In this document: positions 1 to 64,000 of the stretch, one piece after another
How positions within the stretch are numbered: the stretch's first letter is position 1
Layout: every line of letters starts with the position of its first letter
Assembly (NCBI GenBank): GCA_963771175.1
Contig: CAVYSY010000021.1
Coordinates: forward strand, 160,001 to 224,000
Reading direction: 5' to 3'
Length of the DNA: 64,000 bases
DNA from: an uncultured delta proteobacterium
GTDB lineage: Bacteria; Myxococcota; Myxococcia; Myxococcales; Myxococcaceae
Notes under the pieces: model-generated
What the model was told of the DNA's origin: nothing
The model's input: the letters and a program-made list of their open reading frames with translations, nothing else
The model's database searches: none
Position numbers and translations under genes: made by a program

Positions 1-2270
1 CTGAAACAGGGGGTCAACATCCAGATGGTCACCTCACCCACCAGCATGGTGAGGCCGAAGGAGCGCAGGGCCGGGGTGGCCGAGAGGGCCAGCAGCCCGA
101 AGGAGAGGAAGGTGCTCACGCCGGCCAGCGCGACGGCGAGCCACGTCGAGTCGTCGCCGGGGTGCTCGAGGAGGAAGATGCCGTAGTCCACGCCCATGCC
201 CAGCAGGACCACCAGCCCGAGCACGGTGAAGAGCTGCAGCGGCTCGCCCATCCACCCCAGCACCCCGAGCGTGACGAGGCTCCCCAGTGCCGAGGGGGCC
301 CAGGCCCGCAGGGCCTGGCGCCGGAAGCGAAGCGCCAGCAGCACCAGCACCGCTGCGTAGCCGGCCACGAGCAGGCCCGTCATGACGCGGCGGTAGCGCC
401 CGAGCAGCCGCGAGACCTCCTCGGTCTTGTCCACCCAGCGCACGCCCCGCAGGCCGTCCGCGGCCCGGGCCAGGCGCGGCAGCACCGACGCGTCGTTCAG
501 GCCGTTGAGCATCAGCACGCTGAACTGCCGGTCGCCCACCGGGCCCAGCCACTGCTGGCGGACGGCCCGGCCCACCGGGCTCGAGAGCAGCTGCCCGGGG
601 GTGAGCGTCCCCGCGGCGAACGCGGCACGCTGAAGCTCCTCGCCCGTCGCGGTGGCCACCGCGGCCAGCACCGTCTGCTCCGCGCGGGCGCTGAGCGCCT
701 GGTCCGCGTGCTGCTGCGCGGCCGGGGGCAGCCAGTCGGAGACCGCGCGGTAGCCGGCCAGTGCGCCCTCGGCGACCAGCGCGTCCAGCCGCTGCTTGAG
801 CGCGGACTCGCGCACCAGGGTCTCCTCGGCATCCGCCCCCTCGACGAGGAAGAACTGGGCGGGGCTGGGCAGTGCCAGCAGCCGTCCCAGCTCCCGCTGG
901 TCCGCGATCAGGGCCTGGGGCGCGTTCTGCAGCTGGCGCAGGTCGTCGCGGCTCTGGAGCCTCCACAGCCCTCCGGCGGTCAGCACCAGCAGCCCGCCGA
1001 GCACCAGCCCGGAGCGGAGCCCCAGGCCGAAGCGGGGCCAGCGGCCCAGCGCGGTGGAGACCCGCTCGGCGAAGCGGGTGACGGGCAGCTCGCCGCGGTC
1101 GGCCAGGGGGAACCAGCAGACCACGGTGAGGAAGGCGCCGAGCAGGCCCGCCGAGGCGAACACCGCCATCTGGCGCAGCCCCGGGAAGGGGGCCAGCCCC
1201 AGCGCGAGATACGCCACCACGCTGGTGAGCAGGGCCAGCGCCATGCCCGGCAGCAGGCGGCGCATGAGCGAGCGGCGCTCCGAGGCAGGTCTGCCCGTCC
1301 GGGCGGCGAAGTAGTGGAACCCGTAGTCCTCGGCCACGCCCACCAGGGTTGCGCCGAACACGAGCGTGAGGAGGTGGACCTGCTCGAAGAGGAGCGCGGT
1401 GACGCTCAGCGCGATGGCGGAGCCGACGAGCAGCGACACGCCGATGAGCACGATGGGCCGCACCGAGCGGAAGGTCAGCCACACCAGCAGCAGCACCGCG
1501 AGCAGCGAGCCCAGGCCGATGGTGGACATCTCCCGGCTCGCCTGGGCCGCGGCGGCCTCGGCATACAGCGGCACGCCGGCAGCCACCAGGCGCCCTCCCG
1601 GAACGGCGGAGAGGACCGCGGCGCGTGCGCGCGCCACGGCGGCGCTGACCGCCCCCTGCTCGCCGAGCGCGAAGGAGGAGACGGTGCCGCGGTAGGACAG
1701 CAGCACCCACTCGCGGCCCTCGCCCGAGAGCCACAGCCGGCCCTCGCGGGGGCGGGCCGCACTCTCCGCGGCGCGCGCCGCCCACCAGTCGGGCCAGAGG
1801 CCGAGCGGGTCGGCGTTCCACTCCGTCAGCCGCGGTCCGGCCGGCTGGTAGAGCTTCATCAGCGCCGTGGCCGCCAGCTCCTTCTCGCTCGCGCGCGCCA
1901 GCCACTCCCGCTGGCCGGGCGTCAGCAGCCGGTCGCGGTAGGGCAGGTAGAACGCCACGGCGTCCTCCAGGGCGGAGGCATCCAGGGCGGAGGGCTCCAG
2001 CGGCGCGCCGGAGTCCGAGAGCGCGCGGGCCGCCACCTCCGCGGCGCGCTGGGCCGCAGGCCAATCGGGGCCGCCCACCAGCAGCACCAGCTCGCGTCCG
2101 GCCTCGTCGGCCAGCCTCCGGGTGGCGGCGCCCACCTCCGGGGCCTGCTCGTCCTCCGGCAGGAGCGCGAGCACGTCGGTGTCCAGGCGCGTCGAGCGCC
2201 AGAAGGAGACCTGGTGCACGCCCACGGCGAGCACGAGCACGGTCCAGAGGATGGCCAGTCTACTTCCCAA
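1..2270 (-). CDS. MMPL/RND-type exporter of the APE-like cluster (ApeM-like); 3' end runs off the window
   Basis: Manual translation from TTG at 2270 (LGSRLAILWTVLVLAVG...RLDTDVLALLP) is in frame with the window start (...STFLSFGLLALSATPALRSFGLTML). Two blocks of TM helices with GVAEDY/GMGVDYGIF motifs. This frame is absent from the ORF track because no stop lies in the window. Confidence 0.9.
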   Translation of the reverse strand, partial: MGSRLAILWTVLVLAVGVHQVSFWRSTRLDTDVLALLPEDEQAPEVGAATRRLADEAGRELVLLVGGPDWPAAQRAAEVAARALSDSGAPLEPSALDASALEDAVAFYLPYRDRLLTPGQREWLARASEKELAATALMKLYQPAGPRLTEWNADPLGLWPDWWAARAAESAARPREGRLWLSGEGREWVLLSYRGTVSSFALGEQGAVSAAVARARAAVLSAVPGGRLVAAGVPLYAEAAAAQASREMSTIGLGSLLAVLLLVWLTFRSVRPIVLIGVSLLVGSAIALSVTALLFEQVHLLTLVFGATLVGVAEDYGFHYFAARTGRPASERRSLMRRLLPGMALALLTSVVAYLALGLAPFPGLRQMAVFASAGLLGAFLTVVCWFPLADRGELPVTRFAERVSTALGRWPRFGLGLRSGLVLGGLLVLTAGGLWRLQSRDDLRQLQNAPQALIADQRELGRLLALPSPAQFFLVEGADAEETLVRESALKQRLDALVAEGALAGYRAVSDWLPPAAQQHADQALSARAEQTVLAAVATATGEELQRAAFAAGTLTPGQLLSSPVGRAVRQQWLGPVGDRQFSVLMLNGLNDASVLPRLARAADGLRGVRWVDKTEEVSRLLGRYRRVMTGLLVAGYAAVLVLLALRFRRQALRAWAPSALGSLVTLGVLGWMGEPLQLFTVLGLVVLLGMGVDYGIFLLEHPGDDSTWLAVALAGVSTFLSFGLLALSATPALRSFGLTMLVGEVTIWMLTPCF

Positions 2271-2866
2271 GGCGCTCGGTCTCCGCGGGGTCAGGCGGCG
2301 GCGTCTGCGCCAGTTGGTCGAAGCGGATGCGGGTGGAGTCGCCCCGGACCTCCTCGAGCTCGACCTGGCGGACGAACGTGTCTCCCTCGAGCCGCACGCG
2401 CCGGAACAGCCGGGACACGCTGGCGTCCGTCGGAATCAGGGTGAGCTTCCACCCTCCCTTGGCGACCAGCTCGCCCTCGAGGCGGAAGCGCGTGGCGAGC
2501 ACCGACAAGTCCCCGGAGACCAGCGCGAGCAGCAGCTCGTTCACCGCGGTGAGCGCCGGCTCCCGGCTCGACTCCAGCTGGTACGCAGCGCCCCCCTCCT
2601 GCTCCGCGCGCAGGGACTTGCGGGTGACCGTCAGGCTCGAGGCAAAGGGGCTGCGGGTGTTCCAGAGCACCCCCTGGCCGCGCACGACGAGGAAGTCACC
2701 GCGCGAGACGCAGCGGCTTCTTGAAGCCCGCCACCGTCTTCTGCTGCTCGAAGCTGCCCCGCAGGACCGGCGCATCCACCAGACGCGCGCGCACGCCCGC
2801 CGCCAGGTCGGCGGCCAGGGCAGGGGTGCAGAGGAGGACCCACAAGAGCGTCAGCAGGCGTCTCAT
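2260..2866 (-). CDS. LolA-like lipoprotein carrier (ApeL-like), frameshift near 2710
   Basis: Signal peptide MRRLLTLLWVLL..., then LRGSFEQQKTVAGFKKPL joined to SRGDFLVVRGQGVLWNTRSPF in another frame. Confidence 0.8.
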
Positions 2867-3282
2867 TCCGGGCGCACCCCCAGGCGCTCCCACAGGATGG
2901 AGGGGCAGACGTACTGCAGCTCCCGGGTGGCAATGGAGACCGCCACCTGGAGGGTGTGGGCCACGGTCACCTTGCGGCCGGAGAGCGCGTCGCGCACCTG
3001 GTAGTCCACCCGCAGGCGGTTCTCCCACTCGGTGATTTCCGCGCGGATGCGCACCTTCTGCCCGAACACCATGGGGGCCACGTACTTCACCCGCATGTCG
3101 ACGATGGGCCAGAGGAATCCGGACTCGCGCATCTGCGGGTAGTCGTAGTCGAACTTCGACAGCAGCGCGCAGCGGGCCAGCTCCAGGTACTTCACGTAGT
3201 TGCCGTGCCAGACCACCTCCATCGGGTCGAGGTCGTGGAAGGCGGGCGACAGCTCGATTTCGTGGCTCAGGTCAGGCTTCAT
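2863..3282 (-). CDS. Hotdog-fold acyl-CoA thioesterase (ApeK-like)
   Basis: FHDLDPMEVVWHGNYVKYLELAR 4HBT-type motif; position in the cluster. Confidence 0.9.
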   Translation of the reverse strand: MKPDLSHEIELSPAFHDLDPMEVVWHGNYVKYLELARCALLSKFDYDYPQMRESGFLWPIVDMRVKYVAPMVFGQKVRIRAEITEWENRLRVDYQVRDALSGRKVTVAHTLQVAVSIATRELQYVCPSILWERLGVRPE

Positions 3283-4833
3283 ACAGCTCCCACTCCCTCA
3301 GCCGGATGGCCCCCAGCAGCGCCTGGAGGTCGCGGTCGAGCGCGCGGTCCTCCACCACCAGCGGGATGCGCCCGTTCAGGTCCGACTCCATGGACGAGAG
3401 GGCGGGCCCGAGCTTCATTTCGCTGTCGAGGCGCCGGCGCAGGGCCAGACCCTGCCGGCAGGCGATGAGCATGGCCGCCACCACCTGCTCGGTGAGCTCC
3501 AGCACCCGCAGGCAGTCGCGCGCGGCGATGGTGCCCATGCTCACCTTGTCCTGGTTGTGGCACTCGGTGGAGCGGGAGAAGACGGAGGCCGGCATCGTCT
3601 GCTTGAGCGCCTCGGCCGTCCACGCGGACACACTGATTTGCAGCGCCTTGAGGCCGTGATTGATGGCCGCGCGGGGCCCCACCGCGCCGGAGAGGTTGGC
3701 GGGCAGGCCGTGGTTGAAGCGGCCATCCACGAGCAGCGCGAGCTGCCGGTCGAGCAGGTCGGCCACGTTGGCCACCGCGTTCTTCAGCCCGTCCATGGCG
3801 AAGGCGATGTGCCCGCCGTAGAAGTGGCCCCCGTGCAGCACGCGCTGCCCCTCGGGGTCGACGATGGGGTTGTCGTTCGCGCTGTTGAGCTCGTTCTCGA
3901 TGAGCGTGCGGAAGAAGGGGAGGGCGTCCTCCAGGACGCCGATCACATGGGGCGCGCAGCGCAGCGAGTAGCGGTCCTGCAGGCGCTGCTCGTTGCGGCT
4001 GGGCCGCTCGGAGGCCAGGTCCTCCCGCAGCCGCGCCGCCACGCGCTGCTGGCCCGGGTGGGGCTTCACCGCGAAGAGGGCCTCGTCGAAGTGGTGCGCG
4101 TTGCCGGCGCTGGCCAGGACGTTGAGGGCGGTGATGCGGGTGGCGAGCCGGCACACGTAGTCGGCGCGCTGCCACGCCAGACAGGCCAGGGCGGTCATGA
4201 CCGCCGTGCCGTTCATGATGGCCAGCCCCTCTTTGGGACGGAGCCGCAGGGGCGCGAGGCCCAGCTCGCGGAACACCTCCGCCGTGGGGCGCCGCGCGCC
4301 CCGGTACCACACCTCGCGCTCGCCGCAGAGCACGGCCGCCACGTAGGAGAGGGGGGTGAGGTCTCCGCTGGCCCCCACCGAGCCCTCGGCGGGGATGAGG
4401 GGCAGGATGTCGTGCGCGAGCAGCAGCTCCAGCTGGCGCAGCAGCCCCAGGCTCACGCCGGACACCCCCTGCGCGAGCGAGGCCAGCCGGGTCGCCAGCA
4501 CCGCCCGCGTCTCCTCCGGCGTCAGCAGCCGGCCGGCCCCGAGCCGTGGTAGGTGTAGAGGTGGTGCGGCAGCTCCGCGACCAGCTCCGGCGGGATGGCC
4601 ACCGTGCAGGAGTCCCCGTACCCGGTGGTGACGCCGTAGATGACGCCGTCCTCCGCCAGCAGGCGGTCGAGGAACTCCGCGCCACGGGAGATGCGGCGGC
4701 GGAACTCCGTGGAGGTGCCCAGCTCGGCGGTGCACTCGCGCCGCGAGATGCGGACCACGTCCTCGAGGGACAGCCGGGTCCCATCGAAGCACACCGTGCG
4801 CTCAGGGCTGGATGCGGGCAGGGGCAGAGACAT
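3272..4833 (-). CDS. HAL/PAL/TAL-family aromatic amino acid ammonia-lyase, frameshift near 4545
   Basis: IYGVTTGYG, GSVGASGDL (MIO-forming ASG), KEGLAIMNGT, LQDRYSLRC, NSANDNP, HNQDKVSMG. Confidence 0.92.
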
Positions 4834-5753
4834 GCGCTTGGTCCCAGAAGGGGAAGAAGTTGAACCAGTCGTAGGGCGAGCGCTCGAGCAGCGCCGTCAC
4901 CCGGCGGGCGTAGTGGCTGGCGTAGCCGCTCAGCGCCGCCTCGCGCCTTCCGCGCGGCAGCTCCACGCGCTCCGTCAGGCACTCGAAGTGGATGGTGTAG
5001 CCCCGCCCCTCGTGGATGCACACCAGCAGGTAGAGGGGGCACTTCAGGAGGGAGGCCAGCACGTAGGGGCCCACCGGAAAGGGCGCGGGATGGCCGAGGA
5101 ACTCCGCCCGCACCATCTGGGTGGAGCCCACCGGAATGCGGTCCCCGGCAATCACCACGAACTCGCCGGCGGAGACGCGCTCGTGCAGCGCGACGGCCGT
5201 GGCCGGGCCGAGCTCGGTGACCTCCATGAGCTGGAACCCGCTGTCGGGGCTCAGCCGCTGCAGCATCGCGGTTGAAACGCTCGGCGTGCCGGGTGTGCAC
5301 GAGGATGGTGAGCTTCACCTCGCCGCGGCGCTCGGCCATCACCCGGCACAGCTCGAGGCAGCCCATGTGGGCGGTCACGATGATGCCGCCCCGCCCCTCC
5401 TTGGCCACCTCGTAGAACTGCTCCCGTCCCTCGGTGCGGACGTGCTCGAAGCGATAGCGGCCGCTGACCGCCAGCAGCTTGTCCAGCATCGTCTCGGCGA
5501 ACGCCGTGACGTGGCGCAGGCTGTCCCTCCAGCCCGGCTCGTGGCCGAGCGCGCCGGTCGCGCTCTGGACGCGGTCCAGGTACTGGAGCGAGGCGGCGCG
5601 GATGGTGGGCGCGGCGAGCCAGTGCAGCGCGACCACCGGAGCCAGGCACAGGCGGAACGGCCAGCGCCCCAGCAGCCGGTGGACCTGGTACAGCAGCCAG
5701 ATTCCGGCCACGAAGGTGCTCTCCCCCATGTCCGCCCAGTGGCGCGTCTTCAT
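4802..5753 (-). CDS. LpxL-like acyltransferase (equivalent to the ApeJ C-terminal half), frameshift near 5270
   Basis: MKTRHWADMGE..., GGIIVTAHMGCLE, VIAGDRIP, C-terminal PYDWFNFFPFW. Confidence 0.82.
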
Positions 5754-6490
5754 GAGGCCACCTTGCGCCACAGCAGCAGCGGCAGCCGCAGCAGCATTCC
5801 GAAGAAGAGCCGCGCGTGCATGCGCGGAGATGCGCACGTTGTCCCGAGCACGTCGAAGTGGGAGATGCCGTCGGTGGGGTAGTGCACCCGGGTGCGCCTG
5901 GTTGAGGATGCGCATCCCCCGCCAGAACAGCCGCACGAGGACCTCCACGTCGAAGTCCATCCGCTTGCCGAGCTTCACCGAGTCGATGAGCGCCACCGTG
6001 GGCGCGAGCGGATAGACGCGGAAGCCGCACATCGAGTCGCGGATGGCGAGGGAGAGGGTGTTGATCCACACCCAGACGTGGGTGAGGTAGCGGCCGTACA
6101 GCCGGCCCTTGGGCACCGACGCGTCGTAGATGGGCGTCCCGCAGACGAGCGCGTCCGGGTTCTGCTCCGCCAGCGCGAGGAAGCGCGGGATGTCGCCGGT
6201 GTCGTGCTGCCCGTCCGCGTCGATCTGCAGCGCATGGGTGAAGCCCCGCTCCTTCGCCGCGCGCAGGCCGGCCATCATCGCGCCGCCCTTGCCCTGGTTC
6301 TGGGGAAGGCGGACGAGGTGGATGCCCTCGGGGTCGCGCTGCCGCCAGCCCGTCCAGCACCGCCGCGCACCGCGGCCCGCTCCCGTCGTCCACGAGCACG
6401 CAGGGCAGGCCATGGCCGCGCACCGCGCGTGGCCACCGCGCCCACCGCCTCGCCATGGTCGTAGACCGGAATGACTGCACAGGTCCTCAT
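5750..6490 (-). CDS. Family 2 glycosyltransferase (equivalent to the ApeJ N-terminal half), several frameshifts
   Basis: MRTCAVIPVYDH, VLVDDGS, NQGKGGAM, LQIDADGQHD, DSMCGFRVYPL, RMDFDVEVLVRL spread across frames. Confidence 0.85.
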
Positions 6491-8181
6491 GCCCTGCCTC
6501 CGCCGAAGAGGATGCGGCCGTTGGCGTGACTGCCGGAAGCCGACGTGAGTTTGAAGCCGAGGCTTCCCCGCTCGGCATTCCAGGTGAGCTCCAGGGACAG
6601 GAGCGTGCCGGGCACGATGACCTGCTGGAACTTCACCGCCTCCATCCCGAGGAAGTCCGGGGGGAGCGCGAAGAGCTCGCGGCCGAACTGGATGGCCCAC
6701 TCCAGCTGCGTGACGCCGGGCAGGATGGGCTTGCCGGGAAAGTGGCCCTCGAAGAAGGGCGAGCGGGAGGAGGCCTCGAGCTCGAGCACGGCCCGGCTGC
6801 TGGTGCGCTCGCGCACGCGCATCTGCGGCCGGCGCGGGTCGAAGAGGGCGGCCAGCGCCGCTTCGGTCGTCTTCCCCTGGGGATTGACGGGCATCGCCTC
6901 CACGTAGCGGAAGCGGCGCGGCAGGACACTGGGCTCGAACCGGCTCGACAGCGCCTGCCTGAGTGCTTCGTTCAGGGCCCGCTGTCCGTCCTCCGCGTGG
7001 CGCTTCCAGCCGGCCTCCTCCGGGACGGCAACGACCGCCAGGGTGAGCCGCGGCCCCGGAAGCGGGAGGACCCTCGCCTCGCGCAGCAGGCCCGTCTCCA
7101 GGAGGGCCCGCTCGACGGCGCCGAGCGAGACGCGCTTCTCCTCCACCTTCACGATGCGGTCGCGGCGCCCGAGCAGCTCGAAGCCCTCTCCCACCAGCCG
7201 CACGCGGTCCTCGCCGCGGAACCACTCGCCCTCGGGCAGGTGGGGCGAGCGCACCCGCAGCACCTCCTCGTCCGCGGCCACCTCCACGCCCGGCAACACC
7301 CGCCAGGGGGCCGCGCCGTCCGTGCCGCGCTGGCGCCAGGCGACGCCCCCCGTCTCGGAGCTGCCGTAGACTTCGACGGGGGCCTGGCCGAGCAGCGCGC
7401 GGCAGCCGGGCAGCGCCTCCTCCGGCAGGGGCCCGCCCGAGGAGAACACCGCCCTCAGGTTGCCGCGCACCCCCGCCCAGTCGAGCTGCCGCGGCAGCCG
7501 CTTGAGGTGGGCCGGGCTGGCTACCAGTGCGGCCGGGCCGTGCCGGAGCGCCGAGACGATGTCCTCGGGATAGGGGAGGCTGTGTGCCTCGAAGGGGCGC
7601 CCGGCCGCCAGGGGCCAGAGGACCCGGAAGAGCAGCCCGTAGATGTGCTGGTGCGACACCGTCGCGAGCACCCGGGCCTCGCCCAGCTGCGCCCCCCACA
7701 GCTGCTGCAGGGTGGCGACCTCGCTGAAGAGCTGGGCCAGCCGCTTGGGGATGGCGGTGGGCTCACCGCTGGAGCCGGAGGTGTAGACCACCAGCGCCTG
7801 TGCGTCCGGAGAGAGCAGCTGCCAGCCTCCCTCGTCGCCCTGCGCGAGCGGCGCCAGCGGCGAGAGCTCCGGGGGCAGACTCCCCGCGAAGCCGTCCACC
7901 TGCTCGCGGGCCCGTGCCAGGGTCGCCGGCTGGGCGTCGGACAGCAGCCAGGCGCACCTGTCCGCGTGCCAGGCGCCGAGCAGCGCGGCGGCGAACTCGA
8001 AGGTGTCCTCGAAGTAGAGCCCCCAGCGGCGGCCCGGCCGCGACGCGAAGGCCGCGCGCCAGCCCGCCGCCCGCGCGGCCAGCGCGGCGAAGTCCAGCAC
8101 CCGGCCCTCGCGGAAGGCGACCGGATGGGTGGGCGCGCGGCCCCGGCTCAGGAGCCCTTCGAGTCCGCGGAACTCAGCCAT
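6487..8181 (-). CDS. Acyl-ACP/CoA ligase fused to a C-terminal FabA/FabZ-like dehydratase (ApeH+ApeI fusion)
   Basis: YTSGSSGEP, VYGSSETGG, GRRDRIVKVEEKR, then FEGHFPGKPILPGVTQL in one intact ORF. Confidence 0.88.
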   Translation of the reverse strand: MAEFRGLEGLLSRGRAPTHPVAFREGRVLDFAALAARAAGWRAAFASRPGRRWGLYFEDTFEFAAALLGAWHADRCAWLLSDAQPATLARAREQVDGFAGSLPPELSPLAPLAQGDEGGWQLLSPDAQALVVYTSGSSGEPTAIPKRLAQLFSEVATLQQLWGAQLGEARVLATVSHQHIYGLLFRVLWPLAAGRPFEAHSLPYPEDIVSALRHGPAALVASPAHLKRLPRQLDWAGVRGNLRAVFSSGGPLPEEALPGCRALLGQAPVEVYGSSETGGVAWRQRGTDGAAPWRVLPGVEVAADEEVLRVRSPHLPEGEWFRGEDRVRLVGEGFELLGRRDRIVKVEEKRVSLGAVERALLETGLLREARVLPLPGPRLTLAVVAVPEEAGWKRHAEDGQRALNEALRQALSSRFEPSVLPRRFRYVEAMPVNPQGKTTEAALAALFDPRRPQMRVRERTSSRAVLELEASSRSPFFEGHFPGKPILPGVTQLEWAIQFGRELFALPPDFLGMEAVKFQQVIVPGTLLSLELTWNAERGSLGFKLTSASGSHANGRILFGGGRA

Positions 8182-8727
8182 GGGTCTGCCTCGCTCTCAC
8201 CGCCGCCGCACCAGCCACTCGCCGGCGAACAGCAGCCCCATCAGCACGTAGGCGACCAGCCCGTTGTACAGCGCCCAGCCCGCGTCGCTGGCCCACAGGG
8301 CCGTGCAGAGCGCGAGGCCGCCGTTGAGCACGAAGAAGCCGCACCACACCTGCGTCACCCGCCGCGTGTAGCGCCACTCCGGAGGGCGGCAGGTCCGGCT
8401 CGCGCAGCCGCGCCAGACGCTCGATCGCACTGGGCGGGTAGGCGAGGCTGGTCGCGAACACCACGAGGAGCACCCCGTTCACCAGGACCGGATAGAGCTT
8501 CAGCGGCAGGGCGTGATTGCCCAGGATGCTGGAGGCCGCGAGCAGCACCGGCCCCCAGCGCGGCCACCAGCCAGACGCGCTCCCGCGTGGCCAGCGCCCG
8601 CACCACGGCCATGCCCACCAGGGGCAGGGCCATCCAGCGGGGCTCGAAGCGTCCCAGCCCGAGGTAGACGAGCAGGGGGTAGGCGACCGTCAGCAGGCCT
8701 ATCAGGACTGGCGCGAAGCACCTTCAC
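8174..8727 (-). CDS. COG4648-like membrane protein (ApeG-like), frameshifted
   Basis: Hydrophobic segments AYPLLVYLGL, LKLYPVLVN, YTRRVTQVWCGFF, WALYNGLVAYVLMGLLFAGEW across three frames. Confidence 0.78.
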
Positions 8728-8985
8728 GCCGCGGCTGACGTCGTTGAGGCAGCGCCGTGCAGCGCGTCCACCACGTCCTGCAGCGTGCGCACCGACTTGA
8801 AGACCTCCGGCTCCAGGCGCTTGCCGACCACCGGCTTGAGCTTCACGAGCAGGTCGACCGCGTCGATGCTGTCGATGTCCAGGTCCTCGCGCAGCTGGGC
8901 CTCCGGCGTGATGCGCTCGGGCTCGATTTCGAAGGTCTCCTGCAGGATGGCGCTTCAGCTGCTCGAACAGTTCCTGCTTGCTCAT
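8724..8985 (-). CDS. Acyl carrier protein 2 (ApeF-like), frameshift near 8950
   Basis: MSKQELFEQLK/ILQETFEIEPERITPEAQLREDLDIDSIDAVDLL; phosphopantetheine site DSID. Confidence 0.85.
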
Positions 8986-9010
8986 GGCTCTTCCGTGAGT
9001 GGGTGTGGAG

Positions 9011-9272
9011 TCAGACGTTGCGGTGGGCGCTGACGAACTCCGCGAGCGCACGCACGCTGGCGAAGTGGCGCCGGTTCTCGGCCGAGTCGGCGGAGAGCTT
9101 CACGCCGTACCGCTTCTGCAGCGCCAGGCCGAGCTCCAGCGCGTCGATGGAGTCCAGCCCGAGCCCCTCGACGAAGAGCGGCGCGGCGGCGTCGATGTCC
9201 GCCGGAGTGATGTCCTCGAGGTTGAGCGCCTCGATGATGCAGCTCCTTGATTTCCTGTTCAAGCGTCTGCAT
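9011..9272 (-). CDS. Acyl carrier protein 1 (ApeE-like), frameshift near 9240
   Basis: MQTLEQEIKE/IIEALNLEDI...GLGLDSIDALELG. Confidence 0.88.
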
Positions 9273-10038
9273 GGCGTGTTTGCTCCTGCGAGAAGTCCGC
9301 TTGCAGCCGGGCCGTGAGCTGCCGGGCCGCGAGCGACTCGCTGCCCGGCTCGGCGAGCAGCGGCGCCACGGGCAGGTCGTCACCGACCCGGATGGTGAAG
9401 GCCATGGGGCGGGGGGGCACCTGCCACCAGGCCGCCTCCTTGTTGAGGCCGAGCGGCTCGCAGCGGATGGTGACCGGGGTGATGTCGCACGGGCCCCGCA
9501 CCGCGATGTTGGCGGCCCCGCGCTGCAACTGCATGGGGCGGTTGAGGCGGGTGCGGGTCCCCTCCGGGAAGATGATGAGGTTGTTGCCGGCCTTCACCGA
9601 GGCGATGCAGTCGCGTACCAGGCCGGGACCCGAGTCGTTGCAGAGATATCCGGTGGCGCGGATGGGGCCGCGGGTGAACGGGTTCCTGGCCAGGCTCGCC
9701 TTCACCACGCAGTCCGCGTTCGGCACCAGCGCCACCAGGAACACGACGTCAATCAGCGTGGGGTGGTTGGCCACGATGAGCAGTCCCTGCCGGGCCAGCT
9801 TCTCCACGCCCTCGATGCGATAGCGCAGCACCCCGAGGCAGCGCATCCACTCGATGAAGAACCTGAAGCTGTGGTGCACCGCCAGCCGCGCCAGCCGCGT
9901 GAGCCGCGACCGGTCCCGCACGAAGAGCTGCAGCAGCGGGAAGTAGACGAGCCACAGCAGCAGCCCCCCCAGGCCGAACGTCGCGAAGGAGATGGCCGTG
10001 GCGACGACACGCCAGCCGCGCTCGAGCCTCTCAAGCAT
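9259..10038 (-). CDS. Lysophospholipid (PlsC-type) acyltransferase (ApeD-like)
   Basis: ANHPTLID and IFPEGTRT motifs; ATG at 10038 overlaps the upstream stop. Confidence 0.88.
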   Translation of the reverse strand: MLERLERGWRVVATAISFATFGLGGLLLWLVYFPLLQLFVRDRSRLTRLARLAVHHSFRFFIEWMRCLGVLRYRIEGVEKLARQGLLIVANHPTLIDVVFLVALVPNADCVVKASLARNPFTRGPIRATGYLCNDSGPGLVRDCIASVKAGNNLIIFPEGTRTRLNRPMQLQRGAANIAVRGPCDITPVTIRCEPLGLNKEAAWWQVPPRPMAFTIRVGDDLPVAPLLAEPGSESLAARQLTARLQADFSQEQTRHADA

Positions 10039-10765
10039 GGCGTTGCCACCGCCAGCGTCGATGACCCACCGGGTGCTCGAACTGCTCCGCTCCCGAGACG
10101 AGGAAGCGGAGCACGGCCAGGTCCGGCGGAAGCGCGTTCGTCCGGGGCTGACCGTCGTCCGAGCCCACCTGGCAGGAGAGCGTGAACCTGGACACCCTGC
10201 TGGCGGCCCGCAGGCGGCAGGCAAACGCGCGCGGGAAGTCCGCGGACTCCGCGAAGTGCTGCCAGGGCGAGGGGACCGGCTCGTCGTAGGCGACGACCAG
10301 GACGCTCTCGGCCCCGTCGGCCAGCAGGCCGCAGGCCTCGACGACCGCCGCCTCCACCGTCTCCGGTCCGGACGCCACGGCGCTGTAGGCGCCGGTGTGG
10401 CCCCGGATGATGGAGTAGAGGGCGCCAATCGCGTTGTGCACCGAGAGGCTGAAGGAGGCGGGCGAGAGGGGCTCCGACTTCGCCAGCTGCGTCAGCAGCT
10501 CCACCGAGCGCGTCAGGTCCCCGTAGCGGGAGGCGAAGACCACCGGGGTCTCCGCTGCGTCCGCCTGGCACCCGTACGCCGCCTGCAGCGCGATGCGTCC
10601 GAGGCGCTCCACGCGACGGCGCATCATCGCCGGCACCTCGGTCAGGGCCGGAGTGCCCTCCGTCGGGAGTGGGTGCGGCTGCGCGAACCAGGACTGCCAG
10701 GCAGTCGTGTCGGTGAGTCCAGGAGCCCAGGCCGACCACCGGTCGATGGCGAATTCAACAATCAT
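10031..10765 (-). CDS. Beta-ketoacyl synthase chain-length factor (ApeC-like)
   Basis: PAMMRRR, VFASRYGD, SPASFSLSVHNA; no catalytic Cys evident; first gene of the operon. Confidence 0.88.
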   Translation of the reverse strand: MIVEFAIDRWSAWAPGLTDTTAWQSWFAQPHPLPTEGTPALTEVPAMMRRRVERLGRIALQAAYGCQADAAETPVVFASRYGDLTRSVELLTQLAKSEPLSPASFSLSVHNAIGALYSIIRGHTGAYSAVASGPETVEAAVVEACGLLADGAESVLVVAYDEPVPSPWQHFAESADFPRAFACRLRAASRVSRFTLSCQVGSDDGQPRTNALPPDLAVLRFLVSGAEQFEHPVGHRRWRWQRHA

Positions 10766-10941
10766 GAGAAAGGGCTACGGGTCCGTCCGCCCCGCCACTA
10801 CCTCCGGACGAGAGGGGGTTCCTACCAAACCATCCAACACCTGACAAATGCCCCCAAAAGGAAGGAGGGCGATTGACGCCCGCCCCCTGTCGTGCGGCGG
10901 CTCTCACTCGAAGTGTGGACTGGGGGCCTCGGCTCGCGCCG

Positions 10942-11778
10942 TCAGGGGCCGCTGCGCTCCAGGTGGCGCTCGAGGAAGGCGCGGTAGTGCTCCTGGGCGA
11001 CGGGCAGCACGTCTCCGTGCTGGCCCCCTTCGACGAGGAGGAGCTCCTTGGGCTCGTTCGCGTTCGCGAAGACCTCCTGGCCGAACTCGACCCGGATGAG
11101 CTGGTCCGCCGTCCCGTGCGCGATGAACAGCGGCACGTGGATGGACCGGATGCGCCCGACGGTGTTCCAGGTGTCCTCGGCGATGAAGGAGATGGGGAAG
11201 TCCATCCGGGTCGAGTCGCGCTTGAGGCCCTCCACCGACATCAGGGGCGACTCGAGGATGAGCACCTCCGGTGGGTGGCCCTCGGCCCGCTGGGTGGCGG
11301 CGGCCGTCCCGAAGGAGTGCCCGTAGTAGATGAAGTGGGCCCCCGGCCCGCTGCGCTCCTGCAGCCACCGGAGGGCCGCGAGCGAGTCCTCGCCAATCCC
11401 CTCCTCGGTGGGAGGCAGGTCGGTCGAGGTCCCGAACCCGCGATAGTCGAACCCGAGCACGTCATAGCCGAGGTTGGACAGGCGCTTGATGCGCCAGAAC
11501 TGCAGGCCGAGGTGGGTGCCTGCGCCGTGGAAGAACAGGATGGCGCCGCGGGAGGGTTGCACCTCCGCCCGGACGTAGACCGCCCCCAGGGAGACCTCCT
11601 CGTTCACCTGGATGCGGACCTCCTCGACCCGCTCCGCCGACACCACCTCGGCCGGCTCGTCCGACTCCAGCTCGAAGGCGTAGGCGGTCACCCGCGGTGG
11701 AACGTAGAGGAACGGGTCCATCTTGCAGCCGGCGGCCAGCGCCAGGACCAGCCAGAGGACCCACGGTCTCGGACTCAT
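10942..11778 (-). CDS. Alpha/beta hydrolase lipoprotein
   Basis: Lipobox LAAGC; FDYRGFG, GHSFG nucleophile elbow, HGTAD, GGQH. Confidence 0.85.
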   Translation of the reverse strand: MSPRPWVLWLVLALAAGCKMDPFLYVPPRVTAYAFELESDEPAEVVSAERVEEVRIQVNEEVSLGAVYVRAEVQPSRGAILFFHGAGTHLGLQFWRIKRLSNLGYDVLGFDYRGFGTSTDLPPTEEGIGEDSLAALRWLQERSGPGAHFIYYGHSFGTAAATQRAEGHPPEVLILESPLMSVEGLKRDSTRMDFPISFIAEDTWNTVGRIRSIHVPLFIAHGTADQLIRVEFGQEVFANANEPKELLLVEGGQHGDVLPVAQEHYRAFLERHLERSGP

Positions 11779-12413
11779 CGCACCTCTCCCGGTCGCCAAC
11801 GGATGCCGAGGACCAGGCCCATCGCGCCCTGTCCTGCCACGCCCACCCAGGGGATGACTGTGCGTTCGGTCGGATAGTCCGGCGCGAACCAGCGCGCCTC
11901 GGCCTGCAGCCCGAGCTCTCCGAACCACAGCTGGGCGCCCGCCGCGGGTGAGACGAGGATCGGCCCTCCGGCGAACTGCGCGAAGCCGGTCACCGAGGCA
12001 TAGGGCAGCAGCCGCTCGCCGACGAGGTAGCTGGCGGTGGCGGTGGCCTCGAAATAGGCGGCGCTCTGCTTGAAGTCGGTGAACCCGAGCAGCCGTGCGG
12101 TCCCCGAGAGCGCGGGGATGGCACCGCGCTGCTCGAACAGCAGGTAGGTGGAGCCCACGTCGAGCCCGGCGAGCCCCACCAACAGCGGGGTCAAGTGGGC
12201 GTGGGCGTGCACGTCGAGGCGGTCCGCCACGCCGTAGCTCGCACCGGCCGTCAGGTGGGGCGCCGGAAAGGGAACGCCCCAGGAGGCGATGGGCCCCCCC
12301 ATGTCCGCCTGGAGCTGGAGCTGCCCCTTCGGCGTGGGCCGCACCGGACTGGTGTGCCCACAGCCGAGCGCCATCACAGCCATGCAACACATCACCCACA
12401 GCGAGGCCCGCAT
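11775..12413 (-). CDS. Hypothetical lipoprotein, possibly a beta-barrel
   Basis: Lipobox ALGC; alternating aromatic beta-strand pattern; stop overlaps the hydrolase start. Confidence 0.65.
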   Translation of the reverse strand: MRASLWVMCCMAVMALGCGHTSPVRPTPKGQLQLQADMGGPIASWGVPFPAPHLTAGASYGVADRLDVHAHAHLTPLLVGLAGLDVGSTYLLFEQRGAIPALSGTARLLGFTDFKQSAAYFEATATASYLVGERLLPYASVTGFAQFAGGPILVSPAAGAQLWFGELGLQAEARWFAPDYPTERTVIPWVGVAGQGAMGLVLGIRWRPGEVR

Positions 12414-12540
12414 CGCGGCGCGAGCATAGTCAACGCAGGGCGGATTCAGGAAGCCCGCCACGCAGGCCAGCTGGAGGGATGGGGGGAGGCAGTGCCATCC
12501 GCATCTCCAACTCAGGCGCTTGACTGGACCTCACGGCAGC

Positions 12541-12750
12541 TCACTCCTCGTCGGGCTCGCGGTGGCCGGGCCTGCCCGATAGGGTGTCTACCTGGACCAC
12601 GCGCCCTCCCTTGTCCGGTGAGCTCCTGGCCGCATCGACCTCCTCGGGTGTGTGGGGCGCCCCCTCCTCGAAGTTGTCGCCCTCCAGATTGCGCTGCCGT
12701 TGCTCGCTCGTGCTCCCGTAGCCCTCCCGCAGCTTCTTCTTGCCCGGCAT
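12541..12750 (-). CDS. Small acidic hypothetical protein
   Basis: MPGKKKLREGYG..., preceded by an AGGAG RBS. Confidence 0.5.
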   Translation of the reverse strand: MPGKKKLREGYGSTSEQRQRNLEGDNFEEGAPHTPEEVDAARSSPDKGGRVVQVDTLSGRPGHREPDEE

Positions 12751-13062
12751 TGCCCGCTCCTGGGTGAATGGTCCAGGCCCTGATGTTTGGGATGGGGGCC
12801 AGGGGCGGCAACGCCTCCAGCCCAGGTCGAACCCACCCCGAGTCCAATCCGGGGGAGGGCCTTCCCCATCGGCTCCCGGGCGGGCGAGCAATCGCGGCCA
12901 CAGGGCCGTGGCCCGGGGCCCGCATTCGACCGGCGCATCTCCTGGCTTTACAGGGAGTCAAGGGGGGCACGTCTGGTGCAGGACCCACCGGCCGACGAGG
13001 GGAATCTTCCTCCCGCTCGACTGTCGACGGAGACGCGCCCCACTGCTATGCACACCCACACC

Positions 13063-15234
13063 ATGGATGTCCGTCCCTCTCCGCGCCGCGCGCTGCTGCT
13101 GGCGCTGACGCTGTTGATGTCCGCCTGCAAGACGCCCTCCGCCGTGGGCGGTGGCACCTCGACCGGCAACTCGTCCGGCAAGTCTTCCAGCAACGGCAAC
13201 ACCCAAGACGTCCCCGAAGGCGATCCGTTCCCGAAGAGGCCCTCCGTGGAGGCCCGGAAGGACGCTCGGGCCGACGAGGCGCTCGCCCAGGCCATCCAGC
13301 AGGCCGAGATGCTGCCTCGCAAGCAGGCCGCCGAGTCCTTCCTGGCCGTGCGCAAGGCCTACCCGGAGACGACGGCGAGCCAGGAGGCCCTCTACCGCGC
13401 CGGCGTGCTCTTCTACGACTCGCAGGACTACGTCAACGCGCGAAAGACCTTCAACGAGCTGCTCTTCGAGAACCCGCTCCACCCGCAGGCCCCGGATGCC
13501 AAGCGCCGGTTGGGCCGCGCCGCGCTGGAGGTGGGTGCCTACCGCGACGCGTACCAGACGCTCTACAGCCTCGCCGAGCGCGCCGAGGGTCCCGAGCGCA
13601 CCCAGCTCCTCGAGGACGCCGCGAAGGCCGCGGAGAAGGCGGGCCTCTTCGGGCAGGCGCTGCAGATCGCCGTGGACCTCGCCGGTGACGCACGGACGCC
13701 CGAGGCGCAGCAGGCCGCGGTGGCCCGGGTGCAGCAGCTCGTGGAGGGTCGCGCGGGCTTCACGGACGTGGCGAAGGTGATGGACGAGCTGTCCCCAGCC
13801 AACCCCGCCTGGCCGGTGCTGACCTTCAAGCTGGCGCGCATCTACTACCACCTGCGGGACTGGACCCGTCTGGAGGAGACGCTCAACCGCTTCCTGGCCG
13901 AGGCCCCCTCGCACCCCTTCGCGGGTCAGGCCCGCGAGCTGCTCGCGCGCGCCACCCGGCGCGTGGAGGTGCGCCCCAAGACGGTGGGTCTGCTGCTGCC
14001 CATGTCCGGCAAGTACAAGGCCGTGGGCGAGGCGGTGCTGCGCGGCGTGAAGCTGGGCCTCGCCGGCAGCGACGTGGAGCTCGTCGTCAAGGACACCCAG
14101 GGCGACGTGAACACCACCGCCCAGGCCATGGAGCAGCTCGCCTTCGACGAAGGCGCCATGGTGGTGCTGGGCCCCATCGTCTCGGATGATTCGCGGCGCG
14201 CCGCGCTGGTGGCCGAGGAACTCCAGGTCCCACTCATCAACCTCTCGCGCCTGGAGGGCATCACCGACATCGGGCCCTACGTCTTCCGCAACATGCTCAC
14301 CAACGAGGCCCAGGCTCGCGCCATCGCCGAGTTCGCGATGAAGCAGAAGGGCTTCAAGAGCTTCGCGATGCTCTACCCGAACCTCCCGTACGGGGTGGAG
14401 CTGGCCAACGACTTCTGGGACTACGTGACGGAGAACGGTGGACAGGTGCGCGGCGCCGAGTCGTACGCGCATGACCAGACCACCTTCACCACCGAGGCCA
14501 AGAAGCTGGTGGGCCGCTACTACCTGGAGGATCGGCTCGACTACGTCGAGAGCGTGCGCGAGGCGCAGCAGCAGACCAGCGGCCTGGATGCGTTCCGCAA
14601 GCGCAAGGCCATGGAGAAGGTGAGGGGCAACGTGGAGCCCGTCATCGACTTCGAGGCCATCTTCGTCCCCGATGAGTGGAAGCGGGTGAGCCTGGTGGCT
14701 CCGGCGCTGGCGGTGGAGGACATCGTCACCAATGCGTGCGACGCGCGCGACGTGGAGCGCATCCGCAAGACGACGGGCAAGAAGGACCTGAAGACGGTGA
14801 TGCTGCTGGGTACCAATGCCTGGAGCAGCTCCAAGGGCGCCAGTGGCCTGCCCGAGCTCATCGAGCGCGGCGGCAAGTTCGTCACCTGCTCGGTGTACGT
14901 GGACGGCTTCTTCGTGGACTCGCAGCGGCCGGCCACGCAGCGCTTCGTGAAGGCCTACCGTCAGGCGAACACCGGCGATCCGGGCCTGCTGGAGGCCTAC
15001 GGCTACGATTCGGCGCGCATGGTGCGGCAGATCATGGACTCGAAGCAGGCCCCCAGGAGCCGCGGTGAGTTCCGCGAGGCCCTGGCCAACCTGAAGGACT
15101 TCGACGGCGCCACCGGCAAGACGTCCTTCGACGAGAAGCGCGAGGCCCGCAAGCCCCTGTTCCTCCTCTCCGTGAGCAACAAGGGCATCACCGAGGTGCC
15201 TCCGGAGAAGACGGCGGCGTTGGGGGGCTCGTGA
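13063..15234 (+). CDS. LpoA/LppC-like lipoprotein (TPR plus periplasmic-binding fold), putative PBP activator
   Basis: Lipobox MSAC; TPR-like helices; VGLLLPMSG, VLGPI, AYGYDSA, FDGATGKTSFD. Confidence 0.82.
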   Translation: MDVRPSPRRALLLALTLLMSACKTPSAVGGGTSTGNSSGKSSSNGNTQDVPEGDPFPKRPSVEARKDARADEALAQAIQQAEMLPRKQAAESFLAVRKAYPETTASQEALYRAGVLFYDSQDYVNARKTFNELLFENPLHPQAPDAKRRLGRAALEVGAYRDAYQTLYSLAERAEGPERTQLLEDAAKAAEKAGLFGQALQIAVDLAGDARTPEAQQAAVARVQQLVEGRAGFTDVAKVMDELSPANPAWPVLTFKLARIYYHLRDWTRLEETLNRFLAEAPSHPFAGQARELLARATRRVEVRPKTVGLLLPMSGKYKAVGEAVLRGVKLGLAGSDVELVVKDTQGDVNTTAQAMEQLAFDEGAMVVLGPIVSDDSRRAALVAEELQVPLINLSRLEGITDIGPYVFRNMLTNEAQARAIAEFAMKQKGFKSFAMLYPNLPYGVELANDFWDYVTENGGQVRGAESYAHDQTTFTTEAKKLVGRYYLEDRLDYVESVREAQQQTSGLDAFRKRKAMEKVRGNVEPVIDFEAIFVPDEWKRVSLVAPALAVEDIVTNACDARDVERIRKTTGKKDLKTVMLLGTNAWSSSKGASGLPELIERGGKFVTCSVYVDGFFVDSQRPATQRFVKAYRQANTGDPGLLEAYGYDSARMVRQIMDSKQAPRSRGEFREALANLKDFDGATGKTSFDEKREARKPLFLLSVSNKGITEVPPEKTAALGGS

Positions 15235-16835
15235 GCTCGACGGCGCCTCGTGCGCTGGCCGTGGTGGGAATGCTGGCGCTGGCGGGCTGTCGGCACGCCG
15301 GGCCAGTGCTGGCTCCGGACATCTCCGCCCGCCTGGAGTCCTCTCCCGGTGCGTACCTCGCGGGTGAGGTGAAGGGGCTCGAGGACGCCGACGTCCTGGA
15401 CCGCAAGGACTTCGTCTGGACGCTGGCCTTCTCGGAGGAGGGCTCGCGCGTGGCCTATTCGCACCTGGGCGCCCGCGAGTACCAGCTCGCCCTGTGGACG
15501 CTGGAGCCCACGCCGACGCGCGTGGTGGAGCAGGGCGTCAACGCCACCGAGTTCGATCTGGAGGCGTTGGCCTTCTCCCCGGACGGCAAGCTGCTGGCGA
15601 GCGCGGGCTGGGACGGCATGGTGCGCCTGTATGACGCGGCCACCGGCGCGCAGACCGCGAACCTGCGCACCGACGAGCCCCTCACCGCGGTGGCCTTCCA
15701 CCCAGCGGGTGGCTACCTCGTGGTGGGCAGCGCCCAGGGGCTTCTCACCGCGCTGCGCGTGTCGGACCTGGGTTTCTCCTTCGAGGCTCGGCCCCATGCG
15801 GACCGGGTGAGCGCGCTCGCCTTCGCGCGGGACGGGACGCTGTACTCGGGGGGCTGGGACAAGCGCATCCGGGTCTTCGATTCGCGCGAGGAGGCACTGC
15901 GGCGCGAGCAGACGCGGTTGCGCTTCGAGCGGCGCGGGGGCTTCGCCGTGGTGGGAGGCACCGTCAACGGAAAGTCGGCGGTGGCCTTCGCGTTGGATGC
16001 GCGCACTCCCGCCATCGTGCTGGGCACGCAGGCGGCGGCGGCGGCCGGCATCGACACGGCCTTCCTGCAGGAGACGGTGTCCCTGCCCTCATCGCTCGGC
16101 GCCAACCTGGCGCGCGTGGCCCGAGGCCAGCGCCTGCGCCTCAAGGGGATGGAGCTGGAGGGCGTGGACGTGGCGGTGTGCGACGCGTGCCTGCCCGAGG
16201 GTGTGGCGGGGGTGCTGGGTGCGCCCTTCTCCGAGCGCGTCGACGTGGTCTTCGACGAGAGCACGGGCGAGGCCGTCCTCACCCTGAAGGCGCCCGCGCC
16301 GGTGGGGCCCGAGGCGCAGCGGGGGCTGGTGCTCGCGCCTCGCACCACCTTCACCTTCGAGGCGCACGTCAACGACGTCACCCTGGACGCGACCGGGCGG
16401 CGCCTGGGCGTGGCCTTCTCCGAGTCCAAGGCCGAGCGCACCCGCGCCATCTACGAGCGCGAGAAGAAGGGCCTCACCGAGCCGCCCTCCGAGCAGAACG
16501 CCGCGGCACTGGTGGATGCCGCCACCGGCCAGGTGCTTCGCAAGTGGACGCGGCACCGGGGCGTGGTGGCCACCGCGGGCATCTCCCCGGACGGCCGGGC
16601 GCTGGCCAGCGGCGGCTGGGACAAGCAGCTCTACCTGTGGAGCGAGGGCCAGGAGGCCCCGGTGGCGGAGCGGGAGTTCGGCTGGTCCGTGCGCCGGGTG
16701 CGCTTCAGCCCGGACGGTCGGCGGGTGGGCGTGGCCGCGTGGACGCCGCAGAAGGCCACCGGCAACCAGGAGAGTGACCCGGCCGCGGTGCTCTTCTCCG
16801 TGCGCTACGCCGCCCCCACCGTGGAGCGGCGCTAG
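15231..16835 (+). CDS. WD40-repeat lipoprotein with an inserted retropepsin-like domain
   Basis: Lipobox LAGC; repeats LAFSPDGKLLASAGWD, YSGGWD, ASGGWD; central GTVNG...FALD...GVLG segment. Confidence 0.8.
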   Translation: MSSTAPRALAVVGMLALAGCRHAGPVLAPDISARLESSPGAYLAGEVKGLEDADVLDRKDFVWTLAFSEEGSRVAYSHLGAREYQLALWTLEPTPTRVVEQGVNATEFDLEALAFSPDGKLLASAGWDGMVRLYDAATGAQTANLRTDEPLTAVAFHPAGGYLVVGSAQGLLTALRVSDLGFSFEARPHADRVSALAFARDGTLYSGGWDKRIRVFDSREEALRREQTRLRFERRGGFAVVGGTVNGKSAVAFALDARTPAIVLGTQAAAAAGIDTAFLQETVSLPSSLGANLARVARGQRLRLKGMELEGVDVAVCDACLPEGVAGVLGAPFSERVDVVFDESTGEAVLTLKAPAPVGPEAQRGLVLAPRTTFTFEAHVNDVTLDATGRRLGVAFSESKAERTRAIYEREKKGLTEPPSEQNAAALVDAATGQVLRKWTRHRGVVATAGISPDGRALASGGWDKQLYLWSEGQEAPVAEREFGWSVRRVRFSPDGRRVGVAAWTPQKATGNQESDPAAVLFSVRYAAPTVERR

Positions 16836-17524
16836 TAGTTGAGGTGGATGGACTCGCGGGGCACCCCGCGGGTCCGCAGCGCGTCGATGACTCCCTGCAC
16901 CATCCCCGACTGGCCGCAGACGAAGGCGAGGGTGTTCTCCACCGGCTCCTCGCCCAGGTGGCCCTGCACGTAGCCGGTGAGGCCCTGCCAGCCACTCGCG
17001 CCCGGCTGGCTCACCGTGCGCACCACGCGGATGTCCGCCGCCTCCCAGTGGTGCAGCTCGTCCTCATAGGCGAAGGCCTGGGGGGTGCGCGCTCCGAAGT
17101 ACAGCGTCACCTTCCCGTAGGCGCTCCGCTCGGCGCGGATGCTCTCGATGACGGAGCGGATGGGCGAGATGCCCGAGCCGGTGGCGAAGAGCAGCAGGTC
17201 CTTCCCTCGCCCCAGGTGCAGGGGAAAGCCGCGGCCCTCGGGGCGCTGGCTGCGCACCTCCGCTCCCGGTTTGAGCAGGATGAGGGCGTCCGCCAGCGGG
17301 CTGCCTCCCTTGAGGAGGAACTCCCAGCGGGTGCCGAAGGGCTCCGGCGGCGAGGCGATGGCGAACAGGCCCTCGCCCAGCCCGGGCAGGGCCAGGCGCA
17401 CGTACTGGCCCGGGGTGCGGTGTGTGCCCACCAACGGGGTGCCGCCGATGTCCAGGATGAGCTCGGTGAGACCCTCCGCGGCGGGAAGGACGGTTGCCAC
17501 GGTGGTGGGGTGCCAGTCGTTCAT
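16832..17524 (-). CDS. FNR-like FAD/NAD(P)-binding oxidoreductase
   Basis: PGQYV, FAIASPP, ATGSGISPIRS, LYFGAR, TGYVQ, FVCGQSGMV. Confidence 0.88.
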   Translation of the reverse strand: MNDWHPTTVATVLPAAEGLTELILDIGGTPLVGTHRTPGQYVRLALPGLGEGLFAIASPPEPFGTRWEFLLKGGSPLADALILLKPGAEVRSQRPEGRGFPLHLGRGKDLLLFATGSGISPIRSVIESIRAERSAYGKVTLYFGARTPQAFAYEDELHHWEAADIRVVRTVSQPGASGWQGLTGYVQGHLGEEPVENTLAFVCGQSGMVQGVIDALRTRGVPRESIHLNY

Positions 17525-17582
17525 GACAGCTCTGATTTAACCTTGGACCCGAGGCGCCGTCGCCCTTTGATAACCTGGGGGC

Positions 17583-18350
17583 GTGAAGACCTTGCTCTGG
17601 TTGGTGCTGTTCCTCATCGGGTTGGCGGGCGTGGCGTTCCCGGCCGTCTACCTCCATGCCGCCAGCACGCTGCCCCAGCTCGAGACGGAGTTCGATCTCG
17701 AGAAGCAGCTGCGGCACTCCATCGAGGGCGAGCGGATGAGCTTGCGTGCGGGCACCTTCGAGAACACGCGGTCCATCGCTTACAAGAGGCCGGACTTCGC
17801 GCGCCTCCCCAAGGACCTGGTGGCCCTCTACATCGCGCAGCTCGGGTGCCCCACCTACTTCCAGACGCCGCGCGAGGACGGCCCGAAGTGGTCCTGGCGC
17901 CTCTTCTCCTACGTCACCTTCGGCACCGAGCCGCCAGGGGACGGAGCCTGCGAGCGGCTCCTCGCCGTGCGGCTCGCCTCGAAGCTGGGCATCGAGGGCA
18001 ATCTGGAGCGGGTCATCGCCGCCCACCGCCTGCACGCCTTCCTCCAGAAGGACCAGCTCATCGCCTACGATTTGTCCTCCCTCTACTTCGAGCGGGGCAT
18101 CGTGGGAGTGGAGGACGCGGCGTACAAGGTTTTCGGGCGCGAGCTGGACACGCTCCAGCTCCCGGAGCTGGCAGAGCTGTCGCTCGCCCTGCCACCGCAC
18201 AGCTACTACGCGGACGCGGTCTCCTGCCGCAACGCGAGCCTCATCCGGCAGAACCGGGACGTGCTGCTGACGGACCTGTTCGGCTACAAGCTCGTCACCG
18301 AGGAGCGGGCGCGCAGCGCGATGACCCGGCCGGTGGCCTGCCTGCACTGA
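17583..18350 (+). CDS. Membrane-anchored transglycosylase (GT51)-like protein, degenerate
   Basis: N-terminal TM; KDQLIAYDL..YFERGIVGVEDAAYKVFGRELDTLQLPELAEL resembles GT51 motifs 4-5. Confidence 0.7.
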   Translation: MKTLLWLVLFLIGLAGVAFPAVYLHAASTLPQLETEFDLEKQLRHSIEGERMSLRAGTFENTRSIAYKRPDFARLPKDLVALYIAQLGCPTYFQTPREDGPKWSWRLFSYVTFGTEPPGDGACERLLAVRLASKLGIEGNLERVIAAHRLHAFLQKDQLIAYDLSSLYFERGIVGVEDAAYKVFGRELDTLQLPELAELSLALPPHSYYADAVSCRNASLIRQNRDVLLTDLFGYKLVTEERARSAMTRPVACLH

Positions 18351-18392
18351 GGCGTCCCGCCGCGCGCCAGGGGCTCGGCGGGGACCGGGCCC

Positions 18393-20156
18393 CTACTTGC
18401 GACGCAGGAACATCTTCTCCCAGGAGGTCATCTCCTTGGCGACCTGACGGCGCTCCTCCGGAGTGCTGGCCGTCTCGACCCGCTTGCGCAGGCCGTCGAG
18501 CGTCTTGCGCGTGGCCGGGCTGAGCGGCTGGCCGGACTGGGAACGCGCCTCGACGTCGCGATCCAGCTTCTGGATGCGGCCGAGGAGCGTGGCGTGGCTG
18601 GGGGCCGGAGGGGTGGGAGCCTTCTGCACCGCGGGCTGCGTGTCCTCCGCCGGGTTGTCCGAGTGGGCCACCGCCGGCTCCGTGCCGGGGTTCTCCGGCG
18701 GCGTCGTGGGAGTGCCCGTGGACGGGGTGCCCGGGGCGGGAGTCCCGGTCGTCGCGGAGGTGCCCTGCTGCGCCTGGGCCGTCCCCGTGGAGGGCTGGGC
18801 TGGCGGCTGCGTCTGGGGCTGCACCGGAGGCGTGACGGTCACCTGCGGCGGCGGGGTGGGGGTCGGCTCGCGCAGGGCGAACACGGCGCCACCGATGGCC
18901 AGGGCGAGGGCTCCCAGGCCCACGGGCAGCAGGCGGCGCATCGGCGAGCTCACGCCCGTGGCGCGCACCTCCGTGGAGGACGGCTCGGCGGGCACTGGCG
19001 CGGGTGGCGCGGGCGTGGCGGGAGACTGCGGAGACGCGGGGGGCTGCTGGGGCTCCGGGGACACCTCGACGGGGTGCTCCGAGACCGTGGTCTTCGTCTG
19101 GGGAGCGGGAGCCGGTGCCGGGTGGGAGAGGGTGTCGCGCAGCCGCAGCAGTTGGCGGCGCAGCTGCTCGGCGGACCCGGGGCGCGCTTCCGGGTCCTTG
19201 GTGAGCATCTGCAGGATGAAGGCGTCGAGCGCGGCCGGCAGCTCGGGCACGAACTCCGAGGGCCGAGGCGGCCGCGCGTCCACGTGCTTCATCAGCAGGT
19301 CCACCGGAGACGAGCCGGTGAAGGGCAGCCGACCGGTGACCATCTCGAAGGCCACCACGCCCAGGGAGTAGAGGTCCGTCATGGGGCCCACGGGCTGGCC
19401 GCGGGCCTGCTCGGGCGCCATGTACTCCGGGGTGCCCACCACCATGTCCGTGCGCGTCTGCGCGGTGCGCCCGGCCGGCATGCCCATCTTCGCGAGGCCG
19501 AAGTCCAGCAGCTTCACGTAGCGCGAGCCGTCCGGCTGGGTGACGAGGAAGATGTTGCTCGGCTTGAGGTCGCGGTGGACGACTCCGGCCCCGTGCGCGG
19601 CGCCCAGCGCGCTGAGCACCTCGTCGAGCACTTCCAGCGCCTCGGACACCGGCATGCGGCCCTTCTCGGCCAGGTACGCATCGAGGGCGATGCCCTCGAG
19701 GTACTCCATGATGATGTACTGGCGGCCGTCGGGGACCTGGCCGAAGCCGAAGATGTCGACGATGCCCCGGTGGCGGATGGCGTTGACGGCACGGGCCTCG
19801 GCAAGGAGGCGCGCCACCTGCTCATCGGCGGCGGCCAGCTCGGGGCGCAGCACCTTCACCGCCACGCGCTTGCCGATGAGGGGCTGGATGCCGTCGTACA
19901 CCAGCCCCATGCCACCCACGCCGATGCGCTGGCGCAGCTCGTACTCGCCAATCCTCAGTCCGACGAGCGGATCCGCTACGGGCTCTTCCATGAAGTGGAC
20001 GGTCCTCCCAGGCGACGTACGCCGCTCGCTCCCCTCGTCGCTGGGGAGCAGCGACGCCGCGGAGGGACCGAGCAGCACGGTGCCATCGCGCGGGCAGACG
20101 TCCGTGTCAGCTGGCACGGCGTGACCGCAGGTTTCGCAAGTACGGGAGTCAACCAT
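18393..20156 (-). CDS. Hanks-type Ser/Thr protein kinase with TM segment and Pro/Thr-rich tail
   Basis: IGVGGMGLVY, VAVKVL, HRDLKPSN, DFGLAK, GTPEYMAPE; N-terminal CxxC..CPxDG. Confidence 0.95.
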   Translation of the reverse strand: MVDSRTCETCGHAVPADTDVCPRDGTVLLGPSAASLLPSDEGSERRTSPGRTVHFMEEPVADPLVGLRIGEYELRQRIGVGGMGLVYDGIQPLIGKRVAVKVLRPELAAADEQVARLLAEARAVNAIRHRGIVDIFGFGQVPDGRQYIIMEYLEGIALDAYLAEKGRMPVSEALEVLDEVLSALGAAHGAGVVHRDLKPSNIFLVTQPDGSRYVKLLDFGLAKMGMPAGRTAQTRTDMVVGTPEYMAPEQARGQPVGPMTDLYSLGVVAFEMVTGRLPFTGSSPVDLLMKHVDARPPRPSEFVPELPAALDAFILQMLTKDPEARPGSAEQLRRQLLRLRDTLSHPAPAPAPQTKTTVSEHPVEVSPEPQQPPASPQSPATPAPPAPVPAEPSSTEVRATGVSSPMRRLLPVGLGALALAIGGAVFALREPTPTPPPQVTVTPPVQPQTQPPAQPSTGTAQAQQGTSATTGTPAPGTPSTGTPTTPPENPGTEPAVAHSDNPAEDTQPAVQKAPTPPAPSHATLLGRIQKLDRDVEARSQSGQPLSPATRKTLDGLRKRVETASTPEERRQVAKEMTSWEKMFLRRK

Positions 20157-20245
20157 CGGGAAATGCCCCCCAGGCTACCAGACCGGGGGCGGATTCCCAC
20201 AAGCGAGCGAGGGAGCAGGGTGTACTTCCCCTGACGCCCGCTCCG

Positions 20246-21844
20246 TCACGGGGCAGCGGGACACTGGTACGTCTCGGCCCGGAGGACCGTGGTGTCCCGG
20301 AGTCCGGGGCCAGTGCCAGGCTGTCCCGGGCTACCGAGGGTGAAGACGGTGTTCGTCTGGGAGACGGACGAAGAGGAGCCGCACCAGATGCCCACGGACG
20401 GGCCACCGCCGCCGTTGCCTCCGTGGCCGCCACGACCCCCCGCACCTCCATTGCCGCCCTGGCCTCCCTGGCCTCCGGTGACCGTATTGGGGGCGACCGT
20501 GCGTGTGGGGCCCTTGCCTCCGGGCCCACCGACTCCACCGGCGCTTCCGTCGCCGCCCTTGCCTCCGGCCCCGCCTTGTCCCCCGTCCGCTGTCCGCAGG
20601 AGGGAGAACTCCAGCTCTACCTGTCCCTGGATGAGCAGCAGGGCAATGGATGCTCCACCACCTCCACCTCCAGTGGCCCCGGTGCCCGGGCAGCCACCGC
20701 CACCACCACCGCCACCACCACCTCCCTCGGAGGCAGCGCCCCCGGCCACGATGTGACCGCCGCCGCCACCTCCGCCACCGCCGCCGCCAGGTGTCCCGGA
20801 TCCACCGTCCGAACCGGACTCCGGCACCCAGCCGTCGCTCGAGAGATGACCGACGGCATTGCCCGGGGGCCCATCCGTTCCCGCATCGCCAGGCACCCCA
20901 TTCTGACCCCTCTCCCCGGGATTGCCCTCATAGCCGCAGGGCGGCTGGCCGCAGTACGACTCGTTTCGAGGTGCTCCCGCGGTGCCCCCATCCACGGAGG
21001 GCTGGCCCGACTCACCTGGAGTCGCCAGGGGGATCGTCAGCGAGGCACCACCCTGGCCGCCCTTGCCACCCCGGTTTCCGCCACAACCGCTGGCACCCGG
21101 AGCGCCCCCATCGGCGACGGTGCCGATGTCGATGGGGCTCTGTCCCTCGCCGCCGTCCACGCCGTGATTGGAGTTGGCCGGAGGAGAATAGCCGTCGGCC
21201 CCGCGCGCACCCGCACCGGCCAGGAGCTCCACGTAGCGCAGCCGCACGCCCTTCGAGTTCAGCACCCGCAGCCCGATGGAGGGCTCGCCCGCGTTGAGCC
21301 CCGTGGTGGAGGCGATGCGCACATGGTCGATGATGACGCCCGCGTCCTCGCCCAACCCGCTCACCGTCAGGCCGATGCTGCCGCCGCCGAGGTGGGTGAT
21401 GTGCTCGTTGCCACGCACCCAGCCCCCGTCCACCCGGGCGTAGCCGCCATGGAGCGACACGGGCTTGTCGAGCATGAGCGAGGGCTCGTCATAGGCGCCC
21501 TGGGCGAGGTAGAGCGCCTTGCCCTCGCTGGAGGCGCGCTGCAGGGCATGCGCGAAGGTCTTGAACGGAGCCGCGGGGGTGCCGGGATTGTTGTCCCTGC
21601 CCTCGACGGGGTCCACGAAGAACGCGGCGCTGGCGGTGCCATCCACGCCATCGCAGTTGGTGTCCTGAAAGGAGTCGTCCGGTGGGTCGTCCCGGGTCGG
21701 ATCGCACGCGGTGGCGTTGCACCGGCCGGCGGCCACGCAGTCCTGGAACGCCTGGTCGAAATCATAGCAGCCGGTGGTGGCCAGCGACGCCAGCGCGAGC
21801 CCCGCGGCCAACAGCGTCTTCGTCTCGAGCATGAGAGTCCTCAT
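20246..21844 (-). CDS. Gly-rich (PGRS-like) surface lipoprotein with a beta-helix-like region
   Basis: Lipobox TTGC; DTNCDGVDG, NNPGTPAAPFKT; long GGxGGxGG tracts. Confidence 0.75.
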   Translation of the reverse strand: MRTLMLETKTLLAAGLALASLATTGCYDFDQAFQDCVAAGRCNATACDPTRDDPPDDSFQDTNCDGVDGTASAAFFVDPVEGRDNNPGTPAAPFKTFAHALQRASSEGKALYLAQGAYDEPSLMLDKPVSLHGGYARVDGGWVRGNEHITHLGGGSIGLTVSGLGEDAGVIIDHVRIASTTGLNAGEPSIGLRVLNSKGVRLRYVELLAGAGARGADGYSPPANSNHGVDGGEGQSPIDIGTVADGGAPGASGCGGNRGGKGGQGGASLTIPLATPGESGQPSVDGGTAGAPRNESYCGQPPCGYEGNPGERGQNGVPGDAGTDGPPGNAVGHLSSDGWVPESGSDGGSGTPGGGGGGGGGGGHIVAGGAASEGGGGGGGGGGGCPGTGATGGGGGGASIALLLIQGQVELEFSLLRTADGGQGGAGGKGGDGSAGGVGGPGGKGPTRTVAPNTVTGGQGGQGGNGGAGGRGGHGGNGGGGPSVGIWCGSSSSVSQTNTVFTLGSPGQPGTGPGLRDTTVLRAETYQCPAAP

Positions 21845-22776
21845 GGCAGCGTCCCCATCAGTCCCACCGAGCCGCCCCCGTTGCCCACGGAAGCGGTGGG
21901 CCGCACCTGCACCCCGTTGTCCGTGTCCTTGTCAGCCAGCATGTAGATGAGCCCGCTCGTCACCACGCCGGCCGCGCCCAGTGCGCCGGCCACCCCGCTC
22001 AGCGTCTGCGAGCGTTCGCCGGACTCCTTCAGCTTGAGGCCCTGGGTGGGATCCTGGAGGTTCGGGTTCGTCAGCGCTCGGAAGTCCCTTCCCGCCTGCA
22101 CGTAGAAGAGCGTCCCCACCCCCAGCAGCACCGCGCCTCCGGCGGCGGGCACCCACGCCCAGCCCGGCGCGCCCGAGCGGCGAGTCGTTACGACCGGCTC
22201 CGGAACCACCGGCTTCACCGGCGTCTCCCGCGGTGGCGGAGTCTGGACGATCGAGGCCACCCTCGGGCGCAGCGCCTGGCGCACCTGGGGCACCACCTTC
22301 TCGCTGGCCTGGGTGAGCGCGTCGAGGAGCTGATCCTCCCTCACCCCGGGCACGTAGTACTCGGCCAGCAGCTCGCCATCACGGGTCGCGTAGGCCTTCA
22401 GCCCCACCCGGTAGCCGCTGAGGAACTGCACCAGCTCGGCGATCATCACCGCGTCGGCCTCGGCGGCCTCGCCCAGGGTGATGCGGCAGGGGGCCTCCAG
22501 GCGGTTGCACCCGAGCACCGACTTGCGCTGCGCGGGCGGCAGCCGCTGGGACAGCTCCGAGGCGCGGACCACCTGCAGGCCCTCGGTCTTGAGCTGCTCG
22601 TACACGTGCTCCTGCGCGAAGGAGACGACGTGAGAGGGGACGCCCGCGGCCTCGGGCGGAGCGATCAGCACGGTGAGGGTCGCCTCGGCGGACGCGGGCG
22701 CCTGGCCGAGCACGACGAGCGTGGCGAGGAGTGGAAGGAACACGGTGGCGTCACTTTCCCCTCCTGGCGCTTCCAC
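21841..22776 (-). CDS. Hypothetical exported protein with C-terminal hydrophobic segments (likely start GTG near 22744)
   Basis: Signal-like N-terminus; codon bias; coupled to the downstream gene. Confidence 0.65.
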   Translation of the reverse strand: MEAPGGESDATVFLPLLATLVVLGQAPASAEATLTVLIAPPEAAGVPSHVVSFAQEHVYEQLKTEGLQVVRASELSQRLPPAQRKSVLGCNRLEAPCRITLGEAAEADAVMIAELVQFLSGYRVGLKAYATRDGELLAEYYVPGVREDQLLDALTQASEKVVPQVRQALRPRVASIVQTPPPRETPVKPVVPEPVVTTRRSGAPGWAWVPAAGGAVLLGVGTLFYVQAGRDFRALTNPNLQDPTQGLKLKESGERSQTLSGVAGALGAAGVVTSGLIYMLADKDTDNGVQVRPTASVGNGGGSVGLMGTLP

Positions 22777-22839
22777 CGCAAGGTCACGTACTAGCGGTGA
22801 CGCCGGGTGCGTGACAACCCGGCCTCCAGCCGAGCGGGC

Positions 22840-24633
22840 TCAACGGCGCGGCTTCTCGGGGATGGGCCGGATGTTCGTCTTCTCCGAGTCGTCCAGCTCG
22901 GGCGGCGCGTCGTCCTCGTCATCGGGCACGGGAGGCGAGTGACGAGCCGGGGGCGAGGCCGGGCGGGACGGGCGCGCGGGAGAGTTCAGGGCGGGGCGCT
23001 GGCCGGTGGGCGGGCCGGGGCGCGGCGGAGGCGAGGTCGGGCGGGATGGGCGAGGCAGGGCGGCTCCCCGGCTCTGGGTCTCATCCCCATCGGCCAGGAG
23101 GTCCGCGGACACCTGCACCTTGGGCTCTTCGGCAGCACCGGGCCCGTCATGCGCCGCGGAGGCGAAGGGGTTGCGCGTGGGCGGCGGCGTCCGATCATCG
23201 TCCTGGAGGGTTGGGGCAGGGCGATTCTGGGCGGGGTTGGGCCGGAGGGCGGGGCCATTGCGCACCGCGGCAGGAGCCTCTGCCGGCTTCGGCCGGGCGG
23301 GGGCCGCGGCGGTGGGGAGGTTGGCGGGGACCTGCACCTGCACCGGCGGGGATGCGGGCGCCGGGGGCTTGCCGTCTCGGGCGTCGTGGGCCTCGTCCTT
23401 CAGGCGCTGCTCGAAGGCCTGCCACTCCTTCTTGAAGCTCGAGGGGTCCGGCTCGCCGCGCTCGCGGTGCTTGAGCGAGGGGGCCCATCGGACGGTGTAG
23501 CTCTCGCCGGCCTGGAAGGAGGGCGGCGCCGGTACGCCGTAGGTGGCCGGGTCGAAGAAGGACTCGTCCAGGTCCGAGAAGCCGTAGGCGCGTGCCTTGG
23601 CGACGAAGTTGGGGATGATGCCGGTGGGCGCGTGGTAGCCGAGGATGTGGCCGTCCTCGTCCTTCGTCACCGGCGTGAAGACGAAGATGTCCTGGGTGCG
23701 GTATTCGCCCTTCTCGGTGAGGGGGAGCACCTCGGAGAGGGCAATCGTCTTGCGGCTGCCGTCGTGGAGGCGCTCGCAGCAGATGACGAAGTTGATGGCG
23801 CTGGCCACCTGGGCGCGGATGGCGACCATGGGCAGGTCGATGCCGGACATGAGGCACAGCGACTCGATGCGGCGCAGCGTGTCCGTGGGCGTGTTGGCGT
23901 GGGTGGTGGCCAGCGAGCCGCCGTGGCCGGTGTTCATCGCCTGCACGAGGAAGAAGGCCTCGCCGCCGCGCACCTCGCCCACCACGATGCGGTCGGGGCG
24001 CAGACGCAGGGCCGAGTTGAGCAGGTCTCCCATGTCCACGCCGCCCTTGCCGAACTTGTCCGGGGGCCGGCTCTCGAAGGGGACGAGGTGGGACTGGTTG
24101 AGCTGGAGCTCCGCCGAGTCCTCGATGGTGAGGATGCGCTCATCGTCGGGGATGAGGGAGGAGACGATGTTGAGCAGCGTCGTCTTGCCCGAGCCCGTGC
24201 CTCCGGACACCAGCATGTTGAGCTTGGTGTGGATGCCCGCGTCGATGAGGCGCGCCATCTGCGGCGTCATCGACTTGAACTTGATGAGCGAGTCGATCGT
24301 CAGCTTGTCCTTGAAGAACTTGCGGATCGAGATGGTGGTGCCCTTGCGGGCGATGGGCGGGATGACGACGTGGATGCGGCTGCCGTCAGGCAGGCGCGCG
24401 TCGAGGCGGGGGCGCTCGTCGTTGAGGAGACGGCCGACGAACTGCGCCATGTTGCGCGCGGCGCCGATCAGACCCTCCTCGGTGAAGATGGCATCGACCT
24501 TGGAGACCTTGCCCTTGCGCTCGATCCAGATGTCGGTGGGCCCGTTGATCATGATCTCCGACACCGACGGGTCGTCGAGATAGGGCAGCACGGGCTTGAG
24601 GAAGGCGCGGAGCGACTCGTTGTACATCGACAT
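22840..24633 (-). CDS. cpaF: CpaF/TadA-family secretion ATPase with a Pro-rich C-terminal extension
   Basis: SEIMING, DARLPDGSR, GGTGSGKTT, TIEDSAEL, LRLRPDRIVVGEVRG, MNTGHGG. Confidence 0.9.
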   Translation of the reverse strand: MSMYNESLRAFLKPVLPYLDDPSVSEIMINGPTDIWIERKGKVSKVDAIFTEEGLIGAARNMAQFVGRLLNDERPRLDARLPDGSRIHVVIPPIARKGTTISIRKFFKDKLTIDSLIKFKSMTPQMARLIDAGIHTKLNMLVSGGTGSGKTTLLNIVSSLIPDDERILTIEDSAELQLNQSHLVPFESRPPDKFGKGGVDMGDLLNSALRLRPDRIVVGEVRGGEAFFLVQAMNTGHGGSLATTHANTPTDTLRRIESLCLMSGIDLPMVAIRAQVASAINFVICCERLHDGSRKTIALSEVLPLTEKGEYRTQDIFVFTPVTKDEDGHILGYHAPTGIIPNFVAKARAYGFSDLDESFFDPATYGVPAPPSFQAGESYTVRWAPSLKHRERGEPDPSSFKKEWQAFEQRLKDEAHDARDGKPPAPASPPVQVQVPANLPTAAAPARPKPAEAPAAVRNGPALRPNPAQNRPAPTLQDDDRTPPPTRNPFASAAHDGPGAAEEPKVQVSADLLADGDETQSRGAALPRPSRPTSPPPRPGPPTGQRPALNSPARPSRPASPPARHSPPVPDDEDDAPPELDDSEKTNIRPIPEKPRR

Positions 24634-24827
24634 GGCGCCCCCGAGGGTAGCCCGAGAGCGGCCCGAGCCCAAGAGGACGGCTCGGTTGCCAGGGGGGCGG
24701 GGAGGCGGGAGACGGCGTTCCCCCCGTCCCACCGACGTGCGGATGACACTCACGCCACATGACCGCGAAAGTAGGGTGGGATGGGGGCCGCCAGGTGCTT
24801 CAATGGGGCCCCTGACGCGGAGATGAG

Positions 24828-25511
24828 ATGAGCGAGATGAAGGACAGGCTGCCGGCGGACTGGAAGAAGGTGCTGAAGGACGTGCTGGCGAGCCCGGAGT
24901 TCGCGGAGCTGGAGGCGTTCGTGGCGGCGGAGCGGCGCAGGTACACGGTGTACCCGTCGGAGGAGGACCTGTTCTCGGCCTTCCGGTTGACGCCGTATGA
25001 CGAGGTGAAGGTGCTGCTGCTCGGGCAGGACCCGTACCACGGGCCGGGGCAGGCGCACGGGCTGGCGTTCTCGGTGAAGCCCGGAGTGAAACCGCCGCCC
25101 TCCCTGGTGAACATCTTCAAGGAACTGCAGAGCGACGTGGGCGCGCCGAAGCCGAAGGACGGCTGGCTGGTGCCGTGGGCGAAGCAGGGGGTGCTGCTGC
25201 TCAACGCGGTGCTGACGGTGCGCGAGGGACTGGCCAACGCCCACGAGGGGCATGGCTGGGAGACCTTCACCGACGCGGTCATCCAGAAGGTGAGCGACAA
25301 GCCGGAGCCGGTGGTGTTCCTGCTGTGGGGCAGCTACGCGCAGAAGAAGGAGGCGCTCATCGACACCTCGAGGCACGTCGTCCTGAAGGCGCCACACCCC
25401 TCACCGCTGTCGGCGAAGCGGGGCTTCTTCGGCAGCAAGCCGTTCAGCCGCACCAACGAGGCGCTGACGAAGGCGGGGCGCGAGCCCATCGACTGGACGC
25501 TGCCGTCGTAG
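24828..25511 (+). CDS. ung: Uracil-DNA glycosylase, family 1
   Basis: GQDPYH, GLAFSV, PPSLVNI, GVLLLN, HPSPLS. Confidence 0.97.
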
Positions 25512-25560
25512 CAGGGAGACAGGACAGGTCCGGTGCATGGCAGGAGGGAAGAGTTTTGCC

Positions 25561-25878
25561 CTATCGGAGTTGGCGAGCGCGCTTGAACCAGTACCCCGGG
25601 CGACGGCGCACGTGGGCTACGGCCAGGACGACCACGCGATCTTCGAGCACCACGTAGGACAGCGCGAAGGGGAAATCTGGCAGGAGGAAACGGCGGATGG
25701 GCGGAGTGTGGTGCACTCCAGGCCACAGGGGCCAGGTGTCTGGGTGCTCGGCAATGGCATCGAGCGCCCGGAAGACCTCGGACGAGAATGCCGAGCCCAA
25801 CCCGGATTGTTGCTGTTCGTACCACTCAGCGGAGGCAACCAGCTCCGCGTTGGCTTCTGGGTGGAGGCGGAGGGTCAT
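25561..25878 (-). CDS. RelE/ParE-family type II toxin
   Basis: LHPEANAEL...WYEQQQSGLG...FPFALSY...VLAVAHVRRRPGYW. Confidence 0.88.
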   Translation of the reverse strand: MTLRLHPEANAELVASAEWYEQQQSGLGSAFSSEVFRALDAIAEHPDTWPLWPGVHHTPPIRRFLLPDFPFALSYVVLEDRVVVLAVAHVRRRPGYWFKRARQLR

Positions 25879-25889
25879 GCCGGCGCAGC

Positions 25890-26138
25890 CTACCGCTCCT
25901 GGCGGAGACGCTTGAGGCGCTCGTTCACCTGTCGCCGGGCCTCTTCGGGGCTGATGAGCTCGGCTTTACCGCTGATGACCTCTTGGGCCCGGCGCTCGAG
26001 TTCCCTGGCCCACTCGGCTTCAGCATCCGAATCCTCTCCACCTGCCTCAAGGCTGAGCAGCAGTTCGTGTGCAAGCCGAGCGCGCTCCTCGGGGGGGAGC
26101 CGAAGCGCATCGGAAAGGAGGTCGTTTGCGGTGGCCAT
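25890..26138 (-). CDS. Addiction-module antitoxin (TIGR02574-like)
   Basis: ALRLPPEERARLAHELLLSL...EWARELERR; directly upstream of the toxin. Confidence 0.88.
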   Translation of the reverse strand: MATANDLLSDALRLPPEERARLAHELLLSLEAGGEDSDAEAEWARELERRAQEVISGKAELISPEEARRQVNERLKRLRQER

Positions 26139-26248
26139 TGGGGCCATTCTACTCACCTGGCGGCGTGGATGCTCGCCGCCCGCCCTGTGTAACGGTCATC
26201 GGGTGCACCCGCGAGCAAGCGGCCTCGCACCCGGTTAGAGTCAGGCTC

Positions 26249-27064
26249 ATGGCGAAGACCGCACCCCGTAAGGCCCCGGCGAGCCAGAAGAAGGCTGCCC
26301 GCGCGGCTCCGAAGAAGAAGAGCGCCGTTTCCGCGAAGAAGAGCCCCGCGCTCGTGAAGAAGCGTGGGGCTCCGGTGAAGAAGCCCGCCGCGAAGAAGCC
26401 CGCCGCCGCCAAGAAGCCCGCCGCCCCGGTGGAGGCGCCTTCGGAGGCCGTCACGGTGGGCGAGGCCCTTCCCGCCGAGCCCTTGCCCGACATGAGGGCC
26501 CTGCCGGCTGGCGAGCCCGCGGGCGGCAATGCGCTGCCCTTCGAGATCGACCCCAAGCGCATCGAGGAAGGCCTGCGCAAGCTGCGCGAAGAGGTCGTCC
26601 ACTGGGCCAACAAGGGCCGCTACACCAAGGTGCGCTTCAAGTTCCGCGGCAAGCAGCTCCTGCCGGACCTGCCCATCGCCGCCGTGGCCGCCGCCGAGGG
26701 CCTCACCTTCTACTGGGGCGGCATCCTCCGCGCGCTCATCTTCAACGTGGCCGGCGGCAGCCTCATCCAGGTGGAGCTCGTCAACGACGCGGACAAGCGC
26801 GTCCAGGCCGGCAAGGAGGCCCTGCTCGCGGGCGATCTGGACGATGCCCTGGCGCTCTTCCGCGAGGCGCTCGCCATGGACCGCGACAACGTCGGCGCGC
26901 ACCTCAACGTGGGCGTCGCCCTCAAGCTGAAGGGGGACCGCGAGGGGGCCCTCGCCTCCTTCGAGCGCGCCAAGGCGTTGGACCCGGAAGGCCCGCTCGG
27001 CGCCGAGGCCGACCGGCTCGCCACCCCGCTGCGCCCCAAGGACGACCTGGCCCAGGCGAGCTGA
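26249..27064 (+). CDS. Protein with a Lys/Ala/Pro-rich N-terminus, DUF4342-like middle and C-terminal TPRs
   Basis: KKPAAKKPAAAKKPAA; NKGRYTKVRFKFRGKQLLPDLPI; AHLNVGVALKLKGDREGALASFERA. Confidence 0.75.
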   Translation: MAKTAPRKAPASQKKAARAAPKKKSAVSAKKSPALVKKRGAPVKKPAAKKPAAAKKPAAPVEAPSEAVTVGEALPAEPLPDMRALPAGEPAGGNALPFEIDPKRIEEGLRKLREEVVHWANKGRYTKVRFKFRGKQLLPDLPIAAVAAAEGLTFYWGGILRALIFNVAGGSLIQVELVNDADKRVQAGKEALLAGDLDDALALFREALAMDRDNVGAHLNVGVALKLKGDREGALASFERAKALDPEGPLGAEADRLATPLRPKDDLAQAS

Positions 27065-27115
27065 GCCCCAAGTGTCCCAGGGGAGGGCCCCGCGAGGGCT
27101 ATACTCCTCCCCATC

Positions 27116-28270
27116 ATGGGCGCACCCGTCGAGGACGAATACGAAGTGCGACTGGAGGGCCGGGCCGTGCTGCTCGAGCCCGCCCGGAAGCGCTACTACC
27201 GCCTGGTGCTGGAGCTGGCCGACTCCCGGTGGGAGGAGCGGCTGCGCCAGCAGTTGCCCCTGCTGCGCGAGGTGGTCGCCACCCATGCCGAGGTGGACGA
27301 GCTGCTCGCCCGTGCCCTCCGCCGCGCCGAGGCCGAGGCCTGGCCCACCAGCAACCCGACCGTCCGTGGTCTGTACGAGGTGCGCTCGCTGAGGGATCAG
27401 CTCGTCCGGGAGGTGGCCCGCAAGATTGGACGGAGCCCCCTGGAGCCCCTCGGGCGGCTGATGATCGCCCTGGAGGACTGGCTGCTCACCCTTCCGCGCG
27501 TGGTGCCTCCCCACCAGCGCTGGAGCGTCGCGCTGGAGGTGCTCCCGGACTCGCTGCCCGCGCTCCGCGAGGCCACCGAATTCGGGGACGTCCTGGCGTC
27601 GCTCTTCGCCCAGCCGATGCTCCTCACGGGCCGGATTCCCTTCTCGGGGGTGCAGCGCGAGGAGCTGCGCCTGTGGTGGCCGAGGGGCGAGGCGGCGCTG
27701 GCCTCGGTGTGGAACCGGCTGTCCGGGGTGGACCCCCAGGGCGGCATGGTGCAGGACCTTCGCAGGCAGGCCACCCGAGCCCCGCGGCAGCTCCCGCGCA
27801 ACGGCCCGGAGCGCCTGCTTCACGCCGAGTACTGGTTCCAGGAGGCCCGCTCCCTAATGCTGCGGCTCGTCCAGACGCGGGTGGCCCCGCTCGTCCCCGA
27901 GCCCTCCGAGTCCCTGGAGGTTCTCTGGTGGCTGTTCGAGCGCGAGTACGCCCCGCATGTCCGGCTGCTCTCCTCGGAGCGCCTGGAGGACGCCCGGGCG
28001 GGCCTGATCGAGCTGGCCTATGAGCTGTGGGATGCCCAGCGCTCGGATATTCCCGACGAGGAGCGTTGGTCCCCGGCTCGCTGGAGGCGCCTGGAGGAGC
28101 AGGCCTGGCGGGCGGATGAGTCCCGCGGTGGACCGGATGGCAAGCGGGTGCGCGAGGTCCTCCGGGGGCTCATCCAGCAGCACGGAATCGGCAGCACCAC
28201 CCTGCGCGGCTGGTGGGACTCCTCGCGACTGGTGGACCTGGTGCAACAAGCGCGCGAGCTCGTGCGTTGA
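27116..28270 (+). CDS. Hypothetical protein (Trp/Leu/Arg-rich, helical)
   Basis: 384-aa ORF with plausible codon usage filling the gap before gyrA. Confidence 0.6.
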   Translation: MGAPVEDEYEVRLEGRAVLLEPARKRYYRLVLELADSRWEERLRQQLPLLREVVATHAEVDELLARALRRAEAEAWPTSNPTVRGLYEVRSLRDQLVREVARKIGRSPLEPLGRLMIALEDWLLTLPRVVPPHQRWSVALEVLPDSLPALREATEFGDVLASLFAQPMLLTGRIPFSGVQREELRLWWPRGEAALASVWNRLSGVDPQGGMVQDLRRQATRAPRQLPRNGPERLLHAEYWFQEARSLMLRLVQTRVAPLVPEPSESLEVLWWLFEREYAPHVRLLSSERLEDARAGLIELAYELWDAQRSDIPDEERWSPARWRRLEEQAWRADESRGGPDGKRVREVLRGLIQQHGIGSTTLRGWWDSSRLVDLVQQARELVR

Positions 28271-28456
28271 GAACGGAAAAGGGGGGTAGGTGAGGGTGTC
28301 CTATGCCCCCCGGCCGGGCGAGTTCCGGCCCCCCTTTCTGGCTACCCCCCACCACCCCCGTGTTTCCCTTGTTGACGCTGGAAAATCCGGGGGTTAGGTA
28401 ACCCCGTTCCCCTGATGAGCCCCCCTCGGGCGGGCCCGTCCCCTACTCCAAATTTC

Positions 28457-31242
28457 ATGGCCGACGACACTACCGACAAGCCGGCAACTCCCCCCGTTCC
28501 TCCCGCTCCGGGTAGCGTGGGCGAGCTCATCCCCGTCAACATCGAAGACGAGATGCGCCGCTCGTATCTCGACTACTCGATGTCCGTCATCATCGGGCGC
28601 GCGCTGCCCGACGTGCGTGACGGCCTCAAGCCCGTGCATCGCCGCGTCCTCTACGCGATGAACGACCTGGGCAACTACCACAACCGCGCCTACAAGAAGA
28701 GCGCGCGCGTGGTGGGTGACGTGATTGGTAAGTACCACCCCCACGGCGACACCGCCGTCTACGACGCCATGGTGCGCCTGGCCCAGGAGTGGAGCCTTCG
28801 CTACCTGCTCGTGGATGGTCAGGGCAACTTCGGCTCGGTCGACGGCGATTCCCCCGCCGCCATGCGCTACACGGAAGTGCGCATGGACCGTCTGGCCGAG
28901 GAGATGCTGACGGACATCGACAAGGAGACCGTCGACTTCGGTCCCAACTACGACGACTCCACCGTCGAGCCGCTCGTCCTCCCCACCAAGTTCCCCAACC
29001 TCCTGGTCAACGGCAGCACGGGCATCGCGGTGGGCATGACCACCAACATCCCGCCGCACAACATGTCCGAGGTGCTCGACGGGACGCTGCACCTCATCGA
29101 CCACCCCGAGGCCACCGTCCGGGACCTGATGCAGTTCATCCCCGGGCCGGACTTCCCCACCGCCGGCATCATCACCGGCCGCGAGGGCATCATCCGCGCC
29201 TACGAGACGGGCCGCGGGCAGATCACCATCCGTGCCCGCACGGAGATCGAGACCTCCAAGAAGGGCGACCGTGAGAGCATCATCGTCACGGAGATTCCCT
29301 ACCAGGTGAACAAGGCGCGGCTCATCGAGAAGATCGCCGACCTGGTGCGCGAGAAGAAGCTGGAGGGCATCAGCGACATCCGCGACGAGAGCGACCGTGC
29401 AGGGCATGCGCATCGTCGTCGAGCTCAAGCGCGATGCCATCGCCGGGGTGGTGCTCAACAATCTGTTCGCCACCACCCCGATGGAGACCACCTTCGGGGC
29501 GGTGATGCTGGCCATCGACGCGGGCCAGCCGCGCACGCTCACCCTCAAGGAGCTGCTGGACCGGTTCATCTCGCACCGCCGCGACGTGGTGACGCGCCGC
29601 AGCCGCTTCGAGCTGCGCAAGGCTCGCGCCCGCCGCCACATCGTCGAGGGCTTGCTCGTCGCGCAGGACCTCATCGACCTGGTGGTGAGCCTGATCCGCG
29701 CCTCGAAGGATCCGGACGAGGCACGCTGGGGCTTGATGAACATCCTGTCGCCCGCGCTCTACGAGCACGAGCGCTTCAAGAACCTGCAGCGCATCGACTA
29801 CGAGAAGGCCAAGGCGCAGATGGAGATGCTCGTCTCGCGCGCGCGCGCCGAGGTGCCGAGCTACTCCGGGCCTGGAGCACCGCTACGAGGGCTCGGGCTT
29901 CAGCGAGGAGCAGGCGAAGAACATCCTCGAGATGCGCCTGCAGCGCCTCACCGGCCTGCAGCGCGAGGAGCTGTTCCGCGAGTTGGTGGACCTGGTGAAG
30001 GAGATCCTCCGCCTGGAGGACATCCTCGGCAACGAGAACAGCCTGCTCAACGTCATCAAGACGGAGCTCCAGGAGATCCGCGAGCGCTATGGCGACAAGC
30101 GGCGCACCGAGCTGGCCGGCGCGGCGGAGGAGATCACCAGCGAGGACCTCATCGCCGAGGAGACGATGGTGGTCACGCTGTCGCACACGGGCTACGTGAA
30201 GCGCTCGCCGCTCTCCGAGTACCGGGCGCAGAAGCGCGGTGGCCGAGGCAAGACGGGGGCGACGACGAAGGAGGACGATTTCGTCACCGACCTCTTCGTG
30301 GCGAGCACGCACGCCTACCTGATGCCCATTACGAACAAGGGCCGGCTGTACTCGCTGAAGGTGCACGAGATTCCGCTGGCGGGCCGCACCTCGCGCGGCA
30401 AGGCCATCGTGAACCTGGTGCAGTTCGGCGAGGGCGAGCGGCTGGCGCAGGTGCTGGTGACGCGGGAGTTCGTCGAGAACCAGTTCGTCTTCTTCGTGAC
30501 CAAGCGCGGCGTGGTGAAGCGCACGGACCTGTCGTCGTTCGCCAACGTGCGCTCCAGCGGCATCATCGCGCTGGGCATCGATGACGGGGACGAGCTCGTC
30601 GCGGTGAAGATTACGGACGGCACGAAGGACATCCTGCTGTCCACGGCCACCGGCATGAGCATCCGCTTCCCGGAGAGCGAAGTGCGCTCGATGGGGCGGC
30701 AGGCCTACGGCGTGAAGGGCATCACCCTGGAGGACGGCGACGAGGTGGTGGGCGCGGACGTGGTGGAGAAGGACACCACCATCCTCACGGTGACGGAGAA
30801 CGGCTACGGCAAGCGGACGGAGGAGGGCGAGTACCGTCAGCAGGGCCGCGGCGGCAAGGGCATCATCGACATCAAGACCACCGAGCGGAACGGCAAGGTG
30901 GTGGGCCTGGTCCAGGTGACGGACAAGGACGAGGTGATGCTGGTCACCAACGGCGGGATGCTCATCCGCATGAAGGCGAAGGAGATCTCCGTCATCGGCC
31001 GCAACACGCAGGGCGTGCGGCTGATCGCGCTGGAGAGCGCGGAGGAGAAGGTGACGGGCATCTCGAAGCTGCCGGAGTCCGACGAGGAGGGCGAGGAGAA
31101 CGGCGGCGAGACCGTGACGCCGGTCGAGGCGTCGGCGGAGTCGTCCGAGACCGCGCCGGTCGCCGAGGAGCAGGCCACCCAGGAGCCGGGTGCGGAGGAG
31201 TCGCCGTCGTCCGACTCCGAACCGGAGCCCGAGGCGAGCTGA
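28457..31242 (+). CDS. gyrA: DNA gyrase subunit A, apparent frameshifts near 29400 and 29870
   Basis: [29 protein letters not shown] (catalytic Tyr), GyrA box QKRGGRG, pinwheel repeats, acidic tail. Confidence 0.97.
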
Positions 31243-31500
31243 GGCATCACCCACCGGGTGAAGGTGCCATGGGTCTCGAGTTGAACCCGTGGCACCCCTG
31301 AGAGGGCTGGAGCGAGGGTCTTCCCTCCTCCGGCCCTCTTCGCGTTTTCAGTCATGACTTCGGGCTCCCATTGCTGGACCCTGCATCCCGAAGCGGAGAC
31401 GGTGAGGGGGGCTGCCCGCGCTGCAAGTGTTCGGACTCTGGGGCGAAGTGGGCGGCATGCCGGCTGCACGACCTGCGGAGACCTCTCTCACGGAGCCCAC

Positions 31501-32190
31501 ATGGATCCCGTCTCCTCGCGCAGCTCTCAGACCGTCTCCACCGCTGTTGATTCACCGGATGCGTCTTCCTTACCCGCAGTAGCGAAGGAGGGCGGCGTCA
31601 GAACCAGCAACCCATCCTCATCCGGGATGGCGAGCAACATCGTCGAGAGTTATCTCGCCCAGCCGCGTGATGCCCAGGAGCCGCTCTGCCGTTCGCCGTC
31701 CCAGCCATTCAGCCGAGCGGACACTCCACAAGGAGAGGAGCTGAAGCTGCTGGAGATGCTCCGCGCTCGGCGGAATGAGCAGGCCGCGGCGGCGCTCGGT
31801 CGTGGCGTGGAACTCTGCAAGCGCACCGCGGACCTACCCGGCGCTCGCGAGCTCGATGTGAAGCACCATTGGTTGCGCACTGCCACGAAAGAAGCTGGCA
31901 TGGGACCAGCGGACGGAGGTGTTCCCGGCAATCGGATGGACTTGCCTTACGTGACGCAGACGCAGATCAACGATCACACCGGTCAGGGCCAGCTCGCTGG
32001 ATCCACTTGCGAGCGTGTCCCCGAGCAGGACGTGGCGTGTGTCAATCGTGAGCTGGAACAGGGAAAACCGCTCGGAGCTTGGACTCCCACCAACAACTGC
32101 CAGACCTTCGCTGCGGATGTACTCGAGCGCTGCTCGACGAAGGTACCGCCCCTGCCGGATACGCGCAGGCTCCACCCGGGTAAGATTTAG
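31501..32190 (+). CDS. Hypothetical protein with a possible permuted papain-like (His...NC) C-terminal domain
   Basis: KHHWLRT...EAGMGP...WTPTNNCQTFAADVL; atypical codon usage. Confidence 0.55.
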   Translation: MDPVSSRSSQTVSTAVDSPDASSLPAVAKEGGVRTSNPSSSGMASNIVESYLAQPRDAQEPLCRSPSQPFSRADTPQGEELKLLEMLRARRNEQAAAALGRGVELCKRTADLPGARELDVKHHWLRTATKEAGMGPADGGVPGNRMDLPYVTQTQINDHTGQGQLAGSTCERVPEQDVACVNRELEQGKPLGAWTPTNNCQTFAADVLERCSTKVPPLPDTRRLHPGKI

Positions 32191-32214
32191 AGCCGGAGCT
32201 TTGGAGGAACCACC

Positions 32215-32496
32215 ATGAATGCTCCACACGTGCGGCGGAAGATGCTCGGCCTCTGGCTTTCCGTGCTGCTCCTGGTGCTTGGGCTGTTCTGGGGCTGGAG
32301 TGCGATGAGCATGGCCGCGCTTTATGTGCCCCACTGCCCCACCTTCTCCTTGGATGCGCCGGTGCCTGGATGCCGGCACCCGGTCCAAGGACTTCTGGGC
32401 GGTGGTGTGATGGCTGGAGCGGGGTTGCTCGGCTGCCTGTGGGCTGGGTACCAGCGTTGGAGGTACGCTCAGGGTTCCGTGACATCCCGCTCGTAG
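32215..32496 (+). CDS. Small two-TM protein
   Basis: GGAGG RBS; two hydrophobic helices with a Cys pair in the loop. Confidence 0.5.
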   Translation: MNAPHVRRKMLGLWLSVLLLVLGLFWGWSAMSMAALYVPHCPTFSLDAPVPGCRHPVQGLLGGGVMAGAGLLGCLWAGYQRWRYAQGSVTSRS

Positions 32497-32688
32497 CTGT
32501 GAGCGGACTCTGGTTGCGCGCCCCCTTCCCTTCAGGGCAGGGCCTCTGTGTGGGGCCGCACGAAAACCTCCCCGGAGTCCCAATCGCATCGTCCGGCCCC
32601 AGACGGTCAGCCCGGCCTTGCCTCAATCCTTAAGTTCTGGAGGCAGGCACGTACTTGCTTTCGAGTGGCCTGCTGAGGGGGGTCTGAC

Positions 32689-34296
32689 ATGCGTTCTTTC
32701 CTGCTGCTGGCCGTGGCTGGAGTCATGGCCCTCGCGGCCTGTGGCGTGTCCGTGGAGCAGCCACCCGTTTCCGCGGCTCCTCGGGCCTCGCTCCAACCGG
32801 AGCGTCGCGGCATCGGCCTGCTGCCGCTGGAGGGCACCCGGACGATGCCGAAGTCGGCGTCAGAGGCAGATGAGCCAGTGCCAGAGGTGAGCCTGGACGC
32901 TCGGCGCTCGCTGGCGGTGACGGATGAGGTCATCCTCGCGCGCTTCAGCTTCGAGGAGGTGATGAACCGGCTCGCGGAGCAGAGCGGCATCCCGGGCCTG
33001 ACGGGGCTGCGGCTCTACCAGGAGTGGTGGGACTCGCAGCGGCCGGCGCCGGGGCTGGGGCTGGGCGGGCCGCACTGCGATGACCAGAAACTCCCGGACG
33101 GGCTGCCGGGCTTCAATGGCTTCACCTATGCCTGCCCACGCGGGGAGGGCCTCCAGGCGGAGGAGAATCCGTTCCTCGAGCCCGGCACCAACCCCGCGGC
33201 CTACGTGCCCATCGGGCTCTTCAATCGCTTCGACCTGGCGGCGCAGGACGGGAGTGACTGCGGGGAGTACCGCATCGTCTTCGCGCGCCGATCGGGCATC
33301 TCCAACGCGCGAAGCCGCAACCTCATCGCTTTCGAGGGGGTTCTGCCCAACCCGAAGCCGAAGAAGGGGGTCCTCGGGTGCCGCAAGCTGGTGCGTTTCT
33401 GGGCCGAGCTCTCCCAGGAGCCGGACGCGGCGGTGCGTGCCGAGGCCTTGCACCGCTTCTACTTCGAGGGGCTCGGCGGTCACATCCCGCCCGTCATCCA
33501 CATCGACAATTACGGCAACGCCACGGACCGCTCCACCGGGCAGGTGCGCACCAACCAGTTCATGCAGTCCACCTGGACGCTGCGCGAGTTCCGCCTGCGC
33601 AAGCGCTGCACCGGTGACTCGTGCGTGATGCGCTTCGAGCCGGACACGGTGAAGACCAACCCGGCCGGCGTGCTCTTCAGCGCGGAGGCGAGCCACCCGC
33701 TGAAGGCGGACTTCTCGGCGGCGTTCCTGGACCAGGTGGAGGCGCTGGCGACCCAAGACGTGCTCCGCTACACCATGGCGATCGAGGAGCGCTTCAACAG
33801 CGGGCAGAGCCACTCGAGTGGCACGGAGAACCTCTACGTCCACCAGTTCGGCAACGGCCAGAGCTCGCTCCAGACGAAGCTCCAGCAGCGGCTCAATGAC
33901 CTGGGCAGCTCGCTCACTCCGGTGAACATCGTCGCGCGTGCGCAGACGCTCTCCTGCGCGGGTTGCCACCAACTCAGCACTGGCGCGAACCTCGGGGGCG
34001 GGCTCACCTGGCCCTCCAAGTCCACCCGCTTCACCTTCGTCCACGTGAGCGAGCGCACGCTGGAGGAGGGCCCGGACGGCCCACGCTACGGGCTCTCGGA
34101 GTCGCTGGCGGGCACCTTCCTCCCCTTCCGACAGCAACTGATGGAGGCCTTCCTCGCGAGGCGCCCTCCCTTCGACAAGCACCCGGACGACGACATCTGC
34201 TCCAGCCCGGATGCTCCCAAGGGGAGGGGCGAGAAGAAGGACAAGCCGGGCAAGGGCAAGCCCCCCAAGAATTCGTGCGAGGACGAGGACGACTGA
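32689..34296 (+). CDS. Lipoprotein with a single CxxCH haem-c motif
   Basis: Lipobox LAAC; LSCAGCHQ; NRFDLA..DCGEYRIVF. Confidence 0.75.
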   Translation: MRSFLLLAVAGVMALAACGVSVEQPPVSAAPRASLQPERRGIGLLPLEGTRTMPKSASEADEPVPEVSLDARRSLAVTDEVILARFSFEEVMNRLAEQSGIPGLTGLRLYQEWWDSQRPAPGLGLGGPHCDDQKLPDGLPGFNGFTYACPRGEGLQAEENPFLEPGTNPAAYVPIGLFNRFDLAAQDGSDCGEYRIVFARRSGISNARSRNLIAFEGVLPNPKPKKGVLGCRKLVRFWAELSQEPDAAVRAEALHRFYFEGLGGHIPPVIHIDNYGNATDRSTGQVRTNQFMQSTWTLREFRLRKRCTGDSCVMRFEPDTVKTNPAGVLFSAEASHPLKADFSAAFLDQVEALATQDVLRYTMAIEERFNSGQSHSSGTENLYVHQFGNGQSSLQTKLQQRLNDLGSSLTPVNIVARAQTLSCAGCHQLSTGANLGGGLTWPSKSTRFTFVHVSERTLEEGPDGPRYGLSESLAGTFLPFRQQLMEAFLARRPPFDKHPDDDICSSPDAPKGRGEKKDKPGKGKPPKNSCEDEDD

Positions 34297-34391
34297 GGAC
34301 ACTCGGGATGGGGCCGCTTGCCCCACGAGTGGCCGGGCGCCTACGGTGGAGGGGTCGCAATGGACCTCAGCCTCCATCCGTAGGAGGGAAC

Positions 34392-34694
34392 ATGAACGTT
34401 GCAGGCCTTCGAGCGATGGGGACCCGGTTCTTCCGCTACGTGCGTGACCCGCGCGTGCCGCTGTGGCGGAGGCTCGCGGGGTTGTTTGCCGTCATCTACT
34501 TCGTGTCGCCGTTGGACGCGCTGCCGGACATCCTGCCCATCCTGGGCTGGCTGGACGACATCGGCGTGCTGTCCGCGGCCGCCTTCTTCATGGTGCGCGA
34601 GGTGCAGCGCTATCAGCCGGAGCAGGGGTGGCCGCACAAGGTGGCCCCGGTGGACGAGGGCCAGGCCGCCATCCCCCCGCTCCGCGAGCGCTGA
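34392..34694 (+). CDS. YkvA/DUF1232 membrane protein
   Basis: YFVSPLDALPDILPILGWLDD; AGGAGG RBS. Confidence 0.88.
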   Translation: MNVAGLRAMGTRFFRYVRDPRVPLWRRLAGLFAVIYFVSPLDALPDILPILGWLDDIGVLSAAAFFMVREVQRYQPEQGWPHKVAPVDEGQAAIPPLRER

Positions 34695-34787
34695 GCTCGG
34701 CGGAAACTCCTCCTCGCCCTCCGGGAGAGCGGGACGGGATGAGACCCGTCCCCATGCTTCCCCTCCCGGAGGCCCGAGGGACTCCGA

Positions 34788-37377
34788 CTACCGCGTCGCC
34801 AGCGCGTCCACGTGCTGGCGCAGGGCCACTTCATTCTCCAGCCGCGAGCTGAGCCCGGTGATGGGCTGCGCGGCCTGGGCGATGCGCCCGCGCGTCCGCG
34901 GGCCCGCGGCCACGAGCCACGCCACGCCGAGGGCGAGCTCGGCCACCTCGGGTGCACCCCCGAGCTCGGGCACGAGCGCGAGCAGCGCCTCCACGGCCTT
35001 CTTCACCTGCGCGCCGTGCAGTGCATGGCTGCTGGTGATGCCCTGGCGCAGCAGCTCCAGCAGGGCGAGCGCGGTGGCACGGGCCTGGCGCACGGGCTCG
35101 GGGCCCGTGCCGGTGCCCGCCCACAGGCCACTGGCGAGCTGCTTCTCGAGCAGGCCCACTCCACCGTCGGCGGCGACCGACTCCTCGGCGACCCCCTGCT
35201 CCCTACGAACCGAGAACTGATCCGCCTGCTCCAAGAGGGCTTCATCGTCGTAGCTCGAGACATCCGCGGAGGCGACGATCTCCTGGGGCTCGGGCGCCGC
35301 CTTGTCCTTGAACAGGCCGCCGAGGAATCCGCCCTTCTTCTTCTTCTCCGCCTCCATGCGAGCCGGAGCGGCGGGCGCCGGGGGCGGGGGCGCGTACGAG
35401 GCGGAGGCCGGAGCGGCGGCCATGGGCATGGGCCGGGCAGGAGCCGGAGGCGGTGCACCCATGGGGAAGCCCGGGGCCGAGGCCTTCTGGAGCTTCGGAG
35501 CCGCCCTGCTGCGACGCACCGCTCCACCCGAGGAGGGCGGGAGCGCGGCGCCCTCCGCCTCCTCCTTGGCCGTGCCGAACATGGCCCAGCCGGCCGGGGC
35601 ATGGACGGGGACGACGCGCGTCTCCGGCTGGCCCGAGGCGCGGCGCTCGCCGGTGCGCTCCTCCACCACCACGAAGGAGGTGTACTGCGTCACGATGCCG
35701 TGCGCGAGCGCGAGCTGGACGATGCGCTCCTTGAGGGCCTGGGCGCGCCGGCCCACGAGCGCGGCGTCCTGCCAGGCGCGGATGCGCTCGGCGGCCCACA
35801 GCTTCTCCACCGCGGGCCGGTCGCTCTCGGCGGGGAAGCTCACGGGGATGGAGAGCGAGAACGTCTCCGCCCCGGACTTGCCCTTGAGCACCACCTTGCC
35901 CGTGCCGGGCGTGGTGTAGCGGCCGAAGAGGCTCCACGGCGTGCCGTCCACGAGCTGCGGCGGCTCGGCGGGGGCCAGCTCCGTGGCCTCCACGCCCTCG
36001 AAGCGCACCTCCACGCCGGTGACGCGGGGCGCGAGCGCGCGGGAGAACTGGGCCACCACCTTGTCGTCGATGCGCTCGCCGGGGTGGATGAACTCCACCG
36101 CGCCGCCCGTCTGCCGGGCCATGTCCTTGAGCAGCACGTCACTCACGTTGGTGCCGATGCCGAAGGAGTAGATGCGCGCCGTCTGCCGCGCCCCCATCAC
36201 CGCGTTGAGGATTTCGGACTCGTTGCCCACCTGGCCGTCGGTGAGGAGCACCACCACGCCGTCCGGCACGGCCCGCACCGCGGCCTGCATGGGCTGGAGC
36301 AGCTCGGTGCCACCGTCGGCGTGCAGCGCGGCCACCCAGCGGTCGGCCTGCTCCAGCGTCTTCTGGGTGAAGGTGACGGGCTCGGGCGAGAAGAGGCGGA
36401 TAGGAGTTCTCGAAGGCGATGATGTTGAAGCGGTCACCCTCGCGCAGGTGGCGCAGGCACAGACGGAGCGCGCCCTGGGCCTGGGGGAGGCTCTCGCCGC
36501 CCATGGAGCCGGAGGTGTCCACCACGAACACCACCTCCTGGCGCTTGGGGCCCGCGGCCATGCCCAGCAGGTCCGGCACCACGGTGAGGGCGAAGGTGCC
36601 AGGGCCCTCGCCCTTGCGGTGGGTGACGAGCGTGGTGAGCGGGGTGCTCGTGTCCGGGCTGCGCACGCTGAGCACGATGTCCCGGTCCAGCGCCACGTTC
36701 GGCTGGGAGAGCTTCACGCGCGTGCCGCCCTCGGCGCGCGAGACGTCCAGCTTGTGCGAGGGGCTCTCCACCACCACCTCGCGGCCGAGCGAGATGAGCA
36801 GGTCCATCGTGAGGCCGTAGCGCGCGTCGCCCACGGGCGGGGTGATGCGGTCCGCGTCGGGTACGCGGTCGGTGGGGTCGGCCGCGCCGTGGGCGGTGCG
36901 ATCGCCCTGGGGCTTGCCGGGGATGTAGCGGGGGGCGACGAGGGTGGGCAGGGCCCAGCGCACGCAGCCCTCCTCCACCTGGATGGCCTGGAGGAACTCC
37001 ACGTCCACCAGCGTCTCCTCGCCGGGCAGCAGGTTGCCCACCTGGGCGGTGAAGACGTTGGGGCGCTCCTGGTCGAGCAGCGCGGCGCCGTGGCCGGCCG
37101 TCACCGCGTCGTCATAGGTGCGGAAGGCCTCCTCGCGCTCCTTGAGGATGCCCTGCACGCGGCGCCCGGCGCACTCCATGGAGAAGGCGGTGAGGGTGGC
37201 GTCCGAGGGGAGGGGAAAGACGTAGACGGCCTCGACCGGCTTGGACTCGGTGTTGCGGTAGCGCTGGCGCACGCGCACCCGGGCGTGACCTCCGAGAAGC
37301 TCACCCGTGACGTCCACGCCCTGAAGGGGGACCTGCGCACCGCTCTGCGTGTACAGCCCTGCCTTGACGTTCTCCAT
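34788..37377 (-). CDS. VIT + vWA domain protein, frameshift near 36410
   Basis: EAVYVFPLP (VIT), VFVVDTSGSMGG (MIDAS), GGTELL, LLTDGQV, FGIG, YTSFVVVEER. Confidence 0.88.
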
Positions 37378-37381
37378 GGCT

Positions 37382-37876
37382 CTACCTTTCCTGGGACTTC
37401 TGGATGAGGGCGCGCACGCGTTCGGCGAGCGCCCGGGTCTTCTCGTCCGCCGTGTCGGCGAGGTGCAGCTCCAGCCCCGGCGCCAGCTCCCATCGGCGCC
37501 AGCTTGTCACCCCATCGGATGGGGAGACAGACGCCTCGGCCTTGGCCGGACTCCTGGGGAGGACGGGCTCGGGGGCCGCGGGGGCGGGGGCCGCGGGGCT
37601 TTCGGGTTCGGTCTCGCCGAGCGCCTTCAGCTCGTCGGGACCCAGCCGCGTCAGCTCCACCTGGATGGCATCGAGCGGGAGGAACTTCGCCTGCAGGGCC
37701 CGGATGGCCTTGAGGCGCAGCAGGTGCTCCTCCCCATAGACGGTGTCCGGCCCCTTGAAGGGCGGGGCGGGCAGCAGCCCGCGCTGGACGTAATAGCGCA
37801 CGGTCCGCGGGGACACGCCCGCCTCCTCGGCCAGCTCCGTCAGCTTCCACTCCTTGCGTGTCGTTGTCGTGCTCAC
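37382..37876 (-). CDS. MerR-type HTH transcriptional regulator
   Basis: LTELAEEAGVSPRTVRYYVQRGLLP...YGEEHLLRLKAIR. Confidence 0.88.
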   Translation of the reverse strand: MSTTTTRKEWKLTELAEEAGVSPRTVRYYVQRGLLPAPPFKGPDTVYGEEHLLRLKAIRALQAKFLPLDAIQVELTRLGPDELKALGETEPESPAAPAPAAPEPVLPRSPAKAEASVSPSDGVTSWRRWELAPGLELHLADTADEKTRALAERVRALIQKSQER

Positions 37877-37883
37877 GGGACTG

Positions 37884-37912
37884 ACAGTAGGACTCGACAG
37901 TCGTTGTGTCAA
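37884..37912 (-). promoter_or_regulatory. Sigma70-type promoter for the HTH/VIT operon
   Basis: Minus strand TTGACA-N17-TACTGT, 7 nt before the GTG start at 37876. Confidence 0.65.
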
Positions 37913-38017
37913 GTCGTCACTGGTGATTCGTCACTGTCATGAAGACACTGGCGGGATGTAGGAGGCCAGGCGAGCAGGCTTGCACCGGGCGGAGTCGGGT
38001 GGGACAGAAGAGGGCCT

Positions 38018-38514
38018 ATGGACCAGACAGGCGGCGTGGACCTCTCCTCCATCCGGGTCATCGGGGCGGCGGTGACGCCAGCGGTGATGGTGTCCGCGTG
38101 CGGCATCCTGGCCACGGGGCTGGACAACCAGATTGCCCGGATGACGTCCCGTATGCGCGAGATGCTGCGCGAGTGGCGCTCGCTGCCGGAGGACCACCCG
38201 CGACGCGAGATGCTGCGCGAGGAGGTGGCCATCCTGGACCGGCGGCACCTGCTGCTGGCGCGGGCGATGGGGATGGCCTACGGGGCGCTCATCTCGTTCG
38301 TGGTGACGTCGCTGCTCTACCTGACGCAGCGGCGCTTCGCCGTGCCGGAGGTGCTGCCGGTGTTGTCGTTCTCGGTGGGCGTGGTGCTGCTGGGGTGCAT
38401 CGCGCTGTTCGCGCTGGCGTCGCTGCGGCTCGGACGGGACGCCATCGCGCTGGAGAAGCGCGAGATGTTCATGGACGCCGACGTGCCCGTGCCCACGGGC
38501 GAGCGGCGGGATGA
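38018..38514 (+). CDS. DUF2721-family membrane protein; true stop probably obscured by an indel near 38510
   Basis: IGAAVTPAVMVSACGIL...RMREM...LDRRHLL plus TM helices; the readthrough to 39880 is antisense to slipin/nfeD. Confidence 0.72.
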
Positions 38515-38536
38515 GCGCCTTCGTGCCCTGAGGCGC

Positions 38537-39298
38537 TCACTTCGGCTGCACGCCGAGCGCGCGCATCAAATCCAGGGGGATGGGGATGATGGTCTGGTTG
38601 CCACCCCCGGTGATCTCCACCAGCGTCTGCAGGTAGCGGAGCTGGAGGGTGATGGGGTTGCGGTTGAGCACCTCGGCGGCCAGGGAGAGCTTCTCGGCGG
38701 CCTGGTGCTCGCCCTCGGCGGCGATGATCTTCGCGCGCCGCTCGCGCTCGGCCTCGGCCTGCCGGGCGATGGCGCGCTGCATCTCCACCGGCAGGTCGAT
38801 GTGCTTCACCTCCACGTTGGAGACCTTGATGCCCCACGGGTCCGTGTGCGCATCGAGCACCTTCTGGATCTCCCGGTTGACGCGGTCGCGCTCGGAGAGG
38901 AGCTGGTCCAGCTCCACCTGCCCGAGGATGGCGCGCAGGGTGGTCTGCGCGAGCTGGCTGGTGGCATAGAGGTAGTCCTCCACCTGGAGCACGGCCTTGT
39001 CGGCGTGGATGACGCGGAAGTAGACGACGGCGTTCACCTTCACGCTGACGTTGTCCTTGGTGATGACGTCCTGCGGGGGCACGTCTCGCGCGACGGTGCG
39101 CATGTCGATGATGACGATGCGCTCGACGAAGGGGATGATCCACCGGAAGCCGGCGCGCTTGAGGCCCACGAAGCGGCCGAGCCGGAAGACGACGCCGCTC
39201 TCGTACTCGTTGACGATGCGCACGCCGGAGAGGAAGACGAGCACGAGGAGCCCCAGCGGGATGATCAGCCCGAGGGCTCCGAAGATGGTGTCTTTCAT
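38537..39298 (-). CDS. Slipin/SPFH (stomatin-like) protein
   Basis: [50 protein letters not shown]. Confidence 0.93.
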
Positions 39299-40650
39299 GG
39301 CTTTACCTCGTCGACGAAGAGGGTGAGTCCCTCCACGCGGCGCACCACCACGCGGACGCCGGAGGGAAGGGGAGTGGAGGAGACGGCGGCCCAGCGCTCG
39401 CCGTGGACGAACACCTCGCCACCGGAGGGCGAGACGGCCTCGAGCACGTGGCCCACCTCGCCCACGAGCCCCGCGTCTCCAGCGAGCTGGGGAATGCGGC
39501 GCGTCTGGGCGGCACGGAAGGCGAGGAAGACGGCGGCCCCGGCGACGAAGAGGGCGGTGGGGAGCACCGTGCCCAGGGGCACGCGCAAGGGCCTGTCGAC
39601 GAACCAGTCCGCATCGAAGCGGTCCACGAGGAACACGCCGCCGAGCACCAGCAGCACCGTGCCCGCGGCGCCGAGCATGCCGCTGGTGACGAAGAGCTCG
39701 GCCACGAGCAGCGCCACGCCGAGCAGCAGCAGGACGATGGCGCCGGTGCGCACGGGCAGCGCCGAGGAGGCGAGCAGGGCGAGCACCAGGCACACCACGC
39801 CGATGATGCCGGGGGCGGACAGACCGGGGTGGCTGAGCTCCACCGCGATGCCGAGGCCCGCGAGGAGGAAGAGGATGTAGACGACGGCTGGCTGGGCGAG
39901 GGCGTGAAGCAACCGCTGGGGAAGGGTGGGCGACAGCTCGACGACCTGGGCGTTGGCGGTGCGCAGCGTGACGGGCGTGTCCGAGACGGTGACGGTGCGG
40001 CCGTTGGCCCATTCGAGGAAGGCTTCCTGGGTGGGCGCGACGTGCTCGATGACGTTCAGCGCGAGGGCCTTCTCGGCGGGGACGCTCTCGCTCTTGCGGA
40101 CGGCGTTGATGGCCCACTCGACGTTGCGGCCGCGCTGCTTGGCGATGGCCTCGACGAAGGCGACGGCGTCGTTCTCGATTTTGCGGGCCATCTCCTTGCC
40201 GCCGGTCTCTTCCGGGTCCTGCCCGGTGAGCCCGACGACGGGGTGGGCGGCGCCGATGTTGGTACCGGGGGCCATGGCGGCGAGATGGGAGGCGAGGGTG
40301 ATGAAGACCCCGGCACTGCCGGCCCGGGCGCCGGAAGGACCCACCCACACCAGCACGGGGATGCGGGCGCCGAGGAAGGCGCGGACGATGTTCCGCGTGG
40401 ACTCGAGCTCTCCGCCGGGAGTGTCGAGCCGGAGGAGGAGCGCCTGATGACCAGCCTCCTGTGCGCGCCGGACGCAGTCGACGAGGTAGGCACTGGAGCC
40501 AGCGTCGACCATGCCGTCGAGGACGCAGCGGGAGATGACGGGAGGAGACGGAGCATCCACACCTCCGGCAGCCTGGCCGAGGAGCAGCATGCCCAGCGCC
40601 AGCGCCACGGTGGCCAACCGTCCGAATCCCCCACGCATCACGAACCCCAT
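39295..40650 (-). CDS. nfeD: NfeD-family membrane-bound serine protease
   Basis: [27 protein letters not shown] block, C-terminal OB fold ([10 protein letters not shown]); paired with slipin. Confidence 0.9.
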
Positions 40651-40716
40651 CTCTGTGAACCGCTCGAACCAGTAGGCACCGGAACCCACCGTGTCGCCGG
40701 CCTGGAGGGCATCCGT

Positions 40717-42015
40717 TCAGTGCCTCACGTCCCACGCGAGCGGGATCTCCCCATCCAACAATGGGGGGGCCACCGGCTTCTCCTCGCTGAGTGCCTCCAG
40801 CAGGCGCAGCTCGTCGAGGAGGAGCCGGGGCATGAGGAAGTGGTGGCGGACGCGCTCCCGGCCGCTCTCGCCGAGTCCATGGGCCACGTCGGGATGGCGC
40901 AGGAGGTGGAGCAGTGCGTCCGCGCACTCCTCGACGCTGTCCACGAGGATGCCGCCGGTGCCTGGGGGTATCTGCATGGGGATTCCCCCGACGCGCCCGG
41001 CGACGACGGGAGTGCCCTTCCAGAGGGCCTCGGAGACGACGAGCCCGAAGCCCTCGCGCAGGGACTTCTGGATGACGACGTCGGAGAGGGACTGGAAGGC
41101 GTTGACCTCGACGTTTCCCACGCCGACGAGGTTGGTGAAGACGTGGATGAGCCGGTCGTCGGCGGTCGCGGCGCGGACCTTCTCGTAGATGTCCCAGGCC
41201 TCGGGGTCGTCAAGGGCCATGGCGCTGACGAGGGCGAGCTGGACGTTGGGCAGGTGCTGGCGCACGAGCCGGTAGGCGGCGACGACGCCGAGCGGGTCCT
41301 TCCACTTGTCGAAGCGACTGACCTGGGTGATGAGGGGGCGGTTGAGCCGGACGCCAATCCACTCGAGGATGTGGCGGGCGAGCTCCTGGGGGAGGACGAG
41401 GTTCTTGGGGCTGAGCGGGTCGATGGCGGGCGGGTGGATGGCGACGCGGCGGATGGGGAAGCGCGGGGGGATGAAGTTCTCCAGGGTGAAGACGGCGGCG
41501 TCGTAGGCGCCGAGGTACGGCGTGAGGAAGTCCCAGATGGCGGGGTTGGGGTGGGACGTGTCGATGTGGCAGCGCCAGATCCACTTGGAGCCGCGCTGGT
41601 GGACGAGCCCGGGGATGGCGGCGGGTTGGGGATCGTGAACGATGATGAAGTCGTAGTCCTCGGCGAGGTGGGGGGCGTTGAGCTGGGCGTTGCCGAGGTA
41701 GAGGGCCTTCTCGGACTCGGAGAGCTCGCCGGGGGCACCCTGCAGCCCGTTGTGGAGGCGCTTGGTGATTTGAAAGAAGGCGTCGTCGCCGCGGATGATC
41801 TTCCACTCGGCCTCCAGCCCGAGGTCCTTGAGGAGCGGGACGCAGGAGCGGAGGATCTCCGAGACGCCACCGCCATAGGAGGTGGCGTTGAGGTGGAGGA
41901 TGCGGGCGCCGCGCAGGCGCTGGGCGACGCGGACAAGCTCGTCGAGCTGCTCTTCGGGAGCGACGCCCCGGTAGGCATCGAGGGATCGGTCACCGATGTC
42001 GACGACGTCGAGCAT
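40717..42015 (-). CDS. GT4 glycosyltransferase, TreT-like trehalose synthase
   Basis: [63 protein letters not shown]. Confidence 0.85.
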
Positions 42016-42232
42016 GAGGGCTCCTTTCCGAGAGGATGCGACTCCAAGGGCAAGGTGACGACGGTGGGGCAGGAGGTGGGGGGAGTCGCTCGGTGGGAGG
42101 GATGGAGGGCATTGGAGAGAGCGCCTCGCCGGGGGGCGTGCATCCGGTGGCGGACGGAGCGGAGCGGGTGCGCGTTGCGGTGGCGGGAGGGGCTCCCTAC
42201 GGTGGGGGGCTCTTTGGACGGAGGAGGTTCCC

Positions 42233-42433
42233 ATGCGCCGTGCCCTGCTCATCGTGGCGGGAGTGCTCGTTGGCTTCCTGGCCTGCCGGACGACCCAGCC
42301 ACCCGGGACGGAGAACCGGGAGCCCCTCGAGGACCCAGGGCAGCGGGAGGAGATTCAGAACGTGCCAGCGGAGCCACCGGGGCCCGCGGGTCCGCTGACG
42401 GAGCCGGACGCCGGAACGCCGCCGAGCGAGTAA
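42233..42433 (+). CDS. Small lipoprotein
   Basis: GGAGGAGG RBS; signal peptide with FLAC lipobox. Confidence 0.6.
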   Translation: MRRALLIVAGVLVGFLACRTTQPPGTENREPLEDPGQREEIQNVPAEPPGPAGPLTEPDAGTPPSE

Positions 42434-42504
42434 TCGCCCCTCCCTTCCCTCCAACACAGTCCCCGTGACAGCCGAGAGCGGCTGGCGCACAGTGGCGCCC
42501 GTCG

Positions 42505-44223
42505 ATGCGGGGACGTTCATCCCAACACCTTCACGGAACACGGGCCCGCGGTGCGGCACGGGCGCTCCTTCTGGGGACGCTTTTGCTGGCGCTGGGGATG
42601 GGGTGTGCCCGGAGGGCGCCCGAGGGAGCGAGAGTGGAGACGACAGTCTACGTGGCACGGCGGATCCGGACGCTGGACGCGGGGAGGCCGGAGGCCGAGG
42701 CGCTGGCGGTGCGCCAGGGCCGGGTGCTGGCGGTGGGGACGAAGGCCGAGGTGCTCGCGGCCGCGGGCGAGGGCGCGCGGGTGGTGGACTTCGGCAACGC
42801 GGTGGTGGTGCCCGGACTGGTGGACGCGCACGCGCACCTCGCGGGACTCGGTCGGAGCCTGACGGTGGCGAGGCTGGAGGGGGCGGGCTCGGTGGACGAG
42901 GTGCTGCGGCGCCTGGCGGATGCTCCGTCGACGAGCTTCCAGGGGGACTGGCTGATCGGAAAGGGGTGGGACCAGAACGGGTGGCCGGGGAAGAGCTTCC
43001 CCGGGCGGGCCGAGCTGGACGCGCGCTTCCCGAGGACGCCGGTGTACCTGACGCGGGTGGACCACCATGCGGCGTGGGTGAATGGCGAGGCGCTGCGGCG
43101 CGCGGGCATCACTCGTGAAACGCCGGACCCGGCGGGAGGCCGCATCCTGAAGGACGCGAAGGGCGAGCCGACGGGCGTGCTGGTGGACAACGCGATGGAC
43201 CTGGTGGCGCGGGTGGTGTCGCCGCCGACGGACGAGCAGTTGGCGGCGCGGCTCTCGGCGGCGCTGGAGCGGTGCGCGCGGGTGGGGCTGACGGGGGTGC
43301 ACGACGCGGGGATGGACCTGCGGACGTTCCGGCTGCTGCAGGCGTGGGACATGGCGGGGCGGCTGCCGGTGCGGGTGTACGCGATGGCGGACGGGCAGGG
43401 GGAGGAGCGGCACACGTACCTGGAGCTGGGGACGTACGGCGGGCGGATGCTGGAGATGAAGGCGGTGAAGTTCCTGCTGGACGGGGCGCTGGGCTCGCGA
43501 GGGGCGGCGCTGCACGAGTCCTACAGCGACGCGCCGGGGGAGACGGGGCTGCTGCTGATGGAGCCGGAGGAGCTGGAGGCGAGGGCGCTGGCCTTCATGC
43601 AGAGGGGCTTCCAGGTGTGCATCCACGCGATTGGAGACCGGGCGAACACGGGGGTGGTGGACACGCTGATTCGAGCGTCGGCGGCGACGGGGACGAAGGC
43701 GCTGCGGCACCGGGTGGAGCACGCCCAGATTTTGCGGCCCGAGGACATCCAGAAGCTGGGGGAGGCGGGGCTGGTGGCGAGCGTGCAGCCGACGCACGCG
43801 ACGAGCGACATGGGGTGGGCGGAGGCGCGACTGGGGGCGGAGCGGCTGAAGGGCGCGTACGCGTGGAGGAGCCTGAAGGAGGCGGGGGCGGTGCTGGCGC
43901 TGGGGAGCGACTTCCCCATCGAGAACCCGGACGTGCTGGCGGGGCTGTACGCGGCGAGGACGCGTCAGGACGCGGCGGGGAAGCCGGAGGGCGGCTGGCA
44001 GCCCCAGGAGCGACTGACGGGGCAGGAGGCGCTGGAGGGCTTCACGGTGGGGCCGGCGTGGGCGTCGTTCGCGGAGGCGCGGCGGGGGCGGCTGGTGGAG
44101 GGGATGGACGCGGACTTCACGGTGCTGTCGGTGGACCCGGTGTCGGACGAGGCGAGGGCCCTGGTGGACGCGACGGTGGTGGCCACGGTGGTGGCGGGCC
44201 GGGAAGTCCACCGGGCCCACTGA
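42505..44223 (+). CDS. YtcJ-like amidohydrolase (amidohydrolase_3); start uncertain
   Basis: PGLVDAHAH, DGALGSRGA, HAIGDRA, HRVEHAQ, GSDFP. Confidence 0.9.
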   Translation: MRGRSSQHLHGTRARGAARALLLGTLLLALGMGCARRAPEGARVETTVYVARRIRTLDAGRPEAEALAVRQGRVLAVGTKAEVLAAAGEGARVVDFGNAVVVPGLVDAHAHLAGLGRSLTVARLEGAGSVDEVLRRLADAPSTSFQGDWLIGKGWDQNGWPGKSFPGRAELDARFPRTPVYLTRVDHHAAWVNGEALRRAGITRETPDPAGGRILKDAKGEPTGVLVDNAMDLVARVVSPPTDEQLAARLSAALERCARVGLTGVHDAGMDLRTFRLLQAWDMAGRLPVRVYAMADGQGEERHTYLELGTYGGRMLEMKAVKFLLDGALGSRGAALHESYSDAPGETGLLLMEPEELEARALAFMQRGFQVCIHAIGDRANTGVVDTLIRASAATGTKALRHRVEHAQILRPEDIQKLGEAGLVASVQPTHATSDMGWAEARLGAERLKGAYAWRSLKEAGAVLALGSDFPIENPDVLAGLYAARTRQDAAGKPEGGWQPQERLTGQEALEGFTVGPAWASFAEARRGRLVEGMDADFTVLSVDPVSDEARALVDATVVATVVAGREVHRAH

Positions 44224-44244
44224 ACCGCCTCTGCTGCGGGTCTG

Positions 44245-45144
44245 CTACCCGAACAGCCGGGAGCGAGCGGTCTCGGCGATGGCCACGACCGCGGGATGCC
44301 GGAGCCGTCGCTCGACGGAGATGGCGTAGAAGCACGTCTCGATGTCGTCGGTGCGCCCGATGACGGAGACGGCGAACTGACGGCAGACCTCGGCCTCGAT
44401 GACGGAGGGGGCGGGGAAGACGCCGTGACCCCGGTGGCCGAAGGCCTTCAGCAGTGCGCTGTCATCGAAGTCGCCGACGATGAGCGGGTGGACGCGCTGG
44501 GCGTCGAACCAGATCTCCAGCGAGCGGCGCATGGAGGAGGCCTCGGAGGGGAGGAGGACGGGGGCGCCATCGAGCGAACGGGGGAAACCCCGGCTGAGGT
44601 GAGCCAGCTTGGGAGCGGCGAAGAAGGAGACGCCGCACTTGCCGAGCAGGTGATTGAAGGCGCGGATGCTGACGGGCTCGGAGGAGGGGGCGTCGGCGAG
44701 GACGACGTCGAGCTCGTGGAGGGCGAGGGAGGCGAGGAGCTGGGGGAGGGGGCCTTCGCGGCAGGTGATGCGGATGTCGGGGGAGGTGTCGAAGGCGGGC
44801 TGGAGGAGGCGCTCGGCGACGAGCTTGGGGATGACGTCGGTGACGCCGACGGCGAGGCGGAGCTGCTGGCCGGAGGAGGGGAGGCCGCTGACGACGTTCT
44901 TCAGCTCGTTGCCGAGGCGGAAGATGTCCTCGGCGTAGCGGAGGACGGTGCGGCCGACGTCGGTGAGGACGAGGCGGCGGCCCTGTCGCTCGAAGAGCTT
45001 GTGGCCGAGCGACTCCTCGAGGAGCTTGAGCTGGGCGCTGATGGTGGGCTGGGCGAGGTGGAGTTCCTGGCTGGCCTTGGCGATGGAGCCGGCGCGGGCG
45101 ACGGTCCAGAAGTAGAGGAGGTGGTGGTAGTTGAGCCAGCTCAC
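44245..45144 (-). CDS. nhaR: LysR-family regulator, NhaR-like
   Basis: WLNYHHLLYFWTVARAGSI, FDDSALLKAFG, YAISVERRLRHPAV. Confidence 0.88.
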   Translation of the reverse strand: MSWLNYHHLLYFWTVARAGSIAKASQELHLAQPTISAQLKLLEESLGHKLFERQGRRLVLTDVGRTVLRYAEDIFRLGNELKNVVSGLPSSGQQLRLAVGVTDVIPKLVAERLLQPAFDTSPDIRITCREGPLPQLLASLALHELDVVLADAPSSEPVSIRAFNHLLGKCGVSFFAAPKLAHLSRGFPRSLDGAPVLLPSEASSMRRSLEIWFDAQRVHPLIVGDFDDSALLKAFGHRGHGVFPAPSVIEAEVCRQFAVSVIGRTDDIETCFYAISVERRLRHPAVVAIAETARSRLFG

Positions 45145-45280
45145 GCGAGGGACTCCGGGAAGGCGACCAGGGATGTAACGGAAACGTACGGGTGGTGCGT
45201 GCCGGAAGGGCAGGAGGGCAGCCGGGCGTGCGGGTGGAGAGGAGGAAGGGGAGGAAGTGGAGTGGAGTTGAAGAAGCAAC

Positions 45281-45309
45281 TTGACGCGAGGGCCGAGTCC
45301 CCGTAAATC
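45281..45309 (+). promoter_or_regulatory. Probable tRNA promoter
   Basis: TTGACG-N17-TAAATC about 35 nt upstream of the tRNA. Confidence 0.5.
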
Positions 45310-45343
45310 GCCGTTACTTCGAGCGGTTGAGCAACGCAGAAAC

Positions 45344-45416
45344 GCCCAGGTAGCTCAGTCGGTAGAGCAGGGGACTGAAAATCCCCGTGTCGGTGGTTCG
45401 ATTCCGCCCCTGGGCA
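45344..45416 (+). tRNA. tRNA-Phe (GAA), CCA not encoded
   Basis: Cloverleaf GCCCAGG/CCTGGGC acceptor stem, D-arm TAGCTCAGTCGGTAGAGC, anticodon loop CTGAAAA, T-loop GTTCGATTC. Confidence 0.97.
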
Positions 45417-45442
45417 CTTCCCAAAGAGTTCGCAGCAAGCCG

Positions 45443-45478
45443 AGGCCGATACGCATCCCGTATCGGCCTTTTGCTTTT
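45443..45478 (+). terminator. Intrinsic terminator after tRNA-Phe
   Basis: 11-bp stem AGGCCGATACG/CGTATCGGCCT followed by TTTGCTTTT. Confidence 0.8.
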
Positions 45479-45495
45479 GGCTGCTGGCCTTGACC

Positions 45496-48400
45496 TCAGC
45501 GCTCCATCGCACGCAGGAGGCACAGGGCCCAATTGGTATCAATCCACCGGGTCGAGCCCTTCGGCGTTCCTTCCAGGTAGCGGAGTCGGTTCACCCGCGC
45601 CTCATCCAAGATGCTCCCCGTGCTGCGCGCGTCGTCGCGAGCGAGGAGCGCCCAAGCGACGTCGGTCAGGGAGACCGTTCGTTCCTCGAAGCCACCTTCG
45701 CCGCCATCAATGCGCACGCCTCCTTCGGAAGCGATGCCTACGATGCGACAGCGCTTGCCGTCCTCCTCGATGGTGCGGCCAATGGGATGGGTGCTCAGCA
45801 GGTTCTTGACCTGCTCCGAGGCTCGTTCGAGCGCTCCCTCGGGAAGTCTGCGGGAGCTTCGACGTCCGTGCCCGAGTGCTCGCCAGGTGGCGTAATCCAC
45901 CGGCTCTGAGAGTGCCCAGCGGTCCTCTTCCTCCAGCCAGCGCGCCACGCCGTCATACCTCCAGGGCTCCTCTGGCGAGAGCCGGGTCAGCACGAAGGCC
46001 GTTTCCGCCGGGCGGCGATCCTCGATGCGCAGCTTCAGGCAATCGGGCTCGGTGAGGAGTCCCTTCTCGGTCACGCAGAGGAAGAGGTGGCCCGTGTGGC
46101 GCCCGGTCCTTGGCGGTGCGGTGAGTCCAAAGGCCTTGATGACGTCCTCCTCCGTCATTCGCTCGCCCACGGCGGGTCCTAGTCGTTCAGGCTGAATCAC
46201 CTCCACGAGCTGTGCGATGGGGACCACGTCCTCAGTCGTCTCGAAGGACGGCCGCGACGGATTGTCGGAGCGCAGAATCCATCGGCCCTTCTCTCGCACG
46301 ACCCGCTTCACCTGGTACCCGTAGCCGGCCGAGTCCGGCACCTGCACGAGCGCCACCTTTCCCTCGACCACTCCGATGCCGGCTGCTCGCGCGTAACGCA
46401 TCACGAGCCAATCCCCATCCCGAATCGGACGCTCGCCTCCATCCATGGAGTCGCCGGACGCACGTACCGCGAACAGTCCCGCGTCACTTGCCTGGACTGG
46501 CAGGCTCACCCGCTCCGCTTCGGGCGCGCCCTCTAGCGCGATCGTGTGGGTTGCCGCACCCGCCGCGGCACGCAGGCTCGGGAAGGCCACGAGGGTTCCC
46601 CGGCGGGGCAGGGGAATGACTTCCGCATCCACGGGAGCTACCCACCACCCATCCGGGCCTGGTGTGAAGCGCACCCGGAAGGCCGTGCCCGGTTTGCCAG
46701 CTCCAGGACCGAACCAACGCCGCATCAGATCTGGCAGGGCATTGCGGTCCGTTCCCACCGGCCGGGCCACGTTGCAGAACTCCTTCATCAACCGGAAGCG
46801 CCAGGCGACTGCCATCCGGGAGTCGCACATCCAGCTCACCCCGAGGCAGGTCTGGCCTCTTGAGCCGATCTGGCAACTTGAGGATGGGGTCGCGCTTGTT
46901 CGAGAGGACCTTGGTTTCGAAGGCCGCACCTGGAGCTTCCGTGCGTTGCCCGAGCGCGGTATTGCGCGAGGCGGTAGTCCACCAGCTCCCGGGTGAGCTC
47001 CAGGAATGCCTCTTGCGCGTCCTCCGGAATCGGCAGGCGCGGAGATGAAGCGGTCTCCGTCCACGCGGAACCACGGGCTTCCCGTCCACGCCTGGATCGG
47101 GTTTTCCTTCCAGTAGGCGAGAAAGCGTTTCGGCTTCGGGTTGCGTCGTAGTCTCCCAGTGCCTTGACTCCCTCCAGGTCCCTCAGCAGCTCCGGAGAAC
47201 GGCGCAGGAGGGCGAGGCTGCGCTCGGCCAGCTCCGGGAGTGACAGTCCTTCTTCCCAGCCCCGGCTTCGAGCAGCGCCTCCAGAAGGACCATCTTGAAG
47301 CTCTTGCTCATCTGCGTGGTCTCGAGCTCCTCGAACCATGCGGCTCCCGCCTCCTGCGCATGGGTCTCCTTCGCTGTCAGGTCTCCTTCGCGCTGCACGA
47401 ACCGCAGCCAGCCTCCGTGTGCCTCGCGCAGTGTCGCCGGGCGGTAACCCAGCCGGTACATCTCGCCCGCAGTGGGTCGCCGTCCCCAGGCCTCCCGCAG
47501 CTCGCGGTACACCCGCTCCACCTCGCTGCGCTCCGCTCGGCAGCAGCTTCGCCAGCAGGTTCTTCGCCTCCAGCTCCACCTGCATCGAGCAGCCCGGTGG
47601 CAGCTCGGGCTCCATGCCCTCCACGAGGAAGTCTCGCAGCGACAGTTGCTCGCTCCTGTCCGTCAGTGCCAGCAGCGCGCGCACGCGGTCCAGGAACACC
47701 CGGTGGTTGCCCACGAAGTCGATGACCGTGACAGCCGCCTTCGTCTCGGCTTTGCGCAGCCCGCGCCCGAGCTGCTGCAGGAACACCACCGGCGACTCCG
47801 TGGGACGCAGCATCACCACCCGGTCCACGCTCGGGACGTCCACGCCCTCGTTGAAGAGGTCCACCGCGCAGACCGCGTCCAGCTCGCCGCTCGCCAGCTT
47901 CCTCAGTGCCTCGGCCCGGTCATCCGTTCCGGGGGCCGAGTGAACCGCGACCACCCGGACACCCTGGGCCTTCAGCCAGCCCTCTCACGTACTCCGCGTG
48001 CGCCACCGAGCAGCAGAAGACCAGCGTGCGCGTCGCGCGATGCGCCTCCCACGCCGTCCACATCCGCTGCATGCGCGCTTCCGTCTGCACCGCCTCCGCG
48101 AGCCTCTCCGGGTCGAAGCGCCGGTTGCGCCAGGGGATGTTCTCGTACGCCACGTCGTCCTTCAGCCCGTGGTACGCGAACGGCACCAGCAGCCCGCGCG
48201 CGATGCCCTCGCCCACGTCCGCCCGGTAGGCGAGGTGGTCGTCGAACAGGCCCAGCACGTCGCCCTCGTCCGCGCGCTCCGGCGTCGCCGTCAGCCCGAG
48301 CAGGAACGCGGGTTTCAGGCGCCCCAGGATGGCCCGGTAGCTCGCCGCCGCGGCGTGATGCACCTCGTCCACCACCACGTAGTCGAAGGGCGCCACCTCC

Positions 48401-49752
48401 CGGAGGCTGGCGAGCGCTCTCGGGTCGCGACAGCTTCTGCACCGAGGCGAAGACCACGTCTCCGGCGAGGCTCGACCGCTCCGCGACGAACCAGCCGAAG
48501 CGCGATTCGGGGAACTGCCGCCGGAACGTCTCCGCCGCCTGGGTCAGCAGCTCCGCCCGGTGTGCGAGGAACAGCACCCGCGCTCGTCGGCCCAGCGTCT
48601 GCTCGAAGGCCTCCACGTCGAGTGCCGCCAGCAGCGTCTTTCCCAGACCCGTCGCCAGCACCACCAGGGCTCGCTGGCGCCCCTCGTCCCGGCTGCGTGC
48701 CAGTGCCGCGAGCGCCTCCCGCTGAACCTCGTGCGGCTGGCGCGGCGGCTCGCACGGGCTCCGCTTCCGCCTCCCCGGACGGCAGGGGACGGGCCACCTG
48801 TCGCGCTCGGGCTTCGTATCGCTCGACCCAGGCCGCGTCGAAGCGTCAGGGCCCTCGTCCACCAGCCCTCGAAGGCGTCCACCACGTCCTGGTACGCCGC
48901 GTGGGTCGCTGTCTCGCTCGACGCGCAGGTTCCACTCCACGCCCGTCCGCAGCGCCGCGTGCGACACGTTGCTCGAACCGACGAAGGCCGCCGCCAGCCC
49001 CACTCCCTCGAAGCGCCAGGACTTCGGGTGGAAGGAGCGTCCCAGCCTCTCCGTTTCCACCACGCGCGCCTCGAAGGTTCCCCGAGAGGCTCGGGGTTGC
49101 TCCTCGTCCTCCTCGCGCCGGGCTTCGCTCTCATCCATCCAGTCGAGCAGCCGCCTCAGCGCCGCCGCCTGGGTGATGGCCAGGTAGTCCCCGGTGAGGA
49201 TGCGCACCCGCGCGCCTCGGGCCAGCGCCGCCTCCACCGATTCGCGCAGCACCTCGAGCCCGCTGTCCTGCACGAAGGCCGCCAGCACCGCCACGTCCGG
49301 GGCCCGCGCGAACAGGGGCTCCAGGTGCCGCAGGAATGGGTCCTCCAGGCCTCCCGTGGCCAGCGGTTTCGCCGAGGTCGCGAGGTAGTTGCCCTTCCCT
49401 GGAATCACGTGACGTACGCCGCCCCGCGGGTCCGCCATGTCTCCTCGGAAGCGCGGGAATCACGTGCACGTGCAGGTGGAACACCGTCTGTCCCGCCGCC
49501 TCGCCCACGTTGAAGCCGACGTTGTACCCGTCCGGCCGGTGGCTCTCGTCCAGCCCGCGTTTCACCTGCGTCCACCAGCTCGAAGAGGGCCCGCTGCTCC
49601 TCCGGCGTGGCCTCGAACCATGTGGCCACCGGTCGGCGCGGAATCACCAGGGTGTGCCCCGGGCTCACCGGGTAGCGGTCGCGGATGGCGAAGGCCAGCG
49701 CGTTGGATGCTACCCACTCGGACTCGGGTACCTTCAGGAAGGGGGAACTCAC
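45496..49752 (-). CDS. Multidomain HIT - PLD nuclease - SF2 (DEAD/DEAH) helicase - S24 peptidase protein, putative anti-phage; many apparent frameshifts
   Basis: HIT: DRYPVSPGHTLVIP...GQTVFHLHVHVIP. PLD: FHPKSW...FVGSSN...EWN. Helicase: LATGLGKT, DEVHH, GLTATPER, DLFNEGVDVP, QQLGRGLR. S24: VRASGDSMD...QVKR. Confidence 0.8.
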
Positions 49753-50028
49753 GCGCGCACCGTACCCCACGCGGCTCGTCCTTCAGAGCCACCGCAGCAG
49801 GTCTCTTCATGATGTGGCGGAGGTCTTGCGTGGCTCGCTTTCCCCGCCGGAGCGGCCCGTCTACCCTGCCCGAGCAATTCATCTTGGGAGGTGGGGCCCT
49901 CAAGACCTTCCTCGAGAAGCTGGACGGCGTCGTCTACTGACGAGACCTGCGCGGTCTGTACGACGGCGGACGTCGACTCGCGGAGGTGACTTTCCAAGTC
50001 ACACCCCGGGATGCATCCTCCGGTCGTC

Positions 50029-50503
50029 ATGAGTACCTACCAATATTACGAGTTCCAGGCCGTGGACCGGGCGCTCACTCCCGCCGAGCAGGACGCGCTG
50101 CGCAAGCTGTCCACCCGTGCGGACATCACCTCGTCCCGCTTCGTCAACGTCTACAACTATGGGGACTTCAAGGGCGACCCGGACCGCTTGATGGAGCGGT
50201 ACTTCGATATCTTCGTCTACATGGCCAAAGGACGCGCTCCTCCTGCGCGTCATGCAGGGCCCGGAGCCCCTGCTGGCGGCGGAGCTGCTTCGCCGCTTCC
50301 AGGAGGCCCGACCCCGTGAGCGGGGCGCCCAGGCCGCCGACGCCCGGCGCACGGTGGGGGAGCTCCGGGCCGAGGCCGAGGTGCTCGAGGCCGAGCGCTC
50401 GCGGCGTCAGTCGAAGAAGGAGGCACGGGCGCGGGCCCGCGAGCTCGAGGCGCTCGCGGCGCGTGAAGGAGAGGCCTGGCTCGAGGTCCTCGGGACGGTC
50501 TGA
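50029..50503 (+). pseudogene. Internally truncated conserved hypothetical protein
   Basis: Protein-like N-terminus MSTYQYYEFQAVDRALT...YNYGDFKGDP breaks near 50230 and resumes in another frame (RRTVGELRAEAE...EAWLEV). Confidence 0.55.
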
Positions 50504-50666
50504 CGGAATCCACGCTCAGTGTGAGCGGGTAGACCCTCGTCCCCGTGCCGGCCGGGTTGCTTCGTGACATCGGACGTGGTGGGACGGCCTCCTTCCGGTA
50601 CATTGCACCCGCCAGGGTCCCCACCCCTGGAGCATCGAGGCAGGAAGTACGAGGCAGGGGAGTACC

Positions 50667-52316
50667 ATGAAGCCACTGGTGGAAGAGACGGACGTGCTCA
50701 TCGTCGGCTGCGGCCCGGTGGGTGCGCTCACAGCCAACCTCCTGGGTCTGTACGGGGTTCGCACGCTCGTCCTCGAGCGAGAACTCACCCAGCACAGCCA
50801 GCCTCGCGCCATCACCTGTGACGACGAGGCCATGCGCATCTACCAGGCCGTGGGTCTCGCCGACGTCCTCGAACCCCACATGTACACCGCCCCCGAGGTG
50901 GAGTTCACCGGCACCACCGGCGAGCTCTTCGCCCGCATCACCGTCCAGGGGCTCGACTTCGGCTACGGCTTCCCCGTCCTCCGCTTCTTCAGCCAGCCCT
51001 ACCTCGAGACCGTGCTGCGCCAGGGGCTCTCTCGCTTCCCCCACGTCGAGCTGCGGCTCGGCCAGCACGTCGAGGCCTACACCCAGGACGCCCAGGGCAT
51101 CTCCGTCACCGTCCGCGATGTCCGCGACAACAGCGAGCGCACCGTGCGCGCCCGCTATGTCCTGGCCTGCGACGGTGGTCGCAGCATCCTGCGCCAGCTC
51201 GCCGGAATCGAAATGGTGGGCGCCACCTACGACGAGGGAATGATTGCCATCTCCCTCCGCCTTCCCGAGCCGCCTCCGCCCCTGTGCCGCATGGTGTGCG
51301 ACCCCTTCCGCCACATCTTCGTCGCCCGCTGCGCCGACAACGAGATGCGCATCGAGTGCATGATTCGCGAGGACGAGAAGCCCGAGGACCTGCTCCGGCC
51401 CGAGTGCCTCCGTGAGTTCATCTCCCCCTACGTGGATCCGGACCGCGCCACCATCCTCCGCGCCGCCGCCTACATCTTCAACCGCCGCCTGGCCTCGCGC
51501 TGGCGCGACGGGCGGCTCTTCCTCCTTGGCGACGCCGCCCACCTCATGCCGCCCGTCCTGGGCCAGGGGCTCTGCTCCGGCCTGCGCGATGCCCACAACC
51601 TCGCCTGGAAGCTGGCGGCCGTCCTTCGCGGCCAGGCCGACGAGCCGCTCCTCGACACCTATGAGCTGGAGCGCCGCCCCCACGCCCAGGCGATGCTCGA
51701 CGCCAGCGTGAACATGGGCCGCATCGTCCTCACTGGCGTCCGCCCGATCGCCGTCCTGCGCGACCACCTCATCCGGGCGATCGACCGCATCCCGCGCGTG
51801 CATCGCTTCATCCAGAACTTCGAGTTCAAGCCCCGGCCTCTCATCGCCCGCGGTTTCATGTTGGGGGGCTCCCGCGGCCACCGCCAGGCTCCCGAGGGGA
51901 CGTACTTCCCCCAGCCTCGCGTGGGCGCGCCGGGCGGCGGCGTGGTGCGGCTCGATGAGCTCCTGGGTCCCGGCTTCGCGGTGCTCGTCCACCCCCACAC
52001 CCGCGAGGTCTCCCTCCGCGCCGCCCAGGCGCTCGCCGAGAGCCTCGGTGCCCGCTGCCTGCGCATCATCCCGCCGCGCTCCGGTCAGGCCCATCCCGGC
52101 GAGGTGGTGGATCTCGAGGGCAAGCTCGACGCGTGGTTCCGCGAGCACCGGGTGGAGATCGCCGTCCTCCGTCCGGACCGCTACCTCTTCGGCGCGGTGC
52201 GGGGCTCGCACCTCGCCTGGCTCGCCGCGGCACTGCGGGGGTGGATCCACTCGCCCCTCCGTCTGGAGGCGACCGACTTCGAGTCCGGTGGTGCGTTCAG
52301 CTCCCCGGCGGTCTGA
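50667..52316 (+). CDS. FAD-dependent aromatic monooxygenase (MhpA-like)
   Basis: GCGPVG, ACDGGRS, LLGDAAHLMPP.LGQG, RDAHNLAWKL, LRPDRY. Confidence 0.9.
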   Translation: MKPLVEETDVLIVGCGPVGALTANLLGLYGVRTLVLERELTQHSQPRAITCDDEAMRIYQAVGLADVLEPHMYTAPEVEFTGTTGELFARITVQGLDFGYGFPVLRFFSQPYLETVLRQGLSRFPHVELRLGQHVEAYTQDAQGISVTVRDVRDNSERTVRARYVLACDGGRSILRQLAGIEMVGATYDEGMIAISLRLPEPPPPLCRMVCDPFRHIFVARCADNEMRIECMIREDEKPEDLLRPECLREFISPYVDPDRATILRAAAYIFNRRLASRWRDGRLFLLGDAAHLMPPVLGQGLCSGLRDAHNLAWKLAAVLRGQADEPLLDTYELERRPHAQAMLDASVNMGRIVLTGVRPIAVLRDHLIRAIDRIPRVHRFIQNFEFKPRPLIARGFMLGGSRGHRQAPEGTYFPQPRVGAPGGGVVRLDELLGPGFAVLVHPHTREVSLRAAQALAESLGARCLRIIPPRSGQAHPGEVVDLEGKLDAWFREHRVEIAVLRPDRYLFGAVRGSHLAWLAAALRGWIHSPLRLEATDFESGGAFSSPAV

Positions 52317-52391
52317 GGGCGGGGCGAGCCCTCGGGGGAATATCCAGGTGCTCCACCCGTTGGGTGGGGCCTTCGAGCCAAGGGAGTGCGG

Positions 52392-53798
52392 ATGCTCAGA
52401 CAGAAGTTGCTCGTCACGGGATTGGTGCTGCTGGCGGGGACGGCCGCGTGTGCCCAGGGTCGGTCCGCGCGGGCCGAGACGGCCATCGCCACCGCCGCGT
52501 CCAAGCCCGGCGCGGACGTGCGGACGAAGACGCTGAAGAACGGCTTGAAGGTCATCGTCTGGCCGGACCACGGACATCCCCAACGTCGCGCTCTACAACT
52601 GGTTCCGCGTGGGCAGCCGCAACGAGCGCCCCGGCATCACCGGGCTCTCCCACTTCTTCGAGCACATGATGTTCAACGGCGCGAAGAAGTACGGCCCCGG
52701 GCGAGTTCGACCGCGTGCATGGAGGCCGCACGGCGGCCGCAACAACGCCTACACCACCGAGGACGTCACCGTGTACCAGGACTGGTTCCCGCGCTCGGCG
52801 CTGGAGACCGTCTTCGACCTGGAGGCGGACCGCATCGGCCACCTCGCCATCGACCCCAAGGTCGTGGAGAGCGAGCGCGGCGTCGTCTACTCGGAGCGCC
52901 GCTCCACCGTGGACAACGACAACACGCGGCCTGCTCATGGAGCAGGTGCAGGCCACCGCCTTCGTCGCGCACCCCTACCAGATTCCCGGTCATCGGCTGG
53001 CCCAGCGACATCGAGCGCTGGACGCAGGAGGACCTCGAGAGCGCTACTTCCGCACCTACTACGCGCCCAACAACGCCACGCTCATCGTGGCGGGCGCCGT
53101 GACGCCCGAGGAGATCTTCGCGCTCGCGGAGAAGTACCTCGAGCCCATCCCCGCGCAGCCCGCCGCCCGAGCCGGTGCGCACCGTGGAGCCGCCGCAGCA
53201 GGGCGAGCGCCGCGTCGTGGTGCGCAAGGCGGCGCAGGCGCCGCTGCTGCAGATGGCCTTCCACGGCCTCAAGGCGCAGTGACGTGGACGCCGACGCGCT
53301 CGACCTGCTGGTGCGCATCCTCACGGACGGAGACTCCTCTCGCCTGCACCGCGCGGCTGGTGGAGGAGACGCAGGTGGCCATCAGCGTGCGCGGCGTACC
53401 TGGACGCGGGCTTCGACCCCTCGCTCACCTGGATGCTGGTGGACCTGCCGCCCGGGGGCGACCTGGGCAAGGCGGAGTCGCTGCTCGACGAGGAGCTGGC
53501 GAAGGTGGTGTCCAGGAGGGCGTCACCGACGCGGAGCTGCGCAAGGCGAAGAACATCGTCGTGGCGGACTTCTGGCGCCACCTGGAGACCAACAGCGGCC
53601 GCGCGCAGGCGCTGGGCACCTACGAGGTGTTCCACGGCGACTGGACAGAAGCTCTTCGACGCCCCCGCCCGCTACGAGGCGGTGACGCGCGAGCAGGTGC
53701 AGAAGGTGGCCGCGAGGTGTTCTCGCGCGAACAACCGCACGGTGGGCGTGCTGGTGCCCGAGGCTGGCGACGAGGCGAAGAAGGAGGCGGCGCGATGA
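52392..53798 (+). CDS. M16 zinc protease, catalytic subunit; multiple frameshifts
   Basis: [28 protein letters not shown] (HxxEH), NAYTTED. Confidence 0.85.
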
Positions 53799-55271
53799 AG
53801 GGACTCACGGGGAAGGCGGCGCTCGCGGCGCTGCTGGTGGCCTCCAGCGCGGGAGCCGAGGCGGCGAAGGCCAGTCGCCCGGCGGCGCAGCAGGTGAAGC
53901 AGGCCGCGGTGGTGGACGCGGTGACGCTGCCCAGGGCCACGGTGGTGGAGCTGAAGAACGGCGCGAAGCTGCTCCTGGTGGAGAAGCACGAGGTGCCGCT
54001 GGTGGCCTTCAGCGCGCGGGTGCGCGGCGGGCTCGCTCGGCGACCCCGAGGGCAAGGAGGGCGTGGCCGCGCTCACCGCCGAGCTGCTCCAGAAGGGCGC
54101 CGGCTCGCGCAATGCCGACCAGTTCGCCGAGGCGGTGGACAGCGTGGGCGGCATGCTGGAGGTGCCCGCGGGTCGCGAGTCGCTGCTGCGTGCAGCGGGC
54201 AGTTCATGGCGCGGGACACGGCGCTGATGGTGGAGCTGCTCTCGGACCTGCTGCAGCGCCCGCGCTTCGAGCCGGCGGAGCTGGACAAGACGCGCGCGCG
54301 CATGGTGTCGGAGCTCGCGGCGGAGAAGGACGGCGACCTGCGCGGCGTCGTCGGCACCTACTTCAACGCCTTCCACTTCGGGGCGCACCCGTACGCGCGC
54401 CCGGTGGCCGGCAGCGAGGCGTCGCTCGCCACCCTCAAGCGCGAGGACGTGCTGGCGTACGCGCAAGGCGCAGCTGGGGGGGACCGGCTCATCCTCTCCG
54501 TGGTGGGCGACTTCGACGCGAAGAAGCTCGCGAAGCAGCTCGAGGCGGCGCTCGGTGGCTGGGGGCGCGCGGCCGCTGCCGGCCCCGGTGGCTTCGCCTC
54601 ACCGCAGTCGCTGAAGGGTCGGCGCGTGCTGCTGGTGGACAAGCCGGACGCCACGCAGACGTACTTCTGGGTCGGCAACACCGGCATCTCGCGCACGGAC
54701 CCCGCTCGCGTGGACGTGGAGCTGGCCAACACGGTGTTCGGCGGCCGCTTCACCTCGCTGCTCAACACCGCGCTGCGCGTGAAGTCCGGCCTCACCTACG
54801 GCGCCGGTTCGCTGGTGATGCGCGAGACGCAGCCGGGGCCCGTTCGCCATCTCCTCGTACACGAAGACGGAGTCCACCGCGCAGGCCCTGGACCTGGCGC
54901 TCGACATCCTCGAGGGCTACCGCCAGCAGGGGATGGACGACGCCACGCTCGCCTCCGCCAAGGAGTACGTGCTGGGCCAGTTCCCCCCCACGCTGGAGAC
55001 GGGCCTGCAGCTCGCCGCGAAGCTGTCCGAGCTCGCCTTCTACGGGCTGGACGCGAGCGACGTGGACGGCTTCGCCGCGAAGGTGACCGGCGCGGACAAG
55101 GCGCGCATCCAGGCCGCCATCCAGCGCGTGCTGCCCTCGCGCGAGGACCTGACCGTGGTGCTCATCGGCAAGGCCTCGGCCATCCGCGAGGTGGCGCGCA
55201 AGTACGGCACCGTCACGGAGATGAGCATCACCGACCCGCACTTCGCTCCCGCGCCAAAGCCGGGCCGCTGA
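53795..55271 (+). CDS. M16 protease, non-catalytic partner subunit; multiple frameshifts
   Basis: [11 protein letters not shown], no Hxx[24 protein letters not shown]. Confidence 0.82.
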
Positions 55272-55292
55272 AGGCGGGGGCTTCCCGGCCCG

Positions 55293-56543
55293 CTACTTCG
55301 GAAGCGCGGAGTAGCGGGCCATGCACTTCTGGAAGCGCTTGTTCACCGACTGCGCGAACCACGCGGTGGACTTCTCCCCGCTGATTTTCGGGCTGCGGAT
55401 GACCACGGTGGGGAGCTGCGCGTACGCCGGGGCCTCGCCCGTCACCTCCTGGTACGTGCGTTTGATGGCCTCCCAGGTGTCCGTCTCCTCGAAGGCGAGC
55501 TCCTTCTCCTGCAACACGTCCTTGCGTACCCGCCGCTCGCTCAGGTCCGACGCGTACCGTTGCCGGAAGGCCAGGAGCGCCTTGAGCGAGTTGCTGTCCT
55601 CGTCCACCGGCTCGCCCTGCTTGTCGTAGGCGAGCAGGTCCCCATCCGGCACCAGCTTGATGCCCGTGAGGCGGCTCACCTGCTGTTGCACCGCCGCGTT
55701 GCGCGAGGCGTAGAAGCCCGCGTTGTAGTCCGCGAAGCGGTAGAGGGGCTCGCTGTAGTGGGCCTCGTAGCCGAGCAGCCGCGCCGTGCCGTAGTACACC
55801 CCGCCGCCGCGCGTGTAGAGCTCCTCGCGCACCCGCCGCTCCGCCTGCTCGTCCCCGCCGGCCAGGTCCGCCGAGAAGCTCACGCTCACCTGCATGGAGC
55901 CGGCGGTGGTGATGGGGTTGAGGTCCTCCAGCCGCGTGGACTTGAAGAGCGAGCTCGCGAGCTGGGCCGCGATGTACGACTTCGGGTACTCCGTCTCGTA
56001 GTACTCCAGCAGCTCGCGGAAGATGCGGTCCAGGTCCCGCTCCGTCTTCACCAGCTTGAGCCGCTGCTCGAAGCTCTGCGTCTGGCCCGGCGCCTTGCCC
56101 TCGAGCAGGGCCCTCACCGCCGGAGGCCCGAGCGGGCCGAGCTTGTCCGCGTAGGCCTCCAGCCGCTGGTGGACGATGCGCGCCAGGCCCGGCACCGCAG
56201 GGTTGGCCTCGAAGCCGGACTCCTGCTCGATGACGGCCAGCACCGAGCACACCGCCTCGGGCGACGGGTACAGCCGGTGCGCCTCCAGCGCGGCCATTAC
56301 GTCCTCCGCCCAGCCCTCCCGGTCCTTCTCCTCCGGAGGCACGAGCTGCGCCGCCTGCTCCACGGTGACGCGCGGCGGGAGCGGGGGCTCGGGGCGGACG
56401 TGGCGCGGGGCGCAGGCGGCCAGCACCGAGAGCGCGCACACGGCCAGCACCCCCGCGCCCGTCCAATCCCGGAAAGAGGAGCGAAGTGACCACGAGAAAA
56501 CGTTTACAGCCCGTAAAACAGAAAAAGTCCTGAAAACCATCAT
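55293..56543 (-). CDS. DUF1615/YaiW-like lipoprotein; start uncertain
   Basis: Lipobox [52 protein letters not shown]. Confidence 0.85.
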
Positions 56544-56620
56544 AGCCCCTTGATCGCCGGGTAGTTGGTGTGTCAAGAAACTCGCCTCTTCTTCAGAGGA
56601 GTATTGAATTGGCTAATCGC

Positions 56621-58840
56621 ATGTTCAGGACTCTGTGTGTGGCGTGGCTGGGCGCGAGCCTCGCCGCCTGCGGCTCGACGGTCGAGGTGAATGAGGAGGC
56701 CGTCCGCGCGGGTGAGAAGGACGTGGACATCCAGGCCGCCCTGGCGAAGTTCAAGGACGCGCGCGTGGTGGGTAGCGAGGCCGGCGTGCCCTACATGGTG
56801 ACGGGCAAGCTGGGCCGGCTGCCGGCGCTGAGCACCGTGAGCGAGCTGCGCGCGAAGGACGAGCTGCGCACGACGGCGGCGAGCATCTCGCCGGTGTTCC
56901 GGGTGAGCGGCGAGGAGGTGACGTTCAAGCGCGCCTCGACGGACTCGCGTGGCCACCAGTTCATGCGCTTCCAGCAGGTGCTCAACGGCCGGGAGGTGGT
57001 TGGCGGCGAGCTGCTGCTGCATGCGGACGCCGAGGGCAACGTGTACGCGGCCAACAGCTCGCTGCGCGAGGTTCAGGGCGCGGCCTCCCAGGCGCGGGTG
57101 GCGGCCGAGGCGGCGCAGCGCGCGGCCGTGGACGGCTCCGAGGCCCTCCGCGCCGAGGCGCAGGGCGCGGCCCGGCTGGTCTACGTCAAGCCCGACGGCC
57201 AGCAGCTTCGGCTGGCCTATGAGGTGCGCGTGACGGGCGAGCGCGCCGACGGTCTGCCGGTGGATGACCTGGTCTACGTCAGCGCCGACGACGGGCGGAC
57301 GCTGGCCACGCACTCGCGCATCCACACCGCGCAGAACCGGGCGGTGTACTCGGCCAACAACGGCACCAGCCTGCCGGGCACGCTCAAGCGCAGCGAGGGT
57401 GGCGCGGCCACCGGTGACACCCATGTGGACGACAACTACAACCACCTGGGCACCACCTACCAGTGCTACTCCGTGAACTTCGGCCGCGACTCCTACAACA
57501 ACGCGGGCGCGCAGCTGAAGAGCACGGTCCACTACAGCAGCAACTACGTCAACGCCTTCTGGAACGGCACCCAGATGGTGTACGGCGACGGCGATGGCGT
57601 GCAGTCCTCGCCGCTGGGCAAGTCGCTGGACGTGACGGTGCACGAGCTCACCCACGCGGTGACCAGCTCCGAGTCCAACCTCACCTACTCCAACGAGTCC
57701 GGCGCGCTCAACGAGGGCATGAGCGACATCTTCTCCGCCTACTGCGAGGCGTGGACGAAGGGCTGGGTCACCGACGCGGCGGTGTACATGATCGGCGACG
57801 ACATCTGGACGCCGGCCACCCCGGGTGACGCCCTGCGCTACATGGGCAACCCGACGCAGGACGGCTCGTCGAAGGACTACTACCCCGAGCGCTACACGGG
57901 CGCCTCCGACAACGGCGGCGTGCACTGGAACTCGGGCATCGCCAACCTGGCCTTCAAGCTGCTGAGCGAGGGTGGCACCCACCCGCGCTCCAAGACGACC
58001 ACCGTCGTGCCGGCCATCGGCATCCAGAAGGCGGGGAAGATTTTCTACGAGGCCAACGCCAACTGCATGACCTCGTCCTCGAACTTCGCGGCGGCGAAGA
58101 CCTGCACCGAGCAGAAGGCGCAGGCGTTCTACGGCGCGGCGGAGCTGGACGCGGTGACGAAGGCCTGGGAGGCCGTGGGCGTGGGCGTGGCCGTTCCGCC
58201 GCCGACCACCACCCCGCTGAGCAACGGCGTCGCGAAGACCGGCCTCGCCGGCTCCGCGGGCGCCAACGCGTACTACACGCTGCAGGTGCCGGCGGGTCAG
58301 GCCAGCCTGACGTTCGACATCACCGGTGGCACGGGTGACGCGGACATGTACGTGAAGTTCGGCTCGGCGCCGGACTCGGCCACCTACGACTGCCGCCCGT
58401 ACAAGAGTGGCAACGTGGAGAACTGCACCTTCACCAACCCGGCCGCGGGCACCTGGTACGTGATGCTCAACGCCTACTCGACCTACTCGGGCGTCTCCCT
58501 GACGGGCCTCTACAGCGGTGGCGGCACGGGTGGCGGCACTCCGACGACCGAGACGGCCAGCGGCAGCGTGGCCTCGGGCGCCACCGTCAACTACGGCGCG
58601 TACAGCGTGGTGGCTGGCACCCAGTTCAAGGTGGTGATGACGGGCTCGGGCGACCCGGACCTGTACGTCCGCTTCGGCGCGGCCCCCACCACCACCACCT
58701 ACAACTGCCGTCCGTACCTCTCGGGCGCCTCCGAGACGTGCGACCTGACGGTGCCCGCCGGCCAGAGCAGCGCGTACATCATGGTGCGCGGCTACACCGC
58801 GGCCACCTACAACCTGGCCATCAACTACACCAAGCCGTAG
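56621..58840 (+). CDS. M4 (thermolysin-like) metalloprotease with FTP/PepSY propeptide and two PPC domains
   Basis: NAFWNG, HELTH, GALNEGMSD, DNGGVHWNSG, GDADMYV and GDPDLYV PPC motifs. Confidence 0.94.
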   Translation: MFRTLCVAWLGASLAACGSTVEVNEEAVRAGEKDVDIQAALAKFKDARVVGSEAGVPYMVTGKLGRLPALSTVSELRAKDELRTTAASISPVFRVSGEEVTFKRASTDSRGHQFMRFQQVLNGREVVGGELLLHADAEGNVYAANSSLREVQGAASQARVAAEAAQRAAVDGSEALRAEAQGAARLVYVKPDGQQLRLAYEVRVTGERADGLPVDDLVYVSADDGRTLATHSRIHTAQNRAVYSANNGTSLPGTLKRSEGGAATGDTHVDDNYNHLGTTYQCYSVNFGRDSYNNAGAQLKSTVHYSSNYVNAFWNGTQMVYGDGDGVQSSPLGKSLDVTVHELTHAVTSSESNLTYSNESGALNEGMSDIFSAYCEAWTKGWVTDAAVYMIGDDIWTPATPGDALRYMGNPTQDGSSKDYYPERYTGASDNGGVHWNSGIANLAFKLLSEGGTHPRSKTTTVVPAIGIQKAGKIFYEANANCMTSSSNFAAAKTCTEQKAQAFYGAAELDAVTKAWEAVGVGVAVPPPTTTPLSNGVAKTGLAGSAGANAYYTLQVPAGQASLTFDITGGTGDADMYVKFGSAPDSATYDCRPYKSGNVENCTFTNPAAGTWYVMLNAYSTYSGVSLTGLYSGGGTGGGTPTTETASGSVASGATVNYGAYSVVAGTQFKVVMTGSGDPDLYVRFGAAPTTTTYNCRPYLSGASETCDLTVPAGQSSAYIMVRGYTAATYNLAINYTKP

Positions 58841-58863
58841 TCCCGACGGACAGGATGGGTTGA

Positions 58864-58899
58864 GCGGCGGGCGGTCCTCCTCGGGGGGCCGCCCGTCGT
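58864..58899. terminator. GC-rich hairpin between convergent genes
   Basis: GCGGCGGGCGGTCCTCC / GGGGGGCCGCCCGTCGT stem. Confidence 0.6.
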
Positions 58900-58914
58900 G
58901 CTTGCGGGGCCCGC

Positions 58915-59610
58915 CTACCGCCGCACCTCGATGTCGCGCGCGAGGCTCTCGCCGCCCCCCACCAGGTCGAACGAGGCGCGCACCGGCATGCCCTCGGAGA
59001 GGGTCCTCAGGGGGATGTGGCGACCCCGGCGCAGGCCCCGGCTGCGGCCGTCGATGCGCAGCTCGTAGACGTTGCCCTCGTCGTCGCTCACCTCGATGGT
59101 GCCGGGGCGCACGCGCTTCACCCGGCCGTCCACGGTGCCGGTGGCGATGGTGACCTGCTCGAGAGGCCGCACGGTGGCGCCACTCATGTCGCCCGCACGT
59201 GCCGCCGCGGCGGCCTCGCGGAACCACGCCTTGTCATCGTCCTGCGCGGAGGGGCGGGCGGGCTCGCGCTCCCAGGTGGCGGAGTCCGTCTCCAGCAGCC
59301 GCGAGGGAGGTGGCTCCTCGTCCGTTCCGCTCGCCCCGGCCGGTGGCTCGGGCGTCACGGGGGGCTCGGCGGCCTCGGGGCGGGCGGCCTCGGGCGCGGG
59401 GGCCTTCGGCTCCGGCATCGGCTCCGGTGGGTGGACGGTGGCGACGGGTTGGATGGGGGGTGCCTCGGAGGGAGCACAGGACTCCGTGGGCGTGGAGGTG
59501 TCACAGGCCGCACCTTCCGGCCCCGGCTTCTTGCATCCCGCCGAACAGAGGACACACCACCCCAGCAGCCCCAACCCCACGGCCCATTCTCGCCATCCTG
59601 CCCTCCCCAC
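58915..59610 (-). CDS. Hypothetical lipoprotein with Pro-rich linker and OB-like C-terminal domain
   Basis: SAGC lipobox; TLSEGMPVRASF OB-like strand pattern. Confidence 0.6.
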   Translation of the reverse strand: MGRAGWREWAVGLGLLGWCVLCSAGCKKPGPEGAACDTSTPTESCAPSEAPPIQPVATVHPPEPMPEPKAPAPEAARPEAAEPPVTPEPPAGASGTDEEPPPSRLLETDSATWEREPARPSAQDDDKAWFREAAAAARAGDMSGATVRPLEQVTIATGTVDGRVKRVRPGTIEVSDDEGNVYELRIDGRSRGLRRGRHIPLRTLSEGMPVRASFDLVGGGESLARDIEVRR

Positions 59611-59688
59611 ACTCGCCCAGGGGAAGGTGGGGCGTCAGGGCCAGCGCGGCAAGCCTCCCCCGGAGCCCCGTTCAGTGGTGGAGCTTCG

Positions 59689-60700
59689 CTAGCGTCCGGG
59701 GCCGCCAGAGCCCGGAGCACGCCAGCGCTGGAGCAACTCGCGTGCGCTGCCGCCGCGCTCCAGTCGGGCCTCCGTCACGCCGAGGTCCGGCCCCAGCTCC
59801 AGGACGAACGCGAGCGTCGGCTCGCCGCGCAGGTGGTAGCGCAGGTCTCCGATGCGCACCGTCCGTGCGTCCGTTCGCGCCGGGGGCCGAGGAGATGACG
59901 GGGAAGCGGGCCCAGGCGAGCGCCTCGTGCACGGTGGGCACGGCGCGCACGGTGGCGGGGAGCGCGTCCGGGGTGGGCCGGGGAAGGCGGCGCTCCTCAT
60001 GCGGGGGCTCGCCCGGGGACACCGTCCCGGCCACGTACTCGGAGGGGAGGACGGCCACGTAGCGCCAGGTGGTGAGCGAGAGCCATGCGGGGAAGACCTG
60101 CACCCGCTCCGCCAGGGGCCAGGCCTCGCGCACCCGGGAGGTCAGCGTCGCCTGGAGGACGCCGCGCAGGCCCACGTACGCGGCCGAGCACGCGAGCCCC
60201 ACGAGCAGGGCCCGCCTCCAGTGGACGCGGCGGCGCCAGGCCCACACCGCACCGGCGAGGAGGGGGAGGGTGACGAGCGGGTCCACCACCATCGTCCAGT
60301 CGAGCGTGAGGCGCTGGTCGGAGAAGGGGAGGAGGAGCCGGGTGCCCCAGCCGGTCCACAGGTCGGGCAGCAGGTGGGCCACGCCGAGCGCGAGCAGGCT
60401 GGAGAGGTAGACGGGAAGGAAGCGGGCGCGGCGGAAGACGAGCAGGGCGAGCCCGGTGGCGGCGAGGGCGACGACGGGCGCGAAGACGAGCGCGTGAGAC
60501 AGGCCGCGGTGGGCGCGCAGGGCGTGGTCGACGGAGTTGGCCGCCGGCAGGAGGGTGTCGAGGTCGGGCAGCTCGGCGGCGAGGACGGAGCCGAGGAGGA
60601 CGGCCTTGTCGGTGGGCGAGAGCGGGGAGCCTGCGGGAGAGTCGGGCCGGCGCAGCGCGCCGAGGGCGAGGCCCAGCAACCCGTGGGTGAGGTTGTCCAT
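59689..60700 (-). CDS. YdjM-like membrane metal-dependent hydrolase, frameshift near 59870
   Basis: MDNLTHGLLG, LPDLD, HRGLSHAL, HLLPD..TGWGTRLLLPF. Confidence 0.85.
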
Positions 60701-60704
60701 GGCG

Positions 60705-61517
60705 TCACGCTCCCAGGGCGCGAGCCACGGCCCGCACGTGTGTTTGGACGAGCTCCCGGGCCCGAGTGAGCTCCTCCAGGCGGGAGGGGACATACCCGAG
60801 GCACAGCACCACCTCGTCCTCGGGGGCGGCGCGCGCTCCGAGGGCGGCGTAGTCGAGGTTGCGCGAGACGGGCTCGCCCTCGGTGTCCGGGGTGAAGCGG
60901 CCGAAGACGGCGGCGTGGGTGCCCCGGTCGGGCGCGGTCTCCTTCAGGGCGAAGAGTTGGCGCACGGCCTCGAGCGCCGCGGGCCGGGCGGCGAGGGCCT
61001 CCGGGTCCACCGGCCCCGCGAGCTCCCACTCGAGCAGGCGCAGGCAGCCGCGGACGAACTCCACGTCGGTGAGGACGAGCCCGTACAGGTACCAGTCCGC
61101 GCACGCCGCCTGGACGAGCCGCGCCTGGGCGTCCGAGAGCCAGGTGAAGGAGGGGCAGGTGAAGGTCTCGCAGATGTCGGCGCGGTAGACGCCGCAGTCG
61201 CGCAGGTCCTCGCCGCCCGTCACCTTCGGGTGGCCGAGGCACCCCACGCGCGTGTGCTCCGCGTCGAGGAAGCCGAGCAGCGGACAGACGCGCACCGCGG
61301 GGAAGAGGGGAGGCGTGGCGTGGCGAGCCTCGAGCAGGGCCCGGGCCGCGCGCTGGTACGCCTCGGGCTGTTTGGGCAGCGGGCGGAAGGTGGCGGTCTG
61401 CTCGGCGAGGCGCTCGGTGAGCGTGGCGCGCGAGTGGTCGCGGAAGTTGTAGAGGCCGCAGCAGGCCCCACAGGAGGCGCCGCGGCCGGGCTGGCACAGG
61501 TGGAAGGAGACGGACAT
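60705..61517 (-). CDS. Cys-rich hypothetical protein (CxxCC; possible Fe-S or Zn binding)
   Basis: LCQPGRGASCGACCG...VCPLLG...VGCLGHP...DCGVYRADICETFTCP. Confidence 0.7.
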   Translation of the reverse strand: MSVSFHLCQPGRGASCGACCGLYNFRDHSRATLTERLAEQTATFRPLPKQPEAYQRAARALLEARHATPPLFPAVRVCPLLGFLDAEHTRVGCLGHPKVTGGEDLRDCGVYRADICETFTCPSFTWLSDAQARLVQAACADWYLYGLVLTDVEFVRGCLRLLEWELAGPVDPEALAARPAALEAVRQLFALKETAPDRGTHAAVFGRFTPDTEGEPVSRNLDYAALGARAAPEDEVVLCLGYVPSRLEELTRARELVQTHVRAVARALGA

Positions 61518-61518
61518 G

Positions 61519-63324
<1,806 letters not shown>

Positions 63325-63371
63325 GGGAGGAGTGATATCCCATGCCCGCGGGGCCGGAGTAGACATGAAGG

Positions 63372-64000
63372 CTAATGCCGCCCCAACTCCCTGTCCCAGG
63401 CAGCCAACTGCACGGTCACGGTGTATTTGTAGGCGCTGGAGAGAGCCTCGAACCTCTCCAGGGGAAGCGTGGAGAGGCGCTCGCGCAGGAAGTCCGGGTC
63501 GCTGAGCACCTCGGGGTGTTTGAATTCGGTGTCCACCTCTACCAAGACAGGAATCACCCGGAGCACGGCCTCCATGCAATCCTCTCGGGTAGCGCGAGCC
63601 ATGCGCTCCACCGTCAGGGCCATGTGCTCGCGGACCGAGGCCGGGCCTCCGGGGCACCAGGCCTCCAGGGTCTCGCTGTAGATGTACTCCATGAGGTCGT
63701 CGATTGTGTGGTGGGTGTCGGGCAACCTGTACACATAGCGAGGGCCCTGGAGCACATCCCAGAAGCGGAGCACAGAGGCGAGCCGGTTCGCCATGCGCTC
63801 AGCGCTCCGCCGCGGGGGCGGAGACACGGCGTGGTAGAGGGCGCCCCAAGGGGTGCTCAGGCAGAAGGACTCGAAGGCTGCTGCCGTGCGTTGACGCTCC
63901 TCCTCCTGGACGCATTCGTCCAGGCTGGTGAAGACGCTGAGAAACATGTGCACCCGCCAGCGCGGGTGGGTCGAGTCGAAATCGGCCCCCGAGTGCATTA
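63372..64000 (-). CDS. Hypothetical protein; start probably beyond the window
   Basis: Open frame reaching the window edge; less GC-biased codons; [21 protein letters not shown]. Confidence 0.6.

Follow-up and report, generated by a model that had tools for sequence, protein, structure and literature searches.

The question raised by this locus is whether a run of broken reading frames that ends beside a tRNA gene encodes one large protein, and if so, what such a protein could do. The window analysed here is a stretch of 64,000 nucleotides (positions 160,001 to 224,000 of contig CAVYSY010000021.1, assembly GCA_963771175.1) from an uncultured member of the Myxococcaceae. On its minus strand, HIT, PLD, complete SF2 helicase and S24 domains lie colinearly in changing frames between a GTG start at 49752 and a stop codon at 45496-45498 (Table 1). 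An earlier note, made from the letters alone, had listed these motifs together with MSKSFKMVLLEAL and had placed the gene at 45496..49752; all of the motifs were found again on the same strand and in different frames, and the limits proved right. The joint explanation that we favour, with a probability of roughly 0.7, is that of a single SauUSI-like gene carrying in addition a HIT domain and an S24 self-cleaving module, which would act as an SOS-type switch, with the broken frame being an artefact.

Table 1. Features of the locus, with positions counted from the first nucleotide of the window.
Feature	Position	Strand	Basis
Whole gene	45496..49752	-	frameshifted copy of a ~1,416 aa protein; alignment to intact P0152 and profile segmentation
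HIT (histidine triad) domain	49425..49752	-	Pfam HIT in two frames
HLHVHV (HIT)	49478-49461	-	motif coordinates
PLD-family (HKD) nuclease domain	48917..49246	-	HPK and GSSN, SauUSI alignment
HPK (PLD)	49030-49022	-	motif coordinates
GSSN (PLD)	48979-48968	-	motif coordinates
SF2 (DExH) helicase-like ATPase	47754..48736	-	ResIII, Helicase_C, PADLOC
GLGKT (helicase)	48649-48635	-	motif coordinates
DEVHH (helicase)	48369-48355	-	motif coordinates
TATP (helicase)	48291-48280	-	motif coordinates
QQLGRG (helicase)	47777-47760	-	motif coordinates
Helical coupler (MSKSFKMVLLEAL), then beta-rich domain of ~100 aa (WRFRL...WFGPGAGKPGTAF)	46580..47753	-	SauUSI profile alignment, model
MSKSFKMVLLEAL (coupler)	in ORF 47183-47521	-	motif coordinates
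AAAG, candidate Ala-Gly self-cleavage site of LexA type; catalytic Ser 37 residues downstream	46558..46569	-	conservation; motif coordinates 46569-46558
S24 (LexA, lambda CI, UmuD type) peptidase domain	46231..46551	-	Pfam, Foldseek
GDSM (S24 Ser)	46455-46444	-	motif coordinates
QVKR (S24 Lys)	46314-46303	-	motif coordinates
C-terminal domain, 238 aa	45499..46212	-	model, Foldseek
Terminator-like hairpin and T-run	45442..45470	+	pattern scan: 12-pair stem, then TTGCTTTTGG; between tRNA and stop codon
tRNA-Phe (GAA)	45344..45417	+	ARAGORN; convergent with the gene

Judged by comparison with its relatives, the locus encodes, in a single gene, a protein of about 1,416 aa, because intact relatives of about 1,410 aa share the domain order (HIT, PLD, SF2 helicase, coupler, beta domain, S24, C-terminal domain) and because it aligns over its full length to one of them, P0152. 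This intact protein is the closest among the matches listed, with 87.8% identity over 1,413 residues in a frameshift-aware alignment that runs from GTG 49752, behind which SSPFLKVPESEW forms the N-terminus typical of the family, to the last codon at 45499. When 10 intact relatives were combined into a profile, its positions 3-1410 were recovered in nine successive frame segments, so the colinearity in the window is far beyond chance. The Pfam search of the window gene was run on 10 minus-strand ORF pieces, four of which gave no family. Intact homologues with the same domain order, for which the earlier note had advised a search, do exist: HIT and S24 are both present in 96 of the 120 matches listed (precomputed Pfam), which bears out the idea of one polypeptide of about 1400 aa in the order HIT-PLD-SF2-S24. 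The HIT fusion occurs in 102 of the 120 relatives listed, and HIT, PLDc_2, ResIII, Helicase_C and S24 were found together in 7 of 15 relatives scanned.

The closest intact relatives come from Archangium, Vitiosangium, Pyxidicoccus, Sorangium, Polyangium and Anaeromyxobacter and are annotated as 'DEAD/DEAH box helicase family protein'. With the C-terminal 468 aa, the S24-plus-tail region, 518 representative proteins match at E<=1e-3, many of them 1,300-1,460 aa long and with the matching region at their C-terminus. The family is modular: some relatives run from HIT to DUF3427 and have no S24, and others run from PLD to S24, with or without DUF3427, and have no HIT. Literature searches gave no named, characterised system and no published description with the HIT-PLD-SF2-S24 architecture, in agreement with the earlier note.

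The nuclease, motor and coupler connect the protein to SauUSI. Positions 110-838 of the family profile align to chain residues 15-720 of SauUSI (7clg_A) with an E value of 3e-121, and 7clg was the top Foldseek match (E 9.3e-10). On this alignment the PLD-helicase-coupler core is homologous to SauUSI, as had been proposed, and matches to the PADLOC type IV restriction model mREase_IV (PDLC03659) point the same way, with colinear scores of 93.2, 65.8 and 103.9 bits in the window pieces and 314 bits for the intact relative P0153. The PLD region can be aligned with the nuclease domain of SauUSI, starting at chain residue 15, and its HPK and GSSN motifs are invariant in 35 relatives; the PLDc_2 score of the window piece (24.0 bits) falls short of the Pfam cut-off of 27, and intact relatives score up to 33 bits, some of them at or above the cut-off. 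The helicase is indeed complete, with GLGKT, DEVHH, TATP and QQLGRG all in place, ResIII in two pieces and frames (66.6 and 44.2 bits) and Helicase_C at 37.6 bits. GKT and the DEVHH residues D455, E456, H458 and H459 are invariant in the 35 relatives and present in the window. The chain has an N-terminal PLD HxK nuclease, an SF2 DExH ATPase behind it and a helical coupler behind the ATPase, which is the SauUSI-type arrangement. PMC7913695 gives residues 618-805 as the SauUSI coupler, and the profile alignment ends within it, at residue 720. In a model of the relative P0186 helices are followed by strands at 377-474, corresponding to the coupler and the beta domain. For this beta-rich domain in front of S24 no match was obtained in Pfam, PDB sequences or the Atlas.

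The C-terminal domain, modelled with a pLDDT of 91.7, is probably a divergent SRA-like target-recognition domain with an extra alpha/beta subdomain. Its Foldseek matches are weak (E 0.08-0.5) and are mostly the SRA domains of UHRF1/UHRF2/Np95, SauUSI, TagI and ScoMcrA, with SauUSI reaching a probability of 0.96 over 132 columns. It has no Pfam match, DUF3427 included, and no Foldseek match at E<=0.001, and hhalign against the C-terminal halves of DUF3427 gave a weak probability of 20%. In more distant relatives (P0140, L073, L077) Pfam DUF3427 stands behind S24, at the position of this domain. According to PMC7913695, the target-recognition domain of SauUSI (residues 806-953) has an SRA fold, corresponds to DUF3427 and follows directly on the coupler.

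Between the motor and this tail lies the S24 domain (Pfam Peptidase_S24 32.2 bits, cut-off 23.3). Its fold matches the C-terminal domains of lambda CI (1f39, TM 0.84, rmsd 2.2 Å) and LexA (6a2r, TM 0.73), as well as the cleavage-site fragment 2hnf and RecA-bound CI (8gmu). The fold is accompanied by the Ser-Lys pair, S1093 in GDSM and K1140 in VKR, both invariant in 35 relatives. Equally invariant in these are A1054, A1055 and G1056. The site reads AAG in all 19 HIT-type sequences and ACG in all 7 HIT-less ones, all of them with GxSM and a nearby lysine. Cys-Gly is the other known scissile pair of S24 proteins. From this conservation we suggest that the Ala-Gly bond would be the one cleaved. 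The GxSM...DGD pattern is missing in three of 29 sequences (L009, P0082 and P0140, the last of which has GDSM), so S24 is not universal in the family.

A different role for this domain should be weighed here. It could be devoid of cleavage activity, its sole function being that of a scaffold or dimerisation module between motor and recognition domain. In LexA and lambda CI the C-terminal domain doubles as a dimer interface, and a few relatives are without the S24 motifs. SauUSI itself works as a dimer (PMC7913695). We nevertheless regard a purely structural role as unlikely, since none of the 35 relatives departs from Ser, Lys or the Ala-Gly site and since the divergent HIT-less subfamily has switched the site to Cys-Gly instead of letting it decay.

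The broken frame needs an explanation of its own. Relative to P0152 the window copy has 13 single-base frameshifts in 4.25 kb, 11 with an extra base and two with a missing base, and no stop codons or codon indels. Two lie in the HIT region (near 49569 and 49457), two in the helicase (near 48418 and 47982) and six in the coupler and beta region (near 47531, 47253, 47149, 47043, 46949 and 46807). The conserved core M16 peptidase gene at 53795-55268, 4 kb away, has five frameshifts of the same kind at 90% identity, and two further genes located elsewhere, for a lyase and a VIT-VWA protein, are likewise split between frames. Because the same breaks occur in these three genes and no stop or codon indel is found, sequence error is likelier than a pseudogene. 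The split frame is thus most likely a sequencing or assembly artefact, and the gene is probably intact in the organism; the earlier advice to resequence was apt.

It seems distinctly unlikely that indels have recently inactivated this restriction gene and turned the window copy into a true pseudogene, for example after the gene had become toxic to its host. Such decay would account for the density of the frameshifts and for the intact state of three flanking genes, encoding a LysR protein, an amidohydrolase and an FAD monooxygenase, the last of which (50667-52316) lies within the affected stretch. The longest run at the frameshift sites has a mean of 2.77 compared to 2.66 at random positions; the sites are not linked to homopolymers, which rules out ordinary homopolymer miscalls as their cause and implicates no particular sequencing chemistry. 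However, no deletion accompanies the indels, the orthologues are as similar (87.8% and 82.5% identity) as those of a core gene, and each frame segment retains a strong codon-position GC bias. Natural gene decay is usually biased towards deletions, whereas here extra bases dominate, and it is improbable that the M16 peptidase, lyase and VIT-VWA genes would all be pseudogenes as well. In practical terms, the sequence of approximately 45.5-55.3 kb needs polishing.

At the N-terminus, one piece covers positions 6-56 of the Pfam HIT profile and another positions 62-94 (36.3 and 34.6 bits against a cut-off of 21.5), and intact relatives score up to 86.5 bits. The HxHxHxx motif lies inside the HIT fold, and its histidines are invariant or nearly so in the 35 intact relatives (H91 invariant, H87 and H89 conserved in at least 90%). 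Among PDB entries, those matched best are of the Hint, Fhit and Ap4A-phosphorylase types (2eo4, 3imi, 3wo5, 1fhi), and aprataxin is absent among the 60 PDB matches listed. The best NCBIfam match, an Ap4A-phosphorylase-type model, is far below its cut-off, and ThsC, a HIT protein of a defence system in PADLOC, is distantly similar (41 bits). HIT would be an added N-terminal hydrolase, with a nucleotide, a dinucleotide-polyphosphate or a nucleotidylated end as candidate substrate.

The family can be described as a variant of the SauUSI-type enzymes with HIT and S24 added, from which a defence role, a proteolytic switch and a hydrolytic step by HIT may be inferred. By analogy with SauUSI, a dimer would bring its PLD domains together as the cutting site, with the helicase-like motor travelling along DNA and the C-terminal domain recognising the target, which would probably be a modified base. 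The self-cleaving module of the LexA/lambda CI type would sit in the linker from motor to recognition domain. Self-cleavage at Ala-Gly, probably promoted by RecA on single-stranded DNA as in LexA, CI and UmuD, would sever the recognition domain from the nuclease-motor part. The cut would couple restriction to DNA damage or phage replication, and restriction could be either turned off (restriction alleviation) or unleashed. A more complete version, in which RecA filaments on damaged or phage ssDNA trigger a built-in SOS sensor that toggles restriction and HIT hydrolyses an alarmone or nucleotidylated DNA or protein-DNA intermediates, is offered tentatively, as possible rather than probable.

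The same parts could be assembled into an SOS-tied enzyme of DNA repair or end processing that has no part in restriction or defence. In this reading HIT would strip off nucleotidyl adducts, PLD would serve as a phosphodiesterase for blocked ends, lesions would be made accessible by the helicase, and S24 would couple the enzyme to RecA filaments as in UmuD. The well-studied self-cleaving proteins LexA, UmuD and lambda CI respond to RecA and DNA damage. The gene occurs across the Myxococcota, with an identity that drops with taxonomic distance much like that of a core gene; it is 82.5% identical to its counterpart in Archangium violaceum, compared to 81.8% for the neighbouring M16 peptidase, which fits vertical descent. 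It has neither a conserved partner gene nor a methyltransferase partner, and its neighbours are ordinary metabolic genes in the window, with no defence-type neighbours in two of eight loci. Still, a repair enzyme is improbable in our view. The closest solved structure by far is SauUSI, over nuclease, motor and coupler, the best match in the defence library is a type IV restriction model, DUF3427 forms the C-terminal end of sister architectures, the tail weakly resembles SRA domains, and no aprataxin is among the 60 PDB matches listed for HIT. Specific defence-type neighbours are present in three of the eight loci, and at one locus the family gene adjoins a canonical SauUSI-type gene (835 bits). 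A copy in a Planctomycetota MAG (L002/P0184) is approximately 59-60% identical to the query, the level of Sorangium, which suggests horizontal spread. The genomic context lends no more than moderate support to a defence role.

The gene does converge on tRNA-Phe, the only tRNA in the window, with 78 nt between them, and the terminator-like hairpin lies in this gap (the scan found two such sites in the region against a shuffle mean of 2.0, so that the count alone is not significant). The suggestion that the tRNA flank served as insertion site of a genomic or defence island finds no support, as the flanking genes scanned include no integrase or transposase domain, none of the 16 direct-repeat families involves the tRNA end, the neighbours are metabolic, a tRNA is nearby in only one of 30 related loci and the similarity to the Archangium violaceum counterpart fits vertical descent.

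Restriction enzymes are usually regarded as always on, and the known relief of restriction after DNA damage proceeds via separate proteases. In the literature searched, post-translational control by such built-in self-cleavage was described for no restriction enzyme. The widespread family studied here (518 representative clusters) has a LexA-type hinge with a conserved site exactly between the motor-nuclease and the predicted recognition domain, and if the switch model is true, a link of DNA-damage sensing to restriction could be tested directly in a single protein. The repeated fusion to HIT, in turn, suggests that type IV restriction includes a nucleotide-dependent step so far unexplored.

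Comparison with known systems places these features as follows. SauUSI, the type IV ATP-dependent, modification-dependent restriction enzyme of Staphylococcus aureus, has PLD (HxK), SF2 DExH ATPase and coupler in the same order and a C-terminal recognition domain, as is predicted for the window protein, but it has neither HIT nor S24. In the window protein the beta domain and S24 are placed between coupler and tail, whereas in SauUSI the recognition domain adjoins the coupler (PMC7913695). The uncharacterised sister proteins of HIT-PLD-helicase-DUF3427 architecture (L012, L021, L024, L025, L036, L040, L047, L052) match from HIT to the beta domain (query 1 to about 1,035, 38-49% identity), but have a canonical DUF3427 C-terminal half and no S24. 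With the HIT superfamily (Hint, Fhit, Ap4A phosphorylase) the protein shares the HxHxHxx triad and the domain profile, yet those proteins are small and free-standing, whereas the HIT domain of the window protein forms the N-terminal part of a fusion with a restriction-type nuclease. LexA, lambda CI and UmuD resemble the window protein in their S24 fold, in the Ser-Lys pair and in having Ala-Gly or Cys-Gly approximately 35-40 residues upstream of the serine. All three are small, being repressors or polymerase subunits that lose an inhibitory or DNA-binding N-terminal part on cleavage, whereas the S24 module of the window protein lies within a nuclease-helicase of 1,416 aa, at about residue 1,050.

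The motifs named in the earlier note were all found on the minus strand, within 49752-45496, in colinear order and in changing frames, which confirms that observation. When the ten ORF pieces of this region were scanned, HIT and ResIII, each in two frames, as well as Helicase_C and Peptidase_S24 scored above the Pfam cut-offs, PLDc_2 stayed slightly under its cut-off, and four pieces gave no Pfam match.

Coordinates of motifs, genes and other features in the window and, where stated, in the related locus L002
Feature	Position	Strand	Remark
HLHVHV	49478-49461	-	motif search
HPK	49030-49022	-	motif search
GSSN	48979-48968	-	motif search
GLGKT	48649-48635	-	motif search
DEVHH	48369-48355	-	motif search
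TATP	48291-48280	-	motif search
QQLGRG	47777-47760	-	motif search
MSKSFKMVLLEAL	inside ORF 47183-47521	-	
AAAG	46569-46558	-	motif search
GDSM	46455-46444	-	motif search
QVKR	46314-46303	-	motif search
tRNA-Phe	45344-45417	+	convergent with the target gene, 78 nt from its stop codon
Hairpin and T-run	45442-45470		between tRNA-Phe and the target gene
Tandem M16 (pitrilysin-family) peptidase pair	52386-55271	+	numerous single-base frameshifts
Upstream M16 gene	52386-53800		
M16 gene used as control	53795-55268		
Aromatic amino-acid lyase gene	~4525-4896 and 3275-4801	-	Pfam; overlapping frames, at ~4.55 kb
VIT-VWA gene	~36142-37506 and 34791-36713	-	Pfam; overlapping frames, at ~36.4 kb
Frame-switching stretch	8100-10100	-	
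Two overlapping short ORFs	50011-50503	+	
L002, pair of full HIT...S24 gene and canonical SauUSI-type PLD-helicase-DUF3427 gene, one gene	6540-9710	-	head-to-head with the next
L002, other gene of this pair	9986-14272	+	

The earlier note had read these motifs as a single HIT-PLD-SF2-S24 polypeptide and proposed a search for intact homologues with the same domain order; such homologues were found and bear the reading out. With the last 468 residues as query, 518 matches at E≤1e-3 were obtained among 1.84 billion representative proteins, many of them proteins of 1,300-1,460 aa matched in their C-terminal part. HIT, PLDc_2, ResIII, Helicase_C and S24 occurred all together in seven of 15 scanned proteins. 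Among the 120 longer relatives listed in a second search, a HIT domain is present in 102, in 96 of them together with S24, and none has a name other than ‘DEAD/DEAH box helicase family protein’ or similar. Hosts of the listed relatives include Archangium, Vitiosangium, Pyxidicoccus, Sorangium, Polyangium, Anaeromyxobacter and one Planctomycetes MAG. These intact fused proteins rule out that HIT and S24 belong to separate genes. Across 35 intact relatives, H91 of the His triad, HPK, GSSN, GKT, residues D455, E456, H458 and H459 of DEVHH, TAT of motif III, the motif VI arginines, AAG, the Ser of GDSM and the Lys of VKR are invariant, and H87 and H89 of the triad are conserved in at least 90%.

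Frameshift-aware alignment with the closest intact relative, P0152 (1,416 aa), starts at a GTG at 49752, finishes with the last codon at 45499 and spans 1,413 residues, 87.8% of them identical. It requires 13 frameshifts (11 with one base extra, two with one base missing), and no in-frame stop or codon insertion was found. The Archangium violaceum protein P0153 gives the identical 13 sites. We consider the split frame a sequence error, with a probability of about 0.8. As a control, the same alignment was applied to an unrelated conserved neighbour, the downstream M16 peptidase gene, intact 489-aa orthologues of which occur across Myxococcaceae and Archangiaceae. This gene contains five frameshifts and no stops at 89.6-90.0% identity to its orthologues P0272 and P0274, which amounts to ~3.4 shifts per kb versus 3.1 for the target gene. 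Visible jumps between frames occur in the upstream M16 gene as well. In both the aromatic amino-acid lyase gene and the VIT-VWA gene one Pfam profile is split over two frames, which indicates more frameshifts distant from the target gene. The target and M16 genes show similar identity to A. violaceum (82.5% and 81.8%), and codon-position GC bias is strong throughout, in every frame segment of the target gene.

The alternative that the target gene is a real pseudogene would agree with the intact state of some adjoining genes and with frameshift sites for which no homopolymer link was seen, but it is unlikely in view of the similar, stop-free shifts in the conserved M16 gene and the split lyase and VIT-VWA genes. 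If sequence error is the cause, the same two observations imply that the errors are patchy and follow no obvious chemistry. Programmed frameshifting and a non-standard genetic code are both ruled out by the number of shifts (13), the plain open frames in relatives and the affected neighbours.

Similar irregularities were seen elsewhere. In the related loci L010 and L016, MAG contigs named tig... from long-read assemblies, the family gene is likewise split between frames, another sign that assembly error is a frequent source of such breaks. At 8100-10100 the codon-position GC track switches frame four times in 2 kb on one strand, which could reflect a series of short genes or a further patch rich in errors. 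The two short ORFs at 50011-50503, one starting STYQYYEFQAVDRALTPAEQDALRKLS and the other E/A/R-rich, gave no Pfam match; they resemble the halves of a single small gene interrupted by a frameshift and lie a short way upstream of the target-gene start.

The profile built from the 35 intact relatives matched SauUSI (7clg_A) with E 3e-121, profile positions 110-838 aligning with chain residues 15-720. PADLOC, also suggested in the earlier note, gave colinear matches of its type IV restriction model mREase_IV to the window pieces; intact P0153 scored 314 bits, the match being confined to profile positions 44-617 of 945. In a model of the relative P0186 (857 aa, Helicase_C to the end, pLDDT 84.5) a helical coupler is followed by a beta-rich domain of ~100 aa, then by an S24 barrel and finally by a tail of mixed alpha/beta structure. 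The model's first Foldseek match was SauUSI, followed by the lambda CI C-terminal domain 1f39 (TM 0.84, rmsd 2.2 Å); further matches were the cleavage-site fragment 2hnf, RecA-bound CI 8gmu and LexA C-terminal domains.

When 26 S24 regions were aligned, the site ahead of the Ser was AAG in all 19 HIT-type and ACG in all seven HIT-less sequences. LexA and CI are cleaved at Ala-Gly and UmuD at Cys-Gly, respectively. The chief argument that the S24 domain may truly cleave is the conservation of this Ala-Gly or Cys-Gly pair along with the Ser and Lys. The S24 motif pattern was missing in three of 29 sequences examined (L009, P0082, P0140).

For the beta domain ahead of S24, neither Pfam (E≤5) nor a PDB sequence search (E≤10) gave a match, and there was no Atlas lead; its sequence pattern may resemble that of B3-type DNA-binding domains. 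The 238-aa tail encoded in the window was modelled with pLDDT 91.7. It has no Pfam match, Foldseek returned nothing at E≤0.001, and hhalign with DUF3427 C-terminal halves was weak (20% probability over 42 columns). Since its weak top Foldseek matches (E 0.08-0.5) are mostly SRA domains of UHRF1/UHRF2/Np95, SauUSI (probability 0.96, 132 columns), TagI and ScoMcrA, the tail is probably a divergent SRA-like recognition domain.

Related loci were retrieved with generic helicase patterns, and their architectures were called by tblastn and Pfam; the closest Archangiaceae genomes are not among the 80 listed. The full architecture is present in L001, L002, L004, L010, L023 and L070. Other loci combine HIT-PLD-helicase-beta domain with a canonical DUF3427 C-terminal half and lack S24 (e.g. 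L012, L021, L024, L025, L036, L040, L047, L052), or end immediately past the beta domain (L029, L045). HIT-less PLD-helicase-S24 genes occur with DUF3427 (L073, L077) or without it (L053, L054, L061, L080). These architectures with and without S24 show it to be an optional module, placed directly ahead of the recognition domain. Upstream of HIT-less PLD-helicase-S24 genes in L076 (9230-12883) and L077 (2357-6244) lies an in-frame class I methyltransferase domain, which is either genuinely fused to the N-terminus or part of a neighbouring gene separated by no stop. Two paralogous copies each were seen in L006 and L035.

The proposal that the tRNA flank served as an insertion site did not hold: no direct, att-like repeat involving tRNA-Phe was found, and only one of 30 related loci examined has a tRNA near the family gene. 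The window neighbours are ordinary (trehalose-synthase-like glycosyltransferase, NfeD, amidohydrolase, LysR, FAD monooxygenase, M16 peptidases, DUF1615, M4 peptidase, acyl-CoA dehydrogenase). Eight loci with long flanks share no conserved partner gene, and for three of the eight PADLOC detected specific defence-type genes nearby. These are L002, a Planctomycetota MAG, with a canonical SauUSI-type gene (835 bits); L070, with PDC-S01, a type III restriction fragment and an HNH protein; and L016, with PDC-M30A, where Pfam added a PIN-HTH pair and IS66. PADLOC gave no defence-type neighbours in L001 and L009, and only generic kinase or radical-SAM matches in L004, L010 and L023. Therefore the family gene acts alone, like type IV enzymes, and support for a defence setting is moderate. 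A Methyltransf_32 gene lies beyond the SauUSI-type gene of L002.

From these comparisons we infer a possible function for the HIT...S24 protein. By homology with SauUSI, translocation would begin once the C-terminal domain recognises its target, and after this ATP-driven movement a dimer would cut DNA through a shared PLD site. At the S24 hinge the recognition domain could be severed in response to a signal, for which RecA on single-stranded DNA is the most plausible candidate. Such a cut could shield the host chromosome while repair proceeds (restriction alleviation), or it could set free an untargeted nuclease when phages attack.

A full-text search outside subscription journals and REBASE found no paper that connects either HIT or S24 to SauUSI, to DUF3427 or to type IV restriction, and passages of PMC7159879, PMC6765204, PMC7913695 and bioRxiv 2022.05.11.491447 do not mention the architecture. 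The HIT domain is closer to the Hint, Fhit and Ap4A-phosphorylase enzymes than to aprataxin. According to the domain map in passages of PMC7913695 (nuclease 1-191, coupler 618-805), the SauUSI span matched by the family profile comprises the nuclease, the ATPase and the first part of the coupler. The HIT...S24 architecture is real and widespread, and represents a variant, so far uncharacterised, of a known enzyme type.

Follow-up and report, generated by a model that had tools for sequence, protein, structure and literature searches.

Self-cleavage by S24 peptidases is the textbook example of a switch, in the SOS response as well as in prophage induction. In LexA, lambda CI and UmuD (MEROPS S24), the cleavage site, serine and lysine are A84-G85, S119 and K156 (E. 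coli LexA), A111-G112, S149 and K192 (lambda CI) and C24-G25, S60 and K97 (UmuD), and the C-domains of LexA and CI also dimerise. To our knowledge, such self-cleavage is known only in repressors and in UmuD-like polymerase subunits, and among the well-studied S24 proteins only IrvR does without RecA. A literature search of papers open without subscription brought up no description of a restriction enzyme or helicase with a fused S24 domain.

[quoted passage not shown] According to the available parts of PMC7913695 and bioRxiv 10.1101/2025.10.16.682607, SauUSI combines a PLD nuclease, an SF2 ATPase and a helical coupler in one chain, and the former source describes it as functioning as a dimer. 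Here we describe a gene, in a stretch of 64,000 nucleotides (hereafter the window), whose intact relatives join a SauUSI-like body and an S24 domain in a single polypeptide.

A SauUSI-like fusion gene and its reading frame

The gene occupies 45496..49770 on the minus strand, as do all of its parts described below, with a start at about GTG 49770 and a stop codon at 45496-45498, as delimited by tblastn, blastn and a three-frame reading. Amino acids 1-1424 of its intact Archangium relative L003 (1425 codons) were matched over 49782..45502 in three frames by tblastn, and the two genes share 86.6% nucleotide identity with 17 gap openings (blastn). The domain order in intact relatives is HIT, PLD nuclease, SF2 ATPase, SauUSI-like coupler, a stretch of ~215 residues, S24 and one or two C-terminal domains. 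The HIT (histidine triad) domain of the window, with its HLHVHVIP motif (49447..49722), was mapped from the Pfam PF01230 match on L003 (aa 21-113, E 7.5e-23); single-base insertions, one at 49568 and one at 49455, interrupt it, and the motif is readable in frame 2. It is followed by a PLD-family (HxK) nuclease domain (48859..49246; FHPKSW...GSSNVS), identified by Pfam PLDc_2 and by a profile alignment to 7clg from residue 15, and by an SF2 helicase-like ATPase with ATGLGKT and DEVHH motifs that extends over three frames (47756..48740; Pfam ResIII and Helicase_C) and whose counterpart in L003 (aa 249-694) aligns with SauUSI at E 5e-73. A coupler-like region, placed by aligning the family profile A3 with 7clg, and the ~215 residues behind it, ending ...KEFCNVARPVG...WFGPGAGKPGT..., fill 46600..47755. 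These ~215 residues occupy the place of the SauUSI target-recognition domain; they had no match in Pfam or NCBIfam, and the ESM Atlas gave nothing usable for them.

Searched against the PDB, profile A3 matched residues 15-720 of the 953 of SauUSI (E 1.5e-127), and L003 matched the PADLOC model mREase_IV (PDLC03659, E 2.8e-90). Judged by these sequence comparisons, the fusion is a SauUSI-like PLD (HxK) nuclease, SF2 ATPase and coupler in one chain, an assignment that implies no particular class of substrate. A previous sequence-only reading of the locus had spoken of a nuclease-helicase: both nuclease and ATPase are present, but that description was too narrow for a body comprising HIT, PLD, SF2 ATPase, coupler and ~215 further residues. 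Like SauUSI, the fusion is without a conserved methyltransferase or other partner gene, and our search for conserved neighbours found only synteny within Cystobacterineae (at most eight loci, including the window) and paralogous Ser/Thr kinases. Unlike SauUSI, it has an additional N-terminal HIT domain, S24 and two C-terminal domains (CTD1 and CTD2) are appended to it, and no DUF3427/SRA recognition domain is detectable at the SauUSI position, the alignment stopping at residue 720.

The copy in the window does not contain an intact reading frame. Compared with L003, L002 and L004, it carries ~13 single-base insertions and one two-base insertion, giving ~13 frame breaks from 49568 to 46806, upstream of S24, and spreading the nuclease-helicase part over three different frames. 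The earlier placement of the S24 motifs inside a helicase fusion is accordingly correct for the relatives, in which S24 is part of an uninterrupted frame of about 1280-1450 codons (of 37 related loci, 31 carry the match in a single open frame that is 1150 codons or longer), but not for the window as given. Taken at face value, these breaks would make the gene a dead pseudogene in this genome, with no switch and at most the last 522-codon frame (47064-45496) expressed, a reading to which we attach very little weight. The differences from the relatives are nearly all insertions, at the same positions against all three; a second patch, of 11 single-base insertions (53396-52570), breaks the neighbouring M16 peptidase gene; and the stretches 39500-46800 and 50500-52300 are free of such insertions, all of which fits sequence error better than decay. 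Mismatches to L003 also concentrate at the third codon position even in the broken part (6.8%, 5.2% and 23.1% at positions 1, 2 and 3), as they do in the unbroken part (10.6%, 6.9% and 30.5%), the mark of purifying selection throughout. Given this bias, and the same defect in the neighbouring gene, the frame breaks are probably a local error of the sequence. Plus-strand ORFs over the region (e.g. 46212-46619 and 46445-46996) were set aside as by-products of a G+C content of ~68%; homologues and third-position bias both belong to the minus-strand frame.

The S24 domain and its predicted catalytic residues

The motifs on which the sequence-only reading was built all exist, encoded on the minus strand: SLRAAAG within AFPSLRAAAG, which starts at 46587, GDSMD from 46455, followed by PIRDGDWLV, and YQVKRV from 46317. 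They fall in a peptidase S24 (LexA/CI/UmuD-type) domain that, with its cleavage-site strand, spans residues 64-198 (46195..46599) of a 430-aa query (window:45499-46788(-)) used for residue numbering throughout. Pfam Peptidase_S24 (PF00717) matched the domain at E 7e-8, its score of 32.7 bits exceeding the curated cut-off of 23.3. In an AlphaFold (AF2) model of the query (mean pLDDT 88.8, pTM 0.80), the S24 domain has pLDDT values of mostly 86-97, and the best PDB matches of the model by Foldseek are the C-domain of lambda CI together with the fragment that bears its cleavage site (2hnf, E 2.5e-6), RecA-bound CI, LexA and UmuD'; the hits to lambda CI, LexA and UmuD' range from E 2.5e-6 to 3e-3 with probability 1.00. 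NCBIfam gave a weak UmuD-subfamily match on this region (E 0.014, far below its cut-off) and otherwise generic helicase matches, and PADLOC matched nothing in the S24 and C-terminal part.

The predicted scissile bond, Ala76-Gly77 (codons 46563-46561 and 46560-46558), lies in AAAG (46558..46569), and residues L72-A78 fall in a short helix of the AF2 model, a point that counts against cleavage there. Ser114, the predicted nucleophile (46447..46449, in SGDSM), follows Gly77 by 37 residues, and Lys161, the predicted general base (46306..46308, in VKRV), follows Ser114 by 47. This spacing, together with the match to the CI cleavage-site fragment, predicts that Ala76-Gly77 is structurally equivalent to the LexA site. 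The motif set is not a chance occurrence; this is a genuine S24 domain, with Ala-Gly, Ser and Lys in canonical order, and the LexA/CI/UmuD-like order and spacing noted in the sequence-only reading are borne out by the Pfam match, the fold and the Gly-Ser distance.

The fusion family shares with LexA, lambda CI and UmuD the fold, the Pfam family, a serine in GxSM, a lysine in KR and an Ala-Gly pair (Cys-Gly in one relative) ~37 residues before the serine, and in all of them the cut, predicted in the fusion, would part the S24 core from a functional N-terminal portion. In contrast, the N-terminal partner in the fusion is a HIT-nuclease-ATPase of ~1065 residues instead of an HTH domain or an arm of 24 residues, the S24 core has two extra domains behind it, and the Ser-to-Lys spacing is 47. 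Domain scans matched no HTH in the part before the cleavage site, and the fusion protein is therefore not classed as a LexA/CI-type repressor.

The sequence-only reading had made its proposal dependent on conservation of the Ala-Gly pair, the serine and the lysine among homologues. Across the window and 120 large homologues (the best 120 of 170, among the matches listed), whose S24 domains are 53-86% identical to that of the window, A75, A76, G77, S114 and K161 are invariant in 121/121 sequences. On this point the proposal withstands its own test, and the predicted catalytic features are evidently under strict selection. Within a more mixed set of 55 members (A1), counted over rows with a residue at the column, A76 is kept in 48/49, G77 in 46/49, S114 in 49/51 and K161 in 53/55, and 52 of the 55 match Pfam Peptidase_S24. 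In a distant relative, P0139, Ala-Gly is replaced by Cys-Gly, which is also a canonical site of S24 proteins, and in P0081 the cleavage site, GDSM and KR have all decayed and S24 is no longer detected by Pfam.

This pattern bears on whether the domain cleaves at all. Dimerisation is a known function of the S24 fold, dimeric LexA, CI and UmuD' structures are among the Foldseek matches, and a domain that never cleaves could act purely as a scaffold joining the C-terminal modules of two protomers; SauUSI, too, acts as a dimer according to PMC7913695. A scaffold would have no need for a nucleophile, a base or an Ala-Gly pair, yet these are invariant while 120 of the 138 columns of the domain vary (18 are invariant). 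The exchange of Ala-Gly for Cys-Gly in P0139 retains a cleavable dipeptide, and where constraint has been lost, in P0081, all three features have gone together. We thus regard a purely structural role as distinctly unlikely.

C-terminal domains and the S24 cassette

The Ala-Gly bond is followed by 354 residues, in good agreement with the roughly 350 estimated in the sequence-only reading. Beyond the S24 core, CTD1 (residues ~205-305; 45874..46176) is modelled as a small beta-barrel with a helix (pLDDT 95) and carries the motifs GHLFL, ETAFVL and WRYxGVARW. Its Foldseek matches are weak: the UHRF1 SRA domain at E 0.09, with TagI and ScoMcrA also matched, and SauUSI 7clg_A at E 0.15 (prob 0.97, 132 columns, rmsd 4.7). 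In two relatives (P0142 and P0148), Pfam DUF3427 follows S24 at the position of CTD1. The modelled fold hints that CTD1 may be an SRA/PUA-like reader, a reading kept tentative because the C-terminal domains could not be linked by sequence to DUF3427 or SauUSI: hhalign of profile A2 against P0142 gave a probability of 0.3%, and Pfam found no DUF3427 in the 10 full-length relatives scanned or in any of the 55 A1 members. The sole PDB match of profile A2, a P450, was judged spurious, leaving no sequence link to the SauUSI recognition domain, and an ESM Atlas look-up for the C-terminal domains gave nothing usable. CTD2 (residues ~306-430; 45499..45873) is modelled as a helix, a small beta-sheet and further helices, ends in RYLEGTPKxSTRWIDT, matched no known domain, and is missing in forms of ~1285-1300 codons (L007, L008, L009, L012-L014 and L018).

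Among the 37 representative hits with a length of 700 aa or more, eight align on both sides of S24 but not across it; the missing stretch is essentially S24 alone in seven of them, the eighth (P0053) also being without part of CTD1. The S24 domain hence behaves as a discrete cassette of ~150 residues. Together with CTD1, it also occurs on XRE-type HTH proteins (L034, L035, P0120, P0132 and P0099), repressors of ~325-390 residues that share the S24-CTD1 cassette with the fusion and keep VAAG, Ser and Lys, but which have an N-terminal HTH and neither the enzyme part nor CTD2. Neighbours of one of them (L034, HTH-S24-CTD1) encode a histidine kinase, Nudix, methyltransferase and FIST proteins and were uninformative.

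S24 and CTD1 travel as a unit onto these five HTH proteins, so the trigger need not be RecA, and CTD1 might itself control cleavage. The S24 domain would then self-cleave in response to a CTD1/CTD2 sensor (of modified DNA, a nucleotide or another ligand), or constitutively as a maturation step after folding. CI-like repressors respond to RecA without any such extra domain, and the pTM of 0.80 for a 430-residue multi-domain model suggests that the domains pack together. Nevertheless, all eight hits without S24 keep C-terminal domains (CTD1-CTD2 in seven, the distal part only in P0053), which argues that those domains are not mere accessories of S24; P0139 and P0065 appear to stop directly after S24, with no CTD, although these records could be truncated; and every well-studied S24 protein that we know of, IrvR excepted, uses RecA. 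IrvR itself provides a precedent, reported in PMC7101444 as a RecA-independent LexA-like protein. We consider a trigger other than RecA unlikely on balance, if clearly less so than a scaffold that never cleaves.

A proposed severable hinge and its possible direction

We favour, with slightly better than even confidence, the interpretation that the S24 domain is a catalytically competent autoprotease and gives a SauUSI-related nuclease-translocase, made as one polypeptide, a hinge that can be severed; the protein would cut itself under stimulation by RecA-ssDNA, by analogy with its known relatives. The Ser114/Lys161 dyad would cut the protein's own Ala76-Gly77 bond, freeing the catalytic body of ~1065 residues from a 354-residue fragment comprising the S24 core, CTD1 and CTD2. 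Cleavage would be latent and, as in LexA, lambda CI and UmuD, would be stimulated when RecA-ssDNA filaments form, either following DNA damage or on ssDNA of a phage or plasmid; the dependence on RecA is inferred from likeness to these three proteins. Whether the nuclease-translocase is in this way wired at the protein level to the SOS response, with RecA filaments triggering the self-cut and toggling immunity within minutes without transcription, is a more tentative proposition, possible but short of an even chance. On the negative side, an SOS-box motif for M. xanthus LexA was not matched anywhere from the start of the gene to its next neighbour, and its 14 matches in the whole window compare with 18.6 expected by chance; the best of them (56612-56629) lies inside a metalloprotease gene and was dropped.

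The direction of such a switch is the weakest step. On one reading, severing the hinge would separate the body and a C-terminal module for association or DNA reading, turning the enzyme off or retargeting it as a form of built-in restriction alleviation. Since relatives without S24 keep CTD1-CTD2 permanently attached, the enzyme presumably works with these domains in place, and we lean, by a narrow margin, towards an off or retargeting fuse over the removal of an inhibitor. However, ~215 residues stand in the place of the SauUSI recognition domain, and what is released may therefore be an enzyme with nothing missing, in which case activation is favoured as much as inactivation. A functional analogy for the off reading, with no homology implied, is type I restriction alleviation, in which proteolysis of a helicase-nuclease subunit, the HsdR of EcoKI, by ClpXP protects the host when its own DNA becomes a target (PMC4231737 and PMC11109961). 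In that system the protease is a separate one and attacks stalled complexes, whereas in the fusion the protease would be built in, make one cut and answer to another signal.

If the protein cleaves, it would represent a new post-translational control of a dangerous nuclease, arming or disarming it, and a compact, self-contained proteolytic switch acting on a large enzyme. If the more tentative wiring to the SOS signal holds, an S24 'fuse', otherwise seen in repressors and a polymerase subunit, would for the first time have been met in an enzyme, and the S24-CTD1 cassette would be a portable cleavage module plugged by evolution into repressors and effectors alike. M. xanthus, which is genetically tractable and has an intact orthologue (the P0182-type protein), lends itself to a direct test of the hypothesis.

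The S24 part of the window was matched by 170 clusters of 783-2494 aa, and among the 120 matches listed nearly all combine HIT, ResIII, Helicase_C and S24. The family thus comprises at least 170 protein clusters. Besides Myxococcota it is present in a small number of further soil lineages, and it has members in Myxococcus, Archangium, Sorangium, Polyangium and Anaeromyxobacter as well as in some uncultured lineages.

S24 domain and its predicted self-cleavage motifs

The window is ~68–70% G+C, and long spurious open reading frames consequently occur in every frame. The motifs quoted in the sequence-only reading were nonetheless present on the minus strand, inside the open stretch 47307..45499. 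Numbered on the 430-aa query (45499–46788, minus), AFPSLRAAAG starts at 46587 and contains the predicted scissile bond Ala76-Gly77 (codons 46563–46558); GDSMD starts at 46455 and carries the predicted nucleophile Ser114 (46449–46447), and YQVKRV starts at 46317 and carries Lys161 (46308–46306), the predicted base of the dyad. The order of Ala-Gly, Ser and Lys was as that reading had described it, with 37 residues from Gly77 to Ser114 and 47 from Ser114 to Lys161, and its C-terminal part of about 350 residues measured 354 downstream of the Ala-Gly bond. Pfam matched Peptidase_S24 within the query, at 46195–46599 (minus), with 32.7 bits against a curated cut-off of 23.3 (E 7e-8). An AlphaFold model of the query, based on a 55-sequence alignment, reached a mean pLDDT of 88.8 and a pTM of 0.80; its leading PDB matches were the lambda CI C-terminal domain, also as a hyper-cleavable fragment with the cleavage-site region (2hnf, E 2.5e-6), RecA-bound CI, LexA of several species and UmuD'. 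We thereby confirm that the S24-type motif set is real and not a product of chance, and by all features checked computationally the domain is a member of family S24. The protein bearing it has no HTH, ruling out a LexA/CI-type repressor as its identity. Full-text searches of the openly accessible literature turned up no description of a restriction enzyme or helicase that contains an S24 domain.

Family architecture and the reading frame of the window copy

A related-locus search with the query recovered 37 loci (L-numbers), mainly from Myxococcota (Archangium at ≤85% identity, Vitiosangium, Pyxidicoccus, Myxococcus, Cystobacter, Sorangium and Polyangium) and including two MAGs labelled Holophagales. 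The suggestion that the motifs lie inside a helicase fusion holds for intact relatives (31 of the 37 loci carry the match in one uninterrupted frame of 1150 codons or more), but not for the window copy as it stands, which is frame-broken. Contig ends interrupt L027 and L033, L026 and L037 are also frame-broken, and L034 and L035 have a distinct short architecture. In Pfam terms, intact relatives run from HIT through a PLD nuclease to a ResIII/Helicase_C SF2 ATPase and then, past ~360 residues to which Pfam assigns no family, to Peptidase_S24 and the C-terminal part. In a protein database search, 170 clusters of 783–2494 residues matched the S24 part; nearly all of the 120 listed combined HIT, ResIII, Helicase_C and S24, under names that were just 'DEAD/DEAH box helicase family protein' or COG-style strings. 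Neighbour comparison across the related loci found no conserved partner gene beyond Cystobacterineae synteny; the enzyme looks self-contained.

Relative to L003 (an intact Archangium relative of 1425 codons), L002 and L004, the window has ~13 insertions of one base and one of two bases between 49568 and 46806. These split the gene across three frames; none was found from 46806 to the stop codon. The gene could on this evidence be dead in this genome. However, the adjacent M16 peptidase gene (53396–52570) is disrupted by another patch, of 11 such single-base insertions, stretches between and beside the two patches are clean, and mismatches to L003 concentrate at third codon positions in the broken part (6.8%, 5.2% and 23.1% at positions 1, 2 and 3) as in the unbroken part (10.6%, 6.9% and 30.5%). 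The frame breaks therefore look like locally poor sequence rather than gene decay. Insertions within the patches (46806–49568 and 52570–53396, the latter probably extending to ~53700) occur about once per 100–250 bases relative to the three related genomes.

The HIT (histidine-triad nucleotide hydrolase/transferase) domain (49447–49722, minus; residues 21–113 of L003) stands at the N-terminus in nearly all family members and is weakly akin to the HIT protein ThsC (PADLOC, E ~2e-8). A small ORF (50030–50567, plus; MSTYQYYEFQAV...) lies between the S24-enzyme gene and an FAD-monooxygenase gene and partly aligns to L003 (50487–49957, 88% nucleotide identity). Anaeromyxobacter sp. Fw109-5 carries two family copies on one chromosome (database relatives P0231 and P0251), and the frame of L024, from a Polyangiaceae MAG, continues ~150–180 codons past the usual C-terminus (~4600–5036, plus), giving 1603 codons from stop to stop.

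Conservation of the predicted cleavage site and relationship to SauUSI

Conservation of the Ala-Gly site and dyad, the check proposed with the original suggestion, was complete when the S24 domains of the 120 large homologues listed were excised and set in an alignment with that of the window: A75, A76, G77, S114 and K161 were invariant in 121/121 sequences, among only 18 invariant columns of 138, at 53%–86% domain identity to the window. In a mixed 55-row alignment that included fragments and short forms, counted over rows with a residue at the column, conservation was 48/49 for A76, 46/49 for G77, 49/51 for S114 and 53/55 for K161, with exceptions in P0012, P0045, P0058 and P0062. P0139, a distant relative of low G+C, carries Cys-Gly at the site, the second canonical S24 dipeptide besides Ala-Gly; in P0081 the site, GxSM and KR have decayed jointly and Pfam detects no S24. 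Among the 37 representative hits with a length of 700 residues or more, the match skips S24 into the C-terminal part in eight (P0037, P0061, P0067, P0103, P0106, P0015, P0051 and P0053), landing on the first downstream domain, CTD1, in seven; P0053 additionally lacks part of CTD1. Because these long relatives skip it, S24 behaves as a discrete cassette of ~150 residues. The invariant Ser, Lys and Ala-Gly site speak against a purely structural role for S24. The overall pattern is what would be expected if both the protease and its substrate site are functional, and is hard to explain by a mere scaffold.

Of the solved structures, that of SauUSI (7clg), a type IV restriction enzyme, is nearest in sequence. 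A single family sequence matched it at E 5e-73 across nuclease and ATPase, and a 42-sequence family profile over SauUSI residues 15–720 of 953 (E 1.5e-127), a span that comprises nuclease, ATPase and helical coupler as set out in PMC7913695. PADLOC mREase_IV matched L003 at E 2.8e-90 (profile positions 46–617 of 945). The family enzyme shares these three modules but differs in its additional HIT domain, its S24-CTD tail and the lack of a demonstrable SRA/DUF3427 domain at SauUSI's position; the alignment ends ahead of SauUSI's SRA-type recognition domain, whose place is occupied by ~215 residues without family assignment, directly before S24. Downstream of S24 lie two domains, CTD1 and CTD2, the second of which received no assignment. 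Modelled separately (pLDDT 95), CTD1 is a small beta-barrel whose fold matches, though weak, share a theme: the SRA domains of UHRF1 and UHRF2 (E from 0.09), SauUSI (E 0.15, probability 0.97, 132 columns, rmsd 4.7 Å), TagI and ScoMcrA. P0142 and P0148 carry Pfam DUF3427 directly after S24; sequence-profile tests found no link between CTD1 and DUF3427. Given these weak matches and that null result, CTD1 as a 'reader domain' is a lead, not a result.

CTD2 is present in a class of ~1405–1450 codons (L001–L006) and absent from one of ~1285–1305 codons (L007, L008, L009, L012, L013, L014 and L018) found in Myxococcus, Cystobacter and some Pyxidicoccus and Archangium; Archangium violaceum has both lengths (P0155, 1410 aa; P0211, 1299 aa).

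A putative self-cleaving switch

Homologue comparison places a canonical S24 domain, its dyad and scissile dipeptide under strict selection, in the polypeptide chain of a SauUSI-like nuclease-translocase. As a sequence-level case for a working hinge that cleaves itself, this is unusually clean. The dyad is predicted to cut the Ala76-Gly77 bond, either in cis or as part of a dimer, which would yield a catalytic body of ~1065 residues and an S24-CTD1-CTD2 fragment of 354 residues. Self-cleavage of LexA, CI and UmuD is latent and stimulated by RecA-ssDNA filaments; by analogy, the cut here may be latent and respond to the same filaments. Alternatively, cleavage could proceed without RecA, either constitutively or licensed by CTD1/CTD2 as a sensor, as might be suggested by the occurrence of the S24-CTD1 cassette on XRE-type HTH proteins (L034, L035, P0120, P0132 and P0099) and by IrvR, a LexA-like protein described as RecA-independent (PMC7101444).

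The state with CTD1-CTD2 attached is presumably the working one, since S24-less relatives keep these domains permanently joined, and for that reason we lean slightly towards a fuse that disconnects a C-terminal association/reader module over the removal of an inhibitor. Disconnection would silence or retarget the enzyme upon damage to the cell's own DNA; this would be a built-in counterpart of the ClpXP-mediated alleviation of EcoKI restriction (PMC4231737 and PMC11109961). The opposite direction, in which the cut removes an inhibitor, is also reasonable: ~215 residues before S24 sit at the place of the SauUSI recognition domain, and the P0139 and P0065 records appear to stop directly after S24.

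The HTH-S24-CTD1 proteins (~325–390 residues; L034 5629–6756 and L035 5536–6705, both plus) share the enzyme's CTD1 and keep VAAG, Ser and Lys; S24 and CTD1 together look like a cassette that can be carried from one protein to another. Neighbours of the L034 gene (hybrid histidine kinase, Nudix, methyltransferase and FIST) gave no functional clue. Matches across the window to a Myxococcus SOS-box motif were no more than expected by chance; one near-palindrome with two mismatches to it (56612–56629) falls within a thermolysin-like metalloprotease ORF (56570–58840), close to its start.
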